Assembly (NCBI GenBank): GCA_050950285.1 | Contig: JBMNHG010000010.1 | Coordinates: forward strand, 1-56,671 | Length of the DNA stretch: 56,671 nucleotides | DNA from: Kiritimatiellia bacterium | Lineage (GTDB): Bacteria > Verrucomicrobiota > Kiritimatiellia > RFP12 > JBMNHG01 | Direction: 5' to 3' | Shown: one piece after another, positions 1 through 56,671 of the stretch | Numbering within the stretch: position 1 is the first letter of the stretch | Layout of the letters: every line of letters starts with the position of its first letter | Program-made: the position numbers and the translations under genes | Notes under the pieces: model-generated | The model's database searches: none | What the model was told of the DNA's origin: nothing | Seen by the model: only the letters and a program-made list of their open reading frames with translations

Positions 1-549
1 ATCGATCCCGAGGTGTGGGCGCAGATCGCGGACCTCATCGAGCGCTGCGAGGCGGTCCGGGCGACATACCAGACCTTCGACGGGCGTGTGTCCGAGTACA
101 AGCTGCACCCCTACCACCTGCTCGCCTACCACGGGAACTGGTATGTTCTGGCGCGAAACGTGGGCAAGGACCGGGTCGAGACCTTCGCCCTGTCACGGTT
201 CAGGCGTCTTGAGGCCACCGGGCAGAACTTCACGCGGTCGGCCGAGTTCAACCCCGAGACGTACGCCCGGCAGGCGTTCGGTATCGTGGGCGGCGAGGAG
301 CCGATCAAGGTCCGGCTCCTCTTCGAACCGAAACTGGCCGTCTACATCACCGAGCGGCAGTGGCACCCCACGCAGGAGTTCCGGACACGAGCGGACGGCT
401 GCGTCGAGATGCGGATGGAGACGACAGGACGCAAGGAACTGGTACGCTGGGTCCTGTCCTGGATGCCGGACGTGAAGGTGCTCGCCCCGAAGAGTCTACG
501 GGATCGGATCGTGGACAAACTGCGGGATGGACTCCGGGCACAGCAGTAA
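1..549 (+). CDS. WYL-domain (WYL+WCX, PafC-like) transcriptional regulator, 5' part outside window
   Basis: Frame open from base 1; motifs 'LHPYHLLAYHGNWYVLA...VETFALSRF' and 'ELVRWVLSWMPDVKVLAPKSLRDRI'. Confidence 0.9.
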   Translation: MDPEVWAQIADLIERCEAVRATYQTFDGRVSEYKLHPYHLLAYHGNWYVLARNVGKDRVETFALSRFRRLEATGQNFTRSAEFNPETYARQAFGIVGGEEPIKVRLLFEPKLAVYITERQWHPTQEFRTRADGCVEMRMETTGRKELVRWVLSWMPDVKVLAPKSLRDRIVDKLRDGLRAQQ

Positions 550-869
550 TCAGCCCGATGAACCTGGTTCATCAGAGGCGCAGGAGGCGCTCGGCGGTGT
601 CCATGAAAAGCGGTGTTGGGCCGTCGAAAATGGTCACGATGGGCGCGATGAGTTGGGGGTACGGTTCAAACGAGCGCCAGTCGCCCCGACCATCTTTCGC
701 CCGCCGAGCAACGGAGAGCGAACGATGCCCGACGCAGCCCATGCGAAGCGCCGGGCGAAGCAGGGACTGTTCGCTGAATCGTGCAGCGAGCGAAGGTTGT
801 AAGGCTGCGATGGCGTTGCGAAGAGCGGACGCCGGCAACAGGGAGACGAGGATGAAGCTGGACATTTCC

Positions 870-2048
870 GCGCAGGAGGTCGAGCAGGTCGATCTTCATC
901 CAGACTGCGGTCCTCACGGTTCCGGCCAGCCGCGAAAAGCTCAGTCCCCACTTCGAGACGTGCTTCAGGAAGCGCAGCAGCAGGTGCGCCAGCAACCCGG
1001 TCCAGACCTGCCACTTGACGGCTTTCTCGTTGTAGCCGACGAAGTCGGCGAGCTGGAGCGTCTGCTTGAGTTCCTTGAAGAAGATTTCGATGGCCCAGCG
1101 GGCGCGGTAGAGTTCAGCGATGGTGCGCGGGCTCCACACGAAGTTGTTGGTGATGAAGGTCATCTCCATATCCTTGCCGTCCACCTCGACGACGGCGGTG
1201 ACGCGGCGCAGGGTTTCGGGATACTTCTCGCCGGACCCCTTGCGCGACATGCGCACGGTCTGGTCCGAGAGGATGCGGGGGTTCTTGTGCCGCCTCTCCT
1301 CCAGCACCTCGAAGACCATGCTCTTCTTCTCGCGCAGGACGAAGAAGACGCCGCGCCGCGCGAGGCCGAACAGGAAGGCGAGGTCGACGTAGGCCCTGTC
1401 CGCCAGCAGCACGTCGCCGTCCTTCAGCCCCGCGCACAGCGCGTCCGCCCGCTTCGAGTCGTGGTGCGCGGCGTCCTCGACGACCGCGAACGTCGGCAGC
1501 CTGTTGCCCACGTTGAGGCTCATGTGGGTTTTGGCCGCGGCCTTCTTCCTGCGGTGCCGCGCCCAGTCGATCGAGTCGAGCGAGAGCTTCAGCGTGGTCG
1601 AGTCGATGGCGAAGATGTCGCGCTTCAGACGGAAGATGAAGCCGCTGTGCTTCGCGTACCGCGTGAAGGACGGGCAGATCGACTGCAGGTGCGCGAACAC
1701 GGCCCAGTAGAGCTTCTCAGCGATCTGCGGGTCGCGCCTCCGGTTGGCGTTGGAGAAGGTGTTGCGCTTCGGGGCCGTCGCGCCCCGGATGCGGTTCAGC
1801 TCCGGCTCGTGCAGCCGGGCCGCGTCGCAGATCTCGTTCAGGCTGCCCGCGCGGGCGATCTGGCCGTAGAGCAGCGCCAGCACATGGCTGGCGCAGGAGA
1901 ATCCGCGGATGTCCGCCCCGATGTCGCGCGCGATCTTGTCCGGCAATCCCGCGGGAATCCACTGGACGATCTGGCGCAGGGTGGTGTACGATGTTCTCGC
2001 TGGCCTCTTGGTTGCGCGTTTACGCGCCTTGGTCGCTTTTTTTTTCAT
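870..2048 (-). pseudogene. IS4-family transposase (DUF4372 + DDE_Tnp_1), C-terminally truncated
   Basis: AIDSTT, ADRAY, YRARWAIEIFFKELKQ motifs; after 'MKIDLLDLLR' the ORF reads into unrelated sequence to a stop at 666. Confidence 0.85.
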
Positions 2049-2189
2049 AATGCCTGTAGGCTACAGGCAGACGGCCGGGAGGTCAGCCCTTTTTTTCAAT
2101 CCGGCCCGACGCTCCCGTCTTGAGCGCGTGCGCTGACTTCCAATGGGGGAAGGCAGGAGTGATTTCGGCAAGCCTATGGGATGCTAGTG
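870..2189 (-). mobile_element. IS4-family element copy A, right end missing
   Basis: 18-bp terminal sequence CACTAGCATCCCATAGGC (minus strand) at 2172-2189; similarity to copies B/C stops at ~870. Confidence 0.85.
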
Positions 2190-3673
2190 GTTTCAGGTTT
2201 GAGGTTTTCCCGGAGCGACCGGCCGTTTCGCGTTTTTACTGGGTTTTACGGCCCTGCTGTCCCATAGTCGAGCCGCCAGAAATCGAAAAAGGCCTGTATG
2301 GGCGGGGGTTTTTCGCGGGATTCACCCGGTTTTGGCCGCGGTGCTGTCCCATAGATTTTGAGCATCTCAATCAGGTCGCGCTTGACCCACACCGCCGCGC
2401 GCGCGACGCCCGCGAGGCGCGAGAAGCTCAGCTTCCAGTCCGCGACATGGCTCATGAACCGCAGCAGGAGATGCACGAGCATCCCCGTCCAGATCTGCCA
2501 CTTGACCGCGTTCTCGTTGTACCCTACGAAGTCGCGGATCTGGCAGGTCTGCTTGATTTCCTTGAAGAACAGCTCGACGGCCCACCGCGCCCGGTACAGT
2601 TCCGCGATGGTGCGCGCGCTCCAGTCGAGGTTGTTCGTCAGGAAAGTCATCTCCTTCATCTTGCCGTTCACCTCGACGTTCGCGGTCACGCGGCGCAGGG
2701 GGACGGGATAGAGCTTTTTGGAGCGGGCGAGGGCGGGCTCGACGAGTTCGTCGCCGACGATGCCCGCGTCCCGGCTCTCCGGCAGGCGCTTGACGCGCTT
2801 GAACTTCATGTTCGTTTTCTGCCTGACCACGAAGAAGATGCCGCGCGCCCGCAGGTCGGCGAGGAAGGAGAAGTCCGTGTAGGCACGGTCGGCGAGGCAC
2901 ACGTCGCCCGCCTTCAGCCCGGCGCAGAGCGCCTTCGCGCGGGTGGAGTCGTGGTGGCCCGCGTCCTCCACGACGACGGCGGCGGGCAGGCGGCTGCCCA
3001 CGTCGAGGTTCATGTGCAGCTTCGCCGCCGCCTTCTTCCTGCGGTGCCGCGCCCAGTCGATGCAGTTCAGGCACAGCTTGATCGTGCTGGAGTCGATGGC
3101 GAAGATGCCGCGCTTCATCCGCGCGAGGAAGCCCTTGTGCCTCTTGTACTGCCCGAACCCCGGGCAGACGGTGACCAGATGGTCGAAGACCTCCCAGTAC
3201 AGCCGCTCGGCCATGGCCGCGTCGCGGTGCCGGTTCGCGTTGGAGAACGTGTTGCGCTTCGGCGGCTGCGCCCCCCGGATGTTGCGCCACTCGCTCTCGT
3301 GGACGCGCGCCGCGTCCACGATCCCGTTGAGGCTGTCGCAGCCCGCGAGCTGGCCGTACATCAGCGCGACCACATGGCTCACCGCCGACCACTTGCGGAT
3401 GTCGAGCTTATACTCTTCGGCGAGCCGCTGGATCATCCCGGCGGGAATCCACTGGACGAGCTGCCGCAGCACGGTGTACACTGTCTTCGTTGGTTTCGGA
3501 GGCGCGAACCCAAGCAATTGGGGAATTATTTTTTTCATAATGCCTGTAGGTTACAGGCAGACGCCTCCGAAGCCGACACTTTTTTTGAAAATCTTTAGAG
3601 GCAACTCCCCGCCCCTAAAGTGTGCCAACTGCGGGAACCGTCCGGTTGCCGGTCCGCCTATGGGATGCTAGTG
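2190..3673 (-). mobile_element. IS4-family element copy B, right IR missing (cut by copy A)
   Basis: Same 18-bp terminus at 3656-3673; only ~56 bp remain after the stop codon versus ~155 bp in copy C. Confidence 0.85.
2246..3538 (-). CDS. IS4-family transposase (DUF4372 + DDE_Tnp_1), full length
   Basis: AIDSST, ADRAY, YRARWAVELFFKEIKQ; colinear with copy A but diverged. Confidence 0.92.
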   Translation of the reverse strand: MKKIIPQLLGFAPPKPTKTVYTVLRQLVQWIPAGMIQRLAEEYKLDIRKWSAVSHVVALMYGQLAGCDSLNGIVDAARVHESEWRNIRGAQPPKRNTFSNANRHRDAAMAERLYWEVFDHLVTVCPGFGQYKRHKGFLARMKRGIFAIDSSTIKLCLNCIDWARHRRKKAAAKLHMNLDVGSRLPAAVVVEDAGHHDSTRAKALCAGLKAGDVCLADRAYTDFSFLADLRARGIFFVVRQKTNMKFKRVKRLPESRDAGIVGDELVEPALARSKKLYPVPLRRVTANVEVNGKMKEMTFLTNNLDWSARTIAELYRARWAVELFFKEIKQTCQIRDFVGYNENAVKWQIWTGMLVHLLLRFMSHVADWKLSFSRLAGVARAAVWVKRDLIEMLKIYGTAPRPKPGESREKPPPIQAFFDFWRLDYGTAGP

Positions 3674-4151
3674 GAATGAAATATTGGCGGTTGCCATTCG
3701 AGCCGCACTTCTCTTCATCTCCCAGCAGTTCCCATTTGTCGACTTGGATCGATGACAGGCAGGCCTGCCCGGGCAAGCGGTACGCGTGCTCCTTAGTGCG
3801 TGGCATCAGTATTTGCTGATGGACGCCGAAAGTCCCGAATACACGTATGTGAACGTTCGTTGGCATGGTGTTGATCGGGAGACATTCACCGTTGCGTTTA
3901 GTTAGAAGAGGAAAATCGGCAGCGTAATGCAATGCAAATACCAACTCGCCATCCGCAACTGGCTGTTCCTCGGCGATAACGAATTCAAGACATTCTGAGG
4001 TATTTCCTGCTTTGTCATAGAGAGAGACATATCTTGCTGATCCGCCCCATGAACCCTTGGCACGGGGCGCAGCAACACACCCCATAAGGCACCAAAGGCA
4101 AATCGGCGCAATCAAAAAGGCGACCGCCTTAGAAATAGTCATTGATGACAT
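3615..4151 (-). CDS. Putative lipoprotein-like immunity protein for Rhs module 1; 3' end reads into IS copy B
   Basis: Overlaps the toxin stop; hydrophobic N-terminus ending LMGC; lower GC; 'PLASHR' is encoded by the IS terminus. Confidence 0.6.
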   Translation of the reverse strand: MSSMTISKAVAFLIAPICLWCLMGCVAAPRAKGSWGGSARYVSLYDKAGNTSECLEFVIAEEQPVADGELVFALHYAADFPLLTKRNGECLPINTMPTNVHIRVFGTFGVHQQILMPRTKEHAYRLPGQACLSSIQVDKWELLGDEEKCGSNGNRQYFIPLASHRRTGNRTVPAVGTL

Positions 4152-5937
4152 CCGCCTTCACGTACCAGGGAACCATGTCGTGGTTGATAAAGTCACCGTA
4201 ACTCCACATCTCACTGTACAACATTCCACCAGGAATGCCGTCGCTCACCTGAACGCCTCGGCGGTCTGTGTCAATGCGGACTTGCACGGCATTAACGTCA
4301 ACGTCAATGCCGCCAATGCGTGCCCCGCAGAGGCCTCGACTCAGGACAGTGCCCCCGTCCTCGAATTCGACGATGCCATCTGTGCGCCTCAGCCACACTC
4401 GATATTCGCCCCCCTTCTGCTGATAGTAGTTCCGAAAGACTTGAACGTTGTTCTTGATTGATCTCGCAGGGTTCAAAAACGTGATTGGATCTATCGTGAT
4501 GAGTCGTTTGACAGGAACCTTTGTACATAAGTAGTAGCTTTCGACTCGTTCGTTCGACTTGCTCAAATCGTGGGCTATGTTGATAGCTGTGATGGCACCC
4601 CAACTGTACCCAATCAGTTTCAGGTTGAGATCCCGTACTTCATCCTTTGTAATAACCATGTCTCCATTCACATCAATAGTTCGCAGTATAAAGGTGCGTG
4701 CCCCGGAGGCCCCCTGTCCTTGGTTCTGCCGGTACCGATTGGCGATGCCAAGGCTGTTTGCGATGAAATCCATGTAGTAATTGCCAACCGTACGACCGCC
4801 CAAGAACGGAAGGATATCGGTTAGCGCAGTGCCATAGAACATGACATCTATGTCGAGAAGACCAAGCCAGTCAAGGAGGATGACGGGAGAATTCCGGCAG
4901 TAGGCGTAAACATTGACACCACCCCTTTCCTCAATCGGATCCCGGTTCAGCCACCGCATCAGTTCCGGCGCGTAGAAGCGGTAGCCGTAGTAGTAGAGCC
5001 CGGTCTCGGAGTCGTAATACTTGGTCGAGAAACGATGACGGAATGAATCGGCCATTGTGCCGGACTTGGCGATGGTGCGGCCGAAGGCGTCGTGGGTATA
5101 TTCCGCCACGATGGCACCCTGTTCGTCGGCATAGGCTATGATGTTGCCGTTATTATCATAGAATGGGAAGTACCATGCACCATTGAGCGAGACGGCCAAC
5201 AGTCCGCCGACGCCGCCCGCGCCCTGCAGCGTACCGGAGAGATCCTTGCCCCAGACGTAGTGGTTGGTGGTCACGCCCGAGGCGGTGGCGACGATTTCGA
5301 GAACCGGCAGCCAGCCGTCATAAACAAATCCCCGTGTCTCCGCGCCTCCGCGTGAGATTTTCAACACGCGGCGGCTAAGATGATCGTAGGCGTTGGAGAC
5401 GACGCACAGGCCGTTGGAATAGGCTGCGACGAGGCGGTTCTCCGCATCATACGTGTAGTTGAAACGCCCGTCCCATGTCATATTGCCGTCGAGATCGTAT
5501 GCGGGAGAAATTTGGACAGGATTGACATGATTGACATGATTGGAAATCAGGAAATACTGGTTCAGTTCGTTGGCGGTGTAGATGTTCGTGACGGAGTTAA
5601 GCGAGGCCCACAGCGCGTTGCCTATGTTGTCGAAGGCGTAGCGGTTGATGTGGGCGGGCTGGATGATGGCGGATGTGACTTCGGAACGGGCGTTGTAATC
5701 GAAGGTGTCCGTGTTGCGTGCAGTGACACGGTTAAGCAGGTCGTAGGTGTAGGCCAGCGGATTGTACGGCACGCCGCTGGCGCTGTTGGTGATGGCTTTT
5801 ACCAGACTGCGGCGGTAGGGGTCGCGGGCGACAACGCGATCCAGTACGACGCCATTCGTCAAGTTCACCGAATACCCCGCATCCCGGTTGTTGCAAAATT
5901 GACTTGGCACTGTGAACTTCACTATAGCCTCGATCAA
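4129..5937 (-). CDS. Orphan Rhs module 1: partial core plus alpha/beta-hydrolase (lipase-like) tip
   Basis: YD repeats; core 'GLYYYGYRFYAPELMRWLNRDPIEERGG...DWLGL'; tip 'LIGYSWGA' (GxSxG) and 'LITIDP'. Confidence 0.85.
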   Translation of the reverse strand: MIEAIVKFTVPSQFCNNRDAGYSVNLTNGVVLDRVVARDPYRRSLVKAITNSASGVPYNPLAYTYDLLNRVTARNTDTFDYNARSEVTSAIIQPAHINRYAFDNIGNALWASLNSVTNIYTANELNQYFLISNHVNHVNPVQISPAYDLDGNMTWDGRFNYTYDAENRLVAAYSNGLCVVSNAYDHLSRRVLKISRGGAETRGFVYDGWLPVLEIVATASGVTTNHYVWGKDLSGTLQGAGGVGGLLAVSLNGAWYFPFYDNNGNIIAYADEQGAIVAEYTHDAFGRTIAKSGTMADSFRHRFSTKYYDSETGLYYYGYRFYAPELMRWLNRDPIEERGGVNVYAYCRNSPVILLDWLGLLDIDVMFYGTALTDILPFLGGRTVGNYYMDFIANSLGIANRYRQNQGQGASGARTFILRTIDVNGDMVITKDEVRDLNLKLIGYSWGAITAINIAHDLSKSNERVESYYLCTKVPVKRLITIDPITFLNPARSIKNNVQVFRNYYQQKGGEYRVWLRRTDGIVEFEDGGTVLSRGLCGARIGGIDVDVNAVQVRIDTDRRGVQVSDGIPGGMLYSEMWSYGDFINHDMVPWYVKADVINDYF

Positions 5938-6125
5938 AGGGATTCCTCACTGGTGCGCTTGTCCCTGTGTCGTTCTAATCGGATTTCCTTTGGTTTTCAG
6001 GTGTTGAACTGTCGGCAATAGAATACGAATTACAGCCATGTACAAAAACTCCTCTGTTAGGTTTACAACACAAAGCGTACCAACCAAGAGGTTTTCATGG
6101 AGACTCCGTTTCAGAGAGAAAGGGA

Positions 6126-6524
6126 TCATTGATCCGTTGGCTTGATCGCCACCTGCGGATCGCCCTTGACAACATATACACCAACACCAGGTTGAACTGA
6201 TGGTTTCAGGATAGCTGCATGCACGCTAACTCCACAGAGGCTACGAATCTCAATGAGTTCCGAGTCTGTCGTAACGTAGATAAACGAAGTCACGAATGTC
6301 ATATTTGTTAGGCTAGTTAAATGCCGCCGTAAAGGTCCATGCTCATATTGACTTAGGTAGCCTTGAAGCTCGGACTCGGATGCAATCTTTCGTCCTGAAA
6401 TGCCGGATGATTCCTTGCCTGTCGTGAAAAATGCACGGTTGCAAATGGTGCAGTGTGGATGTCTCACGCATCCCGCAAGTGTAAGAAGGCATCCAGCAAC
6501 AAAAAGCTTCGTATACGAAATCAT
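6126..6524 (-). CDS. Putative lipoprotein immunity protein for Rhs module 2
   Basis: ATG at 6524 just after the toxin stop (6529); 'MISYTKLFVAGCLLTLAGC' lipobox-like; lower GC. Confidence 0.65.
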   Translation of the reverse strand: MISYTKLFVAGCLLTLAGCVRHPHCTICNRAFFTTGKESSGISGRKIASESELQGYLSQYEHGPLRRHLTSLTNMTFVTSFIYVTTDSELIEIRSLCGVSVHAAILKPSVQPGVGVYVVKGDPQVAIKPTDQ

Positions 6525-6528
6525 GGGA

Positions 6529-9500
6529 TCATGGTCCTTTGGGCTTGGGTGGTAATGAAGGCGAATCCTTGTTGTTCTTGTTCTGTCCTCCATTCACGGG
6601 ATCAACCTGGCCAGTAGCAATCAACCAGAAATAATATAACCCTGTAGCAGGCGTGGGAGTTCCGTTGACCTTTGGATAGTAACATGTGCCACTTACACCT
6701 TGACCGATCGCCCTGAGATGTTGTCCCAGGCTGGCTGCAATCTCCGAAGAATTGCAGCCGTGGACGTATACGCGATTATTGCTAGCGATCTGCCAACATT
6801 TGTATCTCTTCATATTGGAAGCATCCAATTCTGAGACGCCTCGTGAGTTAAACTCTATTGGCCTCATCAACCATCCAAACGGAAGATAATCCGTTACATC
6901 ATGCTTGCCTCCGTTTATGCTCAGATTTGAATCGGCATCCTTTGCCAACATGTCCAAATAGAGAATTCCAGGACCAGAATGGACGAAGAAGTGGATTTCC
7001 TTAATGCAAGTGTTGTTTTTAAGGGCGTTCTGTATGTCATTGAACGATCTGATGCCAATTACAACCACATTGTCTGTTCCTGCATTGAATCCGCTCGAGG
7101 CTTCAATCTTGGCTTTCATTCCATTGGCTGCCTGCTGGAACGGAACACCCTGTTCGTCACCCCAGAATAACAGAAATGTGTCGAGGCCCAGAAGATCTAT
7201 CGTATTAATGGGACGGTTCAGACAAAATGCATATAGGTTCTTCCCTCCCTCTTCCTCGACGGGATCCCTGCTAAGCCACCGCATCAATTCCGGTGCATAG
7301 AAGCGATAACCATAGTAGTAGAGGCCGATCTCGGCATCGTAATACTTCGTGCTGAAACGGTGGCGGAAGGCATCGGCAAGCAGACCCGTTGCCTCTATGG
7401 TGCGGCCGAAGGCATCGTAGGTATATTCCGCCACGATTGCGCCCTGTTCGTTCACATAGGCCGTGATGTTCCCGTTGTTGTCGTAGAACGGGAAGTACCA
7501 TGCGCTACCCATCTGTACCGCCAGCAAGCCGCCGACGCCGCCCGCGCCTTGCATGCTTCCAGACAAATCGCGTCCCCAGACGTAGTGGTTGGTGGTCACG
7601 CCCGAGGCGGTGGCGACGATTTCGAGAACCGGCAGCCAGCCGTCATAAACAAATCCCCGTGTCTCCGCGCCTCCGCGTGAGATTTTCAACACGCGGCGGC
7701 TAAGATGATCGTAGGCGTTGAAGACTACGCACAGGCCGTTGGAATAGGCGGCGACGAGGCGGTTCTCGGCATCATACGTGTAGTTGAAACGCCCGTCCCA
7801 TGTCATATTGCCGTCTAAATCGTATACGGGAGAAATTTGGACAGGATTGACGTGATTGACATGATTGGAAATCAGGAAATACTGGTTCAGTTCGTTGGCG
7901 GTGTAGATGTTGGTGACGGAGTTAAGCGAGGCCCACAGCGCGTTGCCTATGTTGTCGAAGGCGTAGCGGTTGGTGTGGGCGGGCTGGATGATGGCGGATG
8001 TGACCTCGGAGCGGGCATTGTAGTCGAAGGTGTCGGCGTTTCGTGACGTGACACGGTTAAGCAGGTCGTAGGTGTAGGCCAGCGGATTGTACGGCACGCC
8101 GCTGACGCTGTTGGTGATGACCGTGACAAGGTGGCGGCGGTACCGGTCGCGGATGACGGTACGGGAGAGAACTATCCCGTTGGTCTGCGTGATGGTGTAT
8201 CCGGCGTCCCAGGCGTCATCAGTATATGCGTAGCTTGCCGAAAAGGCATCATTCGAGACGGTGGAAAGACGGCTTTCGGAGTCGTAGCCGTAATGGACGG
8301 GGGCGGCATTGCCGCTGCGCAGTTCCGCCAGGCGGTGGCGGTGGTCCAGGGTGCGGGCCAGGGTCGCGGTGTCGCCGCCAACCATGGCCGTCTCGTTGGT
8401 GGCGGTGCCGAGGTGGCTGTTCTGGTAGGCGTATCGCGCGGCGGCGTTGGAGGCGGAAGGCGGGGCGCTGGAAGAGCGTCGTACCCGAGCGCGGCGGCAG
8501 GCGTGGCGTCGGAGTACGAGACGCCTGTCAACAGCCCGTCGGGGTTGTAGGCGTTCTCCTTCCACGCTCCGCGAGCCCATGCCGTGCGGAGCGGCTTGCC
8601 GTCGGGGGTGTGCGTATAGGACACTGCGGAGCCGTCGGCGTAGACCTTGTTGGTGGCAAGTCCCGTGGCGTGGTCGTAGTTCCAGGCGGTGAGATCGAGG
8701 GACGCAGGGGACGCAAGGGATGCGAGGGACGCGCCTCCGGCAAGCTGGACGGCGAGGGCGGCGAAGCCGACGGCGTTGCCTCGGGTGGTGGCGAGGGCGG
8801 CCATGCGGCCGGCGGTGTCGTACCCGTAGGCCACGGGGTAGGCCGCGCCGGTGGCGGCAACCGGACGCCCGAGGGCGTCGTAGGTGTTGGTGACGGTGTT
8901 GCCGAGGGCGTCGGTGCGGGACGTTTCGCGATTGAAGGCGTCGAAGGTTCTCGATCCGGTGACGTGCAGATCGTCGTCGTAATAATACCCTGCGCCGCGT
9001 CGCCGCCGTCGTCGAGGTGGACGGGCAGGATCGGGAAATGACGTTCATCACCAACCATTTCGCGTGGAGCCCCCGCACCGTCTCCGAGCTCTACCGCGCC
9101 CGGTGGGTCATCGAGTCGTTCTTCAAGGAACTCAAGCAGACGCTCCAGCTCAAGGATTTCGTCGGGTACAACGAGAACGCGGTCAAGTGGCAGGTCTGGG
9201 TCGGGCTGCTGGCGCATCTGCTGCTGCGCTTCCTCAAGCACGTCTCGGAATGGGGACTGAGCTTTTCCCGGCTCGCCGGGGTCGTCAGGTCCGCCGTCTG
9301 GATGAAGATCGACCTGCTCGACGCCCTGCGGAAGTATGGGACAGCAGGCGGCCCAAAGCGCCCTGTAATTTCCGGGAAACAGCTCTATTTCCAAGGATTC
9401 GAGCCATTCGCGAGCCGGCCCGTGGGATAGCACATGCCCCAAAACCCCTGTTTTCGGGCATCCGGGCCGATCGCGCAGGCAAACACGTTTTCCGGGAACG

Positions 9501-10545
9501 CCTTTGAAATCGCGATAAATCCCTGCAAATCAATGGGGGAAAGGGGGCAATATGCCCGTTTTCAGCCGCCTATGGGATGCTAGTGAATGCCGTAGTGGGT
9601 CTCGTTGTCGGACTCGTCGAGTCCCGACCAGCGGAAATGGGAATAGACGCCCGTTTCAGGGTCGCGCGTTTCCGAGTATGCAACACGCCCGAGCGGGTCG
9701 AAGTAGTTGTAAACGGTTTCCCGCAGCGATTCGCGTACAATCGGACGCCCGAACTTCGAGACGGCGACAAGCGGCGTCGCCGCATCGGTGGCGCGAACCG
9801 TCGTCACCTCGCAGGTCTGCGGGTTGTAGCTGCCCGATTCCGTCGTCGTCGAGCCGTTCGGGCCGGTGTTCACCGTGCGGCTCCGCAGGGCGTTGGAAAG
9901 CCCCGTCAACTGTCGGCGGGTCGTCGCGACGGCGTTGGTGACGCCCTCGCGCGACGTGCTGCGGACGTCCACCCGCCACCATGCCCCGGCGATGTTCTCG
10001 TAGCGGGTTTCCGACGCGGTCTCGACGCCGCTTTGAACCGTCGCCGCCATCTCGCCGCGCTCGTCGTAGAGGTAGGTCGTGGCAGGCTGACCGGTCGTTT
10101 CCGAGCGAACCAGGCGCGAGGTCGCGCCGTCGTAGGCGTTCGAGGTGACGAGCCAGGCGCCTGCGGCGCCGGGCCTCAGCGTCGCCACCGTCCGCCCGAG
10201 GAAGTCGCCGTGGGCGATTTGATTCGTGATCGCGCCCGGCGAATCCGACGCCTCGGTGACGGAGAAGGTGCGCCGCGTCCCGTCGGCGGCGTAGTCAACC
10301 CACGAGGTTTCGCGCGTCCAGCCGCCGTCCCAGCTTTGGATGGCGATGGAACGCCCGTTCCGGTAGGCGATGTTCGTGCTCGCCACGACGCAGACGTCGG
10401 GGTATGTCGTCGTTTCGGAAGCCACGAAGCCGAGCGTCCAGCAATCGGGACGATAGGCGCTTCCGGGGTCGCCGACCGCCGTCACGACGGTGTTGGTCTC
10501 CCTGCCGAGGGCGTCGTAGGCGTATGTGTAGGTGGTGGCAACCAT
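6529..10545 (-). pseudogene. Orphan Rhs module 2 (core plus caspase-fold/DUF4347-like tip), split by an IS fragment and frameshifted at ~8460-8475
   Basis: Pieces 9586-10545 and 6529-8986 align consecutively to the main Rhs; core end 'DLLGL'; tip 'IHFFVHSG...VYVHGCNS'. Confidence 0.8.
8987..9585 (+). mobile_element. IS4-family fragment copy C (3' third of transposase plus right IR)
   Basis: ORF ending at 9430 matches the C-terminus of copies A/B; GCCTATGGGATGCTAGTG at 9568-9585. Confidence 0.88.
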
Positions 10546-10549
10546 GATG

Positions 10550-10909
10550 TCAATTCATCTTGCCAAAGATTTCGTCTGCAAACTTAACCGCGCTCACCGA
10601 GTTAGACGACCCTTTTGAAGTTGATGACTTTCGAAGGAACTTCCCTGGGAACCAAATAGTATTCGATTCCTGTGCCCCGTTTGTAAGAGGGCCAAAATCA
10701 ACTTGGTAATATGGTTCTTCAGGATACCTCGCATCTTGCCCCCACTCAATCTGCACAACGGTTCCAGTTGCTGTCCCATCAAGGGTGGCCACAATACGCT
10801 CTCCAATTTTATATCTGGGACGTTTCGGCCCGCAACCCACATTAATCCAAAATGATGCCAGTGCAAATAGTAGAATAATGGCATACAGCCGATTAGTCTT
10901 TGATTTCAT
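10550..10909 (-). CDS. Small lipoprotein-like protein, probable orphan immunity protein
   Basis: GGAGG RBS, ATG at 10909, signal ending 'INVGC', lower GC, located inside the Rhs locus. Confidence 0.6.
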   Translation of the reverse strand: MKSKTNRLYAIILLFALASFWINVGCGPKRPRYKIGERIVATLDGTATGTVVQIEWGQDARYPEEPYYQVDFGPLTNGAQESNTIWFPGKFLRKSSTSKGSSNSVSAVKFADEIFGKMN

Positions 10910-10932
10910 ACTTATCCTCCAAAACGACATAT

Positions 10933-10979
10933 CCCGCCAGCCAGTAGCCAGCGCAACGCGCTGGCTACTGGCTGGCGGG
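10933..10979. repeat. Perfect 22-bp inverted repeat with 3-nt loop
   Basis: cccgccagccagtagccagcgc-aac-gcgctggctactggctggcggg. Confidence 0.95.
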
Positions 10980-11645
10980 GTACGGATTTGTGTGTTGCTT
11001 ATCCATGCCCAATGGGACATGCTTCCCAGGCTCTCCAGATACCACTGCAGCCCTCTCATAAAAAGACACTGCTCCTGGGCCACCGCCTCCGCCAATAGTC
11101 GGCACAATGAAAACCATAAAGACTCCATTGCCTATCGTATTCACTAACAGGTCACCATTACACTCTATACTGAGGGCTATTTTGTTGGTTTCCAATCCCC
11201 AGAAGGCATACCATAAAAATGGGTGTGCAATATGTTGAGGTGACAGCTCCAACCATAATTCGCGCTGCTTGATAGTGAAAGTGTATGAGTCTTTTACTAA
11301 GCCGTCTACCAGCAATGTGGCACGAAGTTTTCGATTATCCATTTTTCTCAATTCAACTATGGAGTCGGGGTGTAGTTGTGATCCAGACGTACGACGTAAG
11401 TCCGATCTGAGACTCTCCCAAAGTGATGGATCATTCATGTTCTTGGGACTGTTGCGCCACCGTCCTTCGACAAGCGACAACTTATCGGCAGACACTCCAT
11501 ACCTTTCCGATACAAATGTCCGATTGGGTGACACGCAAGAACACAGACACAATAGAATCATTGCTATTATTACTGGCCTCACAAATGGTGGTTTGGCGTA
11601 TTCAGTCCTATTTACGCATGCTGATCTGAGCTTCGTGGTATTCAT
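10965..11645 (-). CDS. Putative cognate immunity lipoprotein of the main Rhs
   Basis: ATGA overlap with the Rhs stop; 'MILLCLCSC' lipobox-like; lower GC. Confidence 0.7.
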   Translation of the reverse strand: MNTTKLRSACVNRTEYAKPPFVRPVIIAMILLCLCSCVSPNRTFVSERYGVSADKLSLVEGRWRNSPKNMNDPSLWESLRSDLRRTSGSQLHPDSIVELRKMDNRKLRATLLVDGLVKDSYTFTIKQRELWLELSPQHIAHPFLWYAFWGLETNKIALSIECNGDLLVNTIGNGVFMVFIVPTIGGGGGPGAVSFYERAAVVSGEPGKHVPLGMDKQHTNPYPASQ

Positions 11646-14600
11646 TTGCTTTCCCTTTCAGCGATGCTCCCCGATATGCGTAATCTGACCTGTATGTCCG
11701 TTGGATATTCAAAATACCCCGCCATCGGGCTAATTGTAGAATGTATCCAATGCTGTACATTGAAGCGATCAGAAGCGTCTATCGACCCCCCATAGAAATT
11801 CCCATACTGTCCGCTAACCCCAATAGACCACTGCGCTTGATTCAGGCTTTTCGAGTATTGCGTTTGTTCGTTAGGCTTATGTGGCGAGAAACGATATGTT
11901 CTGTCCGCCCTACCTGTAAAATCATCAAACCCCATCATCGCAAAGTTGCCGTCTCCGATGGAGAATCCAAGGGCTCCGCCTCCGGTCCAGCCGCGGTCGT
12001 CGCCGTCGCCTAGGCCATAGGGAGGTGCCCACTGGTCGTTATTATAGTTGAAAAACGCGCCTCCGCCTTGCAAGCGTATAAGTCCCATGCGCGGAATTTC
12101 GTTGAGGGCGGAGTTATAGTAAAGCGTCTGGCCGAGGGAAAGCGAACTGTCATAAGTGTCCCCGAGAGCCGACCCCCACTGCGTTCCATTGAAATAGAAT
12201 GGCACCGCCTTGCCAGTACTCTTTCCAATTGTCCCGGAGATCGCGCCGAAAATCTCATAAATCCAGCGATCCGACCCTCTTGGTGAACCTATCGCACCGC
12301 CGCGCATGAGCCTGATGCCCACATCGGCGTTGAAGCGGAGATGTTCGCAGGGCGACTGTTTCAGCGAGCCGATCAACATGGCATTAAAGTGCGGTGCCCC
12401 CTGTCCGCTGAAATTCATCGAAAAGGCGATGCCCGCTCCAAACGCAACCTTTTCGTATAAACCCAGCGGATCAAATCTGCCAAGCCCATGGTTATGGCAG
12501 AAGGAGTACATGTTCAATCCACCTCGCTCCCCAATCGGATCCCGGTTCAGCCACCGCATCAACTCCGGCACGTAGAAGCGGTAGCCGTAGTAGTAGAGCC
12601 CGGTTTCGTAATCGCAGTACTTCGTGCTGAACCTGTGGCGGAAGGCGTCGGCAAGCAAACCCGATGCCGAGATGGTACGCCCGAAGGCGTCGTAAAGATA
12701 CTCGGCCACGATGGTGCCGTTCTCGTCAACATAGGCCGTGATGTTCCCGTTGGCGTCGAAGAGCGGGAAGTACCATGCGCTACCCATCTGTACCGCCAGG
12801 AGTCCACCGACGCCGCCCGCGCCCTGGAGCGTGCCGGAGAGGTCCTTGCCCCAGACGTAGTCGATCGCCTCGCTGGTGCCATTGGTGCGGGCGATGCGCT
12901 CCTCGATCAGGTTCCAGCCGTCATAGAAGTAGGTGTGGGTGGCATCCGGCGTGATCTTCTTCACCCTGCGGGACAGGGCGTCGTAGCGGTTTTCGACCAG
13001 CAGGGTGCCATTGGAGGTCACAGTGCGCAAACGGTTGGCGGAGTCCCACGTGTAGGACCAGACGCCGTTGGTGAGCATGTTGCCGTCCAAGTCGTAGGAC
13101 AAGTCGCACGGAGGCGCGGAGGCGCGGAGGATGGAGGTGTACTGGTTGAGATTGTTGGCGGTGTATTCGGTGTTTACCAGGTCTATCGTGTTGCTGCGCT
13201 GGTTTCCGATCGCGTCGTAAACGTAGCTGGCCGTGTGCGGGCCGATAACGGCGGATGTCACTTCGGAACGCGCGTTGTAGCCGAAGGTGTCGGAATTGCG
13301 CGCGGTGGGACGATTGACGGCGTCGAAGGTGTAACTGTATTGATTGATGGTGTTTCCATTGCAGGCGTTGGTGACGGCGGCAACAAGCTGGCGGCGGTAG
13401 GCGTCCCGCGCCACCGAACGGCTGAACACATTGCCGTTCGCCAGCGTCAGGGTGTATCCGGCATCCAGCCTGTCGGCGCTGTATCCGTATTCGACAACCA
13501 TCCCGGCGTTGGAGATGACCGCCAGATTGCCGTCCGCGGCATACGCATAGGACAGCGGGCCCAGGGCCGAGATTCTGTTGTAGCGGTCGTAGCCGCGGGT
13601 GATTGCCAGCACGTCCGTATCAACCGCAACGGTCTCGTTGGTGACGGAACCGAAGGCGTCTCTGGCGTACCACACGCATGAAACCGCATTGGACGCCGCC
13701 GCAACCGCGCCGAACTGGTCATAGCCGGTGAAATCGCTTGGCGTATCGCCGGCGTAGTCGGTGCGTGCGGGACGGCGCTGCCGGTCGTAGCCGGTTTCCC
13801 GCCACGCGCCGCGAGCCCAGGTGGTGCGCACAGGCAGGCCGTCGGGAGTGTGGGTGTGGGCGGTGCGCGTTCCGTCCGCATGGACCTTGTTGGTGAGCAG
13901 TCCCGTGGCATGATCGTACAACCAGCGGGTTTCGTCGCCCGCGCCGCTCTCGTCGCGGAAGGTGCGCATGGACGTGCGCCGCCCGGCCGTATCGTAGCCG
14001 TAGGCCACGGGGTAGGCGGCGCCGCCGGCCGCGGCGAGGCGTTGCGCCGCGTCGTAGGCCGCCGTCTCCGCGAAACCGAGCGCGTTGGTGGCGGCGACGC
14101 GCCGTCCGAAAGCGTCATAGGCATGGAACCCGGCATGGACGCTGTCGCCGGCGGCATGAAAGACGTCATGCTCCCCGACATCGCCAAAATCGTTGTAGCC
14201 GATCCACTCGACCGATTTCCGGATGCCGGAGCCGGGATCGGAGCGCTCGCTGTAGAAGAGGCGCCCGTAGGGGTCGAAGAAGCCATGCAGGGTGCCGGCG
14301 GGCGAGGCGGTCTCGATCGTGCGTCCGAACTTGCTCTTGCGGACGACCGTTCCTCTGGCGGCGGAGTCGCCGGTCTCGGTGAGGACGCCGCTGCCGGGAT
14401 CGTACGATGCCGTGGCGGCGGCGACCGCGACACCGTTCGCAATGGTGAGAGTGCGGCGGCGCAGGTCGTCGGAAAGGCCGGTCAGTTGTTCCCGGGTGAC
14501 CGAAACCGCGCCCGTGTGGCTGCCGATGGTGGCTTGGGTGCTGACGCGCCACCACTCGTTGGATATCTGCTCGTAGGCGACCTCGGAGCGGTTGGTGACG

Positions 14601-17600
14601 CCGTGCCGCACCTGGCCGATCCGCTCGCCGAGATCGCCGTGGAGATAAACCGTGGCCACTCCCGTCTTGGAGTCCGCGGCGGAGACGACGCGCGACGATG
14701 CGCCGTCGTAGGAGTAGGCGATGCAGGAGAGCGGCGTGGCCGCTTCGGCGACGCGCCCGAGGAAGTCGTGGCGGGTCACGCTGTTCGTGACGGCGGGATG
14801 GTCGCTGGATTCGGACACCCGGATGTCGATCCGGCATCCGGTGGCGTCGTAGTCCGTCAGGCGGATGTCGCGTGTCCACTCCGTCCCCCAGCAGTGCCCG
14901 GCGACCGATTTGCCGTTGCGGTAGGAGGTGGAGAGGCTGCTTGAAACGGGCGTGACGAGGTTGGTCGGGTGGAAGACGTGCGTCTGGTATTCCTCGCGGT
15001 CGGCGCGCGACGTGCGCGTCGTGACCGTCCGCACGCCGCGCATGTCGGTATGGATGGAGTAATCGGAGGTTCCGCGGGGATACTCCGTCGTCTCGGATGT
15101 GCGCCAGCCCTTGTTGTAGACGAAGTCCGGATCGACGGCCGCGCCCTCGATTTTCGCCGGGCGCACCACGGTGTTGGTCTCGCGGCCCAGGGCGTCGAAG
15201 TAGTGCTGGGTCACGCGGAAGGCGTTGAAGTCCGAGGGGTACCAGTTGTCGTAGGGGACATAGCGGTCGTCGTGCGGCAGCTCGCGCAGCGATACCTCTT
15301 CGATGGCATAGTAGAGGTGGTCTTTGCCGGTTTCGGCGGAGCGGAGGGTCTTGAAGCCGTTGCGGTCCTGCGTCCAGAGCAGGCGGCAGCAGGAATGGGC
15401 GTTGGTGGAGATGGAGCCGTCGGAGTAAAGCGTGGAGCGGAGGCGGTTCTTGTCGTCGTAGAGGTGCGCCTGCCAGTCGAGCGTGGCGCCGGTGGCGTGA
15501 AGGAGGGTGGCGGAGTAGAGCGTCGTGCCGTGCGCGGCGTCCTGGATGGTCAGATCGGACGTGTCGGACGGATTGGACCGATACCAGCGCCGGGCGATCG
15601 TGCGGAGCGCGGTTTTTGCGCCGCCGGGGGCGAAGGTGCGGGTGGCGGGGTCGTAGTCGCCGAGGGCGTAGTCGTAGGTCGTGGTGACGTCGTCTTCGTC
15701 GGTGGATTCGAGCGGGCTGCCGCGCAGGAGCAGCGGGATGCCGGGGGCGTCGGCGTCGAAGCGGGTGGCGGTGGAGACGGCGTTGCCGGGGTCGTCGAAG
15801 GCGGCGGACGGGGAGCAGGCGCGGATCGTCTTCACGGTCGCGAAGGCGCGATCCACCGTGTCCGTGCCGACGGTGTGGACGTGCCAGGTGCGCCCGATGC
15901 ACGTCGCCGCGCCGTCGCGGACGAGGTGGCGCGACTCGGTGCGGACGGAATCGAGGGCGGCGAGCGGATTGGAATCGCCCGCCAGCGGCGCGTAGTCGGA
16001 AACGGTGGCGATGGCGACCAGGCTGCGGTATCTGGAAAGATCGAACAGAGCGGTCGGGGCGGCCAGATCGGCGAATTGCCCGGGAGCCGCCGAGCCGTCG
16101 AGTTGGTCGAGGCGCAATATCTCGCGGCCTTCGTCGTCCCAGGCCTGGTAGCTCCAGGGTCGCGACTCGCCCCAAACGAGGCGGGGGCGTCCGTTGCGGC
16201 GGGGGTGGGCGTCGTCCGTCCAGCAGGTGGCGTGGTCTTCGACCAGGCCGGGTTCGCCGTCGGGCTCGAGGCCGAGCGTGGCGTGGTAGGTCTGGCGGAG
16301 CGTCGCGTCCTGCCCGCAGCCGAAGCGCCGGGACTCGGCGACGTCCCGCGAGAGGATCGCGCCGGCGGCGTCGCGCACGATGCGTTCCTCGCGGAGGACG
16401 CCGTGGGGGCCGTCGTCGAGCGTGTCGGTGCGGAGCACTTGCTCTGAGGTCTGCGCGATGTTGTCGAAGCACGCCCACTCCCCATCCCCACGATATGAGT
16501 AGACGACGTCGCGCATGACGTTGTCCCGGCGGCTGATCTTCTTGAACGCGACTTGGCGCGGGCTCCCGCCGACGTTGGCGATCTCCCAGACGTGCTCCAG
16601 TTCGTCGCCGGCGGTCTTGCGGACGGCGATCCGGACGCCATGGGCGATCGGTTCGACGACGACGGTGCGGCCTCGGGCGTCGGAGCAGGCGATGGTGCGG
16701 GTTCCGCCGGCGGCGCTTTCGGCGACGGCGGCGTCGTCGCGGGCGAGCAGGTTGAAGGTGGAGGGCGCGACGAGCAGCGGCTCCGTCGCCCGGAACCAGA
16801 GGAAGCCGGAGACCTGGCCGTCGCGGGGGATGCCGAGGGGGATGCGGAAGGCGAGCGAGCCGAGGCCGTCGCCTTCGAGGCCGTCGCAGTCGCCGTCGGC
16901 GCAGCCGGACGCGCAGTCGCCGCATTCGTCGTAGAAGGGGTCGTGGCATCTTTCGCCGACGCGGTGGATGGCCTCCCCGCTCCAGACCGGCCTGCCGTCG
17001 AAGAAGATGGTGCCGGTGGCGCGAAGGCCGTCGTCTTCGACGGTTTCGTCGAAGTACGCGGCCAGCGCCGGGTCGCCGTAGCCGATTTCGGCCCTGCAGT
17101 CGCACGGGTGGCCGCCCGTGGCATCCTGCCGCCAGCCCTCCCGGAGGCACCGGCTGTCGAGGGGGTAGTCGGAAGCGGGCTCGTAGTCGCCCGTCGCGGC
17201 GTCGAAGAAGAGCGTGGTCCCGCATCCGCCGTGGCGGCCGTCGCCGTAGGCGATGCGGGGTTCGAAGAAGAGGAGGCGTTCGACCGGGCCTTCCCCGGGG
17301 TCGCCCCTGTCGTCCGCGCCCCGGGCGCCGCCCCGCCGCGCCGGGGGCGGCGCGGGGGCGATCGTGCATCCGGGCACGTCGTAGATGCCGGGCGCCTTCG
17401 CCGCGAGCGAGCCGCCCGTGAAGCCGCCGTCCGGCGTGAAGACGAGGCGGGCTTCGCCGGGGAACGGGTCGAGGAGCGCGGCCTGCTCCATCTCGGAGGG
17501 CGCGGCGCGGCAGGGGCGGTTGGAGAAGTCGTAGCGGACGCCGACCGACGTCCCGCCGCCCGTCCATTCGACGGCCTGGCAGCGCGCGCCGTTGATTTCC

Positions 17601-19308
17601 GCCGCCGCCCCGGCGCCGTCCACGAGGACGCCCGGCGCCCAGGCCAGCAGGTACAGCGGCTGTGGGCAGGTCGAATTCGTCGAGGTGGCGCGGAGCGCGA
17701 GGGTCAGTTGCAGCGCGTTCGTCGAGACGGGGAGCCAGAGGCTGTCGTCGGGCGGCGAGGCGGTCGCGGTGCCGCTTCCGCCTTCGGAGTCGGCCCACTC
17801 GAGCGCCATGCCGTCGAGCGACCAGCCGCGGCCGCCTTGCCGGGCTCGGCGGAGAGGAAGTACTGCTGCCAGCCGCCTTTGCGGTCGATCGTGAAGGTGC
17901 GCTCGTACACCCGGTTCGTGCCGTCGGCGGGGAGGTCGCACCGGAAGGCGTCGAAGAGCTTGAGGGAGGCGAGGTTCCAGGCGAGGTTCGTCGGAGCGGA
18001 AGCCTCCGCGAAGGGGTCCATGCCCGCCGCGATCTTCGTGGAGAGCGGGAAGCCGGTCCCGCCGGGGTCGAAGGCGAGGCTGTCCACCGCGTTGGTGCCG
18101 CCGAACTTCGCCGTCTCGTAGGCGTCGGGGATGCCGTCGCCGTCGAGGTCGTCGGGCGGCGTCGGGGACAGCGGGTCGGGGTCGGAGCCGTCGACGAGCC
18201 CGTCGCCGTCGGTGTCGCGGAGCAGCGGACTCGTTCCGGCGGCGGTTTCGGCGCCGTCCAAAACGCCGTCGAGGTCGGTGTCGGGCAGGCGGGGGTCGGT
18301 GCCGTGGACCATCACCTCGTCGCAGGTGGAGAGCCCGTCGCCGTCGTGGTCGGCGACGTCCGGGTCGAGCATGCCGAAGGCGCGCCAGTGGAGTTCGAGG
18401 CCGTGGACGAGGACGCCCGTGCCGCCGAAGGCGAAGGTCTCGCCGCCGCCGCCGTGCTGGGCGCCGACGACCCAGTTGGTGGCGGGCAGCGCGTTGGTGG
18501 CGGACAGCCGGGACAAGTCGTAGCGGTAGACGAAGTCGCCGGAGGGGAAGAGTTCGGCCTGGAAGGTGACGGGGAGGCCGGCGTCGCGGCCGGCGAAGAC
18601 GTCCTGCCAGGCGAGCAGCAGGCTGTTGGAGGCGGTCGGGGCGTGCCAGAAGCGTCCGGCCGGCGGGACGATGCCGAGGGAGGTCTGCAGGGGGGCGAGG
18701 AAGTCGAGGCCCGAGCCGTCGGGCATCCGGCGGGCGCGGGGCGAGCCCTTGGGCCAACCGAAGGAGAGCGTGCCGCTGCTGGAGACGTGCAGCCCCCCGA
18801 CGCGGTTGGTGCCGAGGGTGAAGGACCAGTTGGTGGCGGGAAGCCAGAAGGTGTCCTCGGCCACCCCGTAGCGGGCCCAGGGGGCGTGGACGACGGCGTT
18901 CGACGGGACGGAGGCCAGGGCGGGAGACGGATTGGTGGCGACGCGCGCGAGCGCGAAGCCGGCCCGGTACTGGCCGGCGGTCAGGCGGGGGCCGGAGGAG
19001 GGGCCGCGCGCGGGCCGCGCCGGGAGGCCGCCGGAAACCATGCCCGCCGGGGGAGGGCCGGAAGACGGGGCGTTGCTTCCGGGCGGCACCTTCGGGACGC
19101 CGTGCAGGGTGGCGACCGCCAGGAGGGCGGAGAGCGCCGCCCTGACGGAGGGCGCAAGCGAGCGGAACCGGTCGCCGAGAGCGCGGAAGAGGCGGCGCAG
19201 GCCGGGCGACGTCCCGGCCCAGGCGCCGATGCAGAAGAGCAGCGGCACGCCGGCCAGCAGGCAGGCGCCCGCGAACATCCAATGGCGTATCGACTGCAGG
19301 AGTCCCAT
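11642..19308 (-). CDS. Main Rhs toxin (~2550 aa): N-terminal hydrophobic segments, TSP3-like Ca-binding repeats, Cys-rich linker, Rhs core, Ntox23-like tip; one frameshift at ~17830
   Basis: ORF 17704-19308 (DxDGDG repeats) joins the 11642 frame at 'GKA/GGWSLDGM'; core end 'DPLGL'; tip 'YNND...GDGDDRGWTGG...WIH'. Confidence 0.85.
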
Positions 19309-19312
19309 GGCG

Positions 19313-19963
19313 CTACCGCAGAAGGATCACTGCGCCGTCGGGCAGGAAGCGGACGAGGACGTCCTCCTCCGCGGCCGCCGCGCCGCGGACGGTCACCCGC
19401 AGGAGGTCCCACTCCCCCGGGGAAAGCCAGGGGGGCGGCGGGGAGGCTGGGAGCCCCTCGAAGGCGAAGGCGCCCGCATCGTCGCCGAACGCGACCGACG
19501 CCGGGACGCCCGCCGCGTCGACCCGGATGGCGGCGTGGAGGGTCCGCCTCCGGGGTGCCGGGCCGTCGGAGGGGGCGTGGACGAAGCGTTCCTTCAGGCC
19601 GGCGGGGCGCAGGAACCACTCGCCGCCGTCCCAGCCGACGACGAAGGCCGTCTCCTCCGCCGCCAGCGCGCCGTCGTGCGGCGCGGCGTCGCGCCCGAAG
19701 GCGGCCTGCACGTTGTTCGAGGGGGTGGCGTCGAAGGAAAGCTCCAGGCGGAAGCGCCGCAGGTTGCCGGCGGCGGACGCGGGGATGGCGGCGTCGGCGG
19801 ACGCCTCGCGGTCGGCAAAAGCGGGCGCGGGAAGGCGCGGCACGTCGAGCGTCAGCGCCGGCGCGGTCGCGGCAAGCGCCGCGGCGGCACAGGCGGCGAC
19901 GGCCCGGAGAAAAACGGCGCGCCGCCGGAACCGCGGCCCAAGGGAAATGCAACCTGCATCCAT
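19313..19963 (-). CDS. Exported hypothetical protein co-oriented directly upstream of the main Rhs
   Basis: Signal-like N-terminus; stop 4 bp before the Rhs start; ends 'PDGAVILLR'. Confidence 0.65.
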   Translation of the reverse strand: MDAGCISLGPRFRRRAVFLRAVAACAAAALAATAPALTLDVPRLPAPAFADREASADAAIPASAAGNLRRFRLELSFDATPSNNVQAAFGRDAAPHDGALAAEETAFVVGWDGGEWFLRPAGLKERFVHAPSDGPAPRRRTLHAAIRVDAAGVPASVAFGDDAGAFAFEGLPASPPPPWLSPGEWDLLRVTVRGAAAAEEDVLVRFLPDGAVILLR

Positions 19964-20003
19964 GGTGGGGAGCGTAGCACGGGCCAACGGCGGCGGCAAC
20001 CCA

Positions 20004-21647
20004 TTATTTCGGGAGGATGATGTTCCCTTCGACGATGTTTTCGCCGGGGCCGTCGGCGAGGGTCGCCAGGGCGGGCCAGGCGGCGCGGTAGGCGGGCGAG
20101 TCGATTTCCGCCTCGCCGTGGATCAGCTTCCGGACGCGGTCCGAGGCCAGCGCGGCCGTCCATCGCTCGTGGGGCCAGGGGGTGATGGAGAGCGGGGGCG
20201 AGCAATCGCGGAGCAGGTTGCCGCGTACCGTGTTGAGGCCGCCGCCGTGGCTTTGGACGGCGCCGAAGCCCTTCCACGAGGAGCGGATGAAGAGGTTGTC
20301 CTCGACGACGTTCTCGCAGATCATGTCGTCGAAGCGGACGCCGGCGCGTCCGCACTTCAGGGTGTCGCCGTTCGCCCCGATGTCCTGGAAGACGTTTCCG
20401 GCGATGCGCGTGCCGCGCGCGGAGGGGTCGCCGAAGGTTTCGACGGCGCCCTGGTCGTCGGAGACGAGCACGCAGTCGTGGAAGAAGTTGCGCAGGATGG
20501 CGTGGCTGTTCCCCTGGTAGCGGATGGCGCTGGAGGGCATGTCGGCGAACTCGCAGCGTTCGATGGTGGTGCCCACGCCGTCGAGGCGGATGGCGGGGAC
20601 GTAGGTGCTGGAGAGGCGGCCCATGCGTTCGAAGAGGCAGTGGCGCACGAGGGCGCCGCCGCCCTCGAGGGTGCGGCGGTCGCCCGCGTGGAGGGAGAGC
20701 GCGCCGCCTGCCGTGTCGCGGAGGCGGCAGCGTTCCATCCGGAAGCCCGTGCAGTTTTTGATGTCGAGCGCCCACCCGCCGATGCATTCGAAGACGCAGT
20801 CCTCGAAGACGAGGTTCCGGCAGCGGCGGGCGCGGAGGGCGGTGCCGCGGATGTCGTGGAAGACGCAGCGGCGGAAGACGACGTCGTGGGCGCCGTCGAG
20901 GCTGATGCGCGGGGGCGCGGCATCTCCGGCGAAGGAGAGGGTTCCGTCGGGCGGCTCCGCGAGGAAGAGCAGGCGGTTCGCCCGGTCGAGGTAGTAGCGG
21001 CCCGCGTGGAGGGCCTGGAAGACGTTCACGACGCGGCAGCGGTTGATGTCGCAGAAGCCATACGAGGGAGCGGGGTCCAGCGCGAGGCGGGTCCCGCCGT
21101 CCGGCGTTTCGATGGCTTTCGCGCGGGAGAGGAGGTCCGCCCACTCGTAGCGGTAGAAGCCGTGGACGATCAGGTCGGGCTCGCGGGAGAGCGTCCGGGC
21201 GTCGAAGGGCGCGGGCGCCGGCCAGTCGACCTGTCCGTCCGCGTCCGCCGCCTTCGGGCAGTCGAGGAAGCCGGCGTTCCAGCTTTGGAGCGGGAAATCG
21301 GGGAACGCGGCGGGATAGAGGAAGCGGCGGACGCCTTCGGGGGGCAGGATGGAGACCATGGGGAAGCCGGTCGGGGCGGGGGCCGTCTCCGGGTCGCGGG
21401 GTTCTTTCCAGCCGAAGGGGGTCGTCGCGGGGAGGGGGACGTCGCCGGGGATCGGGAAGGCGCAGAGGGACGGGAGGCGCGGGGCGCGTGCCGCCACCTC
21501 CGGCGGGATGCCGGCGGGCGGGTTCGAGCAGTCCGGGATGTCGATGCGTGAAGAGGGGTCGAGCACGACGGAACGGGTTATCCCGGCATCGGCGAAGAGA
21601 CGGCCCGAATCGGCGGGCCCCAGGACGGAGGGAAGAGGGGAGGGCAT
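20004..21647 (-). CDS. Right-handed parallel beta-helix protein (pectin lyase-like fold)
   Basis: Repeating 'CVFHDI/CVFECI/CEFADM/NFFHDC' rungs, 'DQGAVET', 'GVRFDD'. Confidence 0.8.
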   Translation of the reverse strand: MPSPLPSVLGPADSGRLFADAGITRSVVLDPSSRIDIPDCSNPPAGIPPEVAARAPRLPSLCAFPIPGDVPLPATTPFGWKEPRDPETAPAPTGFPMVSILPPEGVRRFLYPAAFPDFPLQSWNAGFLDCPKAADADGQVDWPAPAPFDARTLSREPDLIVHGFYRYEWADLLSRAKAIETPDGGTRLALDPAPSYGFCDINRCRVVNVFQALHAGRYYLDRANRLLFLAEPPDGTLSFAGDAAPPRISLDGAHDVVFRRCVFHDIRGTALRARRCRNLVFEDCVFECIGGWALDIKNCTGFRMERCRLRDTAGGALSLHAGDRRTLEGGGALVRHCLFERMGRLSSTYVPAIRLDGVGTTIERCEFADMPSSAIRYQGNSHAILRNFFHDCVLVSDDQGAVETFGDPSARGTRIAGNVFQDIGANGDTLKCGRAGVRFDDMICENVVEDNLFIRSSWKGFGAVQSHGGGLNTVRGNLLRDCSPPLSITPWPHERWTAALASDRVRKLIHGEAEIDSPAYRAAWPALATLADGPGENIVEGNIILPK

Positions 21648-21911
21648 GGTGGCAAGGCGACCTTTCCGGAGTGGGATGTTCGACAGGGAATATACCCCAC
21701 CTCGATTCCGTCGGGCAAACAAAACGCGACCGCGCCCTGCCTGTCCCCCAAGGCGCATGATTGCCGGGAGCATCCTCCCCGCTCCATCGCCTTGGCCATT
21801 GCGCTTTCCCCCGATTTTTGGTAACACCGTTCCATGGTTCCCCTTTCCTGCGTCCTTCTTCCACGCGGGAACCGACGAGTTCCGGGAACCCGTGGATGAC
21901 GAGCCCCCGCC

Positions 21912-22679
21912 ATGCAACAGCACAACTTCCGATTCAGCGCACCCGACTGGTGCTTTTTCCGCGATTCGATTCCTGCGGAGACCTACTACCGCAAACTTTT
22001 CGAGCTGGGCTACACCGGTGCCGAGATGGTGGCGCCGGAGCGCTGGCAGGCCGCGAAGGACGTCGGCCTCGAGCTGGTCAACGCCTGTTCCGACGGCATG
22101 GCGGACGGTTTCAACGTGCGCGCCAACCACGGGAAACTTCTCGATTCGGCGCTGCGCCAGGTGGAGGCCTTGTCCGCCGCCGGCGTGAAGAACCTCATCG
22201 TCTTCAGCGGGAACCGCGTGGACGGCGTGGGCGACGAGGAAGCCATCGAGAACTGCCGCGAAGCCTTCTCCCGGCTTCTCGGGGAAATCCGCGGTTCGGG
22301 CGTGGCCCTCCAGTTCGAGATGCTCAACGCCCGGGATCATGCGGGCTATCAGGCGGACAACGAGGCCTTCGGCTTCCGTTTGGCCCGCATGCTCGACGAT
22401 CCGGATTTCAGCCTGTGCTACGACATCTACCACATGGCCGTGTCGGGCGGCGACCTCCTCGACGGCCTCGAGGAGAAACTCCCCTGGATCGCGCACTTCC
22501 ACGTGGCGGCCCTCCACGGACGGACCTTCCCCGGCGAAGACAACGGCATCGACTATCCCGCCATCCTCCGCGCGCTGGCCTCCAACCGCTACGACGGCTA
22601 CGTGGGCATGGAGTTCATCGCCAGCGATCCGTTGCCCGAACTGGAGCGCGCCATCGCCCTCTTCCGTGGCTACCGCTGA
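21912..22679 (+). CDS. Hydroxypyruvate isomerase-like TIM barrel (AP endonuclease 2 family)
   Basis: 'EMLN...DHAGY', 'YDIYHM', 'HFHVA', 'YDGYVGMEF'. Confidence 0.85.
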   Translation: MQQHNFRFSAPDWCFFRDSIPAETYYRKLFELGYTGAEMVAPERWQAAKDVGLELVNACSDGMADGFNVRANHGKLLDSALRQVEALSAAGVKNLIVFSGNRVDGVGDEEAIENCREAFSRLLGEIRGSGVALQFEMLNARDHAGYQADNEAFGFRLARMLDDPDFSLCYDIYHMAVSGGDLLDGLEEKLPWIAHFHVAALHGRTFPGEDNGIDYPAILRALASNRYDGYVGMEFIASDPLPELERAIALFRGYR

Positions 22680-22694
22680 TTCCGGGCCACACGC

Positions 22695-23771
22695 ATGCGG
22701 CACGCCTCTTCCCCATCCCTGGAGTGCGTCGGCGGCGGATGGCGCCTCTCCCACGGGGACAGGCCGCTCCTCGCGCTGGAGTCCCCCGTCCTTCCCGACG
22801 CGGCGCGCGGCTTCGTCGCGATGCAGTTCCGCCGCTTTCCGGGCGGCATCGCCTGGCGGCTTCACGTGCCCCGGAAAACGGCGGGCCGTTTTTTCGAGGC
22901 GTGCGTCCGGAACGAGGGCGCCGGGACGCGCCGCCTGCCCGTGACCCTCTCCTGGCGCCATCCCGCGGGCACGGACGCGACCGTGCGCGCGGGCGATGGC
23001 TTCCTCCGCGCCCCGCTGCTGGGCTCCGCCGCTCTTCTCTTCCCCTTGCTGTTGCGGCATCCGAACGGCCGTTTCGCCCTTCTCGACTGCGACACGCCGG
23101 GGTCCGGCGTCCAACGCGCCCTTGGGCTGGGCCGCGACGGCGCGCCGCGCTGGCTCTTCGAGACGCTCCTGCGGCCCGTCTCCGGCGGCGGCGCCGCGAC
23201 GCCGTGGGTGCGGTTGTTCGCCGATTCCGACCCCCGCAAGCTGGCGGCGGCGATTTCGGGGCAGGAGCGCAAGGGGCGGCGCGCCGCGCTCGGCGTCGCG
23301 CTGGGCCTGCCGGGGAACGGAAGCCCCGCAGCCGCCGCCTTCTGGCGCACGCCGGAGCACTGCGCGGACGCCGCCTTCGCGGAGATGCTGCGCCTTCCGG
23401 TGGACGAGGAGCGCTGGCTGCGCTTCGCCCCCGGCGAGTACGCTACGGTGGCGCGCCGTTCGGGCGGCGTCTGGATCGTCGCGGCCCTCAACGACTCCCA
23501 CGCCCGCGTGCACACCCTCCTGCTCGACTTCCTGCCTCCGGGCGTGGAGTTCGACATGGACGGCGTGGCGGACGACCAGTCCGGCGCGCCCGTTCCGCAG
23601 GATCCGTCGGTCCTGCCGCCGGTTGGAACGCCCTGGACGCGGCAGGACAAGATGACGCTCTGTCTCGCGAAGCATGGCGGGTACGTGGTCATCCTCTTCC
23701 CTCGCGCGCCGCAGGCGGAGTCTCTGCGGCGCGCCGTCCGCAACCCCCTTCCCGGTCCTGGACGCCCCTGA
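22695..23771 (+). CDS. Hypothetical protein with a GH97 C-terminal-like segment
   Basis: 'PGEYATVARRSGGVWIVAALN...LLLDFLP' resembles GH97_C; too short for a full GH97. Confidence 0.4.
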   Translation: MRHASSPSLECVGGGWRLSHGDRPLLALESPVLPDAARGFVAMQFRRFPGGIAWRLHVPRKTAGRFFEACVRNEGAGTRRLPVTLSWRHPAGTDATVRAGDGFLRAPLLGSAALLFPLLLRHPNGRFALLDCDTPGSGVQRALGLGRDGAPRWLFETLLRPVSGGGAATPWVRLFADSDPRKLAAAISGQERKGRRAALGVALGLPGNGSPAAAAFWRTPEHCADAAFAEMLRLPVDEERWLRFAPGEYATVARRSGGVWIVAALNDSHARVHTLLLDFLPPGVEFDMDGVADDQSGAPVPQDPSVLPPVGTPWTRQDKMTLCLAKHGGYVVILFPRAPQAESLRRAVRNPLPGPGRP

Positions 23772-25390
23772 TGCTGGACGCCCTTTCCGATCTCCTGAAC
23801 GGCCCTGCCGGACACGGTATTCTTACGGCGCTTCATGCGTTGCTGCTCGTCTTCACGGCGCTCTTCGTGTTCCGTCTGGCCGGCGCCTCGCGGCGTGCCG
23901 CGAAATCCGGCGGCACGCCGCGGGGCGCCGCCTCCGGCAAGGCGAAGCGGCGGGACAACAAGGCCGATTTCCGCGCCCTCTCCCGGGGCGTCGGCCTCGC
24001 GCTCGCGGCGGTTCTCGCGTACCAGGGCGTCTGGCAGCTCACGGGCTTCCGCAGCCGCGGCCTCCAGCGGTTCATGCGCGGCCACAACATGCGCCAGGGC
24101 GCGGCGGACAAGCAGGTCCTCCGCGGCTCGATCCTCGATGCCAACGGCGAGATCCTCGCCCGCACGTCGCCGGAGACGGTGTGGCGGCGCTCCTATCCGC
24201 TGGGGCCCGCCGCCGCGCACGTGGTCGGATACGCCCATCCCGTCTATGGCTGGTCGGGCGTGGAGCGCGCCGCGGACGCCGCGCTGAGCGGCTGCGGCGT
24301 CGCGGGGGGAGACGAACTTTCGCGGCTGGGCCGGAACATGCTCGACCTGAAGCGGCCCGAAGGGACCGACGTGCGGATCACCCTGGACGCCCGCCTGCAG
24401 CGCGCCGCCTACGACCTGCTCGCCGGCCGCGCCGGCGCGGTGGTTGCGTTGCGCCCCTCCGACGGCGCCATCCTCGCCATGGCGAGTTCCCCCTCCTTCG
24501 ATCCGGCCCAGCCCGCCTCCGGCCTGCGCGGACGCTCCGCCCCCATGCTCAACCGCACGGCGCAAGGGCTCTATCCGCCCGGCTCCACCTTCAAGATCGC
24601 GATGGCGCTGCTGGCCTCCGACCTCGGCATCGCGCCGCGCTTCGACTGTCCCGCCGAGGGCTTCCGCGCCGAACCCAAGGCCCAGCCCATCCGCGACAGC
24701 GAATACACGAGCTGGAAGCGCCAGGGGCGCACCTGGACGGGATGGGGCGTCATCGGGCTCGCCGACGGCTTCGTCCATTCGTCGAACGTCTATTTCGCGC
24801 GTCTCGGGACCCATCTTGGCCCGGCGGCCTTCAACGCGTTCATCGACCGTCTGGGCATTCGCGACAACGTCGTTTTCTTCGACAGCGGCGACGGCATCAT
24901 CCAGGCGAGCCCCGCCCATGTCCCGGAACTGGGGGAGAAGGACCGGCGGGCGCTCGCCCAGATGTCCATCGGCCAGGGCGAGATGCTGCTCGCGCCGCTC
25001 CACGTGGCGATGCTCACGGCCGCGGTCGCGAACCGCGGCGAACTCGCGACGCCGCGCCTGAAGGCCGCGCTTCCGCCCGGCGGCCCGAAGGCGAAGCGCA
25101 TCGTCTCCGCGAAGGCGGCGGACGCCGTGAAGGCCATGATGCGCGACGCCGTGGGTCGCGGAACGGGCCGCGGGGCGCACCTCCCAGGGCTCGACGTGTG
25201 CGGCAAGACCGGAACGGCTCAGGCCCCGGGCGGCGACGACCATGCCTGGTTCACCTGCTTCGCGCCCGGGAAGAATCCGAAAATCGTGGTGACGGTGATC
25301 GTCGAACGCGGCGGCTACGGCGCGAAGTCCGCCGTTCCCGTGGCCCGCGCCCTCCTGGAGAAGGCCGACGAACTCGGCCTCCTCCGGTGA
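23771..25390 (+). CDS. Class B penicillin-binding protein (PbpA-like transpeptidase)
   Basis: SxxK 'PGSTFK', SxN 'SSN', 'KTGTAQ', N-terminal TM helices. Confidence 0.92.
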   Translation: MLDALSDLLNGPAGHGILTALHALLLVFTALFVFRLAGASRRAAKSGGTPRGAASGKAKRRDNKADFRALSRGVGLALAAVLAYQGVWQLTGFRSRGLQRFMRGHNMRQGAADKQVLRGSILDANGEILARTSPETVWRRSYPLGPAAAHVVGYAHPVYGWSGVERAADAALSGCGVAGGDELSRLGRNMLDLKRPEGTDVRITLDARLQRAAYDLLAGRAGAVVALRPSDGAILAMASSPSFDPAQPASGLRGRSAPMLNRTAQGLYPPGSTFKIAMALLASDLGIAPRFDCPAEGFRAEPKAQPIRDSEYTSWKRQGRTWTGWGVIGLADGFVHSSNVYFARLGTHLGPAAFNAFIDRLGIRDNVVFFDSGDGIIQASPAHVPELGEKDRRALAQMSIGQGEMLLAPLHVAMLTAAVANRGELATPRLKAALPPGGPKAKRIVSAKAADAVKAMMRDAVGRGTGRGAHLPGLDVCGKTGTAQAPGGDDHAWFTCFAPGKNPKIVVTVIVERGGYGAKSAVPVARALLEKADELGLLR

Positions 25391-25454
25391 GAGGGAGGGA
25401 GCGCAGAAGGGGAAGGCCGCCAGGCGGGCGCGGGCGAAGCGGGCCGGAGCCGGG

Positions 25455-26489
25455 TCAGCAGACCTCGAAGCACCAGCGGTGCTTGTCCTTGATCTCGCCG
25501 TACTGGATGCCCCGCACGCGATCGTAGAGCTTCTGGAGCGTGGGGTGGACGACATCCGGATCGGAGATCTTGATCACGTCCTTCCCGCGGGTGATCTCCC
25601 ACACGGGCGTGATGACGACGGCGGTGCCGAGGGCGGCCACGGCTTCGAACTTCTTGATTTCGGCGTACGGGACGGGCCGGCATTCGACCGGGATGCCGAG
25701 ATCCTCCGCGCACTGCTTGAGCGACATGTTCGTGATCGACGGGAGCACCGAACGGGAGTCGGGCGTGACATACGCGCCGCTCTTGGAGATGCCGACGAAG
25801 TTGGAGGTCGCGAACTCCTCGACGTACTTGTGGGACTTCGCGTCGAGATAGAGCTCGACCGGCCAGCCTTCGCGCTTCGCCTTCTCGTGGGCGTAGAGGC
25901 CGGCGGCGTAGTTGCCGCCCACCTTGACGTCGCCCATGCCCTGCGGCGCGGCACGGTCCCAGTCGTCGAAGATGACGGCGCGGACGGGCTTGATGCCGTC
26001 CTTGTAGTAGGCGCCGACGGGCATGACGAGGATGAGGAAGGTGTATTCGCTGGCCGGCGCCACGCCAATCTGCGGGCCCGTGCCGATGAGGAGCGGACGG
26101 ATGTACAACGAGCCGCCCGTGCCGTAGGGCGGAACGTACTCGATGTTCTTTTTCACGACCCGCTTGCAGGCGTCGACGAACATGTCGACCGGGACGGGCG
26201 GCATGCAGGTGCGCTCGGCGGTGCGGTACATGCGCTTCGCGTTCTCGTCGGGACGGAAGATCGCGACCTTGCCATCCTTCTGCCGGAAGGCTTTGATCCC
26301 CTCGAAGCACTCCTGCCCGTAGTGCAGGCAAGAGGCGCCGATGTGCATCGTGATGAAGGGCTCTTTCACGAAGGTGGGCTTGGACCACTTGCCTTTCTTC
26401 CAGGTGTACCGGATGTGGCAGTTCACGTCGGAAAAACCGAAACCGAGATTCTTCCAGTCGATGTTGGGCGTGGGTTTGGACTTGGCCAT
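25455..26489 (-). CDS. ilvE: Branched-chain amino acid aminotransferase
   Basis: 'LHYGQECFEGIKAF', 'LYIRP', 'KVGGNYAA', 'LPSIT'. Confidence 0.95.
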   Translation of the reverse strand: MAKSKPTPNIDWKNLGFGFSDVNCHIRYTWKKGKWSKPTFVKEPFITMHIGASCLHYGQECFEGIKAFRQKDGKVAIFRPDENAKRMYRTAERTCMPPVPVDMFVDACKRVVKKNIEYVPPYGTGGSLYIRPLLIGTGPQIGVAPASEYTFLILVMPVGAYYKDGIKPVRAVIFDDWDRAAPQGMGDVKVGGNYAAGLYAHEKAKREGWPVELYLDAKSHKYVEEFATSNFVGISKSGAYVTPDSRSVLPSITNMSLKQCAEDLGIPVECRPVPYAEIKKFEAVAALGTAVVITPVWEITRGKDVIKISDPDVVHPTLQKLYDRVRGIQYGEIKDKHRWCFEVC

Positions 26490-26592
26490 GGCAAAAACTC
26501 CTTGATGAAAACGGAAATGGGAGGATTCTGGCTCTTTTCGCGATGGAATGCAAGCGAATCGTCGCCGCGAATCGTCGCCGCAGGCGGCGGCT

Positions 26593-27486
26593 TCACGTGC
26601 CGGACGGCTTTGCCGCGAGGAAGCCCATGAAGCGGCACCACTCCCAGACGCGGTCGCGCCAGTTCGCGGCGGGTTCGCCATCCGCGGCGCGCATGAAAAA
26701 GCAGTGGCCCTTCTTCGCGAAGATGTGGAGTTCGGCGGGGATCTCCATTTGGCGGAGGCGGTGGTAGACCTTCACGCTCGCCATCGCGGAGAAGACGTCG
26801 TCGTCGCCGTGCAGGAGGCACATCGGCGGGGTGGCGGCGTCGAAGGCGAATTCGGGGTTGAGTTCGCACGCGCCGTTGCCTTTGTCGCGGTTGATGCCGT
26901 CCACGCCGTCGGAGAGGACGTAGGCGGGGTAGACGGGGACGGCCCAGTCGATGTTGCAGGGGAGTTCGTCGATGGCGTCGATGGGTTCGTAGGCGGGCGT
27001 CTGGCTCGAGGTGGCGGCCATCAGGGCGAGGTGCCCGCCCGCGGAGAATCCGAGGAAGCCGATCGTTCCGGGACGGATGCCCTGTTCCGCCGCCATCGAC
27101 CGCACGATGCGGACGGCGCGCTGGGCGTCCTGCCAGGCGGCGAGGTGCTTGGGGAGTCCGTCGGGGCGGGGGACGCGGTAGCGCAGCATCGCGACGGGGA
27201 CGCCCTTGTCGAGGAAGTAGTCGCGCACCGGGATGCCTTCCCCGTCGTAGGAGTAGCCGCCGTATCCGCCGCCGGGGGCGACGATGAGGCAGGCGTCGAA
27301 TTGCGGGAAGGAGGGCGTCCACCATTCGAGTTCGGGAACGCACTGTCCCTCGCGGAAGTCGGGCGTTTTGCCCTCCGGCCAAAGCGGGATGGCGCGCATC
27401 GTGTGGGCGACGGCGGCGCCCTGGAGGAGCAGGAGCGCCAGCAGGAGGGGGAGGGGGCGGAAGCCCCGGCGGCAGGATGGAGTCAT
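26593..27486 (-). CDS. Secreted alpha/beta hydrolase (acetyl esterase-like)
   Basis: 'PGGGY', 'GFSAGGHLA', C-terminal 'GH'; signal peptide. Confidence 0.88.
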   Translation of the reverse strand: MTPSCRRGFRPLPLLLALLLLQGAAVAHTMRAIPLWPEGKTPDFREGQCVPELEWWTPSFPQFDACLIVAPGGGYGGYSYDGEGIPVRDYFLDKGVPVAMLRYRVPRPDGLPKHLAAWQDAQRAVRIVRSMAAEQGIRPGTIGFLGFSAGGHLALMAATSSQTPAYEPIDAIDELPCNIDWAVPVYPAYVLSDGVDGINRDKGNGACELNPEFAFDAATPPMCLLHGDDDVFSAMASVKVYHRLRQMEIPAELHIFAKKGHCFFMRAADGEPAANWRDRVWEWCRFMGFLAAKPSGT

Positions 27487-27624
27487 GATGGATCGAAAGG
27501 TAACGGGTACGCCGGGGCCTGTCAATCGCGCGGAGACGCGGCACGCGCCCCTGTCGCCAGCCGAATCCTTCCGCGACCGCCCGTTTGACAACGACCGTCT
27601 CCCGGCGTATCTTGGCCGCACGTT

Positions 27625-27697
27625 GGCCAAGCCTCGCACGCGACCTTGGGACCCGCGCCGACGCGGTTTCCCTGGCGTGTGGAGGATGGCGTTGGCG
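27625..27697 (+). other. attC-like recombination site upstream of the GNAT gene
   Basis: GCCAA...CCTC-GCACGC...CCGCG-ccga-CGCGG...GCGTGT-g-GAGG...GTTGGC: nested imperfect hairpin with an unpaired G and a GTT core. Confidence 0.55.
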
Positions 27698-27713
27698 GCG
27701 AGGAGGAAGCAGG

Positions 27714-28328
27714 ATGGACATCTCCAGGGTTTGCTCGGAAAGCCAGATCTCGGACGTGGCGGAACTGGCCCGTGTCATCTGGACGGATCATTTTACGCCG
27801 ATCATCGGGCGGGACCAGGTCGACTACATGCTGGACAAGTTCCAGAGCGAGAAGGCGATTGCCGCCCAGATCGGAGACGGATACGAGTATTACGCCGTGT
27901 CGCGCGACGGTCGGATCGTCGGCTATCTGGCCGTTGCCCCGGATGCCGGCGCAGGCATGCTCATGATCAGCAAAATCTATGTGTTGAAGTCCGAACGCGG
28001 CCATGGATTGGGGCGGGCGATGCTGGAATTCGCGGAGGACCTCTGCCGGGAACGCCGGTTCCACGCCCTCTATCTAACCGTCAACAAGAACAACCGGTCT
28101 TCCATCGCATGGTATGCCCGGATGGGGTTCAGGAACGCGGGATCGCTCGTGCAGGATATCGGCGGCGGTTTTTGGATGGACGACTATCGAATGGAAAAGA
28201 CGATCGGCCAACCCTCTCCTGCTGACGGCCCGCAAAAGCCCGCGCCCGGGGAGCGACGCCGGCCGCAGGACACGGTGCCGGACTCGCGGGATGAAACGGA
28301 ACGGGCAACGGACCGACCGGACGGATGA
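27714..28328 (+). CDS. GNAT family N-acetyltransferase
   Basis: 'KIYV...RGHGLGR', 'LTVNKNN...AWYARMGF'; GGAGG RBS. Confidence 0.92.
   Translation: MDISRVCSESQISDVAELARVIWTDHFTPIIGRDQVDYMLDKFQSEKAIAAQIGDGYEYYAVSRDGRIVGYLAVAPDAGAGMLMISKIYVLKSERGHGLGRAMLEFAEDLCRERRFHALYLTVNKNNRSSIAWYARMGFRNAGSLVQDIGGGFWMDDYRMEKTIGQPSPADGPQKPAPGERRRPQDTVPDSRDETERATDRPDG
28206..28264 (+). other. Degenerate attC-like site at the end of the GNAT domain
   Basis: Begins GGCCAAC (complementary to upstream GTTGGC) where the GNAT fold ends; ends GACGCCGGCC. Confidence 0.4.
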
Positions 28329-28448
28329 CCGGATCGCCCCGTTCCGGTTTGTCTTGGGCTGGGTTCCCATGGTATCCTGATGGAACAACGAACCCTGCGC
28401 CAGGCCTGGGCCGGCCAGGAACCAGCACCCTCCCTCCCGCGGCATGCC

Positions 28449-30122
28449 ATGCTCCAGCAACTCCACGTCAAGAATCTGGCGATCGTCGAGGAAGTCCGCG
28501 TCGAGTTCGGCGCGGGTTTGAATGTCATTACCGGCGAGACCGGCGCGGGCAAATCGGTGCTGATCGGCGCCCTGGGCCTTGTGCTGGGCGAGCGCGCCGA
28601 CCGGAATGCCGTCCGTGCGGGGGCGCCGGAGGCGTTGTGCGAGGCCGTCTTCGGATTGGACGGGGAGACCGTCCGCGCCGTCGACGGACTGCTTGCGGAG
28701 GCGGGCGTGCCGGCCTGCGAGGATGGGCAGCTCATCGTCCGCCGCGTGATTTCCGCCTCCGGCTCGGGCCGTTGCGTGGCGAACGACGCCGCAGTCTCCG
28801 CCCAGACGCTTCGGCGCCTCGGCGCCCTGCTTGTGGACATCCACGGCCCCTACGAAGGGCAGTCCCTTCTGCAGCCCGATTTCCAGCTCGACCTCCTGGA
28901 CGCCTTTGGCGGGTGCGGCGGGCAACGGGCCGCGCACGAGGCGGGATTCCGCGCCCTCGCCGATTTGCGCCGCCGGCTCGACGACCTGCTCGGCGCGGGC
29001 GACGTCGCCGCGGAAATCGACCGCCTGCAGTACATCGTGGACGAGATTGATTCGGCCGGGCTGTCGCCGGAGGACGAGGCCGACCTCGTCCAGTCGCACG
29101 CCGAGGCGGCCAACGCCGAGGCGATTCTCCGGGCCGGGTCTTCCGTGATGGACCGGCTCACCGAGGGCGAAGGGTCCGTCTTCGATCTCCTGGCCTCCCT
29201 CCAGCAACTCCTCGGCGAGCTCGGGAACATCCTTCCCGAAGCCGCCGGATGGCGCGAGGAGACGCGCCAGATGACCATCCAGGCCCAGGAGCTCTCCAAC
29301 ACGGTGGCGGACCGCCTCTCCCGCGTGGAGAGCGACGCCACGCGCTTGCGACAGCTCGAGGAGCGGATGGCGCTCGTCCAACGACTCAAGCGCAAGTACG
29401 GCGCCACCATCGAGGAGGTTTTGGCGGTGCTGGACAAGAGCCGGGCGCGCCTGGAGGAGCTTGCGTCGCGCGACGAACGCGCCGAGGGCCTTCGCGCGGA
29501 AATCGCGGCGGGAGAGGCCGGCCTTGCGAAGTGCTCCGCGCGTCTCTCGACGATGCGGGCCGCCGCCGCGAAGAAACTCGCCTCCGCCATTACCTCCGAA
29601 CTTCGCGACCTCGGCTTCCTGCGCGCCTGTTTCACGGTGGAGACCGCCCCTGCGCCGGTCCGCGCCTGCGGGGCGGACGCGGTTTCCTTCGGCTTCGCGC
29701 CCAACCCCGGCGAGCCGGTGCGCCCGCTGCGCGCCATCGCCTCCAGCGGCGAAATTTCCCGCGTGATGCTCGCCGCCCAGGCCGTGCTTGCGGGGCACGA
29801 CCGCATCCCCGTGCTGGTCTTCGACGAGGTCGACTCCAACATCGGCGGCGAAACCGGGCACGTGGTGGGCCTCAAGCTGCGCGGCGTCGCGGCGTCGCAC
29901 CAGGTCATCTGCATCACCCACCTCCCGCAAGTGGCGGTCTTTGGCGACCGCCATTTCGTGGTGTCCAAGCGGGAGGAAGGCGAGCGCACCCTTGCGCGGA
30001 TCGCCACCGTGGAAGGCGAAGGGCGCTCGGAGGAGATCGCGCGCATGCTGGGCGGCGATTCGCTCACGACGGTCGCGTACGACCACGCCCGCGCCCTGCT
30101 CGAGGCCGTCCGGAAGCGATAG
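28449..30122 (+). CDS. recN: DNA repair protein RecN
   Basis: 'ITGETGAGKS', 'ASSGEISRVML', 'FDEVD', 'CITHLPQVA', 'EIARMLGG'. Confidence 0.96.
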   Translation: MLQQLHVKNLAIVEEVRVEFGAGLNVITGETGAGKSVLIGALGLVLGERADRNAVRAGAPEALCEAVFGLDGETVRAVDGLLAEAGVPACEDGQLIVRRVISASGSGRCVANDAAVSAQTLRRLGALLVDIHGPYEGQSLLQPDFQLDLLDAFGGCGGQRAAHEAGFRALADLRRRLDDLLGAGDVAAEIDRLQYIVDEIDSAGLSPEDEADLVQSHAEAANAEAILRAGSSVMDRLTEGEGSVFDLLASLQQLLGELGNILPEAAGWREETRQMTIQAQELSNTVADRLSRVESDATRLRQLEERMALVQRLKRKYGATIEEVLAVLDKSRARLEELASRDERAEGLRAEIAAGEAGLAKCSARLSTMRAAAAKKLASAITSELRDLGFLRACFTVETAPAPVRACGADAVSFGFAPNPGEPVRPLRAIASSGEISRVMLAAQAVLAGHDRIPVLVFDEVDSNIGGETGHVVGLKLRGVAASHQVICITHLPQVAVFGDRHFVVSKREEGERTLARIATVEGEGRSEEIARMLGGDSLTTVAYDHARALLEAVRKR

Positions 30123-30309
30123 CGCGATCCGCCCGGCGGCGGACCGTCGGCCTGCGGCACAGAGGCGGCTCGAGGCGGGGACGGGGCTTCCGCCGGCATC
30201 GCCCGTGCGAAGGAACGGGATTGCGCGAAGGAGCGAAAAGAGGTACGTTACCCGCAACCGGCGCGTGCCGGCAGTCCCCACACTCCCCTGAACACAAGGA
30301 AACGCTCTC

Positions 30310-31719
30310 ATGTTCAAACTGTCCCAAGCAAAGACGACGGTCAAGACCGAGGTCGTCGCGGGTATCACGACCTTCATGGCCATGGCCTACATCCTGGCCG
30401 TCAACCCCGACATCCTTTCCGCCTGCGGAATGCCGAAGGGGGGCGTCTTCGTCGCCACCGCCCTTGCCTCGTTCGTTGGGACGATGCTGATGGCGCTCCT
30501 TGCAAACTACCCCTTCGCCCTCGCGCCCGGCATGGGCCTCAACGCCTTTTTCGCCTTCGCAGTGTGCGGCGCGATGGGCTACAGCTGGCAGTTCGCGCTG
30601 CTGGCGATCCTGGTGGAAGGCCTGCTCTTCCTCGCCCTGTCCCTCACCCCCGTGCGCGAAGGCCTTTTCAACTCCATCCCCCTCTCCATGAAGAAGGCCG
30701 TCGCGGTGGGCATCGGGCTTTTCATCACCTTCATCGCCCTCCAGAACGCCAAGGTGGTCGTGGACAATCCCGCCACCCTCGTCGACCTCGCAAAGTTCAA
30801 CGGCGCGAACTTCCACTCCACCGGCATGTGGGCCATCCTCGCCATCGCCGGAACGCTCGTCGCCGCCATCCTGGTCGCGAGAGGCGTGCCTGGCGCCATC
30901 CTCCTTGGCATCTTCATCACCTGGATCCTCGGCATGGCCTGCGAGCGGATCGGCCTCTATCGCCCGGATCCCGCCGCCGGCTGCTTCTCCACCATCCCCC
31001 ACTTCGGGAACTACTTCACCACGCTCGGCGACACCTTCAGGGAGTTCGGCACAACCTGCGGAGCCGTCTTCCACTCCGACCAGTGGACGCGCACCGTCGA
31101 CGGCGCCGTGGTGGGCTCCGGCTGGTCGCTGGTCAAGTCGCTGGATTTCTTCGCCGTGATGTTCGCCTTCTTCTTCGTGGACCTCTTCGACACGCTCGGC
31201 ACGCTGATCGGCTGCGCGATGAAGGGCGACATGCTCGACAAGGACGGCAAGCTCCCGCGCATCTCCGGCGCCCTCTGCGCCGACTCGATCGCCACCTGCG
31301 TGGGCGCCGTCTTCGGCACCTCCACGGTCACGACCTACGTCGAATCCGCTTCGGGCGTCGCCGCCGGCGGACGCACGGGCCTCACCGCCGTCACCACGGC
31401 CGCCTTCTTCATCCTCGCGCTGGTCTTCTCGCCGATCTTCCTCGCCATTCCCGGCTTCGCGACCGCCACGGCCCTCATGCTCGTGGGCTTCTACATGATC
31501 CAGGCGATCACGGGCATCGACTTCGAGGATCCCTGCGAAGGCATCCCCGCCTTCATCTGCATCGCTTCGATGCCCCTCACCTATTCCATCTCCAACGGCA
31601 TCATGTTCGGCGTGATCTCCTATGCCGTCATCAACCTCTTCGCCGGCCGCGCGAAGAAGGTCCACCCGATCATGTACGTGCTCGCGGTGGTGTTCATCGC
31701 GAAATACGCGTTGATCTGA
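30310..31719 (+). CDS. NCS2/AzgA family purine permease
   Basis: 'TTFMAMAYILAVNP', 'APGMGLNAFF', 'YVESASGVAAGGRTGLT'. Confidence 0.93.
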   Translation: MFKLSQAKTTVKTEVVAGITTFMAMAYILAVNPDILSACGMPKGGVFVATALASFVGTMLMALLANYPFALAPGMGLNAFFAFAVCGAMGYSWQFALLAILVEGLLFLALSLTPVREGLFNSIPLSMKKAVAVGIGLFITFIALQNAKVVVDNPATLVDLAKFNGANFHSTGMWAILAIAGTLVAAILVARGVPGAILLGIFITWILGMACERIGLYRPDPAAGCFSTIPHFGNYFTTLGDTFREFGTTCGAVFHSDQWTRTVDGAVVGSGWSLVKSLDFFAVMFAFFFVDLFDTLGTLIGCAMKGDMLDKDGKLPRISGALCADSIATCVGAVFGTSTVTTYVESASGVAAGGRTGLTAVTTAAFFILALVFSPIFLAIPGFATATALMLVGFYMIQAITGIDFEDPCEGIPAFICIASMPLTYSISNGIMFGVISYAVINLFAGRAKKVHPIMYVLAVVFIAKYALI

Positions 31720-31757
31720 TGCGATTCCCCGCGCCCGTCCGCTCCGGGCGCCCAGGG

Positions 31758-31798
31758 AAAAAAACGGCGCGCCGCACATTTCGCGGCGCGCCGTTTTT
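31758..31798. terminator. Bidirectional intrinsic terminator
   Basis: A-run, cggcgcgccgc, loop, gcggcgcgccg, T-run, between convergent genes. Confidence 0.85.
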
Positions 31799-31828
31799 GG
31801 ATGGGGAGGATGTCCGGCGAGGGGGCGC

Positions 31829-33649
31829 CTACCGGTCGTAGAAGCCCGCCTCCATGAGGGCGATCGTTCCGAGAAGGCCGCCCCAGTAGTAGAAGCTGTC
31901 GCCGCCCAGCCGCCCTTTCTCCACCGTGCCGTCGCCGGTGATGGCGTTGTAGTTCTCCATCACGGAACCGCTGGCGAGCCAGTTCTTGAGGAGCAGCGCG
32001 ACGGAGCGCTCGACCAGGTCCTTCCGGGGCTGGTCGAGCTTGCAGCGCCGCAAGCCAAGGTAGACGAGGAAGTTCATGGGCCCCCAGATGCGGCCGCGCC
32101 AGTAGCTTTGGTCGTGGAAGGCGGGGTCGTTGCGGGCGATGGAGGGAAGCACCCATTCGCCCCAGAACTCCCCGGGGTTGTAGAAGTGCTCCCGGATCAT
32201 GCGTTCGCACTGTCCGGGCGTGGCGGCGCCGGCGAGCATCGCGTAGAAGTTGGTCGGCGAGAGCCGGTGCGAGAAGGCGCCGGTGTCCGCGCGGCGGTTG
32301 CAGAAGATGCCGGCCGATTCGTCCCAGAGGTTCTTGCGGAGCGCGTCGCGCACCCGGTCGCCGCGGGCGCGCAGCATGGTCTCGTCCCCGCTTCGGCCGA
32401 GCTCGCGCGCGATGTCCGCAAGGGCGTCGCACTCGGAGGCGTAGAGCGAGGTGAGGCCCACGTCCCACATCTGCAGCAGGTGCGTCTGCGGGTCGAAGGG
32501 GACGTCGTCGTACATGGGGGAGTTGTCGAGCCCGGACTCCAGCGAGGCGCCGAAGCGCTCGTTCACGCCCCACGTCTCCCACATGTTGCCCACGACGGGC
32601 TCGTAGGGCGTGGAGCCCCAGGCGAGGAGGCCGTCCTTCTGGCGGTCGGTCCACCACCATTGGTTCCAGCGGAGCAGGTTCGGGTAGACACGCCCGAGGA
32701 ACCAGCGCTGCCCCCACTTGCGGTAGATCTCGCGGCATACCCAGCACCCAACGGGCGGTTCGGAGCGGTCGCGGCTCGCCGCGCCGGTGGCGTAGGCGAA
32801 GTTCGGGACGAAGCCGGACTCGGTAATCTCGTCGGTCATGGCCACGGCGTTGGCCATGGCGAGTTCGCCGTTCTCGAGGGAGAACATGTACGAGGCGAAG
32901 TAGGTGTCCCACTCGAAAAGCACCCATCCATGCTGGCACCAGGTGCGGGCGACCGGGGTGATGACGCGCTTCTTGACGGGGTCGTAGACGGTGTTCCACG
33001 CGAGCACGGCGCGGGAGGCTTTGTAGACCTCGGCGAGGTCGCCGTATTCCGCCGCCTTCGCATCGAGGCCGGCCTTGAGGGCGTCCAGCGCGGCCGCAAT
33101 CCCGGCGACGGTGCGGCGGCGCCCCGCAGAGAGGCCCTGCGGCCGGTCGAGAGGAATGGCGAGATAGGGCGAGGACGACCAGACGATGGGCTCGTCCGCG
33201 GTCGCGCAGGTGGGGAAGAAGTCGATCGTTTGCGCGGGGGCCTCGCCGCGCAGCACGCCGCCATCGAGACGGAAGACGCCGGGGCGGTTCCAGAGGAAGC
33301 CGCCTTCGACCACGAGCAGCGGCGCCTTCTTCACGGGCTTGTGGAGCGGGGTGGCGAGAGCGATGAAATCGCCGTCCGTCACGCCGGTCTGGAGGCGGAT
33401 GTCGAGTTTCTGCCAGTGGAGCACGAGTTCCGTGTAGGAGCCATCGTAGGAGCGAAGGCCGGGGTTGATGTCCGTCGGCCCTTTGAGGAAGCTGTGCGAA
33501 TAGGTGCCGTCCTGGTATTCCTTGATGCCCATCTGCAGGAGCATCCCCTCGGGGAGGAGCACATGCGAAAGCATGCTGTGGACATACCAGGTGTTCCAGC
33601 CCTGCGCGAGAGTGGAGGTGAGGTCGTCGTAGGAGGCGTAATCTTTCAT
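31829..33649 (-). CDS. MGH1/GH63/trehalase-like (alpha/alpha)6 glycoside hydrolase
   Basis: 'FEWDTYF', 'ESGLDNSP', 'YWRGRIW', 'ENYN'. Confidence 0.88.
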
Positions 33650-33783
33650 GGCGGAAAGCGTAGAAGGGATTCCCCCCGAAGGCAAGCGCAAGTCTCGCCG
33701 TTTGTCGCGACGCGCGGGACACGGAGACAGCGCTCCAAAAGCTTGCCGCAAGGACGCGGAAAGCGTATCATGGCGCCCGTATC

Positions 33784-33874
33784 CAGTTGGGGTGTCTGCC
33801 GTCCGGCAGTCTGAGAGTATACCCATAGAACCTGAACCAGGTCATGCTGGCGTAGGGATACTGATGGCGTGGGT
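33784..33874 (+). ncRNA. TPP (THI-box) riboswitch
   Basis: GGGGTG...CTGAGA...ACCC...GAACCTGA.CCAGGTCATGCTGGCGTAGGGA directly upstream of thi4-thiE. Confidence 0.93.
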
Positions 33875-33935
33875 CGCCGAACAGGCCGGCCACGATGCTC
33901 CGACTGATCCCATCCATCCGCAACACAGGAGCATC

Positions 33936-34721
33936 ATGCACGCATCCGTCATGGAAACAACCATCTCCGGCGCGATCGTCCGGAGTTTCACCGCCAAGCT
34001 CGAACGGCACCTTGCCGTCGACGTGGCAATCATCGGCGCAGGGCCCTCGGGCCTGGTTGCCGCGCACGATCTGGCGCGTTCCGGATTCCGCGTGGCCATC
34101 TACGAAAGCAAGCTTGCCCCGGGCGGAGGCACCTGGGGTGGCGGCATGATGATGAACGAGGCCGTCGTGCAGGACGATGCCGCGGCAATCCTGCACGAGT
34201 TCGGCATCACGACCGTTGCTCTTGGCAACGGCTACCACACGCTGGATTCCGTCGAGATGGCGTCGGGACTCATCTTCGGCGCGCGCCGCGCCGGTGCCGT
34301 CATCTTCAACGCCATGTGCGCCGAAGATGTCGTGATCCATGACGGTGTCGTCAGCGGCGTCGTCATCAACTGGAATCCCATCCGGCGGCTGGAAATGCAT
34401 GTCGATCCGCTCGTGGTCGTCTCGCGCGCGCTGGTGGACGGCACGGGACATCCCAGCGAGATTGTCGCCAAGGTTGTGACCAAGGCCGGCATGAGGATCG
34501 ACTCCCCCACGGGCGGCATCGTCGGCGAGAAGCCGATGTGGATGGAGGATGGCGAACGTACGACCGTCGAGAACACCCGGCGACTTTGTCCCGGGCTTTA
34601 CGCCTGCGGCATGGCGGCCAACAATGTCCAGGGAGGCTTCCGCATGGGGCCCATTTTCGGCGGCATGCTCAAAAGCGGCCGCAAGGTCGCCCGCCTGATC
34701 GCCCGGGATCTTGCATCGTGA
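33936..34721 (+). CDS. thi4: Sulfide-dependent ADT thiazole synthase (Thi4)
   Basis: 'GAGPSG', 'GGGTWGGG', 'HVDP', '[13 protein letters not shown]'; downstream of the TPP riboswitch. Confidence 0.95.
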
Positions 34722-35476
34722 GCACGACTCCCGGAGTGCCGGCGGACGAGGCGCGTTTTGGTCTCTATCTGATTCTCACCAACCCCCGTGCGGGCTACGA
34801 AGCCTGTGCCGAGGCGGCAGTTCAAGCCGGAGTCCGCTATCTCCAGCTGCGCATGAAGGAGACGCCCCGCGACGAGATTGTCGCGGTTGCGCGGACTCTG
34901 CGTGGCATTGCCGCCGGAACGGCCACGCGCTTCGTCGTCAACGACGATCCTTCGATCGCGTCCGAGGTGGGCGCCGATGGAGTCCATCTCGGCCAGACGG
35001 ACGCTCCGATCGAAACGGTGCGGGCACGCTATCCTGAGTTGAAGATCATAGGGCTCTCCACCCACAACGCGGCGCAGGCCGCGTGTGCCAATCGGGCTGC
35101 ACCCGCCTACATCGGCGTAGGCCCTGTCTTCGCCACCCCCACCAAGGCGATTCCCGATCCCGTCCTCGGTTGCGCAGGGGCCGGGCGCATCATCCGCGCC
35201 AGCCATGTGCCGGCCGTGGCGATCGGCGGCATCGACGCTGCGACGTTGCCTTCCGTGCTGGCGGCCGGAGCGATCAACTTTGCCGTTGTCCGGGCGGTAT
35301 GCGAAGCCACATCCCCGCTTGATGCCATCCACCGTCTTCAGGACATCTGGCAGGAACACGTGGCAACGGACCAACAGAAAACAGTACGCGCATTGACGAG
35401 GTTGACCTCGCGGACCCTATTGACGGAGCAGTGTTCCGGCGTGAGCCACCGTCAACCTTGTCAACAAGGTCAATGA
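34718..35476 (+). CDS. thiE: Thiamine-phosphate synthase
   Basis: 'LQLRMK', 'VNDD', 'GVHLGQTD', 'GPVFATPTK', 'AIGGI'; GTGA overlap with thi4. Confidence 0.93.
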
Positions 35477-35486
35477 AGTCAATGCG
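35389..35486. repeat. Inverted-repeat mini-element with 9-bp periodic TTGAC/GTCAA units
   Basis: cgcattgac...gtcaatgcg ends; GTCAA at 35451, 35460, 35469, 35478. Confidence 0.7.
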
Positions 35487-35542
35487 GTCACATCATGCGG
35501 CGGAGACCGTCGCGCCGCAATAACGCTGGCGTTAGAAATAGA

Positions 35543-36043
35543 ATGAACAAGCGCACAATCGCAATCGCCGTATTCCTTCTTCTCACGGTAGCCTGTGTGG
35601 CGCACGCGCTATGGTATTACCCCCGTTTGCCTGCGCAGGTGGCACACCATTTCGACGCATCGGGCCGGCCGGACGCCTGGGGCAGCAAACTTGACTTCCT
35701 GGCCAGCTACCTCGCCACCATCGGTGTGACGGCCGTCACGTTTCTCGGTATCGGCCTTCTCATGCCAAAGCTCCCAAACCGGGCAATCAACCTTCCCAAC
35801 AAGGACTACTGGCTGGCACCGGAACGGCGGCGGCAGACGATGGACTCCATGCTCGCCGCGTTGCTCTGGTTCGGCTCGCTCACGATGCTTCTGCTGCTCG
35901 GCATCCTCCACCAGTCGTTCCAGGTGCACCTGGGCAACGCGACAAGGCTGGATCACGTCTGGGACGCCATGGGAGGATACATGGTGCTGGCCACAGTGTG
36001 GTGCGTCGCAGTCTACCGAAGATTCAGCAAGAAGGAATCCTGA
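35543..36043 (+). CDS. DUF1648 membrane protein
   Basis: 'YYPRLPAQVAHHFDASGRPDAWGSK', 'INLPNKDYWLAPERR', several TM segments. Confidence 0.85.
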   Translation: MNKRTIAIAVFLLLTVACVAHALWYYPRLPAQVAHHFDASGRPDAWGSKLDFLASYLATIGVTAVTFLGIGLLMPKLPNRAINLPNKDYWLAPERRRQTMDSMLAALLWFGSLTMLLLLGILHQSFQVHLGNATRLDHVWDAMGGYMVLATVWCVAVYRRFSKKES

Positions 36044-36095
36044 CCAGAGGGTTCGGGCGACTCGCAATGGCTTGCGACCACCCTCGCCGTTCGGC
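36038..36095 (+). other. Degenerate attC-like site after the DUF1648 gene
   Basis: TCCTGAC (contains the stop)...GAGGGT...TCGCAA..TTGCGA..ACCCTC...GTTCGGC; gene preceded by GCGTTAGAA at 35529-35537. Confidence 0.45.
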
Positions 36096-36160
36096 GCGGA
36101 GAGGGAGGCGACAAAACGCCAGGTTGTCAAAACGGTGGTCGACGGGCGTTCGTAGCCCGC

Positions 36161-36556
36161 CTACGCCAGGGTGATGTTCCGGCTCGATTCCCAGAGTCCG
36201 TGGATGTTGCAGTAGGTGGTGGCGAAGAGGGTTCCCGAGGAAAGCAGGCGCACCCGCACGGTCACGCGGCTGTCGGCATAGACCGGGCCTTCGTTGGGGC
36301 CCTTGGCCGACTGCCCGTGGGCCGAGAACTCGAACCGGCCCAGCTCGTAGGAGAGGGCGGCACCTTCGGGGACGAAGTGGAGCGCGATCCAGCATATGTG
36401 GTGCTCGGTGGTGTTGGGGTGGGGGATCTCCTTGCCGACCGCGACCGAAATCTCGATCCAGTCGCCGGCCTTGGCGGACTCCGGCGCATCGATCATCGGG
36501 ACATGCTTCTCGTTCTTCCAGTCGTCGGCCTTGACGAATTCGTTTAGTCTCTTCAT
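36161..36556 (-). CDS. Superoxide reductase (neelaredoxin / class II SORL)
   Basis: 'EKHVP', 'HPNTTEHHI', 'YCNIHGLW'. Confidence 0.93.
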   Translation of the reverse strand: MKRLNEFVKADDWKNEKHVPMIDAPESAKAGDWIEISVAVGKEIPHPNTTEHHICWIALHFVPEGAALSYELGRFEFSAHGQSAKGPNEGPVYADSRVTVRVRLLSSGTLFATTYCNIHGLWESSRNITLA

Positions 36557-36642
36557 TTTCGGGTCTCCTTCGATTGTCCTGAAAAATCCTGGCGCGCGGC
36601 ACTGCGGCTTCAGGAAAGCTCATTGTATATCGCCCCGGCGCA

Positions 36643-37008
36643 TCACGTCAAACAGGCGATGGGAAGTGCGGGCCGATCCGCATTCGCGGCAGACGCGGCG
36701 TCCCCCGCCGCGTTGCGGTCCGACAAGCCATTTCCGAGAAACGCGGCGCGCCGCGTCTGCACCGCCCGGACGAGATTGGCGATCCCCATCGCCCAGATCG
36801 TGCGCCTGGACGGAATCTTGAGCCCGATTGACAGGATGAACCCCTCGACAAGCACGACGAAGAGCGTCAGAGGTACGACAACAACCACCCCGGCGACGGC
36901 CAGGAACCCGAAGTTGATCGCATCGGCACGGGCCCCCATCGGGAAGAGGATGCAGGCGGCGAGCATGCGGGGCAGGGCCCCCGGTGGTCGCAGGTTGCTG
37001 GCTTTCAT
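36643..37008 (-). pseudogene. Short or truncated membrane protein
   Basis: Signal plus TM segments 'LFVVLVEGFIL...MGIANLV', then sequence that does not look protein-like. Confidence 0.3.
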
Positions 37009-37198
37009 GGTCTGTGATCCAATATCACGCGCGAGCGGACGGATCGACCGCCGCAGGTGAAACATGCGTTCCACTGGGAGGCCGTTTGAATGCGGGCGCG
37101 CGGGCGGGCTGGAGGGACGGCCTGCCCCTGTCCCAAACACGGCTGTTCCGGCATCGGCATCGGATTCCGGTCCCGGCAGGTGCTGCCGCATGGCGGCC

Positions 37199-39256
37199 TC
37201 AGGGTCCGCGGATTTGTGCGGAGAGGATGGCGCAAGGCGCGGTTTTCGACGTGACCTTGGTTGTGACCCAGGTCCCGGGGGCTGCCTGGGCGAGGGGCTT
37301 GCGTATCCTTTGGTATTGCTGCGAGAGGGACAACATGCCCGTCTCGCCGCCGACCTCTTCGACGAGGGCGCTGGAGGGGGATTCGGAGGCGATGACCAGT
37401 TCGAGGAAGAGCGGGGACGACGGTTCCCAGGTGGCAGGGAAGTAGATTTCGAAGGTCGATGGCACGCCGGCCTTCGCGTAGAGGCAGGGGGTGAAGGGCT
37501 CGTCGAAGGACCTGGGTTTCAGGGAGCTCATGCCCCAGGTCGGGCCGGGGATCACGAGCGGCTCGTGCGTGGCTTCGGCATTCGCGACCGCCTCGTCCAT
37601 CGTCGGGAGCAGGATGCGGGAGAGATAGCTTTTCACGCCGAGGACCTCGGGGAAGAGGTGGAGGGCGTCGGTCCATGCCAGCGTCGGCGGGCGGACTTCG
37701 AAGACGGCGTTCGTCGTATGGATGCCGCCGGCGGACACCCACTCCATGTGCTCCTCGCTGGTGACGTAGACGGGGAGGAGGGGCGACAGCCCGTGGATGG
37801 CGCGGATGCCGGCGATGGCGATGTCGCGCCCCTGCTCCCAGTAGCAGGGGGAGACGGGCATGTTGGTGCCGTCGGGCGGAGACGGGAGCGCGTAGTAGTC
37901 GCCGAGGAAGCGCGCCTCGTAGTGGTTGGGGAAGAGGAGCCCATTGTGCGCCAGTGCGTCGCCTTCGAGGGCCTTTTGGAACTTCCTGTACGGTTCGAGG
38001 CGCCCCTCGAGGAGGACGAGCGTGGTGTCGGCCAGCACGTTCCCGGCCAGGATCGTCGCGGGGAGGAGCCAGAGGAGCCGCGCGGGGCCGGGGCGCGATG
38101 CCGCGGCGTCGACGCACCGTTGGACGCCGGCGCCCGTGAGCACGAGCACGGGGGCGAGCGCGTAGATCCAGTAGCGGGCGACGTTCGGCATGTAGTCGCG
38201 CAACGCCGAGTAGGAGAGGAAGAAGGCGACGGCCAGGATGGAGGCGATGCACAGCGTGGCGATCCGCTGTGCGGCAGGATCCGATTTCCGCCTGTAGAGC
38301 GCCCGGATGCCGAGGAGGCAAACCGCGACGCCCGCGATCCAGCCGCCGGTGAACGACGGGAAGTTCGTCGCCGCATAGCGGGCCAGCTCCTTCGGCAGGC
38401 CGGACGCCTTCGCCCATTGGATGGTGCGCGTCCCGAGGTGGATCGCCTTGCCCTGGGAATCCAGGTACATCTGCAGGTTCACCAGCACGGGAATCGCGAG
38501 CGGGATGCCCAGCTGGAGGGCGCGGACGAGGCCGCATTGCACCCATTCGACGAGGAGCGCGACCGCGCAGACCACCACCCACACGAAGAGTCCGGCGAAG
38601 TGGAAGGTCACGAAGAGCGATCCCGCGACGGCGAGCAGGAACAGGTGGAGGAAGCTCCGCCAGCCGGGCCCTTCCCCCGCCCCGGGACGCGTGGCCAGGA
38701 GCGCGAAGGCGCAGGCGAAGGCCGCGCTCCACATCTCGTAGAAGCCGAGTTCGCTGCCGTAGTAGACCAGAAGCGGATTGGTGGCCACGATCGACGAGGC
38801 CATCCACCCCGGCATCGCGCCGTGCCGGAGCGCGCGCAGGGTTCGCAGCGTGGCGGCGGTGATGACGGCGGCGGACAGCGCGCTCACGAGGCATCCGCCC
38901 CACTCGTAGCCGAACAGCAGCTGGAAGGGGCGCATGAAAAGGTAGGCTGTGGGCGTCTGCGTGCAGAATTCGACCAGATGCTTGAGGGCGAGCAAGTCGG
39001 CGATCGGATAGTGCTGCCCCTTGATGCGGAGGATTTCGTCGCACCAGAGCGCCCGCCCGCCCGCCGCGCTGGAGAGGAGGGACAGCGTGAAGGAAACCGC
39101 CGCCCAGCCTGCCGTGCGGATCCAGCCGGACGGCGGCGCGGATGGAGGCGCGGGAGGAGGCGCCGCCGCGGCCGCCTGCTTCGAGGCCGGGGATTTTCTG
39201 CCGGGTTTCACGGGGAGGGTGGGTGGGAGGATAGGAGGATGGGCGCGTGGCAACAA
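37199..39256 (-). CDS. Polytopic membrane protein, GT-C (PMT/ArnT-like) fold suspected; start uncertain
   Basis: 'ALWCDE', 'NPLLVYYGSELGFY', many TM helices plus a soluble C-terminus. Confidence 0.6.
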   Translation of the reverse strand: MLPRAHPPILPPTLPVKPGRKSPASKQAAAAAPPPAPPSAPPSGWIRTAGWAAVSFTLSLLSSAAGGRALWCDEILRIKGQHYPIADLLALKHLVEFCTQTPTAYLFMRPFQLLFGYEWGGCLVSALSAAVITAATLRTLRALRHGAMPGWMASSIVATNPLLVYYGSELGFYEMWSAAFACAFALLATRPGAGEGPGWRSFLHLFLLAVAGSLFVTFHFAGLFVWVVVCAVALLVEWVQCGLVRALQLGIPLAIPVLVNLQMYLDSQGKAIHLGTRTIQWAKASGLPKELARYAATNFPSFTGGWIAGVAVCLLGIRALYRRKSDPAAQRIATLCIASILAVAFFLSYSALRDYMPNVARYWIYALAPVLVLTGAGVQRCVDAAASRPGPARLLWLLPATILAGNVLADTTLVLLEGRLEPYRKFQKALEGDALAHNGLLFPNHYEARFLGDYYALPSPPDGTNMPVSPCYWEQGRDIAIAGIRAIHGLSPLLPVYVTSEEHMEWVSAGGIHTTNAVFEVRPPTLAWTDALHLFPEVLGVKSYLSRILLPTMDEAVANAEATHEPLVIPGPTWGMSSLKPRSFDEPFTPCLYAKAGVPSTFEIYFPATWEPSSPLFLELVIASESPSSALVEEVGGETGMLSLSQQYQRIRKPLAQAAPGTWVTTKVTSKTAPCAILSAQIRGP

Positions 39257-39607
39257 TTGCTTCGCGGAAACATACGACGGCCGATGCCGTTCTGTCGAGC
39301 GGAAAGCGCTCCATCGGCCCGTCCGCCTGCGTGCATTCCGTATTGCAAGTCAGGCGGGCGGGAAACAGGGCGCAAAAAAAACGCTTTCTCTTTTCATGAC
39401 GCTCCGGTACAATCCCTTATGACGCTTTAACAATCCATGCCCTGATGCAATCCTCCGCACGTTGGAGATGGGAATGGGCAGCTAGGAAGAGGCGATGCCG
39501 GACAGGCTGGACAAGGTTTTGGTGGCGCATGAGCAGGCCGACGAGTCGCTCGCGGGGCGGATTGCCGCTGTTGCATCTACTTGTCTGCATCTCCAAGGAG
39601 TATCCTC

Positions 39608-40606
39608 ATGGGCATGACGCCGCGCGAAGTCGTTCGGCACACCGTTCGTTTCACGGGTGCGGATCGCATCCCCTACAACCTGGCGCCGCCCTACGGCACC
39701 GATTTCGCCCACGTGGGCATGACCCCCTCGCCCGATGCCCGGCCGCGGTCCGGAACCGACGAGTGGGGCTGCGCCTGGGAAAACATCGGCGTCTCCAATC
39801 TCGGCGAAGTGAAACAGCCCGTGCTGGCGGACTGGGCCGACTGGAAGGAATTGCGCATCCCCGACATCCGCGAACCTCGCCGCTGGGACGCACTGGCCAA
39901 AGCGCGCGAGCAGGCAGGCGACAAGTTCCTGATGGCCCACGGTATCTCGCTCTACGAACGCGTCCATTTCCTGCGAGGACTGGAAGATACCTGGATCGAC
40001 ATCTACACGGCCCCGGACGAACTGGGACGCCTGATCGACGTGCTGGTCGAGATGAACCTCTACGCCATCGGGCGGTTCGCGGAGGCCGGGGCCGACGGCT
40101 ACATGTTCTGCGACGACTGGGGGCTGCAACACAGCCTGATGATTTCGCCCGACTCGTGGCGCACGATCTGGAAGCCGCGCTACGCCCGCGTCTACCGCGC
40201 CGCGCACGACGCCGGCCTGCTGACCTTCCTGCACAGTTGCGGCCATATCGTCGACATCCTCGACGACCTGATCGAGGCCGGACTCGACGTCATCCAAATG
40301 GACCAGCAGGAGAACATGGGCGTCGACTTGCTGGGCGAGCGTTTCGGCGGCCGCCTGACCTTCTGGTGTCCGGTCGACATCCAGGCGACCATGGCATACG
40401 GCACCCCCCAGGAAATCCGCGCCTACTGCCGGAAGCTGGTGGCCACGCTGGGGCGTCCATCGGGCGGCTTCATCGCGCAATGGTATGCCGACCCCAAAGG
40501 GGCGGGCCACAAGCAGGAGTCGATCGATGCCATGTGCGACGAATTTCTCAAGCTCAGCCGCGCCTTCGGCGAACAAACCTCTCGTCGCCGGCATGTGCCA
40601 AGCTGA
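39608..40606 (+). CDS. Uroporphyrinogen decarboxylase family protein
   Basis: 'DEWGC', 'CDDWG', 'LHSCGHI', 'VDIQ'; AAGGAG RBS. Confidence 0.88.
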   Translation: MGMTPREVVRHTVRFTGADRIPYNLAPPYGTDFAHVGMTPSPDARPRSGTDEWGCAWENIGVSNLGEVKQPVLADWADWKELRIPDIREPRRWDALAKAREQAGDKFLMAHGISLYERVHFLRGLEDTWIDIYTAPDELGRLIDVLVEMNLYAIGRFAEAGADGYMFCDDWGLQHSLMISPDSWRTIWKPRYARVYRAAHDAGLLTFLHSCGHIVDILDDLIEAGLDVIQMDQQENMGVDLLGERFGGRLTFWCPVDIQATMAYGTPQEIRAYCRKLVATLGRPSGGFIAQWYADPKGAGHKQESIDAMCDEFLKLSRAFGEQTSRRRHVPS

Positions 40607-40899
40607 ACCCTGGATCCCGACCCCTTGGCGCACGGCAACCCTGTGGAAGCACCTGCGCACCACACCAAACCCACGTCCATTGAAAAAAAATCGGAAAAAG
40701 TTTGCGTCATCCGCCGGAATCCACTACACTTGCCTGTGCAAAACAAAAGGGCGGCACGTGGCAAAAGGCAGTGATGCGACGCCTTCTGCGGCGATCCGAA
40801 TCCTTTCCAGGACGACACGGACGACACGGCGGTTGCCGGGATGTCGGAAGTGCCGGAGTCAAAAGACACCCGTTACACACGCAAACAACAGGAGTGACC

Positions 40900-43338
40900 A
40901 TGAAACCATCCATTCAATGCGTACGCAGGAAACATCGGGTTCCGGGGAGGCGGATGATGCTGAAATCCGCGCGGGCGCTGCTCGTCGGCGCCGTCCTGTC
41001 CGCCGGCTTGTCCGCATGGGCGGCTTTGCCCGAGCAGACCGTGGCGGTGCTGGAGTATCGGGACACGTTCGATCTCCAGGGGACGAACTTCATCGTCGGC
41101 ACGCTGAAGACGCTGAACGACGCGGCCATCATCACCAACTCGACGGCGACGTCGGAAACGGTGGTTCTCACGGTCGGCGACGGCGACGCCGATTCCTGGC
41201 TGGGCGGCGCGCTTTACGGCCCCGTCGTGTTGCGCAAGGTCGGCTCGGGCGCCCTCTACTTGGACGAGACGCACTTCGTCGGAGACGTGACGATCCGGCT
41301 TGAGGGCGGCACCCTTTCGGGAAACGCCACGGCGAAGGACGATCTCGCCGTCGTCCAGTCGAATGGCGTCAACAAGGCGCAGATCGACGTCGTCGGCGCG
41401 CTCGCGGTTTCGGGGACGCCCGCTTTCGCCGTTCCCTTCCTCGGTTGCGACACGGTCTTCTTCTCCTATGCGTCCGCCTCGTCCGAAACTCTCGCGCTGC
41501 TGGAATCCGCGCCTGTCGCAGGCGCCAGCGACGGCGCGACGATCACGCGGAGCGTGACGCCGGAGGAGTTCCGCTACCGGGCCCAGGTGCCGCTGACGGG
41601 CGCATTCTCGGCCTCGGGCGGAGCGAAGGCGCGGATCGGCGATGACGTCGTGCACACGTTCGGCGGGAGCGGCACGTTCACCGTGACGTCCGGCGAAGGG
41701 ACGATGGAAGTGCTGATCATCGCCGGCGGCGGTGGCGGCGCGGTCGGCCAGGGCGGCGCCGGCGGCGCGGGCGGCGTCGTCTACCGCGAGGCCCTGCCGG
41801 TCTCGGCGCGGGCGGAACCGTACGAAATCGTTGTCGGCGCGGGCGGCATCGGGGCGCTCTGCGCGGAAGACTCGGGGACGATCGTCCGTTCCAACACGTC
41901 GGGAGGAAATTCGTCCGCGTTCGGTTTGACGGCGATCGGCGGCGGTCGCGGCGCACCGGCCGGCTCGCATGGCGCCGCCGGCGGCAGCGGCGGCGGCAAC
42001 TCGCGTCTCTACCCGCAGCAAACACACGGCGGCGCAGGGACGGAAGGCCAGGGGTTTGCCGGCGGAAACGGCACGAGCTATTCGGGCGGCGGCGGCGGCG
42101 GCGCGGGCGCCCCCGGCTCGCAGGGGCATCCCAGCCAGGGCGGCATCGGCCGCCGGTTCGACATCGCCGGCCGGGAGGTGGGCTATGCCGGCGGCGGCGC
42201 GGGCGGCATGTGCAGCGTGTCCCGCATGGGATGCGGGGGCCTCGCGGACGAGCGAAAGCGCGTCGGGCTGGACGGTCTCGACGGGGCCGGCTCGGGCGGC
42301 GCGGCCGGCGGCTTCCAGGGCGCGGCGGCGAAACTCTTCGGCGGGCATGGCGGCAGCGGCGTCGTCATCATCCGCTATCGTTCGAACGGCCAGGGATTCG
42401 GCGAGACGCTGCAAGGTGCGACAGGAGGGGACGAGATCGTGGCCTACAAGGAAAACGGCGTTACGTGGCAGGCGCACATCTTCCGCACGAACGGCACGTT
42501 CACGCTGCCGGCCGGCAACCGGCGGCTCCAGCTGCTGGCCGTCGGCGGCGGCGGTGGCGGCGGCGGCGAGCTCGGGCGGCGGCGGCGGCGCGGGCGGCGT
42601 CCTGATCGTCAGCAACCTCTTCGTCAACGCGGGGACGTACCCGATCGAAATCGGCGCCGGCGGACCGCCGCACAATGGCAGCAATTTCGCCTCGAACGGC
42701 TGCCCCACGCGGGCGTTCGGATTCACGGTGCCGGGCGGCGGATTCTCGCGCTATTCGACGGGTCAGTCGCTTGACGCCATGGCCGGCGCGTCGGGCGGCG
42801 GCGGCGCCTATGTGTCCAATCCAGCTTGGAAAAACACGCCGGGCGTCAATCAATATGGCCAGGCGCTCCCCGGTTATGAGCGGGATTACCTTCGCGGCGG
42901 CCGCGCGTACCTCGGGTGGGGGCATGACGGCGGCGTGGGGCAGCTCCGAATTCCTGGGGCTACGGCTATGCGGGCGGCGGCGGCGGCGCGGGCGAGCCGG
43001 GGCATACCTGGCGCGATGCGGTCAAGAAGGGGCACGGCGGCGACGGCGTGATGTGCGCGTTTTCGGGCGAGGAAAAGTGGTACGGCGGCGGCGGGGGCGG
43101 CGCGATCCTGTATGGCTCCGAATCGCAGTCGTCCGCGGGCGGCGCGGGCGGCGGCGGACGCGGCGGCTGGTATGCGAACAGCGGCGGTCCACGCGTGGAC
43201 GGCACGGCGGGCGAACCCAACACCGGCGGCGGCGGCGGCGGCGGATCACAAAATGGTTCGGGCGGCGCAGGCGGCAGCGGCATCGTGATCATCCGCTACC
43301 AGCTCTCGCCCCCAGGGTCAATCGTGATCATCCGCTAA
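40900..43338 (+). CDS. Secreted protein with two glycine-rich domains; frameshifts at ~42570 and ~42940
   Basis: Signal peptide; 'VHTF..SGTFTV', 'GGGGG.GGAGG', 'GGSGVVIIRY' twice; domain 2 continues across three frame segments. Confidence 0.75.
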
Positions 43339-43351
43339 ACGTGCGGTGTAT

Positions 43352-46300
43352 ATGAGAAATCTGCTGATCGTGTTGCTGGCCCTGGCCGGTGCTCCCATGT
43401 CCGGCAGGGCCGACGCACGGACGGAGGCGTTCGCCTTTCCCGTGGAAGGGCGAACGGCCGTCGTCTATGCGGACCGGCTTGACATCGTGCCGCTCGATGC
43501 GGACGCGCAGGAGTTCACCGTCGAGGCCGAGGCCAAGCCGGCCCGGCGGCAGGACGGCTCGGTCGAGATGAAGGCGGAAAAACCGTTTTGCCTCTTCCTC
43601 CCCGAGCGCGTGGTCAACATCGCGCCGTTGGCGCATGTGACCGTCTCCTCCAAGGGCGACCCGAGCCGGGGCTTCCGTCCCACGCCCGGCCAGAACATGC
43701 CCGAGTCCCTGGTGGACGAGCGGGTGAACGCGACGAAGAACTTCGAATTCGCCGCGCGCGAGACGCCGCCGACGGAGGACGACCCGGAGTGGATCGTCCT
43801 CAGCTGGAAGCAGGACGTGCCGATCGGCGGGCTTTTCATCATGACGGGGCAGTGGGAGTCCTTCCCGCACCATGACAGCGTCCGCGTCGAAACCTACGTC
43901 GGCACCGGCGACCCGCGCATCGACGGCGCCCCGGCGTCCTGGCAGGAACAGGCCGGCGCCTGGTCGCCGATGCCGAAGAACGACAACGCCAACTTCCGCT
44001 GCTGGCGCCATTGGACGGCCGACGCGCCGTTTTCCTCGGCGGCGCTCCGGCTGCGCTTCGTCGGTGGCGGATGGGCGTTGCGGGGACAGCAACACGAAAT
44101 CCCCGTGCCCGGCCTCGGCGAAATCGCCGTGCTCTCGCCGTGGACCGAGCCGGAACCGCCGCAACGGACGGACGGCGCGGACGGCACGGACGGTATCCGC
44201 ATCGCGTTCGACATGCCGTTCGACGGCGCCGCCACCATCCAAATCCGCGACGGCGCGGGGCGCGTCGTTGCCAACCCCGTCGCGGACCTCCCCTTCGCCG
44301 CCGGCGCTTGCGAGGCGACGTGGGATCTGACCGACATCGACGGGCATCCCGTGCTCGAACCGGGCGCCTACTCGTGGCGCGGCGTGGCGATCCCGCCGCT
44401 CACGCTCGACTACCGCTACACGTACTACCCGCTGGGAATCCCGTCCGACCGGCGCCCCTGGCAGACCGTGGACGAGACGGGCGGCTGGCTCGCCGACCAC
44501 GACCCGCCGCGCGGCGTCGTGCGGGACGGCTCCAACATGTGGCTCAACGCCTGGGCGGAGCACGGCGACAGCGTCATCCTCACGGACATCGACATGAGGA
44601 AGCTGTGGGGCGAAACGCGCTTCTGGGTGGCCGTGCCGCAGGAAATCTGCATCGACAACGGCTTCTGCTACGGCTATTCGCAGGCGGGATGGAACGGCAC
44701 CGACGAGGAGATCATCCGCATCGACCCGGCGCGCGGCTACCAGTCGAGGAAGGTGTTCCTCAAGAAGAACCCGCCGCCGGAGAAAGACCAAAAGGCCATC
44801 GACTTCTTCGATGTCACCGTGTCCGGCTTCCAGGTGCGCGGCGATACGGCGTTCGTCTCGCTCGGCCGCGAGAACCGCATCTGCATCTACGACATCTCGA
44901 AGGGCAACGCCGCGCCGCACCGGCACTTCTCGTGGGCCACGGTGCATACGCAGTTCGACGAATGGAAGCCCGTTCTCGTGAAGGAGATCGAGCTGCCGAC
45001 GCCGGGGCGCCTGCGCCCGTACGGCGACGGCCTCCTGCTGACGACGTCCGGGCGCGACGTCCTGACGCTCGACGTCAAGACGTTCGAGACTCAGACGCTC
45101 TTCACGACGGACATCGAGAACATCCTCGGACTCGGCGTCGGGGACGACGGCCTCGTCTGGATCGGCGCGGGCGAACCGCTGCACCAGGTCTTCGCCTACA
45201 CGCCGGACGGCCGCCGCGTGAAGACGCTCGGCAAGCCCGGCAAGCGGCGGATCGGCGCATGGGACAACGACGATCTCGAAGAACCCGCCGGCGTCGAGGT
45301 CGACGCGCGGGGCCGCGTCTGGGTCGCCGAGCACACCCACTGGGAGAAGCGCGTCTCGATCTGGGATCCGAAAACGGCGCGCTGCGTGCAACAAGTTCTC
45401 GGGCCGACGCAGTACGGCGGCGACGGGTGCATCGATCCCGCCGACAGCACACGACTTTTCTACCGCGGCCTCGAACTGCGCCGCGACCCCTCGACGGGCG
45501 ACGTGACGCCCGTGAACCTCGTCTACCGCCCCGACGCGCCCGAGTTCCCGCCGTTTGCCCCGGCCGACTATCCGAGCTACTGCTTCCGCTCGCGCGGCGA
45601 GCTGTGGTTCACGAGCTTCCAGCCGCCCCACTGCCACCCCCACTGCGTGCTCTGGAAGTACGAAAAGGACCGGGTGCGCCCCGTGGCGGCGGTCGGCGCG
45701 GTCAAGGATTTCCGCAGCGCCTTCCGCGAAACCGGGAACATCACCAACGCCATCCCGTCGATACAGGCCGAACCGGGGATGCTCTTCACCTGGACCGACC
45801 TCGACGACGACGGCGGGATTTCAGAGGACGAGGTGAAGACGCGTGTCCTCGAGTACGACGGCAAGCCGATCGAAAGCGTCACCGCATCCTGGAACTGGCG
45901 CATGAACGCCGCCTTCGAAGTCGCCGGCGTGACGGACCTCTACAAGATCGGGCGGCTCATCGCCTTCAAACCGGCAAGCTTCACCGACCGGGGCTATCCG
46001 GTTTACGAGATTCCGGAGGAGACGAAGCCGGGCGTCATCGAGGCGCAAGCGCTGATGCCGGATTCCAACGGGAACATCATCGCGCTGGGGCGTCCGCTCG
46101 TTTCGCTGACGCCCGACGGCGTCGAACGCTGGCGCTACCTCAATCAGTGGCCCGGCCTCCACGCCGGCCACCGCACGACCGCAGCCGGGAACGAGCCGGG
46201 CGTCCTGATCGCGCCGACGCGAATCTGGGGCATGGTGCCGACGGACGGCGACGCGGGCGAAGTGGTCGCGTTCAATTCGAACCTCGGCTGCTCGTACCTG

Positions 46301-47269
46301 ATGACGGCCGACGACGGGCTCTACCTCGGGCGGATCTTCCGCGACCAGCGCGTCGCGGCGACGGTCTGGAACTACAACGACATCCCGGACTCCCGCACGC
46401 TCGCCGAGACGTCGCTCTACGACGAACATTTCGGCGGCACCTTCCAGCGCATCCAGGGCGCGGACGGACGCCATCACTACACGTACGTCGTCGGCAAGGG
46501 GCACTGCGCCGTCGTCGAGCTCGCCGGGCTCGACGGCATCCGGCGGCTCGCCGGAGGCACCTTCGCCGTCACGGCCGACCAGATCGCCGCCGCCGTAGCC
46601 CGCACGGAAAAGGCCGCGGCGAAGAGGCACGAGCCCAAGGTCTACACGGTGAAGCGCGGTGCGCCGGTCGAGCAGGACGCCGCCATCGACGGCTTCCGCC
46701 TCGGATACGACGAGACGGCCCTCTACGTGTACGCCACGGTCCGGGACGATGCGGCGCCGTTCGCCAACGACGGGAAGAATCCCTTCGAGCTTTTCAAAAG
46801 CGGCGACACGCTGGAAGTCATGCTGCGCACCGGGAAGGACGCGGGCCTGAAGCGGGGCGTCCAGCCCGGCGACATCCGCCTCGTGTTCGCGCCGTTCGAA
46901 GGAAAGACGGTCTGCGTCCTCTACGACTACCTCGTGCCCGGCACGCCGGAAGAGGCCAAGGTCGGATTTTCGAGCCCCTGGCGTACGGCCACCGTCGACC
47001 GGGTCCGCATCCTGGACGACGTGACGGCAGAGGTCGCCCGCTCCGGCAACCGCGTGACGCTGAAGGCGACGGTGCCGCTCGCGGCGATCCACTTCGCGCC
47101 CTCGGGCGAGGCGAAGGGCGACGTCGGGCGCGTCCTTTCCGACGCAAGCGGCACCCGCGCGGCGGCGCGACACTACTGGTCGAACAAAAACACGGCCATC
47201 ATGAGCGACCTGCCGACGGAAGTGATGATTGACCCCGACCTCTGGGGCACCTTCCGATTCGAGCATTGA
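43352..47269 (+). CDS. Large secreted multidomain protein (FlgD-like Ig, NHL/beta-propeller, CBM9-like C-terminus)
   Basis: Signal peptide; 'IRDGAGRVV...WDLTDIDGH..EPGAY', 'PAGVEVDARGRVWVAE', 'LGYDETALYV...VRD'. Confidence 0.75.
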   Translation: MRNLLIVLLALAGAPMSGRADARTEAFAFPVEGRTAVVYADRLDIVPLDADAQEFTVEAEAKPARRQDGSVEMKAEKPFCLFLPERVVNIAPLAHVTVSSKGDPSRGFRPTPGQNMPESLVDERVNATKNFEFAARETPPTEDDPEWIVLSWKQDVPIGGLFIMTGQWESFPHHDSVRVETYVGTGDPRIDGAPASWQEQAGAWSPMPKNDNANFRCWRHWTADAPFSSAALRLRFVGGGWALRGQQHEIPVPGLGEIAVLSPWTEPEPPQRTDGADGTDGIRIAFDMPFDGAATIQIRDGAGRVVANPVADLPFAAGACEATWDLTDIDGHPVLEPGAYSWRGVAIPPLTLDYRYTYYPLGIPSDRRPWQTVDETGGWLADHDPPRGVVRDGSNMWLNAWAEHGDSVILTDIDMRKLWGETRFWVAVPQEICIDNGFCYGYSQAGWNGTDEEIIRIDPARGYQSRKVFLKKNPPPEKDQKAIDFFDVTVSGFQVRGDTAFVSLGRENRICIYDISKGNAAPHRHFSWATVHTQFDEWKPVLVKEIELPTPGRLRPYGDGLLLTTSGRDVLTLDVKTFETQTLFTTDIENILGLGVGDDGLVWIGAGEPLHQVFAYTPDGRRVKTLGKPGKRRIGAWDNDDLEEPAGVEVDARGRVWVAEHTHWEKRVSIWDPKTARCVQQVLGPTQYGGDGCIDPADSTRLFYRGLELRRDPSTGDVTPVNLVYRPDAPEFPPFAPADYPSYCFRSRGELWFTSFQPPHCHPHCVLWKYEKDRVRPVAAVGAVKDFRSAFRETGNITNAIPSIQAEPGMLFTWTDLDDDGGISEDEVKTRVLEYDGKPIESVTASWNWRMNAAFEVAGVTDLYKIGRLIAFKPASFTDRGYPVYEIPEETKPGVIEAQALMPDSNGNIIALGRPLVSLTPDGVERWRYLNQWPGLHAGHRTTAAGNEPGVLIAPTRIWGMVPTDGDAGEVVAFNSNLGCSYLMTADDGLYLGRIFRDQRVAATVWNYNDIPDSRTLAETSLYDEHFGGTFQRIQGADGRHHYTYVVGKGHCAVVELAGLDGIRRLAGGTFAVTADQIAAAVARTEKAAAKRHEPKVYTVKRGAPVEQDAAIDGFRLGYDETALYVYATVRDDAAPFANDGKNPFELFKSGDTLEVMLRTGKDAGLKRGVQPGDIRLVFAPFEGKTVCVLYDYLVPGTPEEAKVGFSSPWRTATVDRVRILDDVTAEVARSGNRVTLKATVPLAAIHFAPSGEAKGDVGRVLSDASGTRAAARHYWSNKNTAIMSDLPTEVMIDPDLWGTFRFEH

Positions 47270-47367
47270 TGGATCCCGTCAATCCCGAGGCTCTTTTGCC
47301 TGTCCTGCCTGGAAAAGCAGGGGAATCGCGATCCTTGGATTCGTTCAAAGGAACTCGGGAAATGTCT

Positions 47368-48572
47368 TCAAAGGCTCCCTCCCCACAGGCAATTGTCGAA
47401 CGTTGCGGAAGGATGGCGCCCCACGAGGGCATAAGCCGTCGGGCTCGATTCGCGCGGCACGTTTTCGCAAGTCGACGAGATGCCGCTCCACGGGAGTCAT
47501 CTTGGCTTCGAAGCGCGAAGGTGCGGCCGTCACGGGCAAGAACGAAATCAATCTCGCCGCCCCGGTTGGAGAATGTGACGGCACCATAGGGCTGGAGCTG
47601 GTGACAGAGCGTGTTTTCAAACTGCGCACCGCCAGACAAATCGGCGTTGATGTTGGCAATGCCGGTATCAACGAAAAACACCTTCCTGGGGATGCGTTCA
47701 CGGACAGACGGACTTTTCGCATACGCCGGCAAAAGGCGGATCAAGTAGGTCTGCTCAAGAAAAGCGATGTAGTTCATGACCGTCGGACGCGACAGGCCGA
47801 TGATCTTCGACAGCTCATCGATGTTCAGCCGCGAGCCGACGCGCGCCGCAAGCAGGACAACGAGTTTTTTGAGGTCGGCGATGGACTTGAAGTCTGCGAG
47901 CTGCATGACGTCCAGATTGATGTAAGAGCTGTAAATGACATCGAGCATCCGTCGCTTGCGCTCACCCGTGTCGCTCAAGGCCACGGCCGGGAACCCGCCG
48001 TAGGCGATGTACTCCTCGTAAAGCGCCGTGAGCGCTTCATAGGCGAAGGTGTCGAACTTGATCTCCGCAAGCGCGGCAAAGTCCACCCTCGGAGGGATGA
48101 ACCGCGCTCCCTTGATCGCAAGGAACTCCCGGAATGAAAGCGGAAGGAGCTCGAAAACAATCTTGCGGGCCGAAAGAGACTCCGAAAAATGGTTTTTGAG
48201 ATAGAAGGCGCTCGACCCCGAAAGAATGAACTTGATGCCGTAGTGGTCGTACAGGTATTTGACGACCCGCGGGGACTGCTTGACGTACTGGATTTCGTCG
48301 ACGGCGACCACAGCGCGGCGGGAAAGATCCAGTCCAAACCCGCGCAGAGCATTCGCGACACCATCGAAATCCTCGGATTCGAAGAGACGCTGGGCGCTGA
48401 CAAGGGTCAGGTCGAGGTAGAGCGTATTGTCCGGAATCTGCCCGATCAGCCATTTCAAGGTGGTGGTCTTCCCCACTTGGCGAGGGCCGGTGATAACAAG
48501 AATCTCCCGACTGCCCAGCTCGTTCCTCAAGGCAGGCCAGAGATCCCTTTCAATGATAGGTGTTGAATCCAT
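47368..48572 (-). CDS. AAA+ ATPase (AAA_14 + DUF4143), two frameshifts near the 3' end
   Basis: 'GPRQVGKTT', 'DEIQY', 'SGSS', 'GGFP', 'KVFFVDTG', 'EIDFV'; natural tail 'FEAK...ALVGR...LWGGSL*' is split over frames. Confidence 0.85.
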
Positions 48573-48597
48573 GCCAGAATTTAACCATATTCTCGGG

Positions 48598-48624
48598 TTT
48601 GTGTAAAGTGCAAGTTTACACAAA
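48598..48624. promoter_or_regulatory. Palindromic operator candidate over the ATPase promoter
   Basis: TTTGTGTAAA-N7-TTTACACAAA overlapping a minus-strand TTGCAC (-35-like). Confidence 0.55.
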
Positions 48625-48844
48625 TCGCAAAAAATGAAAAGAGCCGGTGAAAAATCCCCTCCTTCTCGCCCGCGCCCTTGGTGCGGTCTCCGCAGGCAAA
48701 TGTCCCAAGATCAAGCGTGTCCGACCCCGTGGCAGCCTGTCAACCCCGGGAACGCGAGGCGCCGCACTCGCCCCGTCGCCTTCGCCCCCTCGTTCACGTT
48801 GACGACTCTACCGTTTCTGCATTTCGTGTACGGGTGTCGCTGTC

Positions 48845-49204
48845 TTATTCTTTTAGTGTTCGATCCTCGCCAAGACCCGCTTCGAAGACGGCCGCGATGT
48901 GAAGTTTTGCCCCACAAGCGGCGGCGTAGCGATAAAGGGTGGAGAGGGAAAGATCCTCGCCATTGACGATCTGAGAGATGCGCGGCTGGCTGACGTTCAT
49001 CCGCTTCGCGATTTCCTTTTGCGTGAGCTTCGACTTTTTAGCGATTTGCCGGGCAATCCCAGCGGCCTCGTTTTCAGCGATCGTCTCGGCGAGGACATCC
49101 GCGTACCCCGGCATGGCTTCCGCCTTCCGAGTCAACGCGTTCGTCACAACCATGCGATCCTTCATCCAGGCTTCGCGTTCTTTTTTTGTCATCGGTTTTT
49201 TCAC
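48845..49204 (-). CDS. XRE/HTH_3 protein, HigA-like antitoxin
   Basis: 'LTQKEIAKRMNVSQPRISQI...LSTLYRYAAACGAKL'. Confidence 0.85.
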   Translation of the reverse strand: MKKPMTKKEREAWMKDRMVVTNALTRKAEAMPGYADVLAETIAENEAAGIARQIAKKSKLTQKEIAKRMNVSQPRISQIVNGEDLSLSTLYRYAAACGAKLHIAAVFEAGLGEDRTLKE

Positions 49205-49290
49205 AGTCCAAGTCCTTTCTTGATCGCCAAGGCGTGTTTGAGTGAGGGTTTTCGCTTACCGCTCCGCTGGGAACGTGAACGACGAAGGGT

Positions 49291-50287
49291 GCCTCAGAGG
49301 TGGGGCGACGCCGTCCCGGCGAGCCGCCTTTCCCCCCACCCTTTCCACCATAATCTTGAAAAAGGCTTCGAGATTATGGCGACCTGCACAAAGCCCCAAA
49401 GGGGCGGTCTCACCTTAGCCCAGGGCAAGCGCCGCGCCGCCCTGGGATGCAAGGAAAACCCACCGTGGCCTGAAAGGCCACCTCAATCGCCGCTTCAATG
49501 GAGCCGCGCCCAAAGTGGACGCGGCGTCCTCGCCGCGTGTCGCCTCCGTCAACAGGGGCACGGGCATTCCTGTCCGTGTTCGTCCACGGGTTGGAAAACC
49601 CGTGCCCCCTTTGCCCGCGCCTCGGAGGTGGGGCGACGCCGTCCCGGCGAGCCGCCTTTCCCCCCACCCTTTCCACCATAATCTTGAAAAAGGCTTCGAG
49701 ATTATGGCGACCTGCACAAAGCCCCAAAGGGGCGGTCTCACCTTAGCCCAGGGCAAGCGCCGCGCCGCCCTGGGATGCAAGGAAAACCCACCGTGGCCTG
49801 AAAGGCCACCTCAATCGCCGCTTCAATGGAGCCGCGCCCAAAGTGGACGCGGCGTCCTCGCCGCGTGTCGCCTCCGTCAACAGGGGCACGGACATTCCTG
49901 TCCGTGTTTGTCCACGGGTTGGAAAACCCGTGCCCCCTTTGCCCGCGCCTCGGAGGTGGGGCGACGCCGTCCCGGCGAGCCGCCCCTCGCCCGCGCCCCG
50001 GCGCGGTGCGCCTCAGAAGACAAAACACCCGCGAAAACACAATCGTGCTTCAATGGAGCCGCGCCGATGAAGGCGCGGAAATTTCGCAGGCAAATGTCCC
50101 AAGATCAAGCACCTCTGCAACAGGGGCACGGACATTCCTGTCCGTGTTTGTCCACGGGTTGGAAAACCCATGCCCCTTTGCCCGCGCCTCGGAGGTGGGG
50201 CGACGCCGTCCCGGCGAGCCGCCCCTCGCCCGCGCCCCTTTGCACCGTGCGCCTCAGAAGACAAAACACCCGCGAAAACACAATCGC
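49291..50287. repeat. Tandem mosaic of REP-like palindromes and CRISPR repeat copies (328-bp and ~240-bp units)
   Basis: Block gcctc.gaggtggggcgacgccgtcccggcgagccgcc at 49291, 49619, 49947, 50186; CRISPR-like repeats at 49492, 49820, 50047. Confidence 0.9.
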
Positions 50288-50686
50288 GCTTCAATGGAGC
50301 CGCGCCGATGAAGGCGCGGAAATCTGATCGTGATTTCCATGGGTGTGCCTCTTCGCTAGTTGCTTCAATGGAGCCGCGCCGATGAAGGCGCGGAAATCGC
50401 GAACCTCACCACCCACCGTTCCCTCGGCATTTTGCTTCAATGGAGCCGCGCCGATGAAGGCGCGGAAATGGAGGCGGAATATGAGGGCTGGCGGATGCGC
50501 CTTCAGCTTCAATGGAGCCGCGCCGATGAAGGCGCGGAAATTTTGCACTCAGCAACCATAACTACCCATTTCGGTAGGCTTCAATGGAGCCGCGCCGATG
50601 AAGGCGCGGAAATCCCGGCACTATTTCCCGGCCGGGGAAATAGCAGGAAAGCTTCAATGGAGCCGCGCCGATGAAGGCGCGGAAAT
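50288..50686 (-). CRISPR. Type I-G CRISPR array: 6 identical 36-bp repeats, 5 spacers (36-38 bp)
   Basis: ATTTCCGCGCCTTCATCGGCGCGGCTCCATTGAAGC (minus strand) at 50288, 50362, 50434, 50506, 50578, 50651. Confidence 0.97.
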
Positions 50687-50873
50687 AGTGCCTATGACAA
50701 GCCGTTGCTTGTCAGGGCGTTGCAAAGCCGTTTTCGAGCGGTCTTGAAAACAGTACCCCAAACGGGGTTCCCGATCAAGCCAAAAGCGCTTGATTGGGAA
50801 AGAAAAAGTCGATTTTCAAAGAGCGTCGAGCGGTGTCCGCAAATTCCACACCATTGGACCGCTCGAAATCAGG
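50687..50873 (-). promoter_or_regulatory. CRISPR leader
   Basis: Relatively AT-rich gap between cas2 and the first repeat, containing repeated motifs. Confidence 0.8.
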
Positions 50874-51164
50874 TCAGACAATCTGGGAGCGTTGCTCCGG
50901 TCGCCAGACTTTGCCGACGTAGGCGATTTCCGGGATGGGACGTTCGCCTTCAACAGCACCGGCTTCAACAAGCAGGGTTTGATCTTCGTTGGCATTCATT
51001 CGCGCTTTCAGTTCCTCGATAAGCTCCAAGCGTTCCCGGGAGTTGAGCTGGCAGCAGAAGACGGAGTATTGCACGCGTTCGCCCCAGCCGCGCATGAGCT
51101 TGAATATGCGCGCCCGGCGTTTGTCGTCCGGTATGTCGTAGGAAACCAAGTAGAAACGGCGCAT
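50874..51164 (-). CDS. cas2: CRISPR-associated Cas2
   Basis: 'YLVSYDIPDDKRR...GWGERVQYSVF'. Confidence 0.96.
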   Translation of the reverse strand: MRRFYLVSYDIPDDKRRARIFKLMRGWGERVQYSVFCCQLNSRERLELIEELKARMNANEDQTLLVEAGAVEGERPIPEIAYVGKVWRPEQRSQIV

Positions 51165-51175
51165 GACAGAATCCT

Positions 51176-52840
51176 TCAGCGTGTGGTGATGCCTGAATAG
51201 GACGGGATTTCGCCGCGAAGAACCTTGGCGAGCAGCTTCGCCTGCACGCGGATCACCGACCGCCATGAACAGCGGTAGTCGAACACGGGATGGGTGATCA
51301 TCTGGTCGAGGCGCAGCTCGTAGGCGCGAATCAGCGCCTTCCGGGCGGTGTCGTTCATGGCGCAGCCTGCGGGTCCCGTGATGAAATCGGGCGGAGCCAC
51401 CATGCCGGTGTTGATGGCGGAAAGGACTGCGGAATCCGCGACCAAGGGGCGGAACTCCTCCATGAGGTCGAGCGCCAGCGCGGGACGCCCGTGGCGCGGA
51501 CGGTGGAGAAAGCCCCAGAAAGGATCGAGGCCTTCGGCGAGCAGGGCGACCGTCGCCTCTTTGACGAGCATGGCGTAGGCAAACGAGAGCATGGCGTTGA
51601 CCGGATCTTTCGGGGGACGGCGATTGCGCGATGTCGGCGAAAAGTTTTCCCGAGCCGGACCTTCGGCAAGCATGGTGCCAAAGTTGGCGAAATAGAACGA
51701 AGCAATGGAGCCTTCGATACCCATGAGCTGGTCAACATCCACGCAGGTGTCGATCTGGGCGATCAGGCGGCGCATGTCGGCAAGGGGGGCGTCAATGTCG
51801 CTTGTGGTATTCCGCCGCAGCAGGGTTCGCTGGTTCAGTGTTTTGGCGCGGACGAAGGCACGCGCGAACGTGAGGCGGCGGCCGTCGTCCGCTGCGGCGG
51901 CGAACTGCGCGGCGCGATCATAGGCGTTGCGCAGGCCGATGCCCGCCGTGACTCCGTAGAACCAATGCCCCATCGAAAGGTGTACGACCGGGATGCCGCG
52001 CTGGCAGAGCAGGTGGAGACACTGCGCGGAAACGGAAATGTTGCCGCAAAGGACGAGCTGGGAAACGTCTTTCAGGGGGAACACGCCCAGTTTCGCATGG
52101 CCTTTTTCAACAACCAGGGCTTCGCCGGACTTGCCGACGCGGGCACCTTGCTCCTGCACGTACAACGGGAGGGCGTCGTCGCGCGCGGGATAGAGACGGC
52201 GGATGTCGGGAGGCTCCCCCTGCCGTCCGGTCAAGAGGTTCGTTTCATCCGGGAGGCAAATGCCCGACAAGGAACAGCCGACACATTTCGGCGAGTCGGT
52301 AAGAGGCGGGGGCGGATGCGAGTTGTTGGCAACGGCGCGGGCCTCCGAGATCAGGTGCAGGGTGCGGGCTTCAAGTTCGGGCGTGAAATCGACGCGGACA
52401 CGTCGGCGGGACGCGGCAAAATAAAGCATGCCGAAATCGGAGGCGTGGCCGTGCTCGCGCAAGAGGAGCCCTTGGCACATGAGCTGGACACGTTCAGGCT
52501 CGTAGCAGCGTTGGGGCGTGGGCGGCACGCTGCCGCGCTTGGTATCCACGGGCACCGCCTGGCCCGCTTCGAGTTCCAGCAGGTCGATCTTGCCGGACAG
52601 CCCCAAGGTTTCGGAGCCCAGCGAGACCGAGCGGGCGATGACGGGCGGATCGTCGGGGTCGTCGGGCGGGGGCGGCAATGGATCGTCTTCGCCGTCGATG
52701 CGGGAATGGACGGAGCGCCCATGAACCGTATAGTCATTATCCTCCCATCGCTCCCCTACGAACATGAGGTGAAAAAGGCGCGGACAGTAGGCGTACTCGT
52801 TCACCATGCGCACGGGCAGGATGGCGGGGGATTCGCTCAT
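51176..52840 (-). CDS. cas1: Cas4-Cas1 fusion (type I-G hallmark)
   Basis: Cas4: 'YCPR', 'GKIDLLE', 'CVGCSLSGIC'; Cas1: 'GIEG', 'RNRRPPKDPVNAMLSFAY', 'LALDLMEEFRP'. Confidence 0.96.
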   Translation of the reverse strand: MSESPAILPVRMVNEYAYCPRLFHLMFVGERWEDNDYTVHGRSVHSRIDGEDDPLPPPPDDPDDPPVIARSVSLGSETLGLSGKIDLLELEAGQAVPVDTKRGSVPPTPQRCYEPERVQLMCQGLLLREHGHASDFGMLYFAASRRRVRVDFTPELEARTLHLISEARAVANNSHPPPPLTDSPKCVGCSLSGICLPDETNLLTGRQGEPPDIRRLYPARDDALPLYVQEQGARVGKSGEALVVEKGHAKLGVFPLKDVSQLVLCGNISVSAQCLHLLCQRGIPVVHLSMGHWFYGVTAGIGLRNAYDRAAQFAAAADDGRRLTFARAFVRAKTLNQRTLLRRNTTSDIDAPLADMRRLIAQIDTCVDVDQLMGIEGSIASFYFANFGTMLAEGPARENFSPTSRNRRPPKDPVNAMLSFAYAMLVKEATVALLAEGLDPFWGFLHRPRHGRPALALDLMEEFRPLVADSAVLSAINTGMVAPPDFITGPAGCAMNDTARKALIRAYELRLDQMITHPVFDYRCSWRSVIRVQAKLLAKVLRGEIPSYSGITTR

Positions 52841-52907
52841 CGTGAAACATCTCCGCTTGGTTTTCTTTTTCCAACAGCAATGTGGGGCGGTTTCTTTCTA
52901 TCGCCCC

Positions 52908-53696
52908 CTAAACTTGCCTCGCAGGAGTGAAATTACGTTTTTGATCGATGACGATTCGCTGACTGCGGAAGACTGCGGAAACACCGATCAAAGAAAGCGC
53001 TGCCGCATCTGGCTCGTCCCGCTGAAGTTCTGCGTGAGCAAGCAACGATCGGCAGACGTCCAAAGTGATCGGAACATTCCAAATCGGCCATGTAAAGAAA
53101 GTGTCGTTACTTTTTCTGCCCTTGAAACCCGTCGTCTCGAGCGTGCGCGTTGTCGGCATCACCGGGAAAAGGGGAAGCGCCTCAATCGCCAGACGGTTGG
53201 CGCCGCGGACATTCGTTGCCTTTTCATCGCTTGGGGCTTTCCAACGCAGAGCGTAGCGGCGATCGTCGGCGGGGTCCCAACGCATGGAGAAATCAACATC
53301 AGCATAACGCCATGGGCCAAAAAGCGCTTCTCGCAACTGCTTGAGCGAAGTAAGCTTGCATATCTCATTCATGAACTTAAGAAAATGCTGGTGGCCGGAA
53401 CCGCTCATCGTACGCCATGCGGTATCAGAATTGATTGCAGGCTTGTATCGATCGGGAACTGAAGCGTCCCCCAATGCGGCAATGAATTCAAGATCCCAAG
53501 TCGAACCAGAAAACCATTTTTCACGAGCCGCTAAAACAGCCTCGCGAAACTTATCGACAGGCATCTGCGGGTTGTTGGCCATCGTAAGCGGCGGGGCGTC
53601 TTTGCGAGCTCTAAGAATCCGAGCAAGGGAAAGGATCGAGGGTTGCTTTTTTGTTTTGAGAACAGGCGTCCACTTGCCGCCATCTTGCATCCAAAA
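52908..53696 (-). CDS. Type I-G large-subunit-like protein (Cas8g2 / Cas3-extension family), 5'-truncated at the junction
   Basis: 'RWDPADDRRYALRW', 'GANRLAIEALPLFP', 'FTWPIW'; directly upstream of cas4-cas1. Confidence 0.7.
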   Translation of the reverse strand, partial: FWMQDGGKWTPVLKTKKQPSILSLARILRARKDAPPLTMANNPQMPVDKFREAVLAAREKWFSGSTWDLEFIAALGDASVPDRYKPAINSDTAWRTMSGSGHQHFLKFMNEICKLTSLKQLREALFGPWRYADVDFSMRWDPADDRRYALRWKAPSDEKATNVRGANRLAIEALPLFPVMPTTRTLETTGFKGRKSNDTFFTWPIWNVPITLDVCRSLLAHAELQRDEPDAAALSLIGVSAVFRSQRIVIDQKRNFTPARQV

Positions 53697-54716
53697 CAAG
53701 GAACTTTACAATATATCTTTGAGTTTCAATCTTTAGTTTGTGAGTTAACTGAAATGGATGCAAGTAATGCTTCAATGTATGATGGAGCAACTGCTACAGT
53801 TGAAGCTATTTTTATGGCTGTTGTTCACACTAAAAGAAATAAAGTTTTAATTGCAGATACTATTAATCCTAATACATTAGAGGTTATTAGGACTTATTTA
53901 AAATATAGAAACATTGAGATTGTTTTAGTTAAAAACAATAACTTTTTAGTATGCTTAAATGATTTAAAAGAAAAGTTAGATAGTGATGTAGCCGCTTTTG
54001 TGCTTCAAACTCCTAACTTTTTTGGTCTTTTAGAAGATGTTGAAGTAAGAGAATTATTAGATCAATATAAAAGTTTGTTTATTGTTAACTCGCCTCTAAA
54101 TAGTTTAAGTATTCTAAAATCTCCAGGTGAAATGAAGGCTGATATTGCCTGCGGAGAGGCTCAAAGTATGGGACTGTCACTTGCTTTTGGAGGGCCATAT
54201 TTGGGGTATTTAGCATGTAAATCTTACCTAGTAAGAAAACTACCTGGACGTATTGTAGGCCTAACAAATGACATCGAAGGACATCGTGCCTTTGTTTTAA
54301 CATTGCAGGCTCGTGAGCAACATATTAGGAGAGAAAAAGCTAGTTCTAATATTTGTTCTAATCAATCTTTGATGGCTTTACAAGTTTTATTATATGCGAT
54401 GTTAATGGGAAAAAATGGCTTAGTAAATTCTAATTTAGAATCTTTATCTAAAGCACATTATTTATATAATGAATTACTAAAGATAAAAGGATTTAAAAAG
54501 GTAACTAATCATGAATTCTTTAATGAGTTTGTTATTTATTATGATGGTGATATTGAAAAATTAAATAGCGAATTATTAAAAAATGATATCTTAGGTGGAC
54601 TAAATCTTTCTAAGGTTTCAAATGAATTAAAAAATCATTTGCTTCTTTGTGTAACTTATACTAAAACTAAAGAAGAATTAGATAACTTTTTAAAAGTTGT
54701 AAGAGGTATAAAATAA
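53697..54716 (+). CDS. gcvPA: Glycine dehydrogenase subunit 1, 5'-truncated; AT-rich foreign segment
   Basis: 'QGTLQYIFEFQ', 'NASMYDGAT', 'LQAREQHIRREKASSNICSNQ'. Confidence 0.92.
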   Translation, partial: QGTLQYIFEFQSLVCELTEMDASNASMYDGATATVEAIFMAVVHTKRNKVLIADTINPNTLEVIRTYLKYRNIEIVLVKNNNFLVCLNDLKEKLDSDVAAFVLQTPNFFGLLEDVEVRELLDQYKSLFIVNSPLNSLSILKSPGEMKADIACGEAQSMGLSLAFGGPYLGYLACKSYLVRKLPGRIVGLTNDIEGHRAFVLTLQAREQHIRREKASSNICSNQSLMALQVLLYAMLMGKNGLVNSNLESLSKAHYLYNELLKIKGFKKVTNHEFFNEFVIYYDGDIEKLNSELLKNDILGGLNLSKVSNELKNHLLLCVTYTKTKEELDNFLKVVRGIK

Positions 54717-55103
54717 TGTATGATAAATTAATATTTGAAATTAAAGATAAAGATATTTGCGAGAAAAGCAATTTTAGTGAAACTTATGAAATAGATAAGA
54801 AATATTTAAGAAACTTTTTAGATTTACCTAATTTAAGTGAAGTTGATGTTGTAAGGCATTACACTAATTTATCACTTAAAAATTATGGTGTTGATCAAGG
54901 ATTATATCCGCTTGGGTCTTGTACAATGAAATATAATCCTAAAATTAATGAAGTAGCAGCAAGCATGTCTAATTTTACTTGCCTTCATCCACTTCAACCT
55001 ACCTCAACTACTCAAGGCGCATTAAAAATATATTATGAAACTTCTAAGATGTTATCTAGTCTAACTGGAATGAGTGAATTTAGTTTTAATCCCTTCGCAG
55101 GAG
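54716..55103 (+). CDS. gcvPB: Glycine dehydrogenase subunit 2, 3'-truncated
   Basis: 'EVDVVRHYTNLS', 'YPLGSCTMKYNPK'; breaks at 'PFAG' before the expected AHGE. Confidence 0.9.
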
Positions 55104-55696
55104 TTCCTTGTGGATTAAAGCAGTAAAGCTCTCCGGGACCTTCGGTAGTTTCTCGAGTTCCAACCAACCATCGTTGATTCCCAATAGTCGATGTGAAAGG
55201 TTGCCAATTGAAGCGAAAAAGTGATACAACTCCAGTTTGAAAATCAAGATACCCTATATGAGAATCAGTTCTTAGTAAAGCACCCTTGTCTCCAGTTTTA
55301 CTTATAAACATCGGAAAGGGTAAGTTTTCTCCAATAGAGATGGTTTTGATTCCTTGAGAATGAACAATGTGGAGAACATTCGACTTTTCAAAAACGAAAA
55401 AGTTAAAGTTGCTGTGGAAACAAAGGTTAATCTTTTCTCGGGATCTGAAAGAAAAATTAGGGTATTTATCTATTTTTTTTTTCAGTAGTAAATATGCTTT
55501 CCCAATTATCAATATCAATCATTTTTAACTGAAATGATCCAATCTTTTCAAATAAAGGAAGTTTTACCCATTCAACATATTTCCCTGTTTGGAAGAGTGG
55601 TTGGTTATTATCTTTGGGATTCACCATTGCTAATTTACTCTCAAATAGCTCTTGTTTTTCTTCTTTTGGTTTTTTAAACCATTTGAAAAAAGCCAT
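55104..55696 (-). CDS. Hypothetical protein, AT-rich, frameshifted at a 10-T run (55473-55482), 3'-truncated
   Basis: AAAGGAGGT RBS before the ATG at 55696; ORFs 55466-55771 and 55033-55518 join across the homopolymer. Confidence 0.55.
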
Positions 55697-56021
55697 TGCA
55701 GGTTCGTTACCTCCTTTATGTTCTATTTTGGCGGAGAAGGGGTGATATGAGTGTGATAAGAATAAAACCATGATAATAAAATTTCGTCTTTTAATTTTTT
55801 AATTTCTAGATCTTAAGTCTCTTAAGACATGAATCTACTTTACTTAATAAAGTTTTTTACAAAATGATGACTTTGCTTAAATTGTACGTGAATTTGGATC
55901 TTTCCATCTGAAGAAAGCAAAAAAAATGGAAGGAAGAATGATTGGTAGTCTGGAATTGGCAAAGGCGTCCCCATCCTTTTTTTGTACTTTCACTCGAATA
56001 TTATATTAGATATTTTAGTAA

Positions 56022-56645
56022 TTGATCCTCATTACGGCGGCGGTCATCGTCAGTGGATGCACGTCGCCTGAGGCTGACGGAGACGCACAACCCCTCTCTC
56101 CCACCCCTGCACCTGAGGTGACAGAGGGAGAGGCGGTGGGAGGAAGTCTCCCGGCGCCCACACTGCCCGCACCCGCCCGGCAGGAGGCGGTGCCACCATA
56201 TAAGGTAGGGTTCGTCGACCCCGCGACCTACCATGTCCCGACCCCGACGCCCACGATCGCGCTCAGAAGACCGCCCGACGACGTCCGGGTCTCAGAGAGG
56301 ATGGTTGAGTATGCAACGGCAACCGTCGACCGCCCTCCCAGGGTTCTTGCCACCGAGGTCTACCATATTCCCTTCCCGTACTGGGACCTGACCGTGGAGA
56401 TGACGCCGACGAACGAATATCCCTGGTTCGTGATGGAGGTCCGGGACCCGGAGGACCCGAACCGGATCATCAAAACGATCCGGTACTCCCGGCACGATAT
56501 CCTCAGCGCCGGGGAAGACTCCGAAAAAAAGAAGGAGACGTTCACCATCAGGGAGGGGTATGGGGACTACTACTTCATCATCCGTTCGGAATCGCTCAAA
56601 TCCCTCACCATAATCATCGAGGTTCCGGAGAAGTACCTCGTCTAA
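56022..56645 (+). CDS. Secreted or lipid-anchored hypothetical protein, Methanomicrobiales-like style; start uncertain
   Basis: 'LITAAVIVSGCT' signal, Pro/Thr-rich linker, AGA/AGG-rich codon usage, pyrimidine-rich tail. Confidence 0.55.
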   Translation: MILITAAVIVSGCTSPEADGDAQPLSPTPAPEVTEGEAVGGSLPAPTLPAPARQEAVPPYKVGFVDPATYHVPTPTPTIALRRPPDDVRVSERMVEYATATVDRPPRVLATEVYHIPFPYWDLTVEMTPTNEYPWFVMEVRDPEDPNRIIKTIRYSRHDILSAGEDSEKKKETFTIREGYGDYYFIIRSESLKSLTIIIEVPEKYLV

Positions 56646-56671
56646 CCCTCCTCTCCCTCTTCTGCTCTCCG

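Follow-up and report, generated by a model that had tools for sequence, protein, structure and literature searches.

Dispersed REP-like palindromes and trapped CRISPR repeats in the trailer of a type I-G array from an uncultured bioreactor bacterium

In an uncultured bacterium from a bioreactor, a type I-G CRISPR array is followed by a module of long palindromic units that traps one intact and two truncated CRISPR repeats, and the question raised by this locus is whether the module is a source of new RNAs or a product of rearrangement. It lies in a window of 56,671 nt, the whole stretch of DNA that was analysed. The reading that we consider likely is that the decaying trailer, or oldest, end of the array has served REP/BIME-type elements of the same genome as a place to land and recombine, and was then locally duplicated. 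The module gives the impression of genomic wear, not of a novel RNA device.

The array itself (50288..50686, minus strand) consists of six identical 36-nt repeats and five unique spacers of 36-38 nt, showing the identical repeats of about 36 nt and unique spacers of similar length that define a type I-G array. Perfect 36-nt repeats start at 50288, 50362, 50434, 50506, 50578 and 50651, and one more lies outside the regular array at 50047. Within 49291-50287 this regularity is lost, the start-to-start spacings of repeat-like elements being 328, 227 and 241 bp and the intervening DNA being itself repeated and built from dispersed elements. Type I-G cas genes adjoin the array on the minus strand (50874..53698) and comprise cas2, a cas4g/cas1g fusion (NF049935, 703.9 bits) and a gene of the Cas3-extension family (NF049934) without the first ~33 profile positions. 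A second version of the locus, on contig C11, encodes Cas3g (TIGR02621), Csb2 (TIGR02165) and Csb1/Cas7g. The leader (50687..50873, minus) lies between cas2 and the first repeat, differs from its C11 copy by seven mismatches and a 34-nt indel, and has motifs in common with the leader of a relative (G022) that adjoins the cas4/cas1 of that genome.

Because transcription of the array runs along the minus strand, the module is on the trailer side, the position that the initial annotation had given it from the letters. This orientation is supported by the reverse complement of the repeat, which ends with ATTGAAGC, by the position of cas2, cas4/cas1 and the leader on the high-coordinate side, and by two relatives (G008 and L019) with ordinary trailers, whose arrays have their degenerate terminal repeats on the side where the module is found here. 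A degenerate pattern of the repeat matches four loci on three contigs from two MAGs, two of the loci overlapping on one contig that ends inside its array; of the pattern loci, the trailer was inspected in L019, and L020 was covered by BLAST comparison. Downstream of the array and co-directional with it is an HTH_3 (XRE-type) gene of 119 aa (48845..49204, minus; Pfam PF01381, 3e-11), which has a counterpart in the C11 copy.

The repeat-like elements start at 49492, 49820, 50047 and 50288, and their spacing, the perfect repeat at 50047 and the two variants at 49492 and 49820 are all as first reported. Tandem Repeats Finder detects one tandem at 49291-49984 (period 328, 2.1 copies, 99% matches, score 1367) and another at 49878-50323 (period 241, 1.9 copies, 96% matches, score 832). 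In pairwise comparison, units A1 and A2 differ by 3 mismatches in 328 positions, and the P3-to-repeat segments B1 and B2 are 96.1% identical. Unit A1 (49291..49618, 328 bp) has the block order P1s (49291-49332), HP (49333-49388), P2 (49389-49491), repeat remnant (49492-49510), P4 (49503-49549) and P3 (49550-49618). Unit A2 (49619..49946, 328 bp) repeats this order with P1s at 49619-49660, the HP hairpin at 49661-49716, P2 at 49717-49819, the CRISPR-repeat remnant at 49820-49838, P4 at 49831-49877 (8 nt in common with the remnant) and P3 at 49878-49946. These are followed by a P1L element (49947..50015), the second copy of u31 (50016..50046, minus), the intact CRISPR repeat that lies within the REP mosaic (50047..50082, minus), a spacer-sized 35-nt segment, S35 (50083..50117, minus), a third copy of P3 (50118..50185) and a further P1L, the long form of P1 (50186..50256), units and palindromes being unstranded. 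The last block is u31 (50257..50287, minus), a 31-nt locus-specific flank with a small hairpin and a U-rich run, placed directly downstream, in the transcript, of the repeat at 50288. S35 may be the oldest spacer, or it may have been copied from nearby flank; 26 of its nucleotides are identical to 48691-48716, part of an unstranded stretch (48664..48716) that, judged by eye, resembles a diverged partial copy of the P1L extension with a u31-like flank, and C11 begins at the equivalent of 48701. A self-targeting spacer was considered for S35 and dropped because 48691-48716 appears to be this same flank in a diverged copy; the identity also misses the first seven PAM-proximal positions, of which three match by eye. 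No Rfam family was found in 48500-51000 at E ≤ 0.1, and none of the four tested open frames across the module contains a Pfam family.

In sequence, the long "spacers" form a BIME-like mosaic to which several dispersed palindromic families contribute, in keeping with the initial description of the units as built from REP/BIME-like palindromes, and the three palindromic blocks named there are present and fold as hairpins. The elements are short imperfect palindromes with predicted folds of -37.9 kcal/mol for P3 (z -4.4), -54.6 kcal/mol for P2 (z -3.0) and -17.3 kcal/mol for HP (z -2.2); the fold predicted for P1L reaches -42.1 kcal/mol but with a z of only -0.9, which is weak against shuffles. 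Many dispersed copies exist in the genome. P3, a REPIN-like doublet of two hairpins, has 98 BLAST matches, six of them in the two CRISPR loci, and its hairpins occur in 86 and 82 copies outside these loci on six contigs when up to two substitutions are allowed. P2 has 14 matches on contig C8, where it forms 152-153-bp tandem arrays around a Y1_Tnp gene, the P1 core has eight copies in the two CRISPR loci and four on C8, and P4 has three other copies with extended context, while HP and u31 have no copies outside the CRISPR loci. Mosaic clusters of several element types are found in this window, at C8:54655-58800 and at three loci of G040, a genome from a different family of the same order whose clusters are CRISPR-free: L005 contains P1 and P3 units, and L021 and L022 contain tandem P4-P3 units together with an HP-like hairpin.

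A search for RAYT/IS200-like transposases, suggested at the outset, was positive, as two Y1 genes with PF01797 matches above cut-off are flanked by P2-type and P3-type elements. The IS200-like gene at C8:57440-57892 (PF01797, 4.6e-21; NF033573, 58.5 bits against a cut-off of 55) lies between P2 units, and the gene at C2:874977-875750 has hairpins of a P3 variant on both sides. The C2 protein resembles a REP-associated tyrosine transposase, its best NCBIfam match being NF047646 at 74.5 bits, below the cut-off of 80. The CRISPR repeat does not share this dispersal. The full repeat has 32 sites and its 19-nt half 36, all in CRISPR loci with none elsewhere in the genome; searches from which the window's own genome may have been excluded found neither the exact chimeric nor the exact true repeat in metagenome contigs, nor the exact chimeric repeat in genome contigs. 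The initial proposal of CRISPR repeats captured in a BIME-like amplifying unit is thus not supported, and the term fits local duplication only, since amplification does not go beyond two tandem duplications at this site.

The variant repeats are mutually identical and, over their first 19 nt on the plus strand, follow the true repeat before diverging. They do keep the 19 nt described initially, but the "different hairpin loop" is the start of the dispersed element P4. From the loop on, 26-27 nt match P4 at C4:92144, at C8:297311 and in several G040 copies, and this match takes in the loop letters and the sequence past the hairpin. The G040 copies of P4 have an AAAGT loop and a GC-rich arm of their own, so the variant loop is a part of P4. 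As the alignments indicate, the "variant repeats" are therefore repeat remnants fused to P4 rather than diverged or evolved repeats, each chimera joining 11 CRISPR-only bases to P4 through a common 8-nt hairpin arm, GCCGCGCC.

The events can be reconstructed in the following order. Four or more dispersed families (P1 to P4) and HP would have built up downstream of the terminal repeat, the Y1 (RAYT/IS200-like) transposases of C2 and C8 presumably acting in trans to move the REP families, which gave a mosaic that resembles the CRISPR-free clusters elsewhere in the genome and in the related family. An older repeat may then have been truncated by recombination with P4 through the common arm, which would have left the 11 CRISPR-only bases. 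Unequal crossing-over or template switching between flanking P1/P3 copies could have caused the duplications, an earlier event copying the 241-bp unit with the intact repeat and the 31-nt flank (96% identity) and a recent one copying the 328-bp unit (3 differences). On this reading, any effect of the module would most likely be incidental and typical of REP hairpins at the 3′ end of a transcript, which would stop read-through, or degradation of the pre-crRNA from its 3′ end, ahead of the co-directional HTH gene. Such a history would mean that the old end of an array can be eroded by recombination with host REP-type repeats via a common hairpin arm, besides point decay, and it calls for caution in array-calling software and in taking "variant repeats" as evolved forms. 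The genome also shows REP/RAYT-like systems with BIME-like clusters in a PVC-group lineage, a setting in which they have been little described.

The module recurs on C11 in the same arrangement with 5 differences in 1033 nt (99.5% identity), and the embedded repeat (50047) has one substitution in that version. The ordinary spacers of the two array versions (5 and 24) have none in common. In the flanks, the HTH gene is 99.8% and the cas3-extension gene 100% identical between the window's contig (C10) and C11; C11 starts inside the common flank, and C10 leaves the homology at 53698, with low-GC, foreign-looking DNA from 53699. Contig depth, a weak measure, was similar for the common flank and the C10-type cas2 piece in three runs (47.6/44.1, 5.76/7.32 and 5.45/4.89). 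The C11 module is probably the allele of a second strain; two CRISPR loci in one genome are a less likely alternative.

Selection could have acted on the REP cluster as a terminator or 3′-end stabiliser that insulates transcripts of the array from the HTH and AAA-ATPase genes read in the same direction, an explanation we regard as unlikely though not far-fetched. Array, module, HTH gene and ATPase gene are all on the minus strand, the module is filled with strong predicted hairpins, and terminator-like sites on the minus strand are found at u31 (50288-50271) and in each P2 copy. In E. coli, REP elements stabilise upstream mRNA and can attenuate transcription. The number of terminator-like sites is nevertheless not significantly enriched (7 observed, 4.0 +/- 2.4 expected from shuffles), and relatives do without such a module.

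Doubtful on the present evidence is a working RNA device, in which read-through pre-crRNA would be cut by Csb2 at the intact, and perhaps the chimeric, repeats to release structured RNAs of ~240-330 nt acting as crRNA-like decoys or regulators. Among 24 listed runs there was none of RNA, X20, which had been taken for one, being flagged as probable DNA. The repeat RNA (50288-50323, minus) is predicted to fold into a 7-bp stem with 4 nt and then an 8-nt handle behind it, which is the geometry given for the characterised Csb2 substrate (PMC9638904). Both intact-repeat hairpins are predicted to persist in the fold of the whole 277-nt unit, so Csb2 cleavage of the module into RNAs of ~240 nt, with a product of ~241 nt from this unit, is structurally possible. 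The chimeric repeats form a predicted hairpin of -24.5 kcal/mol (z -5.1) and keep the lower five stem pairs, the 4-nt linker and the 8-nt handle, a combination that could reflect constraint rather than chance; their stem is longer than that of the true repeat and takes up part of the linker that precedes the handle, and cleavage there is therefore uncertain. Retention of the module in both array versions also fits a function. Against this, the unit bodies are generic REP sequence as in the CRISPR-free clusters, in C11 the embedded repeat carries a mutation, trailers are plain in relatives that share the repeat family, and the flanks are conserved as well as the module, whose retention thus shows no special constraint. 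A crRNA-like regulator was considered and is not favoured, since the segments behind each repeat have only 10-12-nt prefix (seed) matches elsewhere in the genome, roughly as many as chance predicts for 4 Mb and none at a recognisable promoter. If the embedded repeats are processed, they would provide a natural test of how Csb2 and Cascade handle very long, structured "spacers".

Highly speculative, and given little credence here, is an exchange of parts between the REP elements and CRISPR repeats of this lineage via the common arm GCCGCGCC, with the trailer as a natural intermediate in which a Y1-driven REP system overlaps a Csb2-processed array, and in which Csb2 would cut the embedded intact repeats, possibly also the chimeric ones, to give handle-bearing REP RNAs of ~240-330 nt. 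If this were true, REP-structured handle RNAs could titrate Cascade subunits or shield the 3′ end of the pre-crRNA, and repeat-REP fusions could be a route to new repeat variants or new arrays.

It is very improbable that the elements at 49492 and 49820 are truly diverged old repeats of the same array with an incidental resemblance to P4. Their loops do equal that of the true repeat in length (6 nt), and their 3′ arm departs from it by one inserted base over GGCGCGG, but the 26-27-nt matches to P4 copies elsewhere speak for fusion, and their identity to each other is explained by the recent duplication that contains both.

Three further metagenome runs contain exact contigs that span junctions of the module, and a fourth has an exact piece across the remnant-P4-P3 junctions; in all, parts of the stretch are present in 18 studies. 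A contig of run X8 is exact over 49628-49983 (P1-HP-P2-remnant-P4-P3-P1), contigs of X3 over 49628-49907 and over 50055-50147 (repeat-S35-P3), and a contig of X1, with copy-specific letters, over 49534-49611, so that both copy-specific P3 variants are seen outside the source assembly (X1, 49534-49611; X3, 49628-49907). The least probable explanation, that the tandem units are mis-resolved repeats of a long-read metagenome assembly, can point to the contig's unreliability elsewhere, with low-GC, foreign-looking DNA joined at 53699, to 1-nt differences in homopolymer length between this contig and short-read contigs at 48644 and 48821, and to tandem copies being uncountable from short-read contigs, but this artefact, which the initial annotation had named as a possible refutation, is contradicted by the same block order assembled twice (C10 and C11) with allele-specific letters and by the junctions recovered in four other runs.

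The favoured reading, a decaying trailer colonised by REP-type elements, has partial parallels among known systems. No paper was found linking repetitive extragenic palindromic elements to CRISPR array trailers, and among the matches listed for CRISPR arrays together with REP/RAYT, none was, in the parts available, about REPs in arrays. The module is similar to degenerate terminal repeats in its leader-distal position and in that full repeats have given way to incomplete repeat-like elements at the end; in G008 and L019, however, decay affects the repeat end abutting the flank, whereas here the handle-side end is kept and fused to a mobile palindrome, and the "spacers" are 191-292 nt of repeated elements. 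Regulators of the CreA/CreR type are crRNA-like RNAs built from degenerate repeats. They also involve repeat-like elements outside a regular array that are potential substrates of Cas6-type nucleases, but here no pseudo-spacer with a meaningful target was found in the genome, the elements lie in the trailer rather than inside the cas operon, and the unit is 230-330 nt rather than about 70. Insertions of IS elements and MITEs into CRISPR arrays or cas genes, as reported in the available parts of PMC10359306, PMC3119063 and PMC3718332, likewise represent mobile DNA interrupting a CRISPR locus. Here, by contrast, the DNA consists of REP-type palindromes without visible terminal inverted repeats or target duplications, the site is the trailer, the active part of the array is intact, and the repeat was fused by microhomology. 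Proteobacterial REPs carry a GTAG-type 5′ tag. With the REP/BIME/REPIN and RAYT systems of E. coli and Pseudomonas, as far as the accessible portion of 10.1101/2022.05.22.493013 describes them, the locus shares short hairpin elements in mosaic clusters, an inverted-doublet family of ~85 copies and Y1 genes flanked by matching elements. It differs in its PVC-group host, in a C2 transposase gene that falls below the curated RAYT cut-off, and in a cluster that adjoins, and has recombined with, a CRISPR array.

The 36-nt repeat GCTTCAATGG...GGAAAT (plus strand) has perfect copies at 50047, 50288, 50362, 50434, 50506, 50578 and 50651, and two mutually identical variants at 49492 and 49820 have the first 19 nt of the CRISPR repeat. 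Rightward from 50288 the regular array holds five unique spacers of 36-38 nt, and leftward the start-to-start spacing of the repeats is 241, 227 and 328 bp. Tandem Repeats Finder delimits a 328-bp unit at 49291-49984 (2.1 copies, 99%) and a 241-bp unit at 49878-50323 (1.9 copies, 96%); pairwise comparison counts three mismatches between the two 328-bp copies and 96.1% identity between the P3-to-repeat segments. The initial annotation thus described the trailer units accurately.

Whole-genome BLAST of the region, a 12-mer frequency profile and motif counts divide the module (49291-50323) into palindromic REP/BIME-type elements (P1 in short and long forms, P1s and P1L; P2, P3, P4), a hairpin block (HP), a 31-nt flank next to the repeat (u31) and a 35-nt spacer-sized segment (S35). 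The plus-strand order is P1s-HP-P2-remnant-P4-P3 twice, the remnants being the repeat pieces at 49492 and 49820, then P1L-u31-repeat-S35-P3, then P1L-u31-repeat and the regular array. P3, with three copies in the module (e.g., 49878-49946), consists of two hairpins arranged as an inverted doublet, with a predicted fold of -37.9 kcal/mol (z -4.4). It gives 98 BLAST hits genome-wide, 6 of them inside two CRISPR loci; its two hairpins occur elsewhere 86 and 82 times on six contigs (up to two substitutions allowed), and the majority of P3 copies lie within a conserved ~110-nt element. Head-to-tail runs of this element or its core are found at C6:189075-189680 (6 copies, 121-bp spacing), C2:967558-968086 (about 9, 66-bp) and C2:570512-570665 (about 4, 51-bp). 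The two P2 copies (49389-49491 and 49717-49819) have 14 BLAST relatives on contig C8 at about 80% identity, most of them in 152-153-bp tandem arrays at C8:54.6-58.8 kb; a strict 31-mer count finds zero P2 copies elsewhere, the family being too diverged for such a test. P1 has four further copies, on C8, and motif counts find no other copies of HP or u31 in this genome. Within S35, 26 bases are identical to 48691-48716, inside what appears by eye to be a diverged P1L/u31 copy, and the segment may be the array's oldest spacer or a piece copied from the neighbouring flank. A single dispersed element at C11:102248-102340 links a P4 copy through 35 nt to a copy of window positions 48744-48775, a join also present in contigs of metagenome runs X1 and X3, which means that REP-family pieces are present on the left of the HTH gene as well.

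Genes with a Y1 transposase domain lie beside both P3-type and P2-type elements. The P3-type cluster at C2:874.5-875.8 kb, matched by the trailer's P3 linker variant, lies on both sides of a gene for a 257-aa protein with a Y1_Tnp domain. In NCBIfam this protein matches REP-associated tyrosine transposase best (NF047646), its 74.5 bits falling short of the 80-bit cut-off. The P2 arrays on C8 surround a 150-aa Y1_Tnp gene (PF01797, 4.6e-21; NF033573, 58.5 bits, above the cut-off of 55). Locus L001 (C8:53000-60500) contains a ~5-kb hotspot of piled-up small repeats, with 152-153-bp P2-type arrays, recurring ~600-bp composite units, one P3 copy, an IS200-like Y1 gene (L001:4441-4893) and a 56-bp tandem repeat (L001:5275-5482).

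Of 41 genomes searched with 48640-50330 (40 relatives plus that of the window), 13 gave a match, and the sole same-genus genome (92% complete) gave none. The best match, G040, is from another family of the same order and carries clusters without CRISPR repeats: P1-P3-P1-P1-P3-P1 in an intergenic region after an ABC-F-type gene (L005:1450-1890), P4-P3 units in tandem (L021), and P4, P3, an HP-like hairpin and a P1-like element together (L022). Individual G040 copies of P1 and P3 share 95-96% identity with their window counterparts. Because the same blocks form clusters without CRISPR, the module body is, on sequence comparison, a BIME-like mosaic of a type common in this order.

The variants had been taken for repeats with a different hairpin loop and are instead chimeras, in which the loop and downstream sequence are P4. 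From the loop onward they match P4 at C4:92144, C8:297311 and C11:102248 and several copies in G040, over the AAAGT loop and 20-odd bases past the hairpin. As P4 in G040 and in one copy of this genome carries its own GC-rich arm ahead (e.g., GCCGCGCC or GCGCGC), the CRISPR-specific part is limited to the first 11 bases, GCTTCAATGGA, and the following 8 (GCCGCGCC) belong to the CRISPR repeat and P4 alike. On the simplest reading, an old repeat would have recombined with P4 inside the shared arm. This is the opposite pattern to ordinary terminal-repeat decay, in which the GCTTC end is eroded (relative G008 and locus L019). The chimera RNA is predicted to form a longer hairpin (10 bp plus an extension, -24.5 kcal/mol) that pairs part of the linker ahead of the handle.

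The system at this locus is type I-G. To the right of the array, on the minus strand, lie cas2 (50874-51166), a Cas4g/Cas1g fusion (51176-52840; NF049935, 703.9 bits) and a Cas3-extension-family gene, and the version on contig C11 extends into Cas3g, Csb2 and Csb1/Cas7g. The reverse complement of the repeat has ATTGAAGC at its end, and its RNA is predicted to fold into a 7-bp stem, a 4-nt linker and an 8-nt tail. This predicted geometry equals that of the Csb2 substrate of Thioalkalivibrio sulfidiphilus, where, according to PMC9638904, Csb2 binds the hairpin, not the handle, and cuts 4 nt past a 7-bp stem to give an 8-nt handle. A 187-nt stretch between array and cas2 is common to C10 (the present contig) and C11 and has motifs in common with the corresponding stretch of the relative G022 (76% protein identity in cas4/cas1), and degenerate terminal repeats in G008 (L009) and in a MAG contig (L019) lie on the side equivalent to the window's low coordinates. 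These features establish that the array is read on the minus strand and bear out the earlier placement of the module on the trailer side.

The genome comprises 4.05 Mb in 12 contigs, the window being the whole of C10. The stretch 48701-50323 recurs whole at C11:1-1621, with 5 differences in the 1033 nt of the module and one gap in 590 in the HTH flank. Exact or near-exact junction-crossing pieces occur in contigs of four public metagenome runs, namely X8 (49628-49983, one letter different), X3 (49628-49907 and 50055-50147), X1 (49534-49611 and 49628-49891) and X20 (49730-49949), short-read contigs in which tandem copies are not countable and none of which spans the full stretch; X1 carries C11-type letters at 50045, 50046 and 50058. 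The right end of C10 looks chimeric: at 53699, the exact end of C11 homology, GC of about 0.54 gives way to 2.3 kb at 0.21-0.36, and the Cas3-extension gene meets a glycine-cleavage P-protein gene without its first ~105 profile positions, both of them truncated. GC-rich sequence returns in the final 670 bases (56000-56671), which have no match elsewhere in the genome; GC is 0.32-0.34 in the first 2 kb of contig C6 and 0.34 throughout contig C9. At 48644 and 48821 one base is missing in contigs of three separate runs and homopolymer lengths disagree, which suggests 1-nt assembly errors in this genome, that at 48644 in an A run. Since the module is assembled twice and seen in other runs, this contig has flaws and short-read contigs cannot count copies, block order and junctions are more trustworthy than exact copy numbers.

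The C10 and C11 versions have no ordinary spacers in common (5 and 24, respectively); cas4/cas1 is 96.5% and cas2 about 91% identical, the cas3-extension piece 100% (791/791) and the trailer flank 99.5-99.8%. C11 starts inside the shared flank, C10 homology stops at the chimeric junction, and contig depths in three runs are similar for the shared flank and C10-type cas2. We favour two strain alleles of a single locus; the alternative is a true duplication of the locus within one genome. On both readings, conservation of the module does not exceed that of its flanks, so the near-identity of the module in the two versions is no sign of selection. In C11 the first linker base of the embedded repeat is substituted, and 1 of 31 regular repeats of both arrays is altered. 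Spacers of the C11 array (L002:1586-3412; 24 in number) measure 36-41 nt at the old end, 41-49 nt mid-array and 36-44 nt near the leader, an unusual spread for a single array, and the adjoining cas4/cas1 is split into 360-aa and 310-aa ORFs, possibly by assembly indels.

The block composition, the dispersed families, the Y1 genes flanked by P2 and P3, the chimera and the tandem duplications are observed directly, and the module most likely arose as follows. REP-type elements, moved in trans by Y1 transposases, would have built up in non-essential DNA past the terminal repeat, where a single old repeat recombined with P4. The recent 328-bp duplication would reflect unequal crossing-over between the P1 copies that bound the unit on both sides. 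The second P3-P1L-u31-repeat copy would stem from an earlier event, by template switching or by a duplication with subsequent repeat-repeat deletion. Because the array, the module, the HTH gene (PF01381) and the AAA_14/DUF4143 ATPase gene are co-directional, the module hairpins may act to prevent read-through or 3′ decay; terminator-like sites, however, show no enrichment (7 against 4.0 ± 2.4 expected). Upstream of the ATPase gene, five consecutive large genes (37064-47269, plus strand) encode products of 788, 412, 690, 226 and 1307 aa, of which the 690-aa product alone has a Pfam family (Gly_rich_2, 3.3e-19). Both intact repeat hairpins are retained when the fold of the 277-nt unit 50323-50047 is predicted, and Csb2 could thus cut out a 241-nt RNA whose structured 'spacer' measures 205 nt. 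For the segments that follow each repeat, seed matches elsewhere stay at chance level, and a targeting or CreA/CreR-like regulatory role therefore receives no support from the seed search.

A narrow literature search found no description of a REP cluster fused to a CRISPR trailer. Mobile elements within CRISPR loci (PMC10359306, PMC3119063, PMC3718332) and REP/BIME/REPIN-RAYT systems (10.1101/2022.05.22.493013) are each known.
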